From NCBI GenBank assembly GCA_002269645.1, contig NIVC01002524.1, positions 1 to 64,000 on the forward strand: DNA of 64,000 nucleotides, read 5' to 3'. The notes under the pieces were generated by a model. It was given only the letters and a program-made list of their open reading frames with translations, ran no database searches and had not been told where the DNA came from. Of the stretch, positions 1-64,000 are shown piece after piece. A program made the position numbers and the translations under genes. Source of the DNA: Macrostomum lignano (Eukaryota). Position 1 is the stretch's first letter. Every line of letters begins with the position of its first letter.

Positions 1-2068
1 CAACCAATCGTCAAGAACATGCCCGACACCCCAACCAATCGGTCAGGAACATGCCCAGACACCCCAACCAATCGTCAAGAACATGCCAGAGACCCCAACC
101 AATCGATCAAGAACATGCCCAGAGACCCCAACCAATCGGTCAAGAACATGCCAGACACCCCAACCAATCGGTCAAGAGCATGCCCAGACACCCCAACCAA
201 TCGGTCAAGAACATGCCAGACACCCCAACCAATCGGTCAAGAGCATGCCCAGACACCCAACCAATCGTCAAGAACATGCCCAGAGACACCAACCAATCGG
301 TCAAGAACATGCCCAGAGACACCAACCAATCGGTCAAGAACATGCCAGACACCCCAACCAATCGGTCAAGAGCATGCCCAGACACCCCAACCAATCGGTC
401 AAGAACATGCCCAGAGACACCAACCAATCGTTCAGGAACATGCCCAGAGACACCAACCAATCGGTCAAGAACATGCCAGAGACACCAACCAATCGATCAA
501 GAACATGCCCAGAGACCCCAACAAATCGGTCAAGAACATGCCCAGAGACCCCAACCAATCGGTCAGGACAGGAACATGCCAGAGACCCCTACCAATTGGT
601 CAGGAACATGCCCAGACACCCCAACCAATCGGTCAGGAACATGCCCAGACACCCCAACCAATCGGTCAAGAACATGCCCAGAGACACCAACCAATCGTTC
701 AGGAACATGCCCAGAGACACCAACCAATCGGTCAAGAACATGCCCAGAGACACCAACCAATCGATCAAGAACATGCCCAGAGACCCCAACAAATCGGTCA
801 AGAACATGCCCAGAGACCCCAACCAATCGGTCAGGACAGGAACATGCCCAGAGACCCCTACCAATTGGTCAGGAACATGCCCAGACACCCCAACCAATCG
901 GTCAGGAACATGCCCAGAGACACCAACCAATCGGTCAAGAACATGCCCAGAGACACCAACCAATCGTTCAGGAACATGCCCAGAGACACCAACCAATCGG
1001 TCAAGAACATGCCAGACACCCCAACCAATCGGTCAAGAGCATGCCCAGACACCCCAACCAATCGGTCAAGAACATGCCCAGAGACACCAACCAATCGGTC
1101 AAGAACATGCCCAGAGACACCAACCAATCGATCAAGAACATGCCCAGAGACCCCAACAATCGGTCAAGAACATGCCCAGAGACCCCAACCAATCGGTCAG
1201 GACAGGAACATGCCCAGAGACCCCTACCAATTGGTCAGGAACATGCCCAGACACCCCAACCAATCGGTCAGGAACATGCCCAGACACCCCAACCAATCGG
1301 TCAAGAACATGCCTAGAGACACCAACCAATCGTTCAGGAACATGCCAGAGACACCAACCAATCGGTCAAGAACATGCCCAGAGACACCAACCAATCGATC
1401 AAGAACATGCCCAGAGACCCCAACAAATCGGTCAAGAACATGCCCGACACCCCAACCAATCGGTCAGGACAGGAACATGCCCAGAGACCCCTACCAATCG
1501 GTCAGGACAGGAACATACCCAGACACCCCAACCAATCGGTCAGGAACATGCCCAGACACCCCAACCAATCGGTCAGGAACATGCCCAGACACCCCAACCA
1601 ATCAGTCAGGAACATGCCCAGAGACCCCAACCAATCGGTCAGGAACATGCCCAGAGACCCCAACCAATCGGTCAAAAACATGCCCAGACACCCCAACCAA
1701 TCAGTCAGGAACATGCCCAGAGACACCAACCAATCGGTCAGGAACATGCCCAGAGACCCCAACCAATCGGTCAGGAACATGCCCAGACACCCCAACCAAT
1801 CGGTCAGGAACATGCCCAGACACCCCAACCAATCAGTCAGGAACATGCCCAGAGACCCCAACCAATCGGTCAGGAACATGCCCAGACACCCAAACCAATC
1901 GGTCAGGAACATGCCCAGAGACCCCTACCAATCGGTCAGGACAGGAACATACCCAGACACCCCAACCAATCGGTCAGGAACATGCCCAGACACCCAAACC
2001 AATCGGTCAGGAACATGCCCAGAGACCCCAACCAATCGGTCAGGAACATGCCCAGACACCCCAACCAT
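1..2068 (+). repeat. ~31-33 bp minisatellite (CCCAACCAATCGGTCA(A/G)GAACATGCCCAGA(GA)CAC), ~64 units, in Kv channel intron
   Basis: Direct tandem repetition; begins off-window and ends ~48 bp from the Kv splice donor at 2116. It produces the repetitive ORFs 19..2082, 51..1316 and 83..2167. Confidence 0.98.
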
Positions 2069-2116
2069 CTGGCTTCGTCTGACTCCCAGCATAGCAGCAT
2101 TTTCGTAACAACTTAC

Positions 2117-2983
2117 CAGCGTTGGTCTGCGGTACCAGGTCTCCGTAGCCTACTGTTGTCATGGTAACCAGCGACCACCAGAAGCCGTCGAACATGGAGG
2201 TGAAACGCGAGTCGGTGCCCTGTCTGCCACCTCCGTTGCCCCCGCCGCCACCGCCTGGGCACTTTGAACAGTCAACGGTGCCTCCCTTGCCACCGCCGCC
2301 TCCGCTGGACGGCTCGTTGCGGGATTTCTCGCAGAAGAAGATCAACGTGCTGAACAGCAGGGTGCCCAGGGCAACAAAAACTCCCATGAGCATGAGGTCT
2401 CGGAATGAGGTGCGCAGAGTATAAATGAGCACCTGCAGGCCTCTGTAGTGCCGGCCGATTCGCAGCAGCCGCATGAACAGCGCGATCTTCAGGAAGGAGA
2501 TGTACTCAGCCAGGCCGAAATTGTTACTGTCCGAGAACTCGATAATGCCAAAGAAGAACTTCAGCAGCTCGTTCACGTAGAATGGCAAAATAGACAGCAT
2601 GTCGATGATAGTGTAATTGTTTTTAAAGTAGGCCAGCTTGTTCTTGCAGAAGAGCAGGCGGACGAAAAAGTCGAACGTGAGCACGCCGAAAGCAATCCAG
2701 TCTGGGAAGGTGAGCCAGTCCACCTTGATCTGCGGGTTGGTGTTCGTGTGGTTTCCGTACCAGGCCGGATGCTTGGCCGAGTAGAATGCAATCTCGCCTG
2801 GCGACATCGGCCGCTGAAATCGATCCGAGGTGCTGGCCACGAAGCTGAACACCGTGTAAAGCACCGTGACGCTCAGGATGACGGCGTACACGGCCGCCGG
2901 GAAGCTGGACGACGGATGGTCCAGAATCTTCCAGCAGCGACGGCGCAGAGCGGCCAGGGCGTCTTTCACGCGCCGGCGCCATC
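2117..2983 (-). CDS. Shaw: Shaw/Kv3-like voltage-gated K+ channel, exon encoding S1-S5 and pore helix/selectivity filter; gene continues beyond window start
   Basis: Translation WRRRVKDALAALRRRCWKILDHPSSS...FMRLLRIGRHYRGLQVLIYTLRTS...GFWWSLVTMTTVGYGDLVPQTNAG contains the TVGYGD signature. Acceptor ccgcag at 2986-2984; donor GTAAGT at 2116-2111; phase 1 matches the upstream exon. Confidence 0.95.
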
Positions 2984-3229
2984 CTGCGGCGAGTTGGAAT
3001 TAAAGAGGATTTCAAAACTGGCGAAGCGTTTTTGAGACAAGATTTGGTGTCGTTGAAAAACAAGGATTTGCCTGATTATGCGAGCTCGTAAGCTATTTTC
3101 GTCCAGAAATCCTACGACAGATCTAGTGGGATTTTCCTATATAGGAAGCTGTTTTATCGCTTGCTTCGGAAGGAAGATAGACTGAAATTCTCGATTCGAT
3201 TTTGCTTGAGTTAGATTGTCACTTTACTT

Positions 3230-3470
3230 CAGGTGTCGGCAAACCCCAGCCCGGGGGCCACATGCGGCACGCGAAGCCTCTCTATCTGGCCTTCGGGTCC
3301 TTTGGAACTTCACAATAGCAATCCGGCCCCGCTCAAGGTTTGTGTCTCTTCTCTCCAATCTTCTCTCTTACCTCTTCTCTCGTCTTCTCTTCCTTCTCTC
3401 CCATCTATTCCCCTCTCTCCTCTCCTCTCTCTTCTCTCTCCTCTCTACCCTCCTCTGGCTCGCACTCATG
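3230..3470 (+). mobile_element. hAT/Charlie-like non-autonomous element left end followed by CT-rich tract (copy 1)
   Basis: Starts CAGGTGTCGGCAAAC...GGGCCACATGCGGC, typical of Charlie-type ends. Shares GGGTCCTTYGRAACTTCACAATAGCAATCC...CAAGGTTYGTGTCTCTTCTC with the copy at ~15370. Confidence 0.6.
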
Positions 3471-3647
3471 CACCCGATTCTCTGGCCAAGGTTCTCCGCC
3501 TCTTTTAGTTTTCAATTCGATCCAACAGAAGATCCCTTCCTAGAATCAGTTCAGCAAGATATGGGAGTCCCATACTAGAGACTTAGAGACTAAACAAGGA
3601 ATATCAAGCATCTGGAAGTCTCAAGGATCACTCCATTATTTACGAAC

Positions 3648-3896
3648 CATGCGCCTTGGCCGGGTCAAGGTCCAGCGGATCGTCAAACTCCACCCCCTCA
3701 GGCAGCAGCAGCGGCTCGCTTTCCATCTCTTCTTTGAAGAAATTTTCAAACTTCTTCAAGCTGACCAGACGACTTTTAGTATCCATGAGGTGGCTCACGC
3801 AGCAGTTCTGGATCTCGATCACGGATTGGACACCCCACAGGGCCAGCTCGCGCTCCAGCAGCGGGCCGCAGTAGTGATGCGGTACGTGCAGTTCAC
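3648..3896 (-). CDS. Shaw: Shaw/Kv3-like channel exon, C-terminal half of T1 domain
   Basis: GELHVPHHYCGPLLERELALWGVQSVIEIQNCC matches Shaw [22 protein letters not shown]...CC. Acceptor ttcaag and donor GTTCGT; phase 1 at both ends, in frame with neighbours. Confidence 0.93.
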
Positions 3897-4348
3897 CTTG
3901 AAGGTTTGGATTTTATTTTTTATCGGTTTTTATAGGTTTTTTGGGTTTTTATAGTTAGCGCCTGACCTGATAAAACTGGCCAACAACTGGTCTAGACAAC
4001 TGTATAATGCCTGAAGTGCTGTATACCTGTATCACCTGCCCCTGGGTTTAGTAGCAGATCGATATTACCCTCGAACTTGCCATTCACGATGCAAGGGCTC
4101 GGGCCAGACCTCACAGAGCCAGATGCCAGAAGACATGCCAGAAGATGCAAAGGTCAGGACCTCTGTACTCTCTTCGTACGCTCGTATACATGTATGCTTC
4201 CCCCAAGGTCAGCAAAACATGAATAACTACTTGTCTCATAGGTACAACTGTCGCAATGACTTGAAGAAGCTTAACTTATTTATCTGCCACACTATTCGGA
4301 TAAGTTTACAGCCCGAGACTGTGAAGCTGTCAGCATCTCATCGCTCAC

Positions 4349-4696
4349 CGTAGCGGCAGTACCACAGCACGATCTTGAAGATGGCCGGGTCCCTGTCGAA
4401 GTAGTACTCCTGCTGAGCCGCCCTGTAGATGCCGTCGTGCAGAAGCTTATCGTAGATGTGCCGCTGCTTCAGCAGAGTCGAGCGCAGCACCTCGAACCGG
4501 GTGCCGCTGACGTTCATGCGGACCAATCCGAGCACGTCGATGCTGTCCAAGTCCAGCGACTCGCCGCACTCCATCGAGGCCTCGTCGATGAAGTGCAGAT
4601 TCTCGAAGTCTGTCTTGGCCAGCTCCAGCAGCTGCAGGCGCTGCGGGTCGCTCACTGTCGAGGACGCGCGGCTGCCCTTGCGACCTCGGCGGCCGA
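4349..4696 (-). CDS. Shaw: Shaw/Kv3-like channel exon, N-terminal half of T1 (BTB) domain
   Basis: VRMNVSGTRFEVLRSTL...EYYFDRDPAIFKIVLWYCRYG is a T1 motif. Acceptor ctcttcag at 4697; donor GTGAGC at 4348; phase 1/1. Confidence 0.93.
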
Positions 4697-5119
4697 CTGA
4701 AGAGACGGGACGTCGATTTTGGGATTAAATGGAATCGTTTTTCTCACATCCTAAAAAACTTCAAGTACTCAATATTTCGCCTACTCAAAACTATTCTTTG
4801 CAATCAGGAAATGCTAAAATGTGAAAAAAAAATTTTGTTCTCTAAGAGGAATTAAGTATTTATTTGTGTACCTTTTAGTGAAATTTCACATTTTGTAAAT
4901 GTTTCTTTCAAAAACGTACAGAGTTACAGAAAAATTATGGAAATTCATATCATGTAAAATTTTGTTTTACAAATATATATATTTGAAATACGAGTAGCCT
5001 TGTATCATGTCTTCCAAAGTAAAGCAAAACGGTGCATGCAGATGGTGACATTTGAGAGCATTTGTTAATTTCAGAAATAATCTGTACGGCATCGGAGGCC
5101 ATGAGTTACCAATCATTAC

Positions 5120-5240
5120 CTGTGGAGTTACCCAAACCAACTCTATGAGCATCGGAGGCCGCGGCGGACGCGGAGGCACCAGAGTGGTGCTGCTCCCTGT
5201 TTGAGAAGTCGTCGACCCGTCCGACGCGTTGGCAGTGCAT
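5120..5240 (-). CDS. Candidate alternative first coding exon of the Shaw-like channel (MHCQRVGRVDDFSNREQHHSGASAS...)
   Basis: ATG at 5240; 40 codons plus 1 nt to donor GTAATG at 5119; phase 1 compatible with exon 4696. No homology support. Confidence 0.4.
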
Positions 5241-5598
5241 GCCCACGCTCAAAGCTGCTCAAATCTCAGCCTCACAATCTCTGTCGAGTTTCTGATGATT
5301 TTCAATGCAGCTCACTCCTTGAATGGGATTCTAGGAAATAGAAATTCAACTTTCTTACGCATGGGAAATCCTGGTGCAAGGAAACTGATATACTGGGCCG
5401 GAAAATTTTGATTGGTCAGAAAGATTTTTGGTTGGATTTCAAGCCCCATTCTGAGCTGTCCATCCGCGATGGAGGATCTTGGTTGAAGCAGTGCGCTTCT
5501 TGCAGAATACTATAAACTTTTTACACTGGAAACTTGTTTTTATATCTGTCTGATTGGCTTTCCACACGGGGCCGCGAGGTTGGACCCGAAGTGGAATA

Positions 5599-6324
5599 AC
5601 AAGAGAAAATAAGACATCAAATGGCCGTTAAAGACGATTCCCTCAGCGCTAAAAATAGGCCGGGTCTGCTAAAGCGATGCGAAATCCTAAAAATCACATG
5701 GCATTCAAAAGCAAGCAATGAGAAAGAGCCCATTTGCTCTTCCGTTTGGGCCGTTCTGCGCCAGAAGTGCAGCACTTCCGGAAGGCACTTAGAAATTGAT
5801 TATGCTTGGTAAATCGGTATTGGCGCAAGATTTAGGGGAAGATAAAGATAAATGGCGTGGGATAACGAATCCAAAGCTAATTTATAGCTCCAAGGTAAGT
5901 CTGATAGCCCACAGGCCGAGTGGGCATGAACACTATAGGGTAGAACTGCTACCTGGAGAGAGCCGGGACTAAGCAGTCTTGCCACAGGCCGTGACCTGGA
6001 GTACTAGATCGAGTACGCACTAGGCAATGTGTTCTGCCACATGACCAGGCTGATCGACAAGCCCGTGCGTTTAGCTAAATTTGAAAAAACTTTTAATTTA
6101 CAGTCACCAACATTCATCTGTGAGATCTTCATTCACTGAGACCCCAAAGGTCCGGATTTCTTGTTCTTTTTCTAATGCATGTAATATGCTAGAGGCTTTC
6201 TACATGTCTGACAATGAGAAAGTCAGGACCTAGAAGGACTGAATCGTCTTTAGAATCGCCTAGAATCGTCTAGAATCGCCTAGAATCGTCTTTAACGGCC
6301 ATATGATGTCTTATTTTCTCTTGT
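5599..6324. mobile_element. Unclassified MITE-like element with ~42-bp terminal inverted repeats, in Kv intron
   Basis: 5599-5640 ACAAGAGAAAATAAGACATCAAATGGCCGTTAAAGACGATTC is the reverse complement of 6283-6324 (1 mismatch). No clean TSD resolved. Confidence 0.75.
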
Positions 6325-7064
6325 AAACCCTGTGAGAGCGTGTACTTCGTATGAGCGTGTCAGTTGAGCACTGCTGTCCTCGCCGCTGCTCCCATAATGC
6401 TTTCCATTGGATTTCCAATCCAGATTGGTCAGTCCAGAACTCCACGGCTGCGGCGAAGCAGGCAAACCTGCTGCGTAGAAGAAAAAAGCAGGAAATTTCT
6501 GAGCCCCCCCCAGCCTGCCACTTGCCACAGGTTCTTTGGGGAAATCGCGAAAAAATTTCATTTTATTCATTTCTTTATAAGACAGTTGTTCTAGTAGAAT
6601 AAAAAATTCTAGAAAATCGCGATTCGGCCTGGATTTTTACCGCCACCGGTTGAGCTTATCCCAAGGACAGCTAAAATAGGATGACGCAACACTTTGCATT
6701 TTGTTCCAATAGGATCTTTTCCGACCCATAAAACAATAAAGTAATGGCGGTAAACTTGACCGCTGTCTAAGCTGAGTTTTTTAGGAAATAAATTCGATTT
6801 CTACAAATGACAATTCTGTTTGACAAGAGCACACTAAATTGACGAATTTACCTTTGAAAATGTGTAAGTGTAAGTTTTAAGATTTTTCACTTCCTAAGTC
6901 ATAACAAAAAATGTTTTTTTTAACTCAATAGATACATTATTAAAAAAAATTATTTAGCTATAAAATGAACCTTGACATTAAAGAAGCTACTGAATCGTTT
7001 TAAAGTACGAATCGAAGGTAGCCTCCAATGGTAACCTTTTTCGATTTTTGCTCCCCTTTTACTT

Positions 7065-7281
7065 TCCAGGGTCATAGCTACGGTACTTACTCTCCCAGGG
7101 TCATAGCTACGGTACTTACTCTCCCAGGGTCATAGCTACGGTACTTACTCTCCCAGGGTCAAAGCTACGGTACTTACTCTCCCAGGGTCATAGCTACGGT
7201 ACTTACTCTCCCAGGGTCATAGCTACGGTACTTACTCTCCCAGGGTCATAGCTACGGTACTTACTCTCCCAGGGTCATAGC
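7065..7281 (+). repeat. 29-bp minisatellite (CCAGGGTCATAGCTACGGTACTTACTCTC), ~7.5 copies
   Basis: Near-perfect tandem copies; ends 66 bp from the Kv donor at 7347. Confidence 0.97.
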
Positions 7282-7347
7282 AATAGAATTTATTCTCCCA
7301 CGTGTCGGCTCCCAGACTCTCCCCCGAAAGCTGCTGAGTCTACTCAC

Positions 7348-7836
7348 GCCTGCCCGAGTAGCCCGGCTCCTCAGCGGCCGCCAGACTGCCAGCATCCGAG
7401 ACTCCAGCCTCATTAGCCGCGGCGTTGCCGGACGATGCGGATGTGGCTGCCGCCGCTGCCGCCGCTGCCGCTGCTGAGACAGCCGCCGCGGCCGCTAGGC
7501 TCTTCTTCCGGCGGAACAGCAGACTGCCCAAGCTGGGCCGACCGCCGCCGCCGCCGCCGCCACTGCTGTTGCCCTTCGCCTCGGAGCTCGCGTCTATCGA
7601 ATTCGCCGGGCTGCTCCTGGCGTTGTTTCGCCTGTCATTGTTGATGTCGGCTGCGACCACTGTCGGATAGGCGACTGCGCAGGAGGAACCGCTGCTGCTC
7701 CGGCTGATGGCGGAAGTTCCGGCAGCCGCTGCCGCCGCGGCCGCGTCCACAGTTGCCGAACGGTGCTGGAGAATCCGGGCAGTCAGCCGGCCAGATGGCG
7801 GAGGCTGGCAGTAGGAAATTTTTCTCTGCTGCTGCT

Positions 7837-7867
<31 letters not shown>

Positions 7868-7954
7868 TGCTGCCCTGGCATGCTTGCTGTTGCTGGGGTC
7901 TCTCTCTCGCAAAGAGAACTCATCAGTTGACGAGGTGTGCATAAAGTGAGCCAT
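7348..7954 (-). CDS. Shaw: Probable first coding exon of the Shaw-like channel (low-complexity polyQ/polyA/polyG N-terminus)
   Basis: ATG at 7954; 202 codons plus 1 nt to a consensus donor GTGAGT at 7347. Phase 1 joins exon 4696 in frame (C+TC = Leu). GC-biased codons like the other exons. Confidence 0.75.
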
Positions 7955-8629
7955 ATTCTACTGCTTTTAGAGCTCACAGACTTCGTTCGAGCTATAGAAA
8001 CTGTTCTGAAAGCAAAAATATTGATATTTTCAAACTTACTACTCATGCAGCAGTAGACGTCAGTAAAGTATTAGGTAAATCAAGATTTTTATGAAATGTA
8101 GACAATGGATAAATGTATCAATTGGAGCAATAGATAAGGGGATTACGATGGCGGCAATCAGTAGACATGCAGGTAGGCAAGGGATAACACAGCCGGCCTC
8201 CAGCGAGTCAGATTTTTCTGGCCCTCCTATCTGGCCTAGACATTTTTGCCGCCCTAGCTCCGGCTCTTACAAGCTGTCTGACTGGCCATCTAGTCTGCTT
8301 GCACTTCGGTGGGCAGCTTTCGCCACTTGCCTGCCAGCGCCGGCCAGAGGGACTTATGGATGGCCGGCATTGTGGAACTGCATTCTCAATGTTTACTAAA
8401 TATTCGTTTGACCCAACCTGCCCCCACTTCGTTCATGCCGTTAGGCAGTGAAATAGCTCATTAGTATTAGCGTTCTGTAAGTACCAGTAGTCTGTTAGTC
8501 TGTTCTTTCGCTGCCGTAGAAGCTTAAACACTGAGGCTCGAGGAAGCACTTGAAGCAAAAATACACTAAGAAACAAAGACACGGAAGATGCAGAAACACA
8601 GCCTAGTAGTGTATTTGGCTAAGACACGT

Positions 8630-9372
8630 ACGAGTCGAAGACACGAAGACACGAAAACATGCATGAAGACACATCGACATGAAGATAGAATGACATAAAG
8701 ACACGAAGACATGCATGAAGGGACATCGACATGAAAATAAGAAGACACGAAGACATGCATGAAGGGACATCGACATGAAAATAAGAAGACACGAAGACAT
8801 GCATGAAGGGACATCGACATGAAAATAAGAAGACACGAAGACATGCATGAAGGGACATCGACATGAAAATAAGAAGACACGAAGACATGCATGAAGGGAC
8901 ATCGACATGAAGATAGAATGACATAAAGACACGAAGACATGCATGAAGGGACATCGACATGAAAATAAGAAGACACGAAGACATGCATGAAGGGACATCG
9001 ACATGAAAATAAGAAGACACGAAGACATGCATGAAGGGACATCGACATGAAAATAAGAAGACACGAAGACATGCATGAAGGGACATCGACATGAAAATAA
9101 GAAGACACGAAGACATGCATGAAGGGACATCGACATGAAAATAAGAAGACACGAAGACATGCATGAAGGGACATCGACATGAAAATAAGAAGACACGAAG
9201 ACATGCATGAAGGGACATCGACATGGAAATAAGAAGACACGAAGACATGCATGAAGGGACATCGACATGGAAATAAGAAGACACGAAGACATGCATGAAG
9301 GCAGATCGACATGAAAATAAGAAGACACGAAGACATGCATGAAGGCACATCGACATGAAAATAAGAAGACGA
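8630..9372 (+). repeat. 44-bp minisatellite (GAAGGGACATCGACATGAAAATAAGAAGACACGAAGACATGCAT)
   Basis: Direct tandem copies with occasional GATAGAATGACATAAA variant; source of ORFs 8566..9395. Confidence 0.97.
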
Positions 9373-9649
9373 GGAGACACTGTAAACGGTCTCAAACCGA
9401 GCCCTTATGGTTAAAAAACAGTTTTACAGATGCTTTCCCTTAGATGATGATTTTCTAGACCGCTAAGCAGTCGTCTCACTGTAAGCAGCGCTCACTTTCT
9501 CAATAAAGAAATGTGACAACAGACTGGCAAAAAATAGATCTCCCACCATTCCAAATCCCTAGGCAATTAAAAAACAAGAACAGACTCGGATCGAGCTTGC
9601 GACCGCATTTCCCAACTGAGCACTTCTTATCGGCCAGCCTTCAGGCGGA

Positions 9650-9890
9650 TCCCAGGAGGATCAGAGGAAGATAGAGTTCACCCCCTCCAGTTGCTATTAT
9701 CCGGCCCACTGCCTGCCAGCGGGGCAGCCGCTGGAAACGGGGCCCAGAAATGAATTTGGACATCAGCGAATCCTGGAATAGCTATTGGATAATTTCAAGG
9801 CATCCGAAGCTATCTTTGTCGCTCTGCTAGCAGCTGTCGTGTTGTCGTGTGATCCAAATCCATGACGGCCAACTACCACAATACAGAGTG
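9650..9890 (-). pseudogene. Possible decayed AP-endonuclease fragment of a non-LTR retrotransposon
   Basis: Minus-strand VVGRHGFGSHDN, (frameshift) RQLLAE, LKLSNSY resembles the LINE APE motif GRHG.G..NDNG.RLL...L.I.NT.F. Weak and frameshifted. Confidence 0.3.
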
Positions 9891-10472
9891 TACATACCTG
9901 ACGATTAATTAGAAAGGAGTCAGCGGAATGGGCAGAGTTTCGTTAGTACTCTTAAGCAAGCAACTCGAACTCTTATTGTCCCGCTCTTATTGTTCCACTG
10001 TCTTTCTGCTTCCACTCTCCACAACAAAATGTTACGCACAGTTAAGCTGTTTTTGATAGATGAAGCCAATAAATTGTCTCTTTACTGCGCGCTAAATATC
10101 GCTTTATGGGAATTAGAAAACGATTTTTTCTCTTCCAAACTAAACCCCGGGGAGGTCAAAACAAACCGATGTATCATAATCTCTGCTTGCGGCCGCCAGC
10201 GCAGGGCCCTTGAATTCTGAATGCTTCGCGGGCCCCGTCGGAACTGTGATAGAAATTGAAAGGGCGAGGCCAGAAAAACAGTCGGCCGCAGAGAATTGGA
10301 AATTTCGGGCAACGTCCCAAAGTTCAGCGAAGGATTTTTTATCTAAGGCATGGATCAGCTGGGGGGGGCCTGCTTCACCTGGCCTCTACCAGGTCGCGGT
10401 CATAAAAACTTCTAATTGGAGAAAGTGGGTAGTAATGATGCTTGAGATAAATCAATCGGCTCTAATTGCGCA

Positions 10473-11004
10473 GGATCCGCCCCTATCTGCACACTATCCG
10501 CCCCTATCTGCACACGATCCGCCCCTATCTGCACACGATCCGCCCCTATCTGCACACGATCCGCCCCTATCTGCACACGATCCGGCACTATCTGCACACG
10601 ATCCGCCCCTATCTGCACACTATCCGCCCCTATCTGCACACGATCCGCCCCTATCTGCACACGATCCGGCACTATCTGCACACGATCCGCCCCTATCTGC
10701 ACACGATCCGCCCCTATCTGCACACGATCCGGCACTATCTGCACACGATCCGCCCCTATCTGCACACGATCCGCCCCTATCTGCACACGATCAGCCCCTA
10801 TCTGCACACGATCCGCCCCTATCTGCACACTATCCGCCCCTATCTGCACACGATCCGCCCCTATCTGCACACTATCCGCCCCTATTTGCACACGATCCGC
10901 CCCTATTTGCACACTATCCGCCCCGATCTGCACTCTATCCGCCCCTATCTTTACACGATCCGCCCCGATTTGCACACGATCCGCCCCTATCTGCACACTA
11001 TCCG
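10473..11004 (+). repeat. 21-bp minisatellite (GATCCGCCCCTATCTGCACAC), ~25 copies
   Basis: Direct tandem copies; explains ORFs 10210..11070, 10412..11164 and 10466..11023. Confidence 0.97.
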
Positions 11005-11930
11005 CTTGATTTGCACGAAATAATGACACTAGCACTATACTTAAGCTACCAACAAACAAGCCAAAAATAAATTGATTTGATCTCAGCCGACTCACCCAAG
11101 ATGCCGAAGTTCGACTCTGGAGCGGCAGCAAGTAGAGCGGGGGCGGAGATGTGTATCGGGTCAAAGATTCGCAGCCGAGCGGCCGGTTGCTGCAGCAGAA
11201 ATCCTATCTGGGACGGGTGGCGGGGAGAATAATGAGATGAGGAAACGACTCAACTGAGTTATAGGCGAGTTGCCATGGGGCCCAGCTCAGGCTGAATGAG
11301 CAAATCCGATATGGGCAGGAGGCGGGCAAGGGCCGGGGCGCAGGTTAATGAGCGGACAAAAGGCTGGGTGGAAATGGCCTATCAATCACGCGGGACCAGT
11401 TGCCCCCCCCCCTGTTCCGCCTCCTTCTCTTTCTCTACCTGACTCGGGCGGCCGGCCTTGCGTCAACACGCCGAGGATGGCCGCTTGGTTGAGCGGCGAA
11501 GAGAGAAGCAGCCCAATACGATGACGTCTGAGATGGCAGGAGGGCAAACGCTGATTGTGCAGGGGCCGCCGTATTGCAGTTGGAGGTTAAGCTGCAGTTT
11601 TTTTAATAGGGGGATTCTGTAGTTCAAGGGAAACCAAGGGGAGGAGAAATATCCCAAAGTGGAATGGAGGAGTAGAGCGGGATGAGGGATCGGGCGATGC
11701 CTGCTCACGATTTCAACCGGAATTGGCAGTGCGGCGCCGACTGGGAGGCGATCCGAGAGGCTGAACAAAAAAGCTTGGTCGGAGTTTGAAGTCAGGCCCT
11801 GCTGGCTTGGGCAGAGGCCTGCAAGACGACTGGGCAGCTGGATTAAACACTGCCAGCCAATCAGAGCGCTGCCAGGCTGGTATTGGTCTCTCGCCTCAGT
11901 TTCTGTGGCGCTGGCGGCGAATGGCCTGCC

Positions 11931-12298
11931 TGCCTGTCTGCCTCAGTGTCTGCCTCAATGCCTGCCTCAGTGTCTGCCTCAGTGTCTGCCTGAGTGTCTG
12001 CCTTAGTGTCTGCCTGAGTGTCTGCCTGAGTGTCTGCCTGAGTGTCTGCCTCAGTCTGTCTGAGTGTCTGTCTCAGTATCTGCCTGAGTATCTGCCTTAG
12101 TGTCTGCCTCAGTGTCTGCCTGAGTGTCTGCCTTAGTGTCTGCCTGAGTGTCTGCCTGAGTGTCTGCCTCAGTCTGTCTGAGTGTCTGTCTCAGTATCTG
12201 CCTGAGTGTCTGAATCAGTGTCTGCCTCAATGTCTGTCTAAGTATCTGTCTCAGTGTCTGCCTCAGTGTCTGCCTGAGTGTCTGCCTGAGTGTCTGCC
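11931..12298 (+). repeat. 12-bp minisatellite (TGTCTGCCTSAG)
   Basis: Direct tandem copies with a duplicated variant block. Confidence 0.95.
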
Positions 12299-14659
12299 GA
12301 GTCAGCGGAATGAGCAGAATTACATCTGCGCGTATGGGACGATGGGACGTTTATGGGACTATGTCGCCGAAGGCGTTGCAACCAGGGTGGCCACAGCCTA
12401 CTTGCAGATAGGTACGTGTTCAGTGTATGTCAAAAATAGAATTTTGCAGTCCCTACGTGAAAGCCACCAATACGATTGTACGCAGCATTCGGTCGTCATA
12501 GACTTTAGGCAGGCGATTTCGCAGCCGCATCTTCACGCTGCTCCACCTTCCGAGCTTCTCTGTCTCGGTCTTCGGGATGCGATAAAAGTCAAATATTTGC
12601 CAAATTGGATGCCAATCCCGCGAAATTTTTCTTTCCCAATTTGCAAAGTCAACTTCATCAAAAACTAAGGGAAAAGGAGACTGGGGGAGGATCCCGCGCG
12701 AGGGAGTAAACAGAGAAGAGGAGGGAGGACCCGCGGTCTGGCCGGCAACGAGAGCGCAAGTTCAAACAAGCTTCATTGGACGGGAGGGAGAAGGTAAGGA
12801 CCCGAGCTTCTCGGAGATCCATTCGAGTCCGGTTTTGCTGAATTTTAGCTTCGATTTCTTTCTGTCACCTTCTGTCCTCAACGGACTGTTGCCCATTTTC
12901 CTTGAGCCTTCATTTTAAGGGACCATTTATCAGTCCTGACAAGTTAAAAAAGTTCCTGATAAATTTGAGCATTACGATATACTCGTAAAATCAGAGCTAC
13001 CAATGTTAGTTCCCGTCTGACTGTCTTCTAAATGTTGATGACTCAAAGTGGTATTATATAATTGCCTCATTGTAAACACGATTCAAGAACACGGGCTAAC
13101 TTTTTGTTGCGCACCTTCTCAAACAAGAATCAAGTCGCCAGCCCTCCGGACCGTTGAGATATTCGACGATTCTGCCAGAAGGTCGGATTTTTTCCTTAAG
13201 CGCCAGTGTGTTCAATGTAACACTGTGCGCCAATCAGCCCTGCGCCTCAGTGCAGCCTTGCCAAGCCTCCAAATTTCATCGACCACGTGTGTCTGCTTTA
13301 GCTCTGACTTCGTTAGTAACTGGTCTGCACCCAGGCGGAGCTTCTGGACCTTCAACAGGTGGTACCAGGTCACTATGGACATGCTGATGCAACTTTCTCA
13401 AGTTTCACTGATCAAGCCTCGACTGCTGGACATACTCAGCAAGTCTCTCAAGCATTCAGTCACCCCCTCTTTCATTCTTTCTCTCGCAACCTTGCTGAGG
13501 CAAAAATGTCTATGGCACAAAGCTCAAATGCCCATGTTTTAAGGGTGTAAATGAGAAATCAGAGGGCCGGGCGTAGCCAAGCATGCTGAGAAATTTCAGC
13601 CCTTAATCGATTAGCCGTGGTACAAGATGTGTTAGTTAGCTCAGTAGTCAACGTGTCTCTCGTTGTCGCTCTGTACTAATACTAATATTCAAGTACATAG
13701 TGTTGAGCAAATTCGATGGTTCTGTCGTGCTCTGTTTATTATTTATTGATAGGGGAATTCTATCCACTAAACAGTTACGACTCTGTTTCTCGGTTATTTA
13801 TAGATCAATAGGAACTTCCATAAATTTGCATCCAGCTTAATGAATTTGGCATTTTAAAGTTTTACTCTTAACTGGTGCAAGGATGGATGCAAACTACTCG
13901 TAATTGCAAATAACTGTTGCATTATGATAACGTTGAATCTGCCAGTCAGAATACAGAATATTTAAATTTGTCTGCTTTCACGCTAATACTCGTACGATAG
14001 CTAAATATGGATAGAGAGAGACTATAACGCTTGCTCTGTTGCACCCGCTGTGCCATGTTTGGAGGGAAGAAGTCTGCGCGAAAATCAGAGTAGCAGACAG
14101 GAGTTATGATTGCATACAGGGATTCAGAGCAGAAGAGCAACTTTGCTGACACCAGGAATCGGTAATGGATGACTTTGTACGAGAGCGAGAATTGTGGAAT
14201 TAATCTGGAAAATGGTTTGCTCTTGATATCACCCTCTCACTCACTCTGTCCCTTCGCCGACTCGGTGCTTTTGAACCGAAAAATGTTCTATTGGGGGCTG
14301 TAAAACATAATTCCAAAGATTGCAGGATGCAGTGGGGAGTCTGCCAGAGAGATATTGGCTAATAAAATGATCATGAAAAAGGCCGAGAGGACGAGGCGCC
14401 GACTAACTTTCAATTCTCTCTTTCTACCAACCGCGTTAGTACTCTTACAAGAATGGATCGTAAATTGTCAGCTTTCGTCTAAGCTACATCCCGCGCACCG
14501 CTCGCAGGAGATAGGGATCGGTATCGACAGGCCATTTACTAAGAGAACAGGCGTCAGCAGAGAGTACACTGAGCTATGCACGCAGATTTTTTTCTGACAC
14601 TCGCAACAACAACAACAACAACAACAACAAAATCGCTGTCAGGATGGCAAAAGTCAGCG

Positions 14660-14856
14660 TCACAGGGCGCGCTTCATGGCTTGGGCGCGAACAAAGGCCG
14701 CGCCACCGGCAGTGTCCGGGGCGCCGGCGTCAGCCAGCAGACAGTCGACGTAACGCCGAGTTCGCGCTTGACCTCGCCGGTAGGGTGCCTGCAGCGTGAG
14801 CAGCAGCACCTCCTGCACCGGCTGTGGGCAGTACGACTCGGCGCGGATGAGATGGC
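14660..14856 (-). CDS. Candidate terminal coding exon of an unidentified gene (HLIRAESYCPQPVQEVLLLTLQAPYRRGQARTRRYVDCLLADAG...AMKRAL*)
   Basis: Acceptor ctttgcgcag at 14857; open frame with strong GC3 bias like the real exons here; stop TGA at 14662-14660. Upstream exons not identified. Confidence 0.45.
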
Positions 14857-15364
14857 CTGCGCAAAGTCAGTCGCAAAGTCAAGTCGCTAAAAGAATAGAT
14901 GGGCGATCAGTCAACCGGCCAAGCCACTCTGAGTCTACAGAACTGCAGAACTTGCACTGCTCGCCACTGTCAGTGTGCCTATATGCGTTACATTCTGGCA
15001 GCACACAATGAGGCTTAACAACGCAAATTGCCGCATCTCCTCCGCTTGATGATGGCCGAGAAAAAATCGCATTATCTGGTCAGCCTTTTTTGGCCCCGGT
15101 GGTACACTGAAACAAAGTAAACTTGGTCTTAGTAAAGCTAACTTGTAGGTTTGTGTAGCTCCCAGTGATCTCTGCTGTTCTGTCGTGAGTAAGTTCAACG
15201 GTTGCTTTTGCTTGCGAGCGCACGAAATGTTTCGATTGCAGGCACGCTTCATACGAAAGTGGAGAAGTCGCTGCAAAGAGCTTCTCTTACAGACAAAGTT
15301 TTCTGGGCAAATTTAATTTCATCAGCAGTGCAGAGAGTTTCCAACGACCACTACAAATCACTTA

Positions 15365-15615
15365 GTCTGGGGGTCGGAAAACTCCCCGGAGTTTGTGGGC
15401 TATCAGCCACATGCGGCCTGCCAGGCCTCCCTATCCGGCCCTCGGGTCCTTCGAAACTTCACAATAGCAATCCCAAGGTTCGTGTCTCTTCTCAGCTCTC
15501 TTCTTTCTTCTCTCTTCTCTTCCCTGCTCTCTCTCCTCTTGTTCGTCTCACTCTCTCTCCCTCTTCTCTACTCTCTTCTCTTATCTCCTCTCCCCTTCTA
15601 TTCCCTCTCCTAGCT
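15365..15615 (+). mobile_element. hAT/Charlie-like non-autonomous element left end followed by CT-rich tract (copy 2)
   Basis: Homologous to 3230-3470 (GCCACATGCGGCC...CGGGTCCTTCGAAACTTCACAATAGCAATCCCAAGGTTCGTGTCTCTTCTC). Confidence 0.6.
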
Positions 15616-16094
15616 GGGTTAGTCAAGCAAGGTTAGTTAATCAGGTTAGTCAAGCATGAGAACTAAAGTGGAAGGGCGCCGAACTCACAAGTCTTGCAAA
15701 TTTTGCCGGTTTTCACTGCAAAATTGAAACTAATTCACAATACCTCAAATTCTGAACTTCCAAATTGCAAATCAAGCAAGTGTGTCAAGCCATTTTTTAT
15801 GATTTATTACCGGAGACAAGCAGGCCAACAAAATTCTGGCGAAATTTTTACTGTTCCTGCCTCTTTAGTGCATTTTAGATGGACTTTCTATACCGATTTT
15901 GTCTATGGCAAAATCCCCATTTTGCGTTGTGCAATATACGAGTCTAAAACGAGTAAACGAGTACGAGTAAAGTGTACTATCAAATCACGAGAATATTAGC
16001 AGATGGAGGCGGGTCTCTATACGAGTTAATCGTCCTATCCTCAGAGGCGCAACTGCCAGTACTACTGGCCGTACTACTGGAACTGTACCTAGCC

Positions 16095-16587
16095 CAGGGG
16101 CGTAGCCAGGAATTTTGATTGGGGGGGGGCCGTGAGTTAGGGGGCGCCAGCTTCTTATAGGGGGGCGCCAGTTTCTTTTAGGGGGGGGGGCGCCAGTTTC
16201 TTATAGGGGGGGCGCCAGTTTCTTTTAGGGGGGGGCGCCAGTTTCTTTTAGGGGGGGCGCCAGTTTCTTTTAGGGGGGGGCGCCAGTTTCTTTTAGGGGG
16301 GGCGCCAGTTTCTTATAGGGGGGGGGCGCCAGTTTCTTATAGGGGGGGGGCGCCAGTTTCTTTTAGGGGGGGCGCCAGTTTCTTTTAGGGGGGGCGCCAG
16401 TTTCTTTTAGGGGGGGGGGCGCCAGTTTCTTTTAGGGGGGGGGGCGCCAGTTTCTTATAGGGGGGGGGGCGCCAGTTTCTTATAGGGGGGGGGCGCCAGT
16501 TTCTTTTAGGGGGGGGGGCGCCAAGGCCAGAGTTGGTTGATTGGGGGGGCCACGGCCCCCCTTGCCCCCCCTCTGGCTACGCCCCTG
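16095..16587. mobile_element. MITE with 15-bp perfect TIR CAGGGGCGTAGCCAG and internal G-run minisatellite
   Basis: TIR at 16095-16109 and CTGGCTACGCCCCTG at 16573-16587. Flanks share CCTAGCC (left immediately adjacent, right after AGT). Interior 16140-16522 is (G6-10 CGCCAGTTTCTTWTA)n. Confidence 0.85.
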
Positions 16588-17484
16588 AGTCCTAGCCACC
16601 TTCGATAAGTAAATATATCGCACTCGTTACACAGTCAATTCCTCCCGAGGATTAGGGTGGATCCAAATCCAAATCCAAAAAGCTGGTTAAGCGAGCAAGA
16701 CAGAAAAAAGCACAAATTAAAAATGTAAGCCAAATTTATTTCCATACTTGACTTTTCTTCTTGACATGACGCGCAATTGTGGGCCGGTCTTCAAATTGTT
16801 TTAGCTATTCCTGCTGTAATTGAAATGAATTGTGCAGCATTGGAACATCGCAAAAAACTTCAAGGTGAGGCAGCACCAGCTTCTTTGGCTCTTGGGTCTC
16901 TTGCTTTTTTTATGCGGAATGAACTCACAAAACACCGACTAACTGCTGTATGCGCAGTTGCACTAATCTCAAAGTATTCCCATTTTGCAGCTATGTTTCT
17001 TGATCTCCCAGCGGTTTGTCGTTAGCTTTGATTCCACTTAATAACTGTCGTACGGCATAGTTCTTCATCTACAGCAAAGCATGGAACGCTAGCTGATGTT
17101 TTACGAGCTAGATTCAATTTATCCACCCTACCAAAATTCCATGATTGCATGCAGTCTTGCCGGTCAAACTAGATGGAGATTTCTAACGAAAAATATTCAA
17201 TGTCATTCTAACTTAATGATGACGGATTGTGCTTTCGTTCAAAAGCAAGGTAAGAAGGTATTCGTTGCTGCTTGATTTTATTCAGACCAATAATTGGATG
17301 AATAACGGCCGATAACACGCCTGACTCTCGAGCCAGTCACCTCGGGCTCGATTCCGATAGCAATCGTATACGAAAATTTCCTTGCGGTTACGCCAATGAA
17401 AACCAACTCTTAAGCTCAAAGTTGTACAATGACAAGAAATTTAGAAGTCAGGATCATTTCAAATCATGCGAGTGTTTAACTAAC

Positions 17485-18120
17485 TTGGCTTGGCTTAGGG
17501 CATCGACGGGCAGATGCAGCGAGGAGGCGTAGGAGACTGTCCATTCCGCTAGCCCCTGGCTGGCGACCAATGACTTCCGTTGAAGTGGTGTCGCTCAGGG
17601 GACCCGTCGGTTTTGCCTGCGGTCCTCCTCTCCAGCGGTGGGGAAGAGCTCAGCTCGTCCCGCGTCCCCGAGGTTACCGGGCGAGCAGCGGTATGCTCTC
17701 GGGCTTGAAAATAAATGAGAGAGTCTGGCTCTTGTGAAAGCTGGGCCGTGGAAGATAAAGTGCTCAGTGCTTTCACTGCCTGAGCGACAGAAGGGGCACC
17801 GCGCCTCAGGTACCTGGCTCTAAGATTCCTGCTGTTGAGCCTAAGGAGGGCTCTACGCAGGAGGGGGGCAGGCCAGGGACGGCAGCACGGCATTGCCTGC
17901 AATTCCAAGTCTCGTGCCACTTGAGGAGATTTTCAAAGTGAGCCCAGCGCCCCTAGGCCCGGCCTCAGCAGCCCGCCGGTGGAGCCAGCCTTGACCAGCA
18001 GGTCAGCGCACTCGTTGCTGAGGAAACCAGCGTGGCCCGGGGTGCTCCATTTAAGTGTTTACCTGAGTACGCGTTGTTGGTCTTGTGTGCTCAGGGATCA
18101 GTGCGATTGGCACAACTGCC
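17485..18120 (-). mobile_element. Decayed 3' end of an RNase H-bearing non-LTR retrotransposon (I/R1/Loa-like)
   Basis: Minus strand LKWSTPGHAGFLSNECADLLVKAGS matches the RNase H WVPGH.G..GNE.AD.LAK motif. RCPFCRSGSESTEHFIFHGPAFTRAR matches the C-terminal CCHC knuckle. Frameshifts present; short AAGCC tail at ~17490. Confidence 0.8.
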
Positions 18121-19710
18121 ACCCTGCACCGTATATATATGCGGCTCGACAATCATCGGCAGCACCCAAAGACCGATGCGAACCAACTGCCAACGGAATG
18201 ACGATCGAAACCAAGTGTGTACATGCTTAGCATCATCTCAGAATGTCACATTTAACGGTTATAAAAGATCGCCTATTGAGGCTGCAAGAAATCTCTTTTA
18301 ATGTATGCAACTCTTCGAACACCTGTGTCCCCACAGCTGAGGTTCTGACTCAACAGTAAAAGTTCAGCTGACGAAAATTAAGAGCTTTGAAACCGGCCCT
18401 TGAGTTCGAACCTCTATTTGTGACTAGCATATACTCGTAGAAGCTCACAGCGATCCTGCAGATTTAATTTGGATAGCAAATCCATAATGCTAAACCAAAC
18501 ACTATTTACTTAGTTTAGAATTCAGGGGGTTGTTTCATCAACTTTGTCCTAAGACTGACTTTTAAGTCCAACTTAAGCTCGAAATAAGGACTCAGTCATA
18601 ATTGTGCTCTATAAACATTTATGACTGATTTCTAACTTCCATCCTAGCTAAGATCGAGCTTATGCTCTACGGGAAGAGCTGGTGGAAAGCTGGTGAAGAA
18701 ACTTTCTGTCCAGTAAGCCTTGTGAGTGTCTAGATAATGTGTCCATGGTCATCTATACGCTCGTAGTAGTCAGTAGCTACATTATGAATATCAGTTTCTT
18801 TATCATCTATACTCGATGTCACTCGACTTGGGACAGCTCTCGGTGCGTCTTAAAGTTAGAATCGAAGTTGAGGGTTTCAGCCATAGAATGCTTCTCTATA
18901 GAAAAGTACCCCAACCATATTTTCAATAGTAAGTACATTAACACCCTTAAAGCATGGGTATTAATGTACTATTAACTGCCCGCTAATTTGCATTAAAGTA
19001 AGTTGAAAGCATTAAAGTCCTGCAAGCGGGCTTAAATGTAGTCTGTGGCATTAAAAGGCAAGAATAAGTGCCCAGCGGGCACAAATGTCATGGTACAATC
19101 TTACTTTAGGTCGCACATAATTTGGTTCCCAAGGTTCACTTTTTTCTTTATAAAACACATATCACTCCGAAAGTTTATGCCTCAGTTGGATCTTAAGCTT
19201 AAACTTAGCTAGCCTTATAAAACAGCTATAATATTCCCCTTAAAACTGATATTTTTTAAATATACATGTAGTCGAACGGTTGATACTACTAAATGGCATA
19301 GACTGCTAATGTTAAACAAATAGCAAATAATTGAAAGCGCAATAAAAACCAAGGCTTTAAGTAAAGATACTGGGATTTAATCCGTGTGCATTGCAGTTCG
19401 AAGAGCCCCGCTGGAAATAAACAAATTGCAGTGCGTCGGCACTTTCAATGCTGCTTCGAGTTATTTTGCTTCCGAATTTTGCGCTCGAGGCGTAGTACAG
19501 TGCCTCCAGTGGGTAATAATACAAGACTTGTGTCGTTCAGAACGTGTTTATACGCAAAAACGGACTTTAATGTAAATATAAGCTACAATATAATTGTAGA
19601 AATTAAGGTGCGTGTTGAGAAAAACATGGTAGTAGAATTTAGCTGCTTCTCGTGGTGTTTGCTTTTTGTTATAACTGCATCATTTTTTAAAATCAGCAAA
19701 ATCCACATTT

Positions 19711-20046
19711 TCAAGCCGTGGAACTTTGGAATTCTCCGCGACTTTCTAACGGCTGGTACCACAACAGCAGGCGGTTCCTTGTGCTCTCCGCTAGGCGACG
19801 GGGCAGAATCGGAATTGGGCCACGAATTTCTGACGGGTCAATTGACTCCATATAGCATTTGGACTTTTCGAATGCCTTGAATAGACGCCTAAAGACTGAC
19901 CGGCGGCCGTAGACGCTCTTCATTGGCTCTGCTAGGCGGTACCGATCCGACGGGGCGATGCGGTCCTGGAAGGAATTAAAGCCAGGTATGGCTATTGCCA
20001 AACACTCGAACGGGCTGGGGTCAAATATGATCATGCAGTATTGAAA
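19711..20046 (-). CDS. Orphan gene exon 3 / terminal exon (FQYCMIIFDPSPFECLAIAIPG...QSSTA*)
   Basis: Acceptor aaaatcag at 20047, phase 0, open to TGA at 19713-19711; ATTAAA ~140 nt downstream. Spliced product is 340 aa. Confidence 0.55.
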   Translation of the reverse strand, partial: FQYCMIIFDPSPFECLAIAIPGFNSFQDRIAPSDRYRLAEPMKSVYGRRSVFRRLFKAFEKSKCYMESIDPSEIRGPIPILPRRLAESTRNRLLLWYQPLESRGEFQSSTA

Positions 20047-20383
20047 CTGATTTTAACCTTGAGAAATTTCGCAAGCAGTGTAAGCTGCTGCTGGATATTG
20101 ACAGCCCTTTCGTTTGGCTATAGCCAATTTTAAGCCTCACTAATCCGTGCACCTTCGCATAGGGCACAAACCGATTCATTTTGGGGAATTTTTTCTGCAG
20201 GGAATCGTTGAAAACAATTCCAAGACCAAAGATTAGAGAGCGGTCGTGACGAAGTAATCAACATCCAGAATATAGAGAACCAGGAAAACCGCTTCTGCTG
20301 GGCTTGATCTAAATTCTCATGCTTGAAGTCTGGAGCAATTGACAGTCGAAACAGTTTAACCCAACTGCAAACAAAAATCTTAC

Positions 20384-21039
20384 CATAGTTGGCCACTTCA
20401 TCACCTCGACCGCCTGCATGCGGCCCTTGGTGAAAATATAGCGAATCTTATTGGGTCCAGATGTGTCAATCTTGCTGTTTTTCGGTGCCGGCTGTTGAGC
20501 AAGAGAGTCACAGCTATCTGAATTCGAGTCCAGTGTTGATGTCTTTACTATGTTTTCCACAGAGTTCGAATTTATTGGGGCACCTGGCGACTGCTCATAT
20601 CCAGAAGCTTTCGATCTTAATCGATTATTGTGCCTAGCATCAGCAGCCTCCTCGTGAACGGTGGTCAAAGGCGGCGAACTTGATCTGCGTCGAGTGCTGC
20701 CCAGCAGACGAGGTCGAAGTCGCTGTAATCGACGAATCGATCGTTTGCGATGCGAGCGTTTACTAGCAGCAGCTTCGGTCGGTGATGATCCACACGAGAC
20801 GATCTGCATTGTTGTTGTCACGGCAGCCTGCTTCCTGTCCCGGCTAGCTAAACCCTTATAGAAGCGCAGGCACTCAGTATTATCATCCGGTAGAAGACTA
20901 TTATCGACTTCTTGGCTTTGCTGTATACGGAGCTGTTGCTGCAGCTGCAAATGTTGCAGCGAATTCAGTGACTGCCGCAACTGATTTAAAGACCGTTTCG
21001 ATCGACGTTGCTGGATTGAGATTGGCCGGATATCGTCAT
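20384..21039 (-). CDS. Orphan gene exon 2 (basic/Ser-rich, ends KIRYIFTKGRMQAVEVMKWPTM)
   Basis: Acceptor ctcttcgtctatttag at 21040; 218 open codons; donor GTAAGA at 20383, phase 0. Confidence 0.65.
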
Positions 21040-21145
21040 CTAAATAGACGAAGAGATTTTATTCATAGTTAGTTACTTGATTATCTACTTTTAAAATTTT
21101 TTAATGGTAAAAAATGTATAGAAATAATTAGAGACAAACTCTTAC

Positions 21146-21176
21146 CATATGCACTGGGGCTGGATTGGCGTATCAT
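21146..21176 (-). CDS. Orphan gene exon 1 (MIRQSSPSAY)
   Basis: ATG at 21176; donor GTAAGA at 21145; phase 1 joins exon 2 (G+AT = Asp). Confidence 0.55.
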
Positions 21177-21416
21177 TATTTATTCGGTCAGAATGTATTT
21201 TTAACTGGCGGCCCAAATATCCAGCAAGTTTTAAAATCGAAATTAGGACAAAACACTGAAAAAAGTGAGAAGAAATTAGCATCGATCAATAATTATAAAC
21301 GTATTTTTATCGACAATTAAACCATAGACAGAAATTCCGTTTGACTGTTAATGTTAATAAATCATCATTCACCCTTCATTCTCGTTTAGTGTATCCTTCG
21401 TTTGTTGCACGAATAA

Positions 21417-23460
21417 AGGGGATGTCAACTTAAGCACCAGAATGGAGCCCGAAGTTCAGCTCCGGACCAAACCGACTGAAATCGATAACTTGTCGGCCCA
21501 GACGACTAGAATCGCCGAGACATCCCATCCGGCTCCCTTCCTTGGGGTCCCAGGGGATAAAGGGGATAAAATGGGGATCTCATGTCAACTTAAGGCTCTG
21601 GAATGGAGCCCGAAGTTCAGCTCCGGACCAAACCGACTGCAATCGATAACTTGTCGGCCCAGACGACTAGAATCGCCGAGACATCCCATCCGGCTCCCTT
21701 CCTTGGGGTCCCAGGGGATAAAGGGGATAAAATGGGGATCTCATGTCAACTTAAGCACCAGAATGGAGCCCGAAGTTAAGCTCCGGACCAAACCGACTGC
21801 AATCGATAACTTGTCGGCCCAGACGACTAGAATCGCCGAGACATCTCATCCCAGGCCCTGACTTGGGGTCCCAGGGGATAAAGGGGATAAAATGGGGATT
21901 TTGTGTCAACTTAAGGCTCTGGAATGGAGCCCGAAGTTCAGCTCCGGACCAAACCGACTGCAATCGATAACTTGTCGGCCCAGACGACTAGAATCGCCGA
22001 GACATCCCATCCAGCTTTAAGTGACGAAGCTCCATTCAATTCGAATCTCGCATTTGCGGGTGTATTTCATTTCAGCTATTGTATATTGTTTGTTAAGTAA
22101 TAAAAATGATTTGCTCGTATCGAAATAATGTTAAAAACGCCGATCTTAAAACTCACTTTGTAAAAATTAACAGGTAAATTAATTTGGTTATTAGTAAGCA
22201 GAATTTTTGGACGATAAACCGAAGCCATGTATATTGGTAAAATAAAGCATGTCATGCAAAGCAGCAAACGTTTTTAAGCAAATAAAGTCACGCCTCTTAC
22301 GCATAGCTCAGTAAAATCATAATTGCAAAAGTTTCTTAGTCCTAAAAATGTTTTTGGGTTTAAGTTCCTTGCTGCAGTAAAAATGCTGCGAATTTTTAGT
22401 TAATTGTGAGTCTGAAAGAAATTGAAAGAACTAATGCAAAGCTTTTGATATTTGATGACAGTCTGAATTATCTTTGAACACATGTAACCTATGGTACGTA
22501 AAGAATGTGTGAGATGACATTTTTCTTAATCTGCATGTCCCTTAAAATCTGCAATACAAAACGTACAGTACACTCGTTTAAAACAATTGTAGTTTAAAAG
22601 TGCAACGAGCACGATGCACTCAAGCTCACGTACGAAGGGGTTATAGTCTGACGTAACTTTCATGTCGTCAATTCTCGTCCACACACAGCTCAGTACGCTT
22701 GCTGTGAAATGTCCCGACTTCAGTCGGTTTCCATGGTGTGATATTGTGGCCACTGGCTTACCAAGTGTAGAAACACCCCTTACCTTGAGGAAAAGCTTAC
22801 AGGAGTTTGAAGAGTTAGGATGCCATCCATACTAGCACGGTCAAGATAAATCAGGGTAAACTTTCCAGGTGTTACTGCGATCTCTTGATTACAATCGCCA
22901 AGGCAATTGGCATCCGAACATTTCACTATACCTGAGGAGCGGCAAAAGCGCAGAATATTTTGTCTAAACTGACAATTCAGCGCTCAAACCGACAGAGAGG
23001 AATGCAAATCACTCTGTTTATTTTGATTGTGCCAACAGGAACTTCAGAACTTGTGCGCTGGCAATCCCGACAAGTTTGAATGAGTGAAAATTCTGTGAAA
23101 GTATCTGATAACAGAAATTCCAGATGTATTAGAAGCGTTTGAACAAATTCGTTGACGCAATGGCGCTGATTTTTTGAAATGAATCTGGATGTTGCAACCG
23201 AACTGCCGTTAACAGTGGAGTGACTGTTGCAGACCGCTGTTGCATCTCCGTCAGAAGACGAAAGCAGCTCTCGATGGACTTGGTTGACACAAAATCCCCA
23301 TTTTATCCCCTATATCCCCTGGGACCCCAAGTCAGGGCCTGGGATGAGATGTCTCGGCGATTCTAGTCGTCTGGAGCGACAAGTTATCGATTGCAGTCGT
23401 TTTGGTCCGGAGCTGAACTTCGGGCTCCATTCTGGTGCTTAAGTTGACATGAGATCCCCT
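21417..23460. mobile_element. PIF/Harbinger-like non-autonomous TIR element (~2.0 kb) with long TIRs and captured USP fragment
   Basis: Both ends begin AGGGGAT; perfect TAA duplication at 21414-21416 and 23461-23463. The ~160-bp unit is present 3.7x at the left (21417-22015) and 1x inverted at the right (23283-23460). Confidence 0.7.
22600..23282 (-). pseudogene. Decayed, intronless ubiquitin-specific protease (peptidase C19-like) fragment lacking the Cys box
   Basis: In order: KNQRHCVNEFVQTLL (QDxxEF box), TCRDC and KCSDANC (finger Cys pairs), SLDKIFCAFAAPQ, LIYLDR...TPVSF, ATISHHGNRLKSGHFTASV...WTRIDDMKV (His box with Asp). One stop and two frameshifts. Confidence 0.7.
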
Positions 23461-25464
23461 TAAAGGGGAGCACCCGACGAAATGGCAATAAACTTAACGA
23501 GGATTGGTTGGTTGTCTTACAGTTTTAATGATAACAACAAATCTAATAGTTATATCGAATTGATGGAATTTTGGACCAAAAAACGACTTAAAATTTCTGT
23601 AGCGGAGAACAATAATAAAACTAGAATAACGTTTGAAAGCCTGCATTGCCACCATCGTGCAGAACCCTCTTTCCCTGACACCCTATATGGCTGTGATATC
23701 GACTGACACCTTCCCTTGACACCCCATACGGCTGTGATATCTGACACCATTTTGGTATTTTAAATGCTAACAAGTACACTTTTTGTTTCTTTGCGTGCTC
23801 ATATGCTACGATTTTTTAAATTCCAGCGAAAATAAAAAGCGAGCACGATCATGCAACTCAGCTCAACTCTGTATTTAATTTAACATCCTCAATTTAATAC
23901 TTTTTCTTCCTTGTCGATTGTTGCAGGTATTAGCATGCTTAGCAACATATTTGTCCACTCGTCAAAAATGTAATTGAGACCTTTCCTTTTAAAGAAAGGA
24001 TAGTCCAACTAAAAACCAGAGAAAGTGGCCTTTCCACTGAAAATTAAGAGAAAAAGATGACAGAAGCAAGAGTGAGTTGGCAAAACTAAAGGGAGTAAAT
24101 ATCAACCAAGTCCAAGGCTCAAGGGCAGGTGGGCTAAAAGAAGAGTCATGTCTAGTCACAAGACTCACAACTCAAAGGAAATGTGGATGGGACTAATTAA
24201 ATATAAAAATACTAATAACAATAGTAATGAAAGTTCAGTAGAACTTATAATTATAATAGAATTTAATGACCATTGGCATATATACAAGTTATAATATAGC
24301 CTACTATAGTGGCTATACTAGTTATAAGATTTATTAATATACAGTACAGTTATAGTAGGCCTATGTTTATTTGGCAATGTCCTAATTTCCCACATTAAAT
24401 TTTAACCTAAAATTTGAAAGAAACAAATTAAAGCAAGTTTATTAAGATTTAAAACATGTCTTAGGTCTTAAAAGATAGGACAAGACCAGGTGTATCTATC
24501 ATTATAGTCAGCTCCACCCTGACATTAAAACTACATAGCTAGAGCTTCCTGACAGTGGCTGCAATTCTATGAGTTGGCTATTAGATGATTAGTTGCTTAT
24601 AGCCAATGCATAGTTAATTCAACTATTAACATCAACTGTTAATAGCACCAGATTGTGGTGACTGATCTCAAGGTCATAAAGGTCAGCCAATGGCCACAAA
24701 TTGGCAAGAGATACAATATTTACAGGCATGATTTATGCTGAAAATAATAAAAATTAGGTCAAAATAATTGAATACAAGAAACTAGGACATTCGGCCTACT
24801 ATTTATTTATATTATTATATATTACTTTATTTAACTAGGCTCGCCTAGACCAAATGCTAAGTGACATAAAGCTTGATAAAAATATTTTTTAAACTTGAAA
24901 CAATATTTATATTTTTATTGTGTCAAATTTACTTATAGGGTACTATCATATATACACAACCTCCTAATTTATACTGGCCATTTGACTTACTTTTTGACCA
25001 AAACTGTGACTTATCTATAAAAGAAATGTAAGCATAAATTAATATAATTTTGGATAAATAGTAAGTTTTATGGCTATATTAATAAGGCTAAATGTCTTTT
25101 CATCTAATAAGTACAATATCTATGTTTTTGGGTAGGCTTTTTTGTAATTTATCTTGGCTGGGCCCCTTGCTAGCTGGCTAGATTAGCTGTTTTAACCAGG
25201 TGTTGCATATGTATGCAGTAGGCCTAATACTATTAAAAGATATAAATAGTTTATAAATTCATTATCATTAATTTAACAACATTTTTATTGTTCAAGTTGT
25301 TATTTTTGTTTGTTGATTTTGTATTGTTTTAAGATAAAGATAAATATTTAAAGATTTAGACAATAAAAGATATTTCAATATAATGCTGAAGGACCTTTCT
25401 TGGAAGTAATATAGTTCTAGAAAACTGATTAATTATCTTAGACAATATCATTTGTTAAGGTTAA

Positions 25465-28400
25465 TGAGGGGTGATCAAAAAGTTCTGCAAGTGACCTCAT
25501 AACTCAGTGTTACAGCAGCCATGGCATCTAATCAGTTTCACATTCCCTCAAAGTACTTTCCACCACTATCTATGTACCATCGCAATGTGTATGCACCATG
25601 TCTAAAATCATGGTACTCTGAAGCTGAATGTACCACTTAGACCACAGATACTATAAACACTAGATGGGCCGCTCCAGCTAATTTTCACAACACGACAGTT
25701 TACTCTACTTTCTGCTTAGTAGTAGTAAAAACATTTTAGCGTTATTTATATTTTTTAAAAATAAAAAAAAACAGATGAATGCAATGCAGCAATTGTATTG
25801 ATTTTTTTGCAAAAAGAAACTTATAATTATACTTTCCACAATTCAAAGCAACATTGTGAATGCTTTAGATTGCATAGAAGGCTATATTATTGCAGTCAAC
25901 TATTGTATATTTAGCAAATACGAGCTATATCATATACTCCATAATCCATATTCGTGTAGCAAAATAGAAAGATTTCTCATCTTAATCAGCTCATCTGTTT
26001 GTGAAACTCGCAGCGTGCTGTTGAAGAACAGGGTCGCCAGTCGCCCTTGTTCAGAGGCAGCATTCAGAATGGCCCAACAGATGAAAAAAACTGGCGAATG
26101 CGCCACTTCAAGGTCCAGGGATGTATCCGATGGAGAGCCAATCCTCAGTGGTTTCGTAACAGGCAGCCGATAAGCAGCAGGACTTTTGTGGTGCAGCTGC
26201 AATGAGCTGCTGATGAGATGACATCCTTTGACCAGAGCACCCCTGACTGCGAGCGCCCTGCCGCCCAGTCGACCGCTGGAAGCTGCGCTAGCCACGCCTC
26301 CACAGTCCATGGATGCACGACTGCGCTGCACTTGCCTTGACCATCGAATGTTGCCGCTGCAGCCGCTTGATTTGCCTGTCGCTTTCGGGATTGCCGCTGC
26401 AGCCGCTTGATTTGCCTGTCGCTTTCGGGATTGCCGCTGCAGCCGCTTGATTCGCCTGTCACTTTCGGCCTCGGGATCGTTGCTGCAGCCGCTTGATCGT
26501 TGCCTCTAGCGCTTGGAACCCGCGAATCGGCTGCAGAGGTGAGAGCTTTCAGCCGCAACAGCTGTTCTCGGCGCAGAATCTGGTAGCCGAAGGTTGCTCT
26601 GCCACAGCACTGGCAGCAGGCAAGTCGCAGGCTCGGCTGCAGATAGATTGCTAATTGGCCCCAGCACTGGAGGGTACATGTCGTCTGCCTCTTCATCGTT
26701 TATCAGTCCTTTGCACAGAGGGTAGCTGGTCTATTTGAACGAGCCGAGGCAGCATCAACTCTTGGTGTGGGATTGCGTCCCAGTGAAAACAGATGTCTTG
26801 CACATCCGTGGCACTTTGTAAGGCAGCAGTAGGCCTCGTCCATAAAGTGCAAGCTGAACACACGGAGGCCCCGTGATTTAATTGTTTATAAAGGTCAATA
26901 TCCACGCTCCTGCAGTAGCTGCTGCCAGCGCTTCGCCAGTGTCATCTTTTGGTAATTTATGCATTCGCAACGGATTTTTCTTTCTCGGATGTTAATAGCA
27001 CTAGTACAAAGCTCGTGCAAGTGGGAGCACAGCAGTGGTTTGAATCAAAACATTTCTCGAGTACAAGATTGGATAGAAAAGCTAGTATGCACTCGAACTT
27101 TCTTTAACTCTGACTCTTGTCCTGTTCATCTATATAAGCTTGTATTTAAGCACGATTCGCCACCCCCAAATTTTCTAACCCACAACCTCTCAACCCCCAC
27201 CCCTAACCCAGGCTAGCTATGTGCAGTCCTTTATTTTCTATCCCACCACCAGTGGGCCTAAATTATCGATCCACTCACCCTGCCTTATACGAAACTGATA
27301 TTAACCCTATTCCAGACTACCCCCCTTCCTCCACTTTGAAAGATAGCGGCATTGCACACTGTCTGTCGCGTCTTAATGTACACCATTACTGCACAAAACA
27401 AGTTAGTTGTTTATGGCGTTAGCAAAACGATGTCTTAAAAACAGTCACTCGATTTGTCTAATTTAGCAAATAATACTGTTGCTTCCTTTCATTGCTACTA
27501 AGCAGAAAGTAGAATAAAAAACTTGCCCAGAAAATTAGCCTGAGTGGCCTATCTAGTGTTTATAGTATCTGTGACTTAGACAAGGTCTTGTATGTGTGAA
27601 AATGGCTTCCTAGAAATGACGGATTTGATCCTTGGGAATAGCCAAAAGTTGCATAGTGCTATGTCTGGAGAGTAAGGAATTTAGGGCAGCAGCCAGACCC
27701 CTTGCTGCTCCAGGTACGCCATGGTTGATACTGCTCTATGTAGTGCCATATTGTCATGGTGCAGCAGGAGTTGAGGTCCATGCCTGGTTTGTGCACATTC
27801 CTGCCACTCCTGTAGCATGCCTGGCAGAACTGTCTGTTTAGAACCTGACAGTCACTGTGACACCTGCTAGAAGGATATTCACCAATACAACACCCTGAGA
27901 GTTGAAAAAATGGTAAACATCCACTTTAAATTGCAGAATCTGGTCTTCAGCACCTTAGGCCTCGGGCTCATCTTCTGCAAGCCAGACCATGTTGGACTGC
28001 TTATCCTTCATGGTAAAAAAGGAGATCCAACATTTGTCTCCTGTGATGACATCTGACAGTCATTGTGGGCCATGGGGCTCAAACATTTGCACCCACAAGT
28101 GCACCCTCTTTGCTTGCTGCTCCAGAGTGAAAAGATGGGGCACCCACTGAGTGCAGGTCTTTGTGCGGCCCAGTTGCTCATGCATGATTTTATGAGCACT
28201 TCCATAGCTGACACCAAGCTCATAGGCAAGGAATCTTAGCGTAATGTTCCAATCCTGCATTGGCATGAGCCACAACATCTTCAGTCACGGATGTCTGGGG
28301 TCGGCCAGACCTTGGTTCATCGTTGAAGCTGTCCCAGCCTTCCAAGAAATAGTGTAGCCAGCGGGCAACCGTGTCAAATGATGGAGCAGAGTCAGCTAAA

Positions 28401-28684
28401 AATTCACCAGATTGGTATGAATCTCAATCACTTTGCAACCAAGTTACATGCACATAAAGATATAGAAGCAAAAACTGTCTTTTGATGTTTCCATTAGCTA
28501 CTGAAAACACATGGAAAATATAAGGCTATGAAATTTGACTAGAGCACATTTGGAAGCCAAAATGCATATAAATATAGCAAACAGATATAGCCGCATATGT
28601 GTAAATTTTTGGCTTTTGCCAATTCTACAAATGTATAACTAAAAGCTATAACAAAAGGTTGCAGAGCTTTTTGATCACCCCTTG
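25465..28684 (-). mobile_element. Degenerate mariner (D,D34D) transposon interrupted by a P-type element
   Basis: TIRs TGAGGGGTGATCAAAAAGTTCTGCAA (25465) and the reverse complement of CAAGGGGTGATCAAAAAGCTCTGCAA (ends 28684, followed by TA). Transposase remnants DEPRSGRP, WVPHLFT, ITGDKCWI, HHDNMALH, PYSPDIALCNFWLF (34-aa spacing). C-terminus GGKYFEGM* resumes left of the insertion (25538-25642). Confidence 0.9.
25643..27573 (-). mobile_element. Internally deleted P-superfamily (THAP-transposase) element nested in the mariner
   Basis: TIR CACAGATACTATAAACACTAGATRGGCC at both ends; perfect 8-bp TSD ACTTAGAC (25635-25642, 27574-27581). Frameshifted THAP (NHCCAPTC...MHKLPKD...KRW...VCS-HF) at ~27040-26800. 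SLQLHHKSPAAYRL and RLATLFF resemble P transposase. Internal 40-bp repeat at 26355-26500. Confidence 0.85.
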
Positions 28685-30880
28685 TATCCATTGAAAGAAT
28701 AAAGGATATTACCAAACATTTACTATTAAAGCCAAGATATATTTTAATTCAAATAGTCATCTTTAAGGCTTATACCTATCCTATCAAATAGTCAAATTAG
28801 TATTATTTAAATTCATCAAAAACCATTATTAAATTGAATAATGTACATGCTTTTGCTTTGTCACTCTATAATAATAATAAATCTTGCTAGCCTATCCTAT
28901 CCAATCTAGTACAATAGACAAATAGGTTTAGTCCATTCAATTAATGAATATATCCCAAGAGGAAAACAAAATATATAGCTTTCAACACTGAATAAATTAA
29001 TAGAGAGAAGCAGCAATGCATGCTAACACAAAGTCTAGAAAACTTTAAGCTGCAAAATTGTTCCCTTATTTATAAGTTATACATTTAGACTAGGCCTATA
29101 AAGCATTATTTATAGGGTTCTAAAATCTAATTATTTTCAAATCTGCATCTAATAAAAAATTAATATCTTAGTTGGGTGCTTATAATTAGCATTGAAATTA
29201 ATCAAATGATCATATATCAGAGTTGTTAATTCTATGCTCCTAGCCTTAGTGTAAAGTATATTTTCATTTTCCTATCTAGGGAATGCTCTGATCACTTCAA
29301 CAATAAAATTGATATTGTAATACTAATAGACAGCTTCAGAGACCTTAACTTTTAACTTGTAAACAAATTGACTAATTTATCAAATCTAAAACACAACTAT
29401 GAAACTAGAGTTCAAGTACTTTTAGAAGTTTCTTTTAGGCCTTTTTGCCAAAACATGAAATTTAAGATGGTTCACTGCTACCATTACTTTTAGCTAGTGT
29501 TATTACTAGAGTCCTTCTAATGCTACTAATAGTAGACAAATCGCGTGCTAACAAAAATTCTAGCCTAAGTTTTGTGAAAGATGCAGAAAAAATTGACAGG
29601 TAGGTGAGATTTTTTATATGAGCAGTAGTTTTCAGTTTTGGGCCTCTCGAACCTTGCACAACTGAGTAGGGTTGCATTACACTGCCGAGCCGCATTTAGA
29701 GTCTGTTTTATTGGATAATTTATGAATGGCACGTCTATAAAAATAGTAAATTTGGCAGCCGAGTTTGGCGCGCCGGCTCTGCGTGGCCAGGCTATTAAAA
29801 AGCAAGCTGATTGGGGAGGCGGGGGTTTGGAAAGGTGGGAGAATTTACGCCTTCTCTCATCCCCTATCCAGCGCAGCCCGCGATGCACTTGAAGCGAGAG
29901 AGAGAAAACTGCATTGTCCCACTTTCTCTCTCTTTCCCAATTCTCTTCTCACTCCTGCAGCCAGTGTATTGGAATTTGGTATGAGCTGCAACTCTTTCTC
30001 CCCGCCCCTGTTCCGGAAATAAACTGCCAAAACCTAGTCCCAGTGGTTATAAAACAGTTTTAACAATTGAGTTGCAGATGCAGTCTAGCAGAATTGCGAT
30101 GTGGATAGGCTATGTTGAAACTATGTGGGTAGCGGCCTGATATTGATTTTTACTTCAAATAGGCGTCAAAAATTATCCGCGCTTAAAATTATTAATGTCC
30201 CATTATGTCCTCCATCAGCAGCTGAAGCTGCTTATACATGATGTGCCATGCGGGCGTGACTACCTATTAAGGTGATTGGTTTCACGCGTCACTATCAAGG
30301 GTTTTCCTACTCATACGCATAGCGAAACCGTCTGCTTCCAGGTCGCTGAGGCCCAGGTGGCTGTCCTACGTTTTTCTCACTCTGGATTGTTGCGACCATT
30401 GACTGCCAACAGTTGCTAAAGAGCTATTGCTCCGGCCTATCTGCAGATGTAGAGCTCTGGGCTCGATGCGGATTTATTCTCTAAGTGCTTCTGGTTTCTG
30501 CTGCTGCTGCTGGGATAGCGGCTAGCTGCTGCTTCCGATGGCTATGGTGAGCCTGCTTGCGCACTGCTGAATAAACCTAACCAGATGTGAAAGTAATTGA
30601 GGAAGTGCGTTAGAAGGACAGAAGAGGATATTATTACAGAGAACAGAAACAGACGGGAAACTAAGTTCATTGTCATTACATTATTGAAGTAAAATTTTAT
30701 TATTAGATGCGCGTGCGAATTGAGTGGGTGTTATTGACTTATTTTATAAGCAGTGGAAATACAAAATGTGACTTTATAGTTCCACACAAAAGAAAACTTG
30801 TATTTCGAGGCACTTTCTATGATCTCAATGCTCTGTCGAAGAGCTCAAAGCTCTATCAAGGATCTCAAAGATCTGTTGAA

Positions 30881-31677
30881 GATCTCAAAGCTCTGTCGAC
30901 GATCTCAAAACTCTATGGAAGATCTCAAAGCTCTGTCGAAGATCTCAAAGCTCTGTCGAAGATCTCAAAGCTCTGTCGAAGATCTCAAAGCTCTGTCGAA
31001 GATCTCAAAGCTCTGTCGAAGATCTCAAAGCTCTGTCGAAGATCTCAAAGCTCTGTCGAAGATCTCAAAGCTCTGTCGAAGATCTCAAAGCTCTGTCGAA
31101 GATCTCAAAGCTCTGTCGAAGATCTCAAAGCTCTGTCGAAGATCTCAAAGCTCTGTCGAAGATCTCAAAGCTCTGTCGAAGATCTCAAAGCTCTGTCGAA
31201 GATCTCAAAGCTCTGTCGAAGATCTCAAAGCTCTGTCGAAGATCTCAAAGCTCTGTCGAAGATCTCAAAGCTCTGTCGAAGATCTCAAAGCTCTGTCGAA
31301 GATCTCAAAGCTCTGTCGAAGATCTCAAAGCTCTGTCGAAGATCTCAAAGCTCTGTCGAAGATCTCAAAGCTCTGTCGAAGATCTCAAAGCTCTGTCGAA
31401 GATCTCAAAGCTCTGTCGAAGATCTCAAAGCTCTGTCGAAGATCTCAAAGCTCTGTCGAAGATCTCAAAGCTCTGTCGAAGATCTCAAAGCTCTGTCGAA
31501 GATCTCAAAGCTCTGTCGAAGATCTCAAAGCTCTGTCGAAGATCTCAAAGCTCTGTCGAAGATCTCAAAGCTCTGTCGAAGATCTCAAAGCTCTGTCGAA
31601 GATCTCAAAGCTCTGTCGAAGATCTCAAAGCTCTGTCGAAGATCTCAAAGCTCTGTCGAAGATCTCAAAGCTCTGTC
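30881..31677 (+). repeat. 20-bp minisatellite (GATCTCAAAGCTCTGTCGAA), ~40 almost identical copies
   Basis: Essentially invariant units; degenerate precursors at 30820-30920. Explains ORFs 30707..31684 and 30798..31892. Confidence 0.98.
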
Positions 31678-33242
31678 TTCTTAGATCTAAAAAACTGCTC
31701 TATCAAAGGTCTCATTGCTCTGCGAAGTACCTTGATGATCCCAGCCAACAGCAATTGAATAGAAGATCAATGAGCTTCACTAAAAGCCAGATAGATACAA
31801 TGCTGGTACATGCACTCAATCATAAGCGGTGTCGAATGAAGGCGCGGCACATGATCAAGTATGTCGTTGCAGCGCATCGCCCTTGCTATTAGCTATTAGG
31901 TAAAGCCGTTGCATGGCGTTGAGAAGCCAGCACTGAGGCCGGGGCAACATCCAGTTTGGTAACTTTTTGCTTGCTGCCGATGCCTTAATAGCGGAAGCTT
32001 GGCAGCGTATGTTTGCTCGCATCGCTGCCGCGCACACGGATGCGGCTAAACACACATCAACACACTACTGGCGCATCAACGTGTTTGTGCTGATGCATTC
32101 CATTCATTGACGGCTAGTTTCATTATATGGGGAGGGGGGAGTGGCTGATGCGGCAGGACTTTTCGCAAATTCATTGGCATTAGCCCACAGGCCACATAGC
32201 AGCCGGAACTTGAAACACGGGCGCGTCGTGTCGCCCGTCCTTTGAAATTTGTGGGGCATTTAGCTTTGAGGGAGACTGGAATGCCCCCTCCCCGCAAGCA
32301 ATCGCTTATTGTATGTGTGCACACGGAGAGAGAAGGGCTGTCCTTACCGCGAAATCGCTAATGGGATATGGTGATGAGGCTGACAGGTAAATACTACACT
32401 GTACTTGCTGACATTCAGCTGCCAACTCTCTCTCCACCTGTCTCTACTATCGTTTTACTGTCCTTGTATTCGCAGTTGCTAATGCAAATTGCTATAGGTC
32501 GGAAATCGCACAGTCCCAGGGCAACAATCTATTTTGATTTCCAATCAGTTTTTTCGTTTGTTTTCTTTTTAATAGAAAAATCGACTAAATTTAAGTCCCT
32601 CTTCAGTGTCTGAGGCTGTAGACGGGTGCCCCTCCTGCCTCTCCTGCCCAGCTGGTAATTTGCCGGCACAATGCTACTCGCTGCTGGAAACCTCTGCCTC
32701 GCTATTGGTTGGCTGTCCTAGTGGAATTGTTGTGGGGAGAAGTATTTGGGGGGAGGGAGGGAGGAGTGACAGTAAAGGCTGTAGCAAAAGAATCCAAGCT
32801 TATGCGGCTCGCAGTCTGACTGAACAAATTTGCCTTGTTGTGTAACTTCCAATCCATTGGCCCTTGTTCTGATTTATTCCCTATTTAATTCATTGGACTT
32901 ACCAATGAAATTTGACGCATCGAGCGAGCCAGTGAAATTTCAAACGGTCTGGTCAATCATTGTTTGATTAATTGGCAACATCAATTTTAACAGGTTCAGA
33001 GACTATTTTACCTACTCCTGCATCCTGCCCGAGTTTGGGGTAAGACAGCTGGATAATGCGAGGCAATTAATCAAAATATTGATGTAAATTGCATAATTAC
33101 GAATATTGATCTTTGCAAATATTCGTTAATCTGCTGGTTCTTGTTGCCGTGTTTCTCAGGGGTGAATTGGTCATTGGTTCACTATCTACTCAAATTAGTG
33201 TCTATTTGAGCGTATCTTTTATCTCAATGTCCACTCCATTCT

Positions 33243-34672
33243 ATTGTCTAGGATGTCCCTTGGTTTACTGTCCACTCCGTCATATTGTCTAGAATGTCCC
33301 TTGGTTTACTGTCCACTCCGTCATATTGTCTAGGATGTCCCTTGGTTTATTGTCCACTCCGTCATATTGTCTAGGATGTCCCTTGGTTTACTGTCCACTC
33401 CGTCATATTGTCTAGGATGTCCCTTGGTTTACTGTCCACTCCGTCGGATTGTCTAGGATGTCCCTTGGTTTACTGTCCACTCCGTCATATTGTCTAGGAT
33501 GTCCCTTGGTTTACTGTCCACTCCGTCGGATTGTCTAGGATGTCCCTTGGTTTACTGTCCACTCCGTCGGATTGTCTAGGATGTCCCTTGGTTTACTGTC
33601 CACTCCGTCATATTGTCTAGGATGTCCCTTGGTTTACTGTCCACTCCATCGGATTGTCTAGGATGTCCCTTGGTTCACTGTCCACTCCGGATTGTCTAGG
33701 ATGTCCCTTGGTTTACTGTCCACTCCGGATTGTCTAGGATGTCCCTTGGTTCACTGTCCACTCCGGATTGTCTAGGATGTCCCTTGGTTCACTGTCCACT
33801 CCGTCGGATTGTCTAGGATGTCCCTTGGTTTACTGTCCACTCCGGATTGTTTATGATGTCTCTTGGTTCACTGTCCACTCCGTCATATTGTCTAGGATGT
33901 CCCTTGGTTTACTGTCCACTCCGGATTGTCTAGGATGTCCCTTGGTTTACTGTCCACTCCGTCGGATTGTCTAGGATGTCCCTTGGTTTACTGTCCACTC
34001 CGTCATATTGTCTAGGATGTCCCTTGGTTTACTGTCCACTCCGTCGGATTGTCTAGGATGTCCCTTGGTTCACTGTCCACTCCGTCGGATTGTCTAGGAT
34101 GTCCCTTGGTTTACTGTCCACTCCGGATTGTTTATGGTGTCTCTTGGTTCACTGTCCACTCCGTCATATTGTCTAGGATGTCCCTTGGTTTACTGTCCAC
34201 TCCGGATTGTCTAGGATGTCCCTTGGTTCACTGTCCACTCCACCGGATTGTCTAGGATGTCCCTTGGTTTACTGTCCACTCCGGATTGTCTAGGATGTCC
34301 CTTGGTTCACTGTCCACTCCACCGGATTGTCTAGGATGTCCCTTGGTTTACTGTCCACTCCGGATTGTCTAGGATGTCCCTTGGTTTACTGTCCACTCCG
34401 GATTGTCTATGATGTCCCTTGGTTTACTGTCCGATCCATCTGATTGTCTAGGATGTCCCTTGGTTCACTGTCCGATCCATCTGGTTGTCTAGGATGTCCC
34501 ATGGTTCACTGTCCGATCCATCTGGTTGTCTAGGATGTCCCATGGTTCACTGTCCGATCCATCTGGTTGTCTAGGATGTCCCATGGTTCACTGTCCGATC
34601 CATCTGGTTGTCTAGGATGTCCCATGGTTCACTTTCCGATCCATCTGGTTGTCTAGGATGTCCCATGGTTCA
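33243..34672 (+). repeat. 34-38 bp minisatellite (ATTGTCTAGGATGTCCCTTGGTTTACTGTCCACTCCG[TCAT/TCGG])
   Basis: Direct tandem copies; a variant subtype (GATCCATCTGGTTG...CCATGG) occupies the right end. Confidence 0.97.
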
Positions 34673-36011
34673 CTGCACTGTCAATAACGTTCAAATCTGT
34701 AGTTCCATTTATTATATTGCCTCAGTCGATGGCCACTTGTGTGACTACACTTTGCAGGCTTTTAGGAGTATATTTTAATCCTCGCGAGTTTCCAATTGAC
34801 TTGAGCTGCTTTGGAGTCCCTATCACAATCTCGCGCTCCCTGATACTCCGTGTGTGAGCACACAATGTTGCTGCTGGCCTCGTGTGTTTTCTTCCCGACC
34901 AAGGGCGGGAACCAATTGGTATTAGTTAATAAATCATACTTAAAGCACTTTATATGCAGGTTTTGCGTCTGCGAAATGAGCAAAGCGACGTCTGCGCAGC
35001 AGAACCTCGACCTAAATGTAATAATATGACTTGCAGCATACCGAATCCTTATTCTGTCTGTCGCAAGCTGCTCTCTGCTCGCTACCCCCGCCATAGACTG
35101 AAGCAAAAATCAATGAGTCCAATCCCGTCCCTGCTCAATTCTGAATCCGCAGCCGGAAGTGAACCATTCCCCGTCGCAGAAAGTCTGTGTATGTACCTAA
35201 GACCCCTGTCTGTCTGGCTAAAGCGAGTATTGGAGCTTGAGGTTATCACATTAAACTGCTACCAGTTGGGGCCGGGGTCGGCGCTGCTGACTGCATCTGC
35301 GGCTGCTGCAGCATGGCCTAGTCCGAACTATATTGCATCGGATTGGATAAGATAAAAGCAAAGTTTTCTCCCCTACCCCCCTGCCCGGTCCTGTTGCGCC
35401 CCTGTTAACAGGAGCTTCCAACTCCATATACTTAGTTCCTTCGCAGTGCGCGGCACAGTTTAATCTTTCGGCCTGGTAGATCGGGGGGGGGCTTGAAGGG
35501 GGAGGCGGTGGGCAGAAAAGAAAGAAAAATGTAAGCATGATCGCCCGGGCTGGCATGGATCGTGTGTCGGCAACATCGCTTTTCAGTGTGTAGTGTATGC
35601 TGTGTGTGTGTGTGTGCACAGCGAGCAAACAGCAAAGTGGCCGGAACACACCCTATTTTGGCTGCCGCTCTTCCATCCTGCCATCCTCGATTTCTCGAAT
35701 GCCAGCCTCCGCTATAGAGATCCAAAATCCGGCGCCTCATCATCGCCCATTCTTTGCAACTGGCAGAGCCCCATGGCATACCATGTCTTCTAAACGTCCT
35801 AAACAGTCGTATCGGTAGCTAAAATATGCACGTTTGGCGAAAGATAGTTTACAACTCTTTTTAATTAAGTAGTTCAACTCGATTGGTTTTTCTGTTGCCA
35901 GAGTGAAAGCTGGCGATTTCGATGGTAAGATGAGTGATGTCCTGAGTTGTGTTAATACTATTGTGTACTTTCATTTAAAAGTTTTGTATGAAACTTGATA
36001 AAAATGCTTCA

Positions 36012-36772
36012 TTGATCAAACTGCAACTACTGTTTATCAATCTCCAGCTACTGTTTATCAAACTCCAACTACTGTTTATCAAACTCCAACTACTGTTTAT
36101 CAAACTCCAACTACTGTTTATTAAACTCCAACTACTGTTTATCAAACTCCAACTACTGTTTATCAAACTCCAACTACTGTTTATTAAACTCCAACTACTG
36201 TTTATCAAACTCCAGCTAATGTTTATCAAACTCCAGCTACTGTTTATCAAACTCCAGCTACTGTTTATCAAACTCCAACTACTGTTTATCAAACTCCAAC
36301 TACTGTTTATTAAACTCCAGCTACTGTTTATCAAACTCCAGCTACTGTTTATCAAACTCCAGCTACTGTTTATCAATCTCCAACTACTGTGTATCAAACT
36401 CCAGCTACTGTTTATCAAACTCCAACTACTGTGTATCAAACTCCAGCTACTGTTTATCAAACTCCAGCTACTGTTTATCAAACTCCAGCTACTGTTTATC
36501 AAACTCCAGCTACTGTTTATCAAACTCCAGCTACTGTTTATCAAACTCCAGCTACTGTTTATCAAACTCCAGCTACTGTTTATCAAACTCCAACTACTGT
36601 TTATCAAACTCCAGCTACTGTTTATCAAACTCCAGCTACTGCTTATCAAGCTCCAGCTACTGTTTATCAAACTCCAGCTACTGTTTATCAAACTCCAGCT
36701 ACTGTTTATCAAACTCCAGCTACTGTTTATCAAACTCCAGCTACTGTTTATCAATCTCCAGCTACTGTTTAT
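36012..36772 (+). repeat. 21-bp minisatellite (CTACTGTTTATCAAACTCCAR), ~36 copies
   Basis: Direct tandem copies; explains ORFs 35975..37021. Confidence 0.97.
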
Positions 36773-37989
36773 ATAACAGACTGGCGCCACTTCTGTACAC
36801 CTGTTTTTCTCATAGCCGAGGCTATATTATTCTTAGGCTTCGTGCCACTCTTTCTGATCCAGAATGCAACGGTCGCAAAATGCGCAGCTGTTTTTGACGC
36901 AATATTTACCTACCGACGCTGGATATTCTATCCAAAACCACTTGTTTATATTGTCCCCGTTTGGCAGGTTCTTCCTCGCTTTTTTTGTCTCTTACCTTCT
37001 CTCAGTTTTACTCGACATTGAAGCCGAGCAACAAACGGCCTGTCTTGGTCTGCCTCAGCCAAGCTACCGCTTAAACAGTAGGAATTCGATCCCCCGAGCT
37101 CTTGATGGTGGGTGCCGCGTAATTTGCCACTTGGCTAAGCCCTTCTCTCTGTGCTGCTTAACGCTTGCTAGCACGTATTGGCTCCTCCCCATTTTTTCTC
37201 GGTTGTTGCTCAAGTTCCCCACAATTTGGCCTTGGCTCAGCTCCCCCCCGCCGACTCAGCCGGCATTGTGGCATTGTTGTTGGTGTCTGTGTCTCACCGT
37301 ACCACTGTGCCGCACTACCCGCGCTCTGTTTGACACGGGCTCCATGCTGAGCCCTCGCGTTTTAAAAACCGCACCAGGGCCAGTAGACTGGGAAAGAATA
37401 GGGACCGGGCTGTGAATAAAAGGCGCTCAACACCCCTCCTTTTTCATCCTATTTCATTTCTCGCCTCCGCCTCAAGCCAATTCCGAGCAGCTCACCGATC
37501 CATTGAACCGCCTCTGACTGACAGCTGAGACTACAAAAGAGAATCTCTCTAGCTCTGTGCTCTTGCGTTTTCGCCTCAGCAGCTAGGCAGCTAGTAGTGT
37601 CGGGGGAACCAACTGAAACAATGAATAGCCCGGATAGTCGGTATAGCGCCTAGGGACGCCCAGGGAAGGGGGTGGAGAATTTTGGGAATAAGAATAAAAA
37701 ACAACACAGCTAGTCAGCTGGAATTTCAGCACTGGATCTCCGGCTAGGCTGGGTCTGTTCGAAGCTTTAAACTAAAAAAATGGGCCACTTTTTATTTAAA
37801 AAAATAGCCGGGTGCCAAACTCTTGCATCGTTAGCCACCCGTTCGCGTTACGAAATGGCCACGGAATTGCCTCTGTTCAGTTTACCTGCCTGTTTTCCTA
37901 TTCCCAAGGATTACTTGCAGAGGCTTACAGATCTTAATACTCTTTAGATGCAGTCATTGTATAGTCATAGTCATGCCACTCGTATGGTC

Positions 37990-38745
37990 ATTGTATGATC
38001 ATGCCGCTCCTTGGGTTACTTTATGATCCTACTTTAAGATCCTACCACTTCTTATGGTCATTGTATGATCCTACCACTTCTGTGGTCATTCTATGATCCT
38101 ACCACTTCTGTGGTCATTTTATGATCCTACCATTCTTGTGGTCATTGTATGATCCTACCATTCTTGTGGTCATTGTATGATCCTACCACTCTTGTGGTCA
38201 TTTTATTATCCTACCACTTCTGTGGTCATTTTATGATCCTACCACTTCTGCGGTCATTTTATGATCCTACCATTCTTGTGGTCATTTTATAATCCTACCA
38301 CTTCTGTGGTCATTTTTTGATCCTACCATTCTTGTGGTCATTGTATGATCCTACCATTCTTGTGGTCATTGTATGATCCTACCACTCTTGTGGTCATTTT
38401 ATGATCCTACCACTTCTGCGGTCATTTTATGATCCTACCACTTCTTATGGTCATTGTATGATCCTACCATTCTTGTGGTCATTTTATGATCCTACCACTT
38501 CTGTGGTCATTTTATGATCCTTCCACTTCTTATGGTCATTTTATGATCCTTCCACTTCTTATGGTCATTTTATGATCCTACCATTCTTGTGGTCATTTTA
38601 TGATCCTACCACTTCTGTGGTCATTTTATGATCCTACCATTCTTGTGGTCATTGTATGATCCTACCATTCTTGTGGTCATTGTATGATCCTACCATTCTT
38701 GTGGTCATTGTATGATCCTACCACTCTCGTGGTCATTTTATGATC
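37990..38745 (+). repeat. 29-30 bp minisatellite (TGATCCTACCACTTCTGTGGTCATTTTA and variants)
   Basis: Direct tandem copies. Confidence 0.96.
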
Positions 38746-40554
38746 CATTGTTGCCATTGCTTTCAGTGTTCGGCTACATCCACGACCCTGCAGTGAAATA
38801 TTATTTTCCCTTCCTCTGTTTAGCTTGCCGCCATCATACACAGGCTTAGTCCCAGGAAAGTGACAGTGTTGCCTCTGTACCGGATAAACTACGCCTTTCT
38901 CCTACTCACAACTAACTCTCTGCGGCTGCACTAAGCAAGGCATTAACTAAAGCAGCAAAAAGTGGGAAACAAAGATGGAGAATGAATGAATGAATGAATG
39001 GCTAAGACATAGCAGCCGATTGCTAAAGGTGCGGTTGTTGCGACTGAGGTGGGAAAGGCAGTTAACACAGGGGTGTTGCAGTGACGCCTTGTGAAAAACT
39101 GTCACGGCGTCTTCTCAGTGCCGACTTCAGGCCCAGCAGCAGCAACAGCAGCCTACTGTATGCGCTGACGCGCCCTCTTTACTTCACACTACACCATTTT
39201 CTTATGCTTAGCTTTCCTCCGTTCTGTTCTTCTGTCTCTGCCCCTTCCAAATAATACCTTCCCTTTCTTTGAGGCTCAGGATGCCGGACGCTCCGCGCCA
39301 GCTTCAGAACTACTATACTAGCTACTACTAATGCAGAGCGATGCCACCCAAGCGGAGGGTGTGAAGCTGCGGAACAGGCTACGATAATGGAGAGAGTGCC
39401 CTGCTCTCATCCCAACTCAGTAGTTAGTAGTGGTTAGTAGTTTTCCTCCAACCTGCTTCCCTTTGTAAAAAATAGCACCTATACACGCGAGGAGAGAATG
39501 GAGGAAGGGGATGGCGCATGAAGCACTGGTGGCATTGTTTTCAGCCCGACAGTCCTTAACACGCCGCACAGGTGAGGGTACTGGAACTGCCGCTGGCGCC
39601 GGCCCACTTTGCACCTGCATCCCATTGTCGCTGTTCTCCTCACACCCTCCGTATACCAAATTCTCTATTTCTTTCTTCTCTTTCACGCCTGTCAGCAGAT
39701 GCTGCTTCAATTCCACTGAGGGTGTTGGGGACTTAACGAGTTGCGCGTTGCCTCCCCCAGTTTAAAATCCCTCACTCACTCTCCCTTTCTCTCATTTCTC
39801 TCTGTCTGTCTTTCTCTCTCTCTCTCGGCATTTGAGAGGCTCCTCTTCCCACACAGAACTTATGTGCTCCCGGGGCCGGCTAACTAGAAGGATCTGCTGC
39901 CGCTGCTGTGCGTCACCCCCTCCTATTTCGCTCTCAACTTCACGTCGGTCCGTTCTCCCATTGGCATGTACATACGCATGCAAAAGGCTGCGTGAGAATG
40001 GCATGTAGGCATGCGCGCGCCAGTGTGTAGGTGGCAATTTTCTGTTTGTTTTTTACCGCTTCCGCCTGGAGAGAGAGAGGCAGCTTTTGTAGCCAAGAGG
40101 TGGGAGGTAAACTGGGGTCTGAGAGGAAGAAAGTAAAAGTGAGAGTAAAAGAGGAAGTAGTGGGAAGGTAGGCAAAAAAGAGAAAAAAGAATTAAAGAAT
40201 GAGAAAGGTAGAAAGGTGCGAAACATGAGCATATAGTCGTCTGTTTCTTCTCTTACAGTTCAGCCGTACCTTGTATGCTGATTTTTTTTGTTGCCTGATT
40301 AGAAGGCAAAATGCTTCCAAAATTAATTTGGAAGTATGCATTAGTGTGCGAGAATTAAGAGACGCAATTTTCTATGTAAGCTTCATGGCAGCGTTAATTG
40401 TACTTGATAGATTTGATTGTTTCCTGTTCTGATTAGTGTTTACAGGACAGCCGCAGATGTAGACAGTAAGGTTTATGAATATTTTATTGTAGGTCCCGAA
40501 GGTTGGGGGTTTCAATTAAAATACCCAAATTTACCATCGTCTAAAAGCGTCTTA

Positions 40555-40940
40555 TGAGACCTAAATTTTACAAGACCTAAAGTTTATGAGACCTAAATTT
40601 CACAAGACCTAAAGTTTATGAGACCTAAATTTCACAAGACCTAAAGTTTATGAGACCTAAATTTCACAAGACCTAAAGTTTATGAGACCTAAATTTCACA
40701 AGACCTAAAGTTTATGAGACCTAAATTTCACAAGACCTAAAGTTTATGAGACCTAAATTTCACAAGACCTAAAGTTTATGAGACCTAAATTTCACAAGAC
40801 CTAAAGTTTATGAGACCTAAATTTCACAAGACCTAAAGTTTATGAGACCTAAATTTCACAAGACCTAAAGTTTTTCAGACCTAAATTTCACAACACCTAA
40901 AGTTTATGAGAGGTCTGAGAGGTTTATGAGACCTAAATTT
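40555..40940 (+). repeat. 32-bp minisatellite (GAGACCTAAATTTCACAAGACCTAAAGTTTAT)
   Basis: Direct tandem copies, built from two ~16-bp AGACCTAAA subunits. Confidence 0.96.
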
Positions 40941-41934
40941 ACAATTGTCAAGAAATTTCTATCATTCACTTTTAGGAAAACTTTAGACAATACGAATTTT
41001 TAAGCGATATTGTAAAATTTGGGCCTTGTCAAGTTTCTGTGTTATGAAAAAAGTGTAGTTTATGTGATGTGAAATTTAGATTTTGTGAAAACTGAAGGCG
41101 CGAGGCTGCTGATGAACGAGAAAAAACACATAGGAAGTTTCATTTTATGAACAGTAAATCGTAACGTCTTTTAGGGGGAATAATTTGACCTTCCCGAAGG
41201 CGTCTTCGAATAACTTGGAAGAGCGTTTTCGGAGCCAAACTTTTGCTGTGCAAAGTTTAGAGCGAATCTGTAGCATTTGGAACGGATGCAAGCATTCATG
41301 ACAGGCTCGTAGTGATACTCTTGGCATTTCCCTTTTACTGACTCCGTTGATCTGCATAGGTTATAATTGGGTCTTTATCTAGCACTAAATGATGCTTATA
41401 AATGCTGTGTATATTACTGTTATATCGTTTTCTCTTAGCTAACCATTGCCTCAATACTGTCTTCTAGAAGAAGTTGCGTAGAAGTGGCTGCGCAGTTTTA
41501 ACTTTGCGGGCTTAAGCAAAATTTTAGCAACTATATTTATGGCATCTAGACGTAGCTTAAAAAACTCAGGTGAGAGGCATCAAACTCCATCTAGCAACCG
41601 ATTATAGCTCGTAATTGTCTGGTCTCTTGGGGCTTTTACGAGTATTGTTGTTCTTTTCTGCCTTGCGAAGATACGAACTTCTGGTAACTAAGGTCTACTG
41701 CCGAATAACAATAAAATTAGAAAACATTATTATTCTTCCTCTAATAGCGGGAATATACCGTTCAAGACTTCCATACCACAAATTCCTAGGCCTAATATCT
41801 TGATCGCAGAATCTAGGATCCCAGTCCTTATATACCGATCGAAACTCGGAGACCTTAGATAAAATTTATGATTTCTGTCCAGGCCTGTAGTCCTGATTCT
41901 GGGAACTGAGATCTCGATTCCGGACACTGAGATC

Positions 41935-42135
41935 CCAATTTGAACACCGAGATCCCGCGATTTCAAAGCTTGCGATCCCGATTTCGGACACCGAGATCCT
42001 GATTTCAAAGCTTGTGATCCCGATTTCGGACACCGAGATCCTGATTTAAAAGCTTGTGATCTCGATTTCAAAGCTTTTGATCCCGATTTCGGACACCGAG
42101 ATCCTGATTTCAAAGCTTGTGATCTCGATTTCAAA
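41935..42135 (+). repeat. 42-bp (2x21) minisatellite (GATCCCGATTTCGGACACCGA/GATCCTGATTTCAAAGCTTGT)
   Basis: Alternating 21-bp subunits. Confidence 0.9.
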
Positions 42136-43098
42136 AATCAAGATCCCAATCCGGAATCATATGAACTAATTTTGAAACTTTTCCTAGCAAAATCTACTTT
42201 TTAAAAGTTAGCTTTCTGGTCAGTGAGAATCCGAGCCGAACAAGGGAGCAATCAGGCAGCAGTTAAAGAAGAGAAAAAAGCGCGAACGCGCTCCTGGATA
42301 TTTTTTGTCAGCCTCTTTAGTTTTGTTCCTCTTCGTTTCTGCCGCGGTAGAAGAAAATTCGAGCAACAGTTGCGGGTGACGCGGACCCGGTTTTGACGGG
42401 CACGCCAAGCAGATTGTGCACTTTCAAAGTATTTTTAAAGGGCCGCGGAGAGTGTACTTTCGTATATTTTAACTCTCACTTTCTTGCAATATGAAACTGG
42501 TTTATTGTGTGCAGTGCAGTCTGTAAATCATGTGTCGCTAGCTTTGGTTGATTCAATGATTGGGAGTTCTCGGAAAGCATAGGGATCCACAAGTTTTAGG
42601 TTTGTATGCTGTTTTGAAGAGGGTCCAAAGGTCCAGAGGATCCAAACTCAGTACCCTTAACACTGCTGAGCCTCTCTGACCCATAGAATTTGCACAATTC
42701 TGCTGACTCCATGTTTATGGATTGCTCAAATATGATGATTGATAAAAATCTATAAATCCCAAATAATTATGGAATCATTGATGTTTTAAATGAAATATGA
42801 ATTAAAAAGCAAATTGAAGCTTAGAAAGTTCTATATAGTTTGGAACAACGTTGACGCCAAAGCAACGGTTACTCTCCTTGAGCAAATTAAGCGGGGCTCC
42901 AGATAATGTTGGAAATTCCTTCCTGAAGCTTTGTAATTGAGAATTCGAAAGTAGTTTTTTCCTGTATTCCTATCTGCTCATATCGCCATCATAAGGGAAA
43001 ATTACTGTCTTGTCTGACCTCCCCGCTGGCTCCGATGTGTCAATCAGCTCTGTTGCTTGGTGGCGTGGTGAGCTCACAAACTTGTTGGACGTAATGCA

Positions 43099-43101
<3 letters not shown>

Positions 43102-43150
<49 letters not shown>
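43102..43150 (+). repeat. (CT)n microsatellite
   Basis: ~24 perfect CT units. Confidence 0.98.
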
Positions 43151-43152
<2 letters not shown>

Positions 43153-43424
43153 ACTGCTTTGTGTTATCCAACTGACTGTTTCATAAAACAACCCGGGAGT
43201 AGGATATTTCTTCTACATGCTGGCTGTTGACTCAAAAACAGCTTCTGTTAACAACTGTGTTTCGAATATAGGAACGGGTATAGTCGGAGGAGGGCGTCTG
43301 CTTAGCAAGCACCGAAGCTAGTGCTTGCGTGGACCGTGGCTTAAAATGCTCATTGTTCAGCACTTCTCTCTATTGAATGGTCATCTCTCCTAATGATCTG
43401 GGCTTCTGTCTCTGTTTTTGCATT

Positions 43425-44057
43425 TTCTCCCCCCTCTTGTCTCAGTCTCACCCTCCTCTTGTCTTGGCCTCCCCCCTCTTGTCTCAGTCTCCTCCCTTTC
43501 TTGTCTAGTCTACTCCCCCTCTTGTCTCAATCTCCTCCCCCTCTTGTCTCAGTCTCCTCCCCCTCTTGTCTAGTCTCCTCCCCCTCTTGTCTCAGTCTCC
43601 TCCCCCTCTTGTCTCAGTCTCCTCCCCCTCTTGTCTCAGTCTCCTCCCCCTCTTGTCTAGTCTCCTCCCCCTCTTGTCTCAGTCTCCTCCCCCTCTTGTC
43701 TCAGTCTCCTCCCCCTCTTGTCTCAGTCTCCTCCCCCTCCTGTCTCAGTCTCCTCCCCCTCTTGTCTCAGTCTCCCTTTCTTGTCTAGTCTCCTCCCCCT
43801 CTTGTCTCAGTCTCCTCACTTTCTTGTCTCAGTCTCCTCCCTTTCTTGTCTCAGTCTCCTCCCCCTCTTGTCTCAGTCTCTTCACTTTCTTGTCTCAGTC
43901 TCCTCCCTTTCTTGTCTAGTCTCCTCCCCCTCTTGTCTCAGTCTCCTCCCTTTCTTGTCTCAGTCTCCTCCCCCTCTTGTCTCAGTCTCCTCACTTTCTT
44001 GTCTCAGTCTCCTCCCTTTCTTGTCTCAGTCTCCTCCCCCTCCTGTCTCAGTCTCCT
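43425..44057 (+). repeat. 21-bp pyrimidine-rich minisatellite (CCCCTCTTGTCTCAGTCTCCT)
   Basis: Direct tandem copies just upstream of the putative TCF promoter. Confidence 0.96.
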
Positions 44058-44219
44058 TCTCCGCTTTCCCTCGTGTTTATCTCCTCCCTCCCAATTTCTC
44101 GTGTAATTTGAGCAAATAAAAACATTCTCCACATTTTTACTCCGATAACCCCAGCCATACTACTTGCAGCACTACTAATAAACTATTACTTTACGTGTTT
44201 CCTCTTTCTGTTCAGAGTG

Positions 44220-44579
44220 TCGTATCCAATCAGACGCGGGATCAGTAACCAATTCCGTCTGCATTGAGGCTCTGTCCTACTGCTCTTTCCTTCTTTTTTG
44301 GCCGACGCATCTGTTCGCTTTTGGGCAAAGCAGCGCGAATCGATCCGCCAGTCCAATCTGATTGGCTGCGCCTCTCTGGTTCTCCCGCGGCCTCCCTTTT
44401 TATTGATTCGCTCGCTTCCTTCGTCTTCATCATTTTCAGCCTTCTCCCTCCTTCAATCGGCAATTATTTCTGTCGGCTTCCATCTGCCTGTGCCTCTCTC
44501 AGCCGTTTCTTCTTTGCCAGTTTGAACACTTCAGAATTAATTTATAGTTGAGGAAGACGCCGGCTGAACCTCGCCAAAG
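44220..44579 (+). promoter_or_regulatory. Putative TCF promoter and non-coding first exon
   Basis: CCAAT boxes at ~44226 (CCAATCAG), ~44249 and ~44355 (CCAATCTGATTGG). Donor-like AAG|GTAACT at 44580, a second donor AAG|GTAAGC at 45725, and an acceptor ttcgccttgcag at 46083 upstream of the ATG. Confidence 0.4.
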
Positions 44580-46211
44580 GTAACTTTCTGTGGCTATGTT
44601 CATAATAGAGAAAATATGCTTGCTTTATTAATACTGGCAGCCCAGGTGTTACGCTAGCTTGGAGAGTGTTGAGAAAGATGAAAAATTAATTAACGAGGTA
44701 ACGAACCCTTCCGAGCTTGGAATAATTCGAGTTGGAAATCTGTTTCGCACTGAGCAGCTTTAGTCTTGAGTCACTATGCGCCAGAACCGCTGCCATCAAT
44801 TATGATCTGCCTATGCGCGTCAGGCGGTTAACAAATCTGTTTGCAGTGCTGTCCGGGTGTTCTCTCTAGTATAGTCCAGCATGTCAGTCACACCGGTTCA
44901 GTTTACTGTGAATGTGTGTATAATGTGTGTGTTTGTGTGTGTATTCTGCCGCCCCTAAGCTTACTGCTCCCGTGTCCCGATGTTCTCGAGGCTCAAATTG
45001 TCTGAAGTGGCGGCACCGCAGGAAATTCGGAATTCTCTCTCCGCCTTCTCACTTAGGGCTCATGACCACTCTCCAGCGTCTCCGCTTCTTCAACTACTCT
45101 CTTAATTCATCTGATATATCTGCCCCACCCTAGCGCGCTACCTGCGGCTTTGTTGTGCCAACCGGCCCAGCTTGTTGTCTTAATTTTCTTCTGCCTGAAA
45201 ATTTCTCTGCCTACTCTCACAGTCTATTCTCTGCTTGGCCCTGGTTCCCACTGGTCTATTATTAAATTAATCTTTGTCTTTTGTCTCGCTCCGCTAACTA
45301 GCAGCCAAAGTTCTATTTTATTGGTCTGCTTTGGTATGTGTGCGCGCGTGTGAATTGTCTCGGCCCCTACCCTGCATTTCTCTCTGCCCTCCCTCTCAAT
45401 CGGTGTGTTTATCTGTTCTCTCTTTGACAGTTCTCGCTCATCGGTTATCGCCGCCTATCCAGGTTGTCAAAGCCTGTCTCGCCATTGCCAGGTTCCATCT
45501 CTTCTCATTTTCATCGCACACGATCTTGGGACAGAGTGACCAGCAACATTATTCATATAGAAAGTCGCCGCTCAGACAGGAAGTGAACCTTGACTTGCAA
45601 TTTAGACTTTTTAATATATAAGTACCTTAATTAAATACGCATTGCCTGTCTCCATCGTTTGACCGACCTGTCTCTCATTTTTATTGAGTTTCTTGCTTGG
45701 TCCTCCCGGTAACCTGTCGGCAAGGTAAGCTGTAATCCGCGGCTTTTCAGCTTTTGCTACAAAAATCCCCAGTTTTCATTGTCCCTTAGACAAAATCGAA
45801 GGCGAGCGGGAGCGGCTTCCCTCTTCTAGCGCCGCCAATCAATCTTGTTAATTGATTCTTTGCATTGTCGCCTTTTGTTTCTTTTGGCTTTTACCTATTC
45901 ATCACCTTCTATTCATTGCATCCGATCCCTTCAAAATTGTCATTAAGTTATCTTCTTCTCTACGAAAACTCTTTTTGTTCAGAGATTTTTTAGTTTATTG
46001 GCTGCAATTGTTGTCTTCATCCAATATCTGTTTCGGGCCCGTTTCATTTCATGCCATCTGCCCTACTCTCGTTCGCCTTGCAGAAGCAGTGACTCCTGTT
46101 TAAAAGCATGCCAGCTGCGCTGTCCTGCGCGTGAGCCTCGCAACCAGCCTCTCTCCAAGTACAGCGCGCGCTTATTCAACAACTGCTACTCGGCCACTCA
46201 AGTCGGATTTG

Positions 46212-46932
46212 ATGGCCGCCGCATCAATGAGCGCCAGTGTTGGCCGGCCGAACGACGGCGTCTCCAAGCGGGAATCTGCGTCTTCTTCTGCAGCTGCAGC
46301 AGCCTCGCTTGTCCCCGGCGAGGATCTGGCCGCCTCGGACGAAGTGAAGAACTACAACCAGGAAGACGAGGAGGACAGCATAGCGGCGCCGCCGTTCTCA
46401 GCCGGCGAGAATCTGCGCCAGGACAAAAGCGAACTAGTTGAGGAAGGCGAGAAAGCGCTTTGGAGGCCGTACGCTTCCACTGGAGGCGGCGGGAGTCATG
46501 CTGGCTCGGCAACTGCAAGCGCCGGCGACCGGGCTCACAATGCCCAGCCTCTTCATCTGCCTCATCCGCCTGTGCCGCCCAGGCTTTCTCAGCATTCACT
46601 ATTTGGCGCGCCAAACAATGCTGCGGCCGCGGCGGCGGCTGCTGCAGCAGCGGCGGCAGCAGCGGCAGCCGCGTCGCCTCTATACGGCCACGGTAGCCCT
46701 GTGCCGCTGCACCAGTTCCTCAGCCAGTGCGCGGCGCTGTCCTTTCATCCGCCATTCCATCATCCCGGTTGGGTGGCCGCGGCCGCCGCCTCCGGTGTTC
46801 GCGGCGGCAGTGGCGGCGGCGACGGGTCTCGCCTCCCGCCTCATTTCTCAGCGGCCGCGTCCTCAGCGGCCTACTTGGAGGGTCTGCGCTCTCCGACTGC
46901 GGCTGCTTCCGCTGGCATCTGCGGTAGTGGAG
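46212..46932 (+). CDS. TCF: TCF/LEF (pangolin) first coding exon with beta-catenin-binding domain
   Basis: EDLAASDEVKNYNQEDEED...ENLRQDKSELVEEGE matches the CTNNB1-binding motif (DDLGANDE..FKDEGE...L...KSSLV.E.E). In-frame TAA at 46101 precedes ATG 46212. Donor GTGAGA at 46933, phase 1. Confidence 0.9.
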
Positions 46933-46962
46933 GTGAGAACGGTTGGGGAAGTCGCTCTTGAG

Positions 46963-47995
46963 GACTGGGTCATACAATAGAGGCTGTCCATCTCCTGGTC
47001 ATAGAGACTGGGTCATACAATAGAGACTGTCCATCTCCTGGTCATAGAGACTGGGTCATACAATAGAGGCTGTCCATCTCCTGGTCATAGAGACTGGGTC
47101 ATACAATAGAGGCTGTCCATCTCCTGGTCATAGAGACTGGGTCATACAATAGAGACTGTCCATCTCCTGGTCATAGAGACTGGGTCATACAATAGAGGCT
47201 GTCCATCTCCTGGTCATAGAGACTGGGTCATACAATAGAGACTGTCCATCTCCTGGTCATAGAGACTGGGTCATACAATAGAGACTGTCCATCTCCTGGT
47301 CATAGAGACTGGGTCATACAATAGAGGCTGTCCATCTCCTGGTCATAGAGACTGGGTCATACAATAGAGACTGTCCATCTCCTGGTCAAAGAGACTGGGT
47401 CATACAATAGAGACTGTCCATCTCCTGGTCATAGAGACTGGGTCATACAATAGAGACTGTCCATCTCCTGGTCATAGAGACTGGGTCATTCAATAGAGGC
47501 TGTCCATCTCCTGGTCATAGAGACTGGGTCATACAATAGAGGCTGTCCATCTCCTGGTCATAGAGACTGGGTCATACAATAGAGACTGTCCATCTCCTGG
47601 TCATAGAGACTGGGTCATACAATAGAGGCTGTCCATCTCCTGGTCATAGAGACTGGGTCATACAATAGAGACTGTCCATCTCCTGGTCATAGAGACTGGG
47701 TCATACAATAGAGGCTGTCCATCTCCTGGTCATAGAGACTGGGTCATACAATAGAGACTGTCCATCTCCTGGTCATAGAGACTGGGTCATACAATAGAGA
47801 CTGTCCATCTCCTGGCCATAGAGACTGGGTCATACAATAGAGGCTGTCCATCTCCTGGTCATAGAGACTGGGTCATACAATAGAGGCTGTCCATCTCCTG
47901 GTCATAGAGACTGGGTCATACAATAGAGACTGTCCATCTCCTGGCCATAGAGACTGGGTCATACAATAGAGGCTGTCCATCTCCTGGTCATAGAA
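46963..47995 (+). repeat. 43-bp minisatellite (GACTGGGTCATACAATAGAGRCTGTCCATCTCCTGGTCATAGA), ~24 copies, in TCF intron
   Basis: Direct tandem copies starting 30 bp after the TCF donor. Confidence 0.98.
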
Positions 47996-48009
47996 ACTTA
48001 AGAGAAAGT

Positions 48010-48250
48010 TTTTTGACGGTCACATTTGAGGGTCACAATGACAGCCACATATGTGACAGTTTATTTGACGGTCACATTTGAGGGTCACAATGACAGCTAC
48101 ATATGTGAAAGTTTTTTTGACGGTCACATTGCAGGGTTAAATTATTAACTGACGGTCACATCACGGTCACACTTACCGTCATACTTGACGGTCACAAGCG
48201 TGACAGGTAGTGTCACAATTTTGGCAGTCACCAAACAATATGACCGTCCT
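48010..48250. repeat. Short repeat cluster of GACGGTCACA motifs (55-bp period x2.3 plus isolated and inverted copies)
   Basis: TTTGACGGTCACATTTGAGGGTCACAATGACAG repeated; inverted TGACCGTC at 48241. Possibly a transposon subterminal region. Confidence 0.6.
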
Positions 48251-49214
48251 ACTTTTGTATGGGTTTAGTTATTTAATTTAATATGAACTGAAAAATTTTC
48301 ACTGAAATTATCAGTTTTATTACTACTATTGAGTGAGGTGACACACTATCAGAGTTAGCCAATTTGTAGCAATATCTTTGGCATCCAAGTTGCCGATCAA
48401 TTTCTAGTCCACTTGCCTGCTCCAAGTCTGGACTCTCACTATTCGCTGCAATTCACTCACTCTCTCTCTCTCTCTCTCTCTCCAACTCTTTGTTTCTCTT
48501 TTTCGCCTGCGCGCTGCCCCGTGACCGATGCTGGCGGGGCGCCTTCCACTAGCCCGCCTGTCAATCAAGCCTCGAATATGGCCCACTTATGCCCTTGTCT
48601 TTTCGCCTCCCTACCTTCCAGCTCTGTCTGACTCCCTTTCACCACCTAGGCGCTGACACTCCCGACTAAGCTACTCAAATTCTCTCATCTCCTCATCCCC
48701 GCGCAGCGCCAATGCTCTCCAGGAAGCCGCCACCCAGCTGGCCCGGCCTCCGCTCCGCCCCTACTTGTCGTTGACGTCTGCCTTGGCGCCCGCCTCCTCC
48801 TCCCAGCCTCCAGGCACTTTGCCCGGCCCTCTATTGCCATTCGTCACCATTGCTTTCAGCTTTTTTGCTCTCTTGAAATTGATGCTCTCTCTACCGTCTC
48901 TCTGCCTGCGCGCGTGTTTTTTATTCACCAGCGCAGCCACCTCCCGATTGTCTTCTTGCCTTGCCACTCTTCTATTTCTTCAGCTCAAGCGTTCGCTGTG
49001 CGGTGGGGCGCAGCCTTGGTTCTCTGGTCGCTTCGTTGGAGCGAAAATTAAAGTGAAGCTGCTGCTGTTAGGGGGCGGGGGCGAGCGGTTTAGTGGCCCG
49101 GGCTTTCTGCTTCTGTTGCTGCTAACCGTTGCTGTGTTTCTTTTTCTTCTTTCACTTTTTTCTTGATGCCTCCTTTTTTAGGCTGTGCGTTCTTGTATTG
49201 CATCTTGATATTCT

Positions 49215-49628
<414 letters not shown>

Positions 49629-50364
49629 TCTAATCTACTCTATCTAATATATCAGTCAAACCCACACCTGATGCTTCGTAATCGTAACGTTTATCCCTGA
49701 ACTCGACGAACCGAAACGCCCCCCCCCCCTGGCGCCCCAGTCAGCGAGTTCCTGCGTGCGTGCCCGCAGCTCTCGCCCCGCTCCCCACCCGCCATTTTGA
49801 TCGCGTGAATGGCTGAAATCCGAATAGCGAATCTCAGTCAGATGCCGAGGCTTCCGCTGGCCCTTTTCCTAATCTCTATTCTCTCCTCCCCTTTGTTGCT
49901 GCGTTGAACTTCCTCTTCTGCCTTTTTGTTTGTGTTGTTTTTGTTGCCTAATTAATTTTGTCCCGGGGTTCGAATCTCCCGCTCTCCCGAGGCGTCAATG
50001 TCGTGACCCGGGCCGCACTCCTCTTTATTCTGTGCACCTCTGTTCATGATGATTTCGCTTCCGTCAGCTCTGTTCACAATGGTTCCTGCCCCGGTCTTAA
50101 TTGAATTTAATTTGCTGGCTTTGGCGCCCTCACGGCACGCCATCTTGATTTGTTTCTCCTCTATTCTCTGCTTCTTCTGACAAAGGACTGCATCATTTTG
50201 TTGTCAAACTTTTTTTTCCGGCAAAAAAGTTAGATTTTGGGCAGGAAATTTCCTAGTAATGCTGATGACTTATAACCGATTCTTTCAGATTATTGAGATC
50301 TTTCGTAAGCTTGTCCAGTGCAATCGATTTTTTTCTTTTTTAGGGTGCGAAATTTATGCTTTTT

Positions 50365-50805
50365 AGAAGCACTTTGCTTTAGCGGTGTTCTACATAAAGA
50401 AATTTCTGCTTTGTAGAAGCACTTTGCTCAAACCGTGTTCTACATAAAGAAATTTCTGCTTTGTAGAAGCACTTTGCTCAAACCGTGTTCTACATAAAGA
50501 AATTTCTGCTTTGTAGAAGCACTTTGCTCAAACCGTGTTCTACATAAAGAAATTTCTGCTTTGTAGAAGCACTTTGCTCAAACAGTGTTCTACATAAAGA
50601 AATTTCTGCTTTGTAGAAGCACTTTGCTCAATTGTGTTCTACATAAAGAAACTTCTGCTTTGTAGAAGCACTTTGCTCAAACCGTGTTCTACATAAAGAA
50701 ATTTCTGCTTTGTAGAAGCACTTTGCTCAAACAGTGTTCTACATAAAGAAATTTCTGCTTTGTAGAAGCACTTTGCTCAATTGTGTTCTACATAAAGAAA
50801 CTTCT
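50365..50805 (+). repeat. 50-bp minisatellite (GAAGCACTTTGCTCAAACCGTGTTCTACATAAAGAAATTTCTGCTTTGTA), ~8.7 copies, in TCF intron
   Basis: Direct tandem copies. Confidence 0.97.
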
Positions 50806-52376
50806 AGTCCGTATTCTCTCCCTTATCTGCAGTTTTCAATCTCCTGCCCTTATCTCATAGGAGTTGAATTTGTAGCAAAAGTTTTGGAAACTGCATGCAA
50901 AACCAAACTGACTGCAGTTTACTTAACACTTCGCCACTCTCTAGCGCAAGTGAAAACCATACAGCACTGTATTCACTGTATCCATGCGCAGGCGTTTTCC
51001 CACCAGCGGCACTGCGAGCTGTCTGTCTGCCGCCCTCGCGGCTCAGCTTATATGGCCTTCTATTTTTCTCCATCCGTTCTAAGGCGCGCTTGAGAGAGGA
51101 ATAATCAGAGATGAAGCCCCCCCCCTCTCTGCGGAGCTCGGAATCGACGAAGTGGTTGGAAAGCAATAACGCGGCTACAGTTGTTGTTGCAATAAATTTC
51201 AACACTGGTCCTGCCTCAGTGTAGGTGGTGTGGGGAGCAATAATCAAGCCGATACGCCAGCAAAGGCGCAACTAGGATATTCGGACGATTTTCGAGCTAA
51301 ATCGATTTTTTGAAAGCGTCCCTGCTGCAATGCTGCGGTCAAGTAGGGGCTGGAGAGACCGGCTTGTATGCTAGATGAAGCCTGCTCACTGCTCACCTAG
51401 GCGCAGCTCCTCCCGGCCTGTCTGTTATACAGAAGAGAGGAAAAAATCCCAAACATTACGGCTTGCTCCCGTTTTTGATTGACAGGCGCATAAAAAGGGA
51501 AACTATGCAGAGAACTCGGTTGATATAATGACGGCAGGTGAGATGTGTTGAGGCTGGTGCACGGTGATTCCAATGATAGAAAAGCTATGGGTGAGTCTAT
51601 ATTGGCTGCTGTGTTGAAGACACGAGAGCCACTTTTCTGGCCTCTTCCAAAGTTTGTCAAGTCGAGGCATGTTCTGCGAGCGCGCGGTTCCACTCGTTCT
51701 TTCGTGTCTCTGGGAAGCTGGGGAAAAGAAAACTGTTGGGGTGGGTGGGGGTTATGGGAGAGTTGGATGCGCGACCGGAAGGCCCCTGGCAACAACAGAA
51801 GGAAGTGAGAGGAGCCATTGCAAAGTTAAGAGCAAATGAAAGAGTGAGACAGAGAATTGAAGAAGGATGCAAGATGACGAATGCTGTGGCCACAGCTTCT
51901 TTTAGTAGATTTTCCCTTTCAATATAGATTCTACAATTCTACTCCCAGTTTGACTGACAAGTCGGGAACTGAGACGCGGCGCTTGCGGGAGAATTGCGTG
52001 ACTTTCGCCGCCTCCCTCCCTGCCTCTACGTCACTCTCAAGCCCCCCCCCCCACTCAGTTCCTCTATTGTTCCTACTCGCTATCCAAACCTATTTCTTTT
52101 CCTTTGTGTTGGATTCGGGCTACAAAGAGTGTGCTAATGCGCTAATTATAGCCGCGCTAAAATGTGCCAGCGCCAAACTAGGAGGGGGGGCATCATCATT
52201 AGGGCACACATACTCGAATCTCACACTGCATTTGTGGATTATTCTGGCTTATTCTATATATGGAAGTGTTCCCTCCTATCTGTCTCTTGCAGTTCAGGGC
52301 TGCCTCTATCAGGGTCAGGGGATTATTCTGACTTATTCTATATATGGAAGTGTTCCCTCCTATCTGTCTCTTGCAG

Positions 52377-53536
52377 TTCAGGGCCGCCTCTATCAGGGTC
52401 AGCCGTCCAGCCAGCGCCAGCAGCACCAGCGCCAGCACCAGCACCAGCATCAGAGCCTGTCCCGTTCGGTGCTAATTGGCAGCACGACAGCCGAGCTGCG
52501 TTTGAAAGCTGGTCAAACAATGGCGCCAGCTCAGCAGCACCAGCACCGGCAGCAGCAGCAGCAGAACCACGTGAAGAAGCCGCTCAATGCGTTCATGATC
52601 TTCATGAAGGAGCAGCGGCCCAAGGTGGTGTCGGAGTGCACGCTGAAAGAGTCGGCCGCCATCAACCAGATCCTTGGCCGGCGCTGGCACTCGCTCAGCC
52701 GTGAGGAGCAGGCCCGCTACTACGAGCTGGCCCGCCAGGAGAAGGAGCAGCACGCCAAGCTCTACCCAAACTGGTCGGCCCGCGACAACTACGGCGGCAT
52801 TGCGCGTAAACGCAAAAAACAGAAGCTGAGATTTTCTCACTCTGTTGGCTTGAATGCGACCGGTTTTGGCGGCGGCGGCGGAGTTGGGGGCGACGGCAAT
52901 CTGACTAGCGTTACTATGGCAACCTGCGGAATGAGCGCCGCCAATGCCCGGTGTAGCAGTCTTGGCAGCATTAGTGGCGGCGTTGGCCTCCCGACCTCTT
53001 CTGTTGCTGGCGCCGTCTCTACTCCGTCGTCGGCTGTTGCCGCTGCTGCCGCCCACGCGGCCGCCGCTGCCGCAGCTGCAGCCGCCGCGGCGGCCGCCTC
53101 CGCCGCCAAGAAATGTCGCGCAGTGTTCGGCCTGGAACGCCAGGATCTCTGGTGCAAGCCGTGCAAGCGAAAGAAGAAATGCGTCAAATTTGCCTCCGCC
53201 GATTGTTGCGAAAGCCAGTCGGTGCCGTCAACGCGGCACTCGCTGCTGCCCTCGGCGTCGCTGCAGTTGCCGCCCCCGCTGCCGCCGCCGATGAAGCGCT
53301 CTCGGCCGTCGACTCCGTGCAATGCCCAGAACTTGGCGACTGCCAGCGCCTGCTCTACTAATAGTAGCAGCAACAATCATAATTGTAACAACTTTTTCTG
53401 CTCGCCGAACGCCAGCAGCGGCGACGCCGGCGGCGGTTCAGGCGGCGACGACGAGGACGAGGACGACGATGACGATGACTGCGACGAAGAGGACGCCACC
53501 CAAGTGGCGTCACATAAGCAAACGCACCCAAGCTAG
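52377..53536 (+). CDS. TCF: TCF/LEF (pangolin) exon with HMG box, basic tail and C-clamp; current stop lies within the inserted LINE
   Basis: [76 protein letters not shown] is the TCF HMG box; RKRKKQK basic tail; [26 protein letters not shown]-clamp. Acceptor ctcttgcag at 52376 (alternative at 52292), phase 1. Confidence 0.95.
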
Positions 53537-54614
53537 GATCACAGAGACCTGTGTTGAGAGCACGATGCTCTTCAATGCAGGCGCCCGGCCCTTCCACAAG
53601 TCGGAAATTAAGCGGATGCAGCAGGCAATGGACCGTCGTTATCGGTACGTGTGGAGCAGCAAGACCGAACCACCGCTAAAAGAAATGGAGAGAAAAAAAG
53701 TGAACATGTGGGACGTGCGGAACGAACTGCGGGTCCGAAGCATCGGCGCCAAAGTCGAATCGGCCCACTGGCGCAGGCTAGGCCACGTACTCAGACTCCC
53801 GGATACCAGCACCGTCAAAAGATGTGTCCTCGGCTGGAGCAAGAAGCTGACTACCATCAAGAAAGCGCGGAAGAGAAGGCAGACCATCATCTCGGTATGG
53901 AGAAAGCTACTGCGCACGGCAGAAATCGATGAGCTGGAGGTCGAAAGGCTGGTGACCGAGAGAGAGGCTTGGAGAAAGAAGTTACGCATCAGGGAAAGAG
54001 CGCTGGAGGAGAGCGAGAGGAAGAAAGGAAAGAAAGCAGAGACGACTGAGGAAGAAACAGCACAGGAAAGAGAAGCCGGAGAAGTGGAATCGGAGCTGAC
54101 CGGGTACAGGTGCAATTACGAGAACTGCGGGAAGGTGTGCGCGTCGAGAGCCGGGTTAGCCGTACACCAACGGAGGATACACCATCAATTTACGAAGACA
54201 CCGCTGCCGTGCCTAAAGTGCAACGCTACCTTCTTCACGGAGGCGACAAGAAAAAACCACCAGAAGAGGTGCGGAGGAGAGGAGCGATCGGCGAAAGAAG
54301 TCCACTGCGGAGAGTGCAACAAGTGGATAAGCAAGTCCAACCACGCGCGGCATAGGAAACGGTGCAAGGAGAACGGAAGGAAACCAGAGGCGGGCGCGAC
54401 ACCGGACGAGAGGGCAGAAGAAGCAGCAGTACCAACGGGGAGAGGCCAGCAGACGACGGGGATTACGGCGCGGATCTACAAGAGCGCCAGAGCTCCGTGC
54501 CCGGACTGCGGGAGGATGCTGGCCCGCACGAACATGGCCAGACATCGAAAGACCTGCCAGTGAGTCGGCGGCAGAGCGTCCACGCCGCGAGGCGAGAAAA
54601 GGACTGAAGAAGAA
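53498..54614 (+). mobile_element. 5'-truncated RTE-type non-LTR retrotransposon with intact 3' ORF end (RT thumb region plus four zinc fingers)
   Basis: Open frame 53499-54563 (354 aa): [39 protein letters not shown] (RTE-like), one C2H2 and three C2HC fingers. Short 3' UTR, (GAA)n tail, 12-bp TSD GAAGAGGACGCC at 53486-53497 and 54615-54626. Confidence 0.9.
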
Positions 54615-54626
54615 GAAGAGGACGCC

Positions 54627-54800
54627 GAGGGCGAGGGCGAGGGCGAAATCAAAGGCGAGAGCGTCGGGTGCGATGTAAAAATGTTGAAAACCTCGCCAGC
54701 CTCCGCCGTTCACTCGGATGGCGGCTATTCGCCATCACTGCCGCCTCCTCCGCCGACGCACTGTCGGGCACTGGAGGCGCACGGCACGCCATCCTGCTGA
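54627..54800 (+). pseudogene. TCF: Displaced native TCF C-terminus (EGEGEGEIKGESVGCDVKMLKTSPASAVHSDGGYSPSLPPPPPTHCRALEAHGTPSC*)
   Basis: Removing the LINE and one TSD copy restores the TCF frame: ...DEEDA continues in frame for 57 codons to TGA at 54798-54800. Confidence 0.85.
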
Positions 54801-55375
54801 TAAAGCGTTGATTGCGCCATCAGTTCAGGTCGCCCCCCCCCCCCCGAACTGCTGCTTTGCGGATCAACTTTCATTTGTAACTCTTTGAATTATGGCTCTG
54901 TCCGATTCCCAGTGCTCGCTTGGCTTTGTGAAGGCAGAAATTGTTTTAGCATCTCTTTCGTCCGATTGAAGCCTCCTGTCTCCTCTGTTCTTGACCCCCT
55001 CCCCCACCTCACCTCGATCTTGTTTGTTGGCTCTGCTCTTCGCTTTCAATGCGCTATCTGATGAAGAAATGCCCCCCTTACCCTGAGATAATGAGTTGTT
55101 TTTTAAAGAATTTTAATCATTTATCAGCAATTAACAATAATAGCCTTTGCACCAATTGCGAATTACTTCATACTGTCTTTGTGCTCGATCTGTTTTTTTT
55201 ATTTGTACACACGTGAAATATTGATGTTTTCAAATTGCCATACTGTTTGATATTCATTTTCATGTTTACCTTAAATTGCATTGCATCTTTGCGTGCTTCT
55301 GCACTTGCTCTGTCTAACTTCTTCTATTGCCTGTCATCTTCTCTACGAGAATGGTTGCCTGAAATCTTATATTTT

Positions 55376-55927
55376 CTCAGTTGCTGGGCCAGCCTCCCAG
55401 ATCCTCAGTCGCTGGGCCAGCCTCCCAGATCCTCAGTTGCTGGGCCAGCCTCCCAGATCCTCAGTCGCTGGGCCAGCCTCCCAGATCCTCAGTTTCTGGG
55501 CCAGCCTCCCAGATCCTCAGTTGCTAGGCCAGCCTCCCAGATCCTCAGTTGCTGGGCCAGCCTCCCAGATCCTCAGTTGCTGGGCCAGCCTCCCAGATCC
55601 TCAGTTGCTGGGCCAGCCTCCCAGATCCTCAGTTGCTGGGCCAGCCTCCCAGATCCTCAGTTGCTGGGCCAGCCTCCCAGATCCTCAGTCGCTGGGCCAG
55701 CCTCCCAGATCCTCAGTTGCTGGGCCAGCCTCCCAGATCCTCAGTTGCTAGGCCAGCCTCCCAGATCCTCAGTTGCTGGGCCAGCCTCCCAGATCCTGTT
55801 GCTGGGCCAGCCTCCCAGATCCTCAGTTGCTAGGCCAGCCTCCCAGATCCTCAGTTGCTGAGCCAGCCTCCCAGATCCTCAGTTGCTGAGCCAGCCTCCC
55901 AGATCCTCAGTTGCTGGGCCAGCCTCC
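55376..55927 (+). repeat. 28-bp minisatellite (CAGTTGCTGGGCCAGCCTCCCAGATCCT)
   Basis: Direct tandem copies; explains ORFs 55235..56127. Confidence 0.97.
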
Positions 55928-56649
55928 CAGATCCTCAGTTGCTGGGCCACCAGCAGCAGCCCAGATGCAGGGCAGAGTGCAGTCACGGTGAGGAGATGCA
56001 GGGCAATCATCAGTCTGTGTTGCTTCTCTCTATAGCTATCATAAAACTTTGCGACGGGCACACGCGGCTTACACAGTCCGCAATTGTGTTGTGCGAGCTT
56101 ATTATGTACTTACAAAATTTATTATAATTGAGAATTATTTGTTTGATGCGCGCACTTGTCTACTAGAAGTAACTTCGTACGGGCAAGCTCTTTTTAAAGA
56201 GAAAAAAACACTAAATACACGCTCTCTTAGGAATAAGGGGCCTCAAGACGGTCCTGTTGTCTTAACTTTTCGGTTAGTTTTGTATATTTACTACAGTAGT
56301 TCCACGCGAGGGCCATAGGCCTGAAGCTATGCTGCTGGCTGTCCTGTATACAAATGTTCGAGGTATGCTTTGATCTGTTAATAACTCCAATCAGTACGAG
56401 TTACACAATTCAACCGCTGATTTCTATAGCCAGTTTGTCGAATAAGACTCATAAAGATACGCTTTGAGTGTACATAGAGACTAGCTAACTCATTTCTAAC
56501 ACCCTGAGCCCTGATCTTGCTGCTACAACTAGTCCTCGATAGGTACTCGGTTGCTCATTAATTAGGTTGCAAATAATCTTGATAGGTCCTCCGCGACTGC
56601 TTGGCTGGTCCATCTTTGGTCCTTGGGTTCTTAAACTTATTATGTTCCT

Positions 56650-57475
56650 TGACTGGTCTCCAACTGGTCCCCGACTGGTCCTTAACTGGTCCTTAATTGG
56701 TCCCCAGCTAATCCCCAACTGGTCCCCGACTGGTCCTTAATTGATCCCTAGCTAATCCCCAACTGGTCCCCAACTGGTCCTTAATTGGTCCCCAGCTAAT
56801 CCCCAACTGGTCCCCGACTGGTCCTTAATTGGTCGCCAGCTAATCCCCAACTGGTCCTTGACTGGTCCTTACCTGGTCCTTACCTGGTCCTTAATTGATC
56901 CCCAGCTAATCCCCAACTGGTCCCCTAACTGGTCCTTAATTGGTCCCCAGCTAATCCCCAACTGGTCCCCGAATGGTCCTTAATTGGTCCCCAGCTAATC
57001 CCCAACTGGTCCTCGACTGGTCCTTAATTGGTCCCCAGCTAATCCCCAACTGGTCCCCTAACTGGTCCTTAATTGGTCCCCAGCTAATCCCCAACTGGTC
57101 CTTGACTGGTCCTTACCTGGTCCCTACCTGGTCCTTAATTGATCCCCAGCTAATCCCCAACTGGTCCCCTAACTGGTCCTTAATTGGTCCCCAGCTAATC
57201 CCCAACTGGTCCCCGACTGGTCCTTAATTGGTCCCCAGCTAATCCCCAACTGGTCCCCGACTGGTCCTTAATTGGTCGCCAGCTAATCCCCAACTGGTCC
57301 CCGACTGGTCCTTAATTGGTCCCTAGCTAATCCCCAACTGGTCCCCGACTGGTCCTTAATTGGTCGCCAGCTAATCCCCAACTGGTCCCCGACTGGTCCT
57401 TACCTGGTCCTTAATTGGTCCTTACTTAGTCCCCTAACTGGTCCCCTACTGGTCCTTAACTGGTCCCCGACTGGT
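56650..57475 (+). repeat. ~44-bp minisatellite of ~11-bp subunits (AACTGGTCCCC GACTGGTCCTT AATTGGTCCCC AGCTAATCCCC)
   Basis: Direct tandem copies with higher-order subunit structure. Confidence 0.96.
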
Positions 57476-58194
57476 CTTCAAGTAGTGCGCCCCTACTGGT
57501 CTTTCATTCGCTCCTGTATGTATCGGCCATCGTTATTTAAAATCGACCACCGCTCAAAATGAGCGAGAACTTGACCTTGACCGAAGCATTCACCGTATCG
57601 TATAATATACAGAGTATTTTAGCCTTTAAGCAGAACTTCTAGAACTAATCAATTAGTGCTATGCAATAAATTTGAAAGTCATAATCATTTTTGCCGCTAA
57701 ATCTTTCAAGCTATAGTTTACGTAACTTTGTTATATAATGTACCAAATTTATTGCCTTGCGCACAATTTTACTATGATTTGTTAAATTTAACTGGACTCG
57801 CGGTCTTCAAGTGCCTAATAACACATTGCAATTGCAGAGCAGAACCGAATTTCTGTTTCCAATTCTTTTTTTACATTATTATATCGATGCCAAACAGGTT
57901 TTATTAATAAGCTACTTCATTTTTACTTGCAATTTCTTAACTAGCAATTGAGTTTTACAGACTGTCAAATTGCAGCATAAATTTGTATATCGATAATAAC
58001 TTACAATTAATAAATATTTCCATTTGATTTTAGCCTAACTAATTTTGTCTTTTTCTTTAAATTTATTTTATTTCCCAATCAGATTGTAAAGTAAAATTAG
58101 GATACTTTCAGGCTTTCGGGACTACTGAAAGTAGTCAGTTAGTAGTAGCTACTACTGAAATATTGAAGCTGCAGCCCACAGTACTTGAGCTGCA

Positions 58195-59047
58195 CCACAC
58201 AGTACTTGATCTATACCCCACAGTACTTGATCTATACCCCACATTACTTGATCTATACCCCACATTACTTGATCTATACCCCACATTACTTGATCTATAC
58301 CCCACATTACTTGATCTATACCCCACAGTACTTGATCTATACCCCACAGTACTTGATCTATACCCCACAGTACTTGATCTATACCCCACAGTACTTGATC
58401 TATACCCCACAGTACTTGATCTATACCCCACAGTACTTGATCTATACCACACAGTACTTGATCTATACCCCACAGTACTTGATCTATACCCCACAGTACT
58501 TGATCTATACCCCACAGTACTTGATCTATACCCCACATTACTTGATCTATACCCCACATTACTTGATCTATACCCCACAGTACTTGATCTATACCCCACA
58601 TTACTTGATCTATACCCCACAGTACTTGATCTATACCCCACATTACTTGATCTATACCACACAGTACTTGATCTATACCCCACATTACTTGATCTATACC
58701 CCACAGTACTTGATCTATACCCCACATTACTTGATCTATACCCCACATTACTTGATCTATACCCCACATTACTTGATCTATACCCCACATTACTTGATCT
58801 ATACCCCACAGTACTTGATCTATACCCCACAGTACTTGATCTATACCCCACAGTACTTGATCTATACCCCACAGTACTTGATCTATACCCCACAGTACTT
58901 GATCTATACCCCACAGTACTTGATCTATACCACACAGTACTTGATCTATACCCCACAGTACTTGATCTATACCCCACAGTACTTGATCTATACCCCACAG
59001 TACTTGATCTATACCCCACAGTACTTGATCTATACCCCACAGTACTC
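58195..59047 (+). repeat. 21-bp minisatellite (CACAKTACTTGATCTATACCC), ~40 copies
   Basis: Direct tandem copies; explains ORFs 58135..59222. Confidence 0.98.
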
Positions 59048-59145
59048 AATCACTTCCGCAGACAGGCCGTCACTACTCCTGAGCGCCCACTACGCAGTGA
59101 CAGATTGCAGATTAGCAAATCAAATTAGTATCGCTGAGGGCTATC

Positions 59146-59242
59146 ATGACAGACAGCGGTGCCGGCAGCTTTTTCAGCTCAGTACCGCAGAGTTCTTCAT
59201 CTGCTGCTCGATATGGTTTTGATGATATACTTACTGAGGACG
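59146..59242 (+). CDS. Candidate first coding exon A of the SVOP-like transporter (MTDSGAGSFFSSVPQSSSSAARYGFDDILTED)
   Basis: ATG at 59146; consensus donor GTGAGT at 59243; phase 1 joins exon 63686 in frame (G+AT = Asp). Acceptor-like ttccgcag at 59061. Confidence 0.5.
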
Positions 59243-59531
59243 GTGAGTTAACAGTAAATTGTATCTCTTACCAGTAAGGTCTTACTTGTACATTCATTCT
59301 TAGATAGTGCCATTGATTGTCTACCAATTAATTTCTATACCATCAATTGCAGCCGACCCTGATTTTCAGCGCCAGCCAAGAGTAGGATTTTTACGACCAA
59401 GTGTGTGTCGAATTGCTATCCAAAATGTTCATCCATTTTTTTGCGAACTAGTGGTTCAATTAGACTGCCTGCTATTTTGCTTTTTTGCTGTTGCTGACTT
59501 ACCGGATGGGGATAGACTTTGGTGTAGTGCG

Positions 59532-61020
59532 TAGCTAGCGGCTCCCCGCTGAGGGTCTGGAGGGTAGCTAGCGGCTTCCATGAGGGTCTGGAGGGTGGCT
59601 AGCGGCTCCCCGCTGAGGGTCTGGAGGGTAGCTAGCGCTTCCAGCTAAGGGTCTGGAGGGTAGCTAGCGGCTCCAGCTGAGGGTCTGGAGGGTAGCTAGC
59701 GGCTTCCATGAGGGTCTGGAGGGTGGCTAGCGGCTTCCATGAGTTTCTGGAGGGTGGCTAGCGGCTTCCATGAGGATCTGGAGGGTAGCTAGCGGCTCCA
59801 GCTGAGGGTCTGGAGGGTAGCTAGCGCTTCCAGCTAAGAGTCTGGAGGGTAGCTAGCGGCTCCAGCTGAGGGTCTGGAGGGTGGCTAGCGGCTTCCATGA
59901 GGGTCTGGAGGGTGGCTAGCGGCTTCCATGAGGATCTGGAGGGTAGCTAGCGGCTCCCCGCTGAGGGTCTGGAGGGTAGCTAGCGCTTCCAGCTAAGGGT
60001 CTGGAGGGTAGCTAGCGGCTCCAGCTGAGGGTCTGGAGGGTGGCTAACGGCTCCCATGAGGGTCTGGAGGGTAGCTAGCGGCTCTAGCTGAGGGTCTGGA
60101 GGATAGCTAGCGGCTCCAGCTGAGGGTCTGGAGGGTAGCTAGCGGTTCCAGCTGAGGGTCTGGAGGATCGCTAGCGGCTCCAGCTGAGGGTCTGGAGGGT
60201 AGCTATCTGTTCCAGCTGAGGGTCTGGAGGGTAGCTAGCGGTTCCAGCTGAAGGTCTGGAGGGTAGCTAGCGGCTCCAGCTGAGCGTCTGGAGGGTAGCT
60301 AACGGCTCCCATGAGGGTCTGGAGGGTAGCTAGCGCTTCCAGCTAAGGGTCTGGAGGGTAGCTAGCGCTTCCAGCTAAGGGTCTGGAGGGTAGCTAGCGC
60401 TTCCAGCTAAGGGTCTGGAGGGTAGCTAGCGGCTCCAGCTGAGGGTCTGGAGGGTAGCTAACGGCTCCCATGAGGGTCTGGAGGGTAGCTAGCGGCTACC
60501 ATGACGGTCTGGAGGGTGGCTAGCGGCTCCCCGCTGAGGGTCTGGAGGGTAGCTAGCGGCTCCAGCTGAGGGTCTGGAGGGTAGCTAGCGCTTCCAGCTA
60601 AGAGTCTGGAGGGTGGCTAGCGGCTCCCCGCTGAGGGTCTGGAGGGTAGCTAGCGGCTCCAGCTGAGGGTCTGGAGGGTAGCTAACGGCTCCCATGAGGG
60701 TCTGGAGGGTAGCTAGCGGCTACCATGAGGGTCTGGAGGGTAGCTAGCGGCTCCCCGCTGAGAGTCTGGAGGGTGGCTAGCGGCTCCCCGCTGAGAGTCT
60801 GGAGGGTGGCTAGCGGCTCCCCGCTGAGAGTCTGGAGGGTGGCTAGCGGCTCCCCGCTGAGGGTCTGGAGGGTAGCTAGCGCTTCCAGCTAAGGGTCTTG
60901 AGGATAGCTAGCGGCTCCAGCTGAGGGTCTGGAGGGTAGCTAGCGGCTCCAGCTGAGGGTCTGGAGGGTAGCTAGCGGTTCCAGCTGAGGGTCTGGAGGG
61001 TAGCTAGCGGTTCCAGCTGA
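59532..61020 (+). repeat. 31-33 bp minisatellite (GAGGGTCTGGAGGGTAGCTAGCGGCTCCAGCT and variants)
   Basis: Constant core with a small set of recurring variant endings (CCAGCT, CCATGA, CCCCGCT). Confidence 0.97.
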
Positions 61021-61654
61021 AGAAGCAGAAACCAGGCAATAAAACTATAAACAAGATTGGAAATTTGGGCCTATAAACAGGATTCGCGTTTGGCTGACTG
61101 GCTGCTTGGCACAGTACGAGCGTATTAAGCTCATCAAAGCGCTCTGGGGGCAGCTAGATAAAGCATACAAATCCGTTCGGTTAGTTCCGCCAGCCAGAAC
61201 TGTAGCTCTCAGGCAACAGCTGCACATATTTTTGCTTCCGTTTGACAGAAGGGAGAAAGAAAGCACTCAGGGAGAATAGCTCTCACCCGCGCTGTGCGAC
61301 CCGCCTTCTTATTGTGTAGTACTCGTAGGTAAAAATCATTTTTACTAGTATGCCGATTCGGCATAGAAGCAGTGTTGTTTGCCAAAACTAAAATGTACTT
61401 TGCTTATGCGGAGTAGTCACTCTCCAGTTTTTTGCCAATCTCTTCTTTTTTGCAGCAAGAGCAGAGGTCTCGGCTCTAACTAATTGATTTATACGCTCGT
61501 AATGACTTTTGCTGTTTGGAAAATTATCAATTTGAGGAAGGCTGTGCTTTGCTTATTTCGGTGTTTTTTGTTTACTCAGAATTGTTGTTACTCTATGGGC
61601 CTGTTTATGGTTGCTGTGCCGATTTCCTTAACTGGCTCTCTGTGCTCACCTGTC

Positions 61655-62272
61655 TCAGTCTCTCCCCTGTCTCTCTACCTGTCTCTCTAACTGTCTCCCT
61701 ACCTGTCTCTCCCCTGTCTCTCTTCCTGTCTCTCTACCTGTCTCTTTACCAGTCTCTCCCCTGTCTCTCTTCCTGTCTCTCCCCTGTCTCCCTACCTGTC
61801 TCTCTACCAGTCTCTCTACCTATCTCCCTACCTGTCTCTACCTGTCTCTCTACCTGTCTCCCTACCTGTCTCTCTACCTGTCTCCCTACCTGTCTCTCTA
61901 CCTGTCTCTCTACCTGTCTCCCTACCTGTCTCTACCTGTCTCTCTACCTATCTCCCTACCTGTCTCTACCTGTCTCTCTACCTGTCTCCCTACCTGTCTC
62001 TCTACCTGTCTCCCTACCTGTCTCTCTACCTGTCTCTCTACCTGTCTCCCTACCTGTCTCTCTACCTGTCTCCCTACCTGTCTCTCTACCTGTCTCTCTA
62101 TCTGTCTCTCTTCCTGTCTCCCTACCTGTCTCTCTACCTGTCTCTCTACCTGTCTCTCTTCCTGTCTCCCTACCTGTCTCCCTACCTGTCTCTCTACCTG
62201 TCTCCCTACCTGTCTCTCTACCTGTCTCTCTATCTGTCTCTCTTCCTGTCTCCCGTCTTTCCCAGATCCATC
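61655..62272 (+). repeat. 12-bp pyrimidine-rich minisatellite (CCTGTCTCYCTA)
   Basis: Direct tandem copies; explains ORF 61516..62334. Confidence 0.96.
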
Positions 62273-62559
62273 CAGCTGTCTCAGGATCTGCTACTACTGG
62301 TAGCTTTTTAAAACTAAAACTGCATAGACTCTAGATTACTCCAGATTAAAATTGGTCAACCGGATTGTTTATAGCGAAATTCTCTTCGATTTTCCAATGG
62401 CAACGATTGGCTCCAATCCTATTCTATTTATAGTTTCTGTAGCTACTAGATATAGCATGCACAATAGCAGATGGGCAACGACCGTTGCTCTCTATTAACT
62501 TTTGCCTGAAGTCAAAATTCCTGCAATTAATACTCAATCTAAACTGATCGGCAGCCGCC

Positions 62560-62647
62560 ATGTCAGCTCAGAAGCCCAGCAACTATCGCTCTCTGGAGGA
62601 GTCTTCTCATCCCATTGGCAGCAGTGTGCACCATAGGCTAAGCAATA
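62560..62647 (+). CDS. Candidate first coding exon B of the SVOP-like transporter (MSAQKPSNYRSLEESSHPIGSSVHHRLSN)
   Basis: Kozak GCCGCCATG at 62560; donor GTAATA at 62648, phase 1. CCAAT boxes ~160 bp upstream (62395-62417). Confidence 0.45.
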
Positions 62648-62927
62648 GTAATAATAAATATTGCTAGTTTTTCATAATTATCAAGCTTGTATTTTAAGTC
62701 CGCCAAAGTTTTTATGCAGTAGCCAATTTGTATACTTACTATCAGCTGCTTTATTATGCAGCAATATTCTATTTATTAATTTCAATTCTGTACCAGAGCT
62801 TCTGTGTTCTAGTTATTCCATTTTGAAATTTTATCCAGTGTGCTGGTGTTCAGCTTTTTATTGGCTTGTTTTGCTTACTTGGGAGCTGGTTTTTTATTTC
62901 AAGCAGAAATAATTAATTCCAATTTTG

Positions 62928-63600
62928 CCTGCCCCTCTCAACCCCAACCTGCCCCTCTGAACCCCACCCTGCCCCTCTCAACCCCACCCTGCCCCTCTCA
63001 ACCCACCCTGCCCCTCTCAACCCCACCCTGCCCCTCTCAACCCCACCCTGCCCCTCTCAACCCCACCCTGCCCTCTCAACCCCAACCTGCCCCTCTCAAC
63101 CCCACCCTGCCCTCTCAACCCCACCCTGCCCCTCTCAACCCCACCCTGCCCCTCTCAACCCCAACCTGCCCCTCTGAACCCCAACCTGCCCCTCTGAACC
63201 CCACCCTGCCCCTCTCAACCCCACCCTGCCCCTCTCAACCCCACCCTGCCCCTCTCAACCCCAACCTGCCCCTCTGAACCCCACCCTGCCCCTCTGAACC
63301 CCACCCTGCCCCTCTCAACCCCACCCTGCCCCTCTCAACCCCAACCTGCCCCTCTGAACCCCAACCTGCCCCTCTGAACCCCACCCTGCCCCTCTGAACC
63401 CCACCCTGCCCCTCTGAACCCCACCCTGCCCCTCTCAACCCCACCCTGCCCCTCTGAACCCCACCCTGCCCCTCTGAACCCCACCCTGCCCCTCTGAACC
63501 CCACCCTGCCCCTCTGAACCCCACCCTGCCCCTCTGAACCCCACCCTGCCCCTCTGAACCCCACCCTGCCCCTCTGAACCCCACCCTGCCCCTCTGGACC
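62928..63600 (+). repeat. 21-bp C-rich minisatellite (CCCCACCCTGCCCCTCTSAAC), ~32 copies
   Basis: Direct tandem copies ending 85 bp before the acceptor at 63685. Confidence 0.98.
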
Positions 63601-63685
63601 CCGCATGCCCCAGGCCTGTTTCACACCATCTTAATCCGGAGACAGTTTCTGACACTCCCGACTGATTTCCGTCGCCATCCCGCAG

Positions 63686-63882
63686 ATGCCCGCGGCCTGC
63701 TGAGCGATGCCGCCGATCGAGACATCGGCAGCGGAGCCGACAGTAAGGCGACGGCCTCGGCTAGCTCAGATTTTGATGGCATCGGCGACGGCGAGGAGAC
63801 CTACACGGTGGAGCATGCAGTTGAGAAGCTGGGATTTGGTCGGTTCCAGCTACGGATTCTGTTCATTTGCGGCATCATGACG
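63686..63882 (+). CDS. SVOP: SVOP/SV2-related MFS transporter exon (start of TM1); gene continues beyond window
   Basis: EETYTVEHAVEKLGFGRFQLRILFICGIMT resembles SVOP [26 protein letters not shown]. Acceptor atcccgcag at 63685; donor GTGAGA at 63883. Confidence 0.75.
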
Positions 63883-64000
63883 GTGAGAGTTTCGTTGAAA
63901 AATCAATATAGTTAGCGAAATCCCGCCCACACAGTCTAGCAAGAGAGCAGAAAGAATTTCCTATGTAGCTACACCGACCAGCTGCTCAAACTGCAAAAGT

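Follow-up and report, generated by a model that had tools for sequence, protein, structure and literature searches.

The 64-kb window of Macrostomum lignano DNA that we analysed holds, on its forward strand, a TCF/pangolin gene whose last coding exon carries a LINE. The two-exon model of this gene is a prediction from open reading frames and consensus splice sites only. Coding exon 1 (46212-46932) runs from the ATG at 46212 to a donor, GAG/GTGAGA, that the scan of reading frames and splice sites places at 46932/46933. The 5' part of the last coding exon (52377-53497) follows an acceptor, ttgcag/TT, at 52376/52377 and ends in an acidic tract. A tandem duplication of two 84-bp units at 52236-52402 on the forward strand (97% match in Tandem Repeats Finder) doubles this 3' splice acceptor, and the two candidate exon starts, 52293 and 52377, are both in frame.

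The last exon codes for an HMG box at 52571-52777 (Pfam HMG_box, E=1.7e-21), for which we found 5,147 TCF-type matches at 79-86% identity across the box, and for a C-clamp at 53114-53182 with four cysteines spaced C-x12-C-x2-C-x6-C. The closest TCF available for comparison is M. lignano P0011, which is 86% identical in the HMG box and 84% identical over 32 aa in the C-clamp; at the DNA level this 5' part of the last exon shares 84.7% identity with the P0011 locus (L002). Exon 1 contains a motif like the beta-catenin-binding region at about 46320-46454. Here residues 37-81 align with the extreme N-terminus of the TCF P0047 (40% identity, E=2e-6, a 6-residue insertion), and the two share the pattern EDxxxxDEVKxYxxExEE...ENLxxxKxxLVxExE. 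The Pfam model CTNNB1_binding gave no match in the TCF of the window at E<=1. Judged by the HMG box, the C-clamp and the N-terminal beta-catenin-binding motif together, the host gene is a real TCF. Further along the window, at 55376-55949, lies a 28-bp minisatellite that shares about 90% identity with one in the M. lignano contig NIVC01001414; together with the nearest relatives of the TCF, it places the window in Macrostomum, a genus of neopolyploid flatworms.

The acidic tract is followed directly by a sense-oriented insert of 1,117 bp (53498-54614, forward strand), which matches the LINE relative P0001 with 41% identity across 98% of the insert. It encodes the last 354 residues of a LINE ORF in a frame of 354 codons (53499-54560) with no internal stop, closed by a TGA at 54561-54563. 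Next comes a 3' UTR of only 42 nt (54564-54605), and a (GAA)n tail begins at 54606. The encoded part comprises the region after the reverse transcriptase (the thumb), a charged linker and one C2H2 plus three C2HC zinc fingers (54105-54557). All residues conserved in the family, as well as the Cys and His residues of the fingers, are kept in this copy. The APE domain is missing owing to the 5' truncation, and so is the 2A-like region; no second copy of the LINE lies elsewhere in the 64-kb window.

A profile of the insert region recovered 680 relatives, the long ones having RVT_1 directly upstream of the matched part. Full-length relatives consist of one ORF of about 1,290-1,420 aa in an element of 4.3-5.2 kb, with a 2A-like peptide, APE, reverse transcriptase and four zinc fingers in that order; the full-length ORFs with APE and reverse transcriptase domains among the 680 measure 1,161-1,323 aa. 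The APE domain was matched by the Pfam models Exo_endo_phos and Exo_endo_phos_2 in P0135, P0146, P0123 and P0157. The 2A-like peptide reads DIETNPGP in P0135, P0146 and the L005 element, DIESNPGP in P0128, and a degenerate HPNPGP in P0285 and P0123. Compared with RTE-clade LINEs, the relatives carry about 190 extra C-terminal residues that hold the one C2H2 and three C2HC fingers. Pfam found no RNase H family in the five long relatives searched. The relatives end in the same manner as the insert: a very short 3' UTR leads into a microsatellite tail rich in purines, for example (CAGAA)6 in L005 and (CCAGA)3 in L003. On the evidence of these relatives the insert is a 5'-truncated APE-type non-LTR retrotransposon.

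The two ends of the insert are marked by a 12-bp direct repeat, GAAGAGGACGCC, whose only two exact copies within the 64-kb window are the 5' copy at 53486-53497 and the 3' copy at 54615-54626, both on the forward strand. The match does not extend beyond the ends of the repeat on either side. The 5' copy adjoins the first base derived from the LINE, and the 3' copy adjoins a (GAA)3-4 run at 54606-54617. Because the opening bases of the 3' copy, GAAGA(G), continue the (GAA)n tail, the true target-site duplication could be anywhere from 9 to 12 bp. When the two junction regions were shuffled, a shared word of at least 12 bases appeared in about 0.3% of the shuffles (p ~0.003). Among real pairs of regions 1.1 kb apart in the window such words occur in 2.8%, all of them coming from minisatellites, and therefore the positional fit is a stronger argument than the word match itself. 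The repeat falls at the end of the tail and at the start of the LINE homology, and excision brings the TCF frame back: deleting 53498-54626 joins DEEDA to EGEGEGEIKGE...GTPSC in an unbroken acidic tract.

The target-site duplication, the microsatellite tail with its microhomology to the target and the 5' truncation are hallmarks of target-primed reverse transcription. The duplication is perfect, the 354-codon frame is intact and every residue conserved in the family is retained, all of which points to a recent insertion. A sequence-only reading of this DNA had proposed a young element with a 12-bp duplication, a (GAA)n tail matching a GAAGAG in the target and an unbroken LINE frame. Each of these points was recovered in the analysis, with the tail from 54606 merging into the GAAGAG of the duplication.

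The effect on the predicted protein is a change of its C-terminus. Because the insert is sense-oriented but lies in another frame than the TCF, the TCF frame stops 12 codons into the LINE, at a LINE-derived TAG (53534-53536, forward strand) found by translating the predicted CDS. The native C-terminal tail is displaced to 54627-54803, where 57 codons (54627-54797) reading EGEGEGEIKGE...GTPSC precede the stops TGA TAA; the filled allele would leave this tail stranded in its 3' UTR. With the donor at 46932/46933 and the acceptor at 52376/52377 the predicted products are 626 aa for the filled allele and 671 aa for the empty one. The swap of 57 native for 12 foreign residues is thus supported by the gene model, and it would leave the beta-catenin-binding motif, the HMG box and the C-clamp untouched. 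The sequence-only reading had anticipated the LINE-derived stop, the surviving in-frame tail, both protein lengths and the retention of the DNA- and beta-catenin-binding domains, and all of these hold in the predicted CDS. It had also pointed to an IKGE and to SP sites in the lost tail; these are present as IKGE at 54648-54659 and three S/T-P sites.

That the native tail is functional coding sequence is a prediction from its frame, its composition and analogy. GC content is about 65% in the tail, as in the exon, and about 42% right after the native stop. In BLASTP the window's TCF matched P0011 at the HMG box and C-clamp only, and a local alignment of the two tails scored no better than shuffles (p = 0.29). 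A likeness seen by eye between the tails ('EEDAE / VHSxG / LSPPP') was dropped in view of these two results. We also set aside a 413-aa chimeric ORF (53322-54563) as a possible TCF-LINE fusion product. This ORF starts at an internal, out-of-frame ATG and nothing favours it. Exact look-ups of the 413-aa ORF and of a 551-aa ORF matched no protein in the collections searched, and the window's TCF and LINE products were likewise absent there. As a warning for annotation, automated gene models at this locus will either end in LINE-derived codons or fuse the TCF and LINE ORFs.

We put a probability of about 0.85 on the reading that a recent LINE insertion by target-primed reverse transcription into the last exon of the TCF swapped its tail, with an effect that is most likely neutral or mildly deleterious in one copy of the gene. 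The element would have landed in the last coding exon, where the acidic tract contains GAAGAG. Its (GAA)n 3' tail probably paired with this GAAGAG once the target was nicked. Reverse transcription would then have halted after about 1.1 kb of a 4.3-5.2 kb element, and second-strand repair would have left the 12-bp duplication. The TCF frame would now enter the LINE for 12 codons and stop, so that the motif, the HMG box, the C-clamp and the acidic tract are kept and the 57-residue tail is lost. Two published accounts describe M. lignano as a hidden tetraploid with two subgenomes (PMC5704211, PMC10733133). Within a neopolyploid, repeat-rich genome in which TCF probably exists as several copies or haplotypes, the insertion is most likely a lesion of just one of them, neutral or mildly deleterious, rather than a selected isoform. 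The event is an ordinary insertional mutation.

Several other explanations of the same locus can be weighed against this one. The least credible, to which we give practically no weight, is that the two 12-bp copies match by chance in low-complexity DNA and that the LINE-like ORF is not an insertion at all. Both copies do lie in GA- and GAC-rich low-complexity DNA, and the minisatellite-driven 2.8% of region pairs shows how such matches come about. Against this stand the p of about 0.003 for the shuffled junction regions, the position of the repeat at both ends of the LINE homology, the return of a continuous acidic tract (DEEDA to EGEGE) in the TCF frame on excision, and the 680 LINE relatives of the enclosed ORF. 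A join of LINE and TCF made by misassembly, or a somatic or single-molecule event, is also highly improbable, even if the genome is one that makes assembly hard, being described as extremely repeat-rich and neopolyploid (PMC10733133). A chimeric join would not duplicate 12 bp of the target exactly where a microsatellite tail ends on one side and the 5' truncation lies on the other, nor would it restore the frame perfectly when removed.

The protein could also be unchanged. The LINE might be removed as a new intron, or the transcript might normally use a donor, or be polyadenylated, before position 53486, in which case the 57-aa tail would never have been coding. Alternative 3' exons occur in the TCF genes of other animals, and the gene model here is itself predicted, both of which lend this explanation some credit. 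However, the ends of the insert read GCC/ACCCAA and GAAGAA/GAGGAC and offer no GT...AG pair, the M. lignano P0011 is annotated as a single exon running from the HMG box through an acidic stretch and on into a tail about 75 aa long, and the coding-like GC-rich composition persists up to the native stop and then drops. We regard an unchanged protein as very unlikely.

A further possibility accepts the insertion and gives it a function: the filled locus would be an expressed and functionally distinct TCF variant, in which loss of the tail with its SUMO consensus IKGE and its S/T-P sites alters Wnt output, maybe as a subfunctionalising homeologue after whole-genome duplication. The retention of every known functional domain fits this. 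A stop in the last exon should also escape EJC-dependent nonsense-mediated decay. The 671-aa protein has no strict psi-K-x-E besides IKGE, and shuffling the tail yields one in only 4% of cases. Additionally, 13 of 108 TCF tails downstream of the C-clamp contain psi-K-x-E where 2.8 would be expected, often beside acidic and S-P residues as in the TCF of the window. These 13 tails come without exception from invertebrates and represent about 7 lineages; in many other invertebrates the TCF lacks the motif. The comparative support for a SUMO role is modest, and the over-representation in invertebrate tails should be taken as a lead only. Short motifs carry this case, the resemblance of the tail to its counterpart in the closest TCF is not significant (p = 0.29 for P0011), and the 3' UTR of the filled mRNA is predicted to grow by at least 1.2 kb. 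A canonical poly(A) signal was looked for at 53400-56000 and not found.

We consider a functional variant of this kind unlikely. The same small chance attaches to its more specific form, that a neopolyploid Macrostomum expresses from the filled locus a TCF variant specific to one subgenome or population, from which a still-active LINE family of unusual architecture (with 2A, APE, reverse transcriptase and four zinc fingers) removed an acidic-patch psi-K-x-E motif, of the SUMO type, that recurs in invertebrate TCF E-tails. If this were true, the locus would amount to a natural experiment on the role of the TCF tail and on how Wnt effectors diverge after genome duplication. Should the insertion be genuine in the germline and the locus expressed, it would provide a naturally tail-swapped TCF in a regeneration model that is capable of transgenesis, and would mean that the LINE family was active very recently in Macrostomum.

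The element had earlier been called an RTE: it is a LINE insertion, but its RTE identity is not established. Pfam gave the family generic matches only (RVT_1, APE and zf-C2H2), a PDB search returned L1 ORF2p and R2 at similar weak scores, and a search with a reverse transcriptase profile returned only members of the family itself, one of them from Branchiostoma and none with a clade name. An approximate Bov-B fragment scored 72-100 bits against the family over the reverse transcriptase and C-terminus (25% identity at 100 bits). As a lead only, this fragment aligned colinearly with the relatives from the reverse transcriptase through a C-terminal GH..R...DRE.W segment. An equally approximate human L1 sequence reached 56-66 bits over the reverse transcriptase core only. 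The two reference sequences scored 100 bits against each other, about the same as Bov-B against the family. Since the Bov-B fragment is as similar to L1 as to the family, the family is probably not a close relative of RTE. For transposon classification the family is a small curiosity.

The comparison with RTE-clade LINEs (Bov-B, Rex3, SR2/SR3) gives likenesses on one side and differences on the other. The family shares with them an APE-type element with a single long ORF in the relatives, a very short 3' UTR, a microsatellite-like tail with target microhomology and frequent 5' truncation. Microsatellite tails linked to the first bases of the duplication are described for RTE-type elements (PMC6007223). 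The short 3' UTR, the microsatellite-like tail and the agreement of the first duplicated bases with the tail repeat are all seen here, and these traits are not exclusive to RTE. By the canonical plan, an RTE has one compact ORF of some 1,000 aa that holds APE and reverse transcriptase only and lacks a C-terminal nucleic-acid-binding domain. In contrast, the relatives of this insert are 1,290-1,420 aa long, have an N-terminal 2A-like D(I/V)E(T/S)NPGP and end in four zinc fingers.

Ingi/Vingi-lineage LINEs (L1Tc, ingi, Ingi-1_AC, Vingi-1_BF) resemble the family in another way: their single ORF can carry a 2A-like peptide ahead of APE. L1Tc has C2H2-type fingers at its C-terminus, as does the family. 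Vingi elements, which Kojima et al. reportedly described in 2011, are said to be without RNase H; its lack in the family fits Vingi and not Ingi proper, since trypanosome Ingi carries an RNase H domain and poly(A) tails and the family has neither. In Ingi/L1Tc and Ingi-1_AC the 2A-like sequence lies shortly upstream of the APE domain in the single ORF (PMC3708506), and Vingi-1_BF appears for Branchiostoma, from which a member of the present family also comes, in Table 1 of another paper (PMC3391268). On the other hand, no 2A-like sequence was detected in Vingi, for which a 993-aa ORF is cited (PMC3708506), whereas the ORF of our family is longer and has the 2A-like peptide.

As an event, the insertion is comparable to exonic, gene-truncating LINE insertions by human L1. 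Disease-causing L1 insertions occur in human coding exons, and the shared features are the sense orientation, the 5' truncation, target-primed reverse transcription, the target-site duplication and a stop supplied by the element. The difference is that the insertion here is in the last exon, distal to all recognised domains, and for that reason more likely to be tolerated, in a neopolyploid flatworm that probably has redundant copies. As a protein, the host resembles the E-tail isoforms of TCF/LEF (Drosophila pangolin, vertebrate TCF7L2-E) in its HMG box, basic tail, C-clamp and variable C-terminal tail. It differs from them in the interval between HMG box and C-clamp, which is expanded by Gly- and Ala-rich low-complexity sequence. 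The tail diversity of TCFs in other animals is produced by alternative splicing; the change of tail in the Macrostomum gene came instead from the insertion of a transposon.

A real and young LINE insertion sits in the last predicted coding exon of a Macrostomum TCF gene and gives its reading frame a new stop. When the whole window was searched, the 12-mer GAAGAGGACGCC was found in exactly two copies, at 53486-53497 and 54615-54626, with no further matching bases on either flank. Between them lie 1,117 bp on the plus strand (53498-54614), which hold a LINE frame of 354 codons and no stops (53499-54560), a TGA (54561-54563), a 42-nt 3' untranslated stretch and, from 54606, GAA repeats that merge into the second copy of the 12-mer. 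A common word of at least 12 bases is found between the two junction regions in ~0.3% of shuffles, and in 2.8% of real region pairs 1.1 kb apart, there solely through the window's minisatellites. The decisive argument for a target site duplication (TSD) is position: one copy adjoins the tail and the other the point where LINE homology begins, and the frame is intact again once the insert is excised. When 53498-54626 is removed in silico, the upstream TCF frame meets EGEGEGEIKGE... in frame, the acidic tract is continuous again, and a tail of 57 codons runs to the native TGA TAA (54798-54803, plus strand). With the LINE present, the same frame stops on the plus strand at TAG 53534-53536, 12 codons past the junction. 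The sequence-only reading had proposed the 12-bp TSD, the (GAA)n tail and unbroken LINE frame, the LINE-derived TAG at 53534 and the native 57-residue tail surviving in frame, and each of these was recovered. No further copies of the insert sequence were seen elsewhere in the window at the DNA or protein level.

The insertion is 5'-truncated and sense-oriented, with a TSD, a microsatellite tail and a new stop 12 codons downstream. Priming probably took place between the (GAA)n end of the element RNA and the nicked GAAGAG target. A 626-residue TCF with all recognised domains would be the product of the filled mRNA, whose 3' UTR would hold the old tail and ~1.1 kb of LINE. There is no GT...AG pair at the ends of the insert and no canonical poly(A) signal in 53400-56000. 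From the perfect TSD and 1,062 bp without a stop, a rough neutral-decay estimate, which takes ~4-5% of substitutions to be stop-creating and sets the indel rate at about one tenth of that of substitutions, would place the insertion at less than ~2% divergence. ORF-based gene callers would probably report as a protein a chimeric ORF of 413 residues (53322-54563); it opens with an ATG in a frame of the TCF exon other than that of the gene and continues across the junction as far as the LINE zinc fingers.

Encoded in the exon that bears the LINE are an HMG box (Pfam HMG_box, 1.7e-21) and a C-clamp; over 5,000 TCF/pangolin proteins came up in a homologue search, their HMG boxes being 79-86% identical. 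An upstream ORF (46104-46958) carries DEVKNYNQEDEED...ENLRQDKSELVEEGE, a region that matches the extreme N-terminus of another TCF, P0047 (E=2e-6); the Pfam beta-catenin-binding model gave no match to this ORF. The best predicted plus-strand donor (46932/46933, GAG|GTGAGA) and a predicted plus-strand acceptor (52376/52377, ttgcag|TT) yield a two-exon model of 626 residues with the LINE versus 671 without it, reproducing the lengths proposed from sequence alone, themselves dependent on a predicted gene model. A tandem duplication of two 84-bp copies, 97% identical (52236-52402), spans the intron/exon boundary, so that the HMG exon has its 3' splice acceptor twice; both acceptors, 52292/52293 and 52376/52377, keep the frame, which makes an isoform longer by 28 residues possible.

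The closest available TCF is Macrostomum lignano BOX15_Mlig006942g1 (P0011), which shares 86% identity in the HMG box, 84% in the C-clamp and idiosyncratic residue stretches with the TCF of the window, and whose locus is 84.7% identical to the HMG exon at the DNA level. Its annotated exon is unbroken from the HMG box through the acidic tract to a ~75-residue tail, and GC content in the window is ~65% across the native tail, as in the exon, and ~42% directly past the native stop. This exon layout and the GC profile support the view that the 57 codons were once part of the coding exon. The similarity of the two tails was not significant against shuffles (p = 0.29). The linker between HMG box and C-clamp (52880-53110) has ~100 Gly- and Ala-rich low-complexity residues, including (GCC)n at 53039-53107, compared to ~20 in P0011, and appears to be an expansion, specific to the lineage, within the DNA-binding module. 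PMC5704211 and PMC10733133 describe M. lignano as a hidden tetraploid with two subgenomes, and redundant copies of the TCF gene are therefore likely. Insertional lesions of this kind are standard, and in this genome redundancy is to be expected.

A 28-bp minisatellite (55376-55949; 20.6 copies of CTCAGTTGCTGGGCCAGCCTCCCAGATC) lies ~570 bp past the TCF stop and shares ~90% identity with an array in the contig carrying P0011, where its counterpart (L002, 9522-9834) lies ~170 bp upstream of the paralogue and is oppositely oriented. It may belong to a dispersed repeat family, or its presence may be tied to TCF loci. The TCF similarity and this array place the window in Macrostomum, its TCF being either an M. 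lignano paralogue distinct from P0011 or the gene of a close congener. Long stop-free frames in a six-frame ORF scan (for example 1-2100, 8570-9420, 10450-11020, 30700-31890, 35980-37000, 43350-44100, 49100-49700, 56650-57480, 58060-59220, 61630-62330 and 62800-63760) suggest that minisatellite arrays are exceptionally dense along the whole window, Tandem Repeats Finder having covered 51500-57500. Such arrays raise the number of chance repeat matches, lengthen lists of ORFs and fit a repeat-rich Macrostomum genome. Additionally, separate minus-strand exons at 2043-2999 and 4341-4724 belong to a voltage-gated K+ channel gene (Ion_trans, 2.2e-29; T1/BTB_2 tetramerisation domain, 1.5e-11).

The displaced tail does contain the IKGE noted earlier (54648-54659), the sole strict psi-K-x-E of the 671-residue protein; the motif arises in 4% of tail shuffles. 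Among 108 C-clamp TCFs, 13 have it in the tail after the C-clamp versus 2.8 expected from shuffling, all invertebrate and from about seven lineages (Lepidoptera, M. lignano P0011, Physella, Octopus, Bradybaena, and the TCFs P0047 and P0062). It is often found beside acidic residues or runs and S-P, likewise in the window tail; P0006, P0011, P0031, P0039, P0047, P0062 and P0089 were flagged for it. It was present in 0 of ~85 vertebrate TCF7L2 sequences, and many invertebrate TCFs lack it. As a SUMO-type site, this candidate motif is a lead only and not evidence of modification.

The only match to the insert ORF in a word-indexed search was on a TARA Oceans contig (41% identity), and a profile of its post-RT region found 680 relatives among 1.84 billion representatives. 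The family is nearly absent from annotated protein sets; named hosts are the amphioxus Branchiostoma belcheri and the acoel Convolutriloba macropyga, all others being marine metagenome contigs, of which there are many. Full-length relatives (P0135, 1,293 aa; P0146, 1,323 aa; P0285, 1,306 aa; P0290, 1,422 aa) each consist of one ORF, on contigs of 4.3-5.2 kb, in which a 2A-like D(I/V)E(T/S)NPGP peptide is followed by an APE endonuclease, RVT_1, ~200 residues with a GH(V/L)xR...DRxxW segment and charged linker, and finally one C2H2 and three C2HC fingers; no RNase H was found in those examined. At their 3' ends relatives resemble the window copy: the UTR is very short and a purine-rich microsatellite forms the tail, (CCAGA)3 in L003 (105-4020) and (CAGAA)6 in L005 (~4700-8590). 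This single-ORF plan is unusual. No family-invariant residue and no finger Cys/His has been lost from the window copy; the insert is thus the intact 3' quarter of an element functional at insertion.

The earlier description of a young RTE retrotransposon stood as to LINE and youth and was not borne out as to RTE, the features being mixed; the clade may be RTE-like, Ingi/Vingi-like or new, and membership of RTE in the broad sense is less likely than not. In its favor, the RT motifs NYRG, GFRxGRS and R(Q/E)GC are RTE-like, and relatives align colinearly with a Bov-B fragment through the Bov-B C-terminus (25% identity, 100 bits). The tail type and its target microhomology are also shared with RTE-related elements, for which PMC6007223 describes this pattern. 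However, the RTE plan has neither the 2A peptide nor the four-finger C-terminal domain, ORFs of the family are 30-40% longer, and the Bov-B fragment is just as similar to human L1. In having 2A, APE, RT and C2H2 fingers together and no RNase H, the family resembles the Ingi/Vingi lineage, where 2A-like sequences were not detected in Vingi and are described in Ingi, L1Tc and Ingi-1_AC (PMC3708506).
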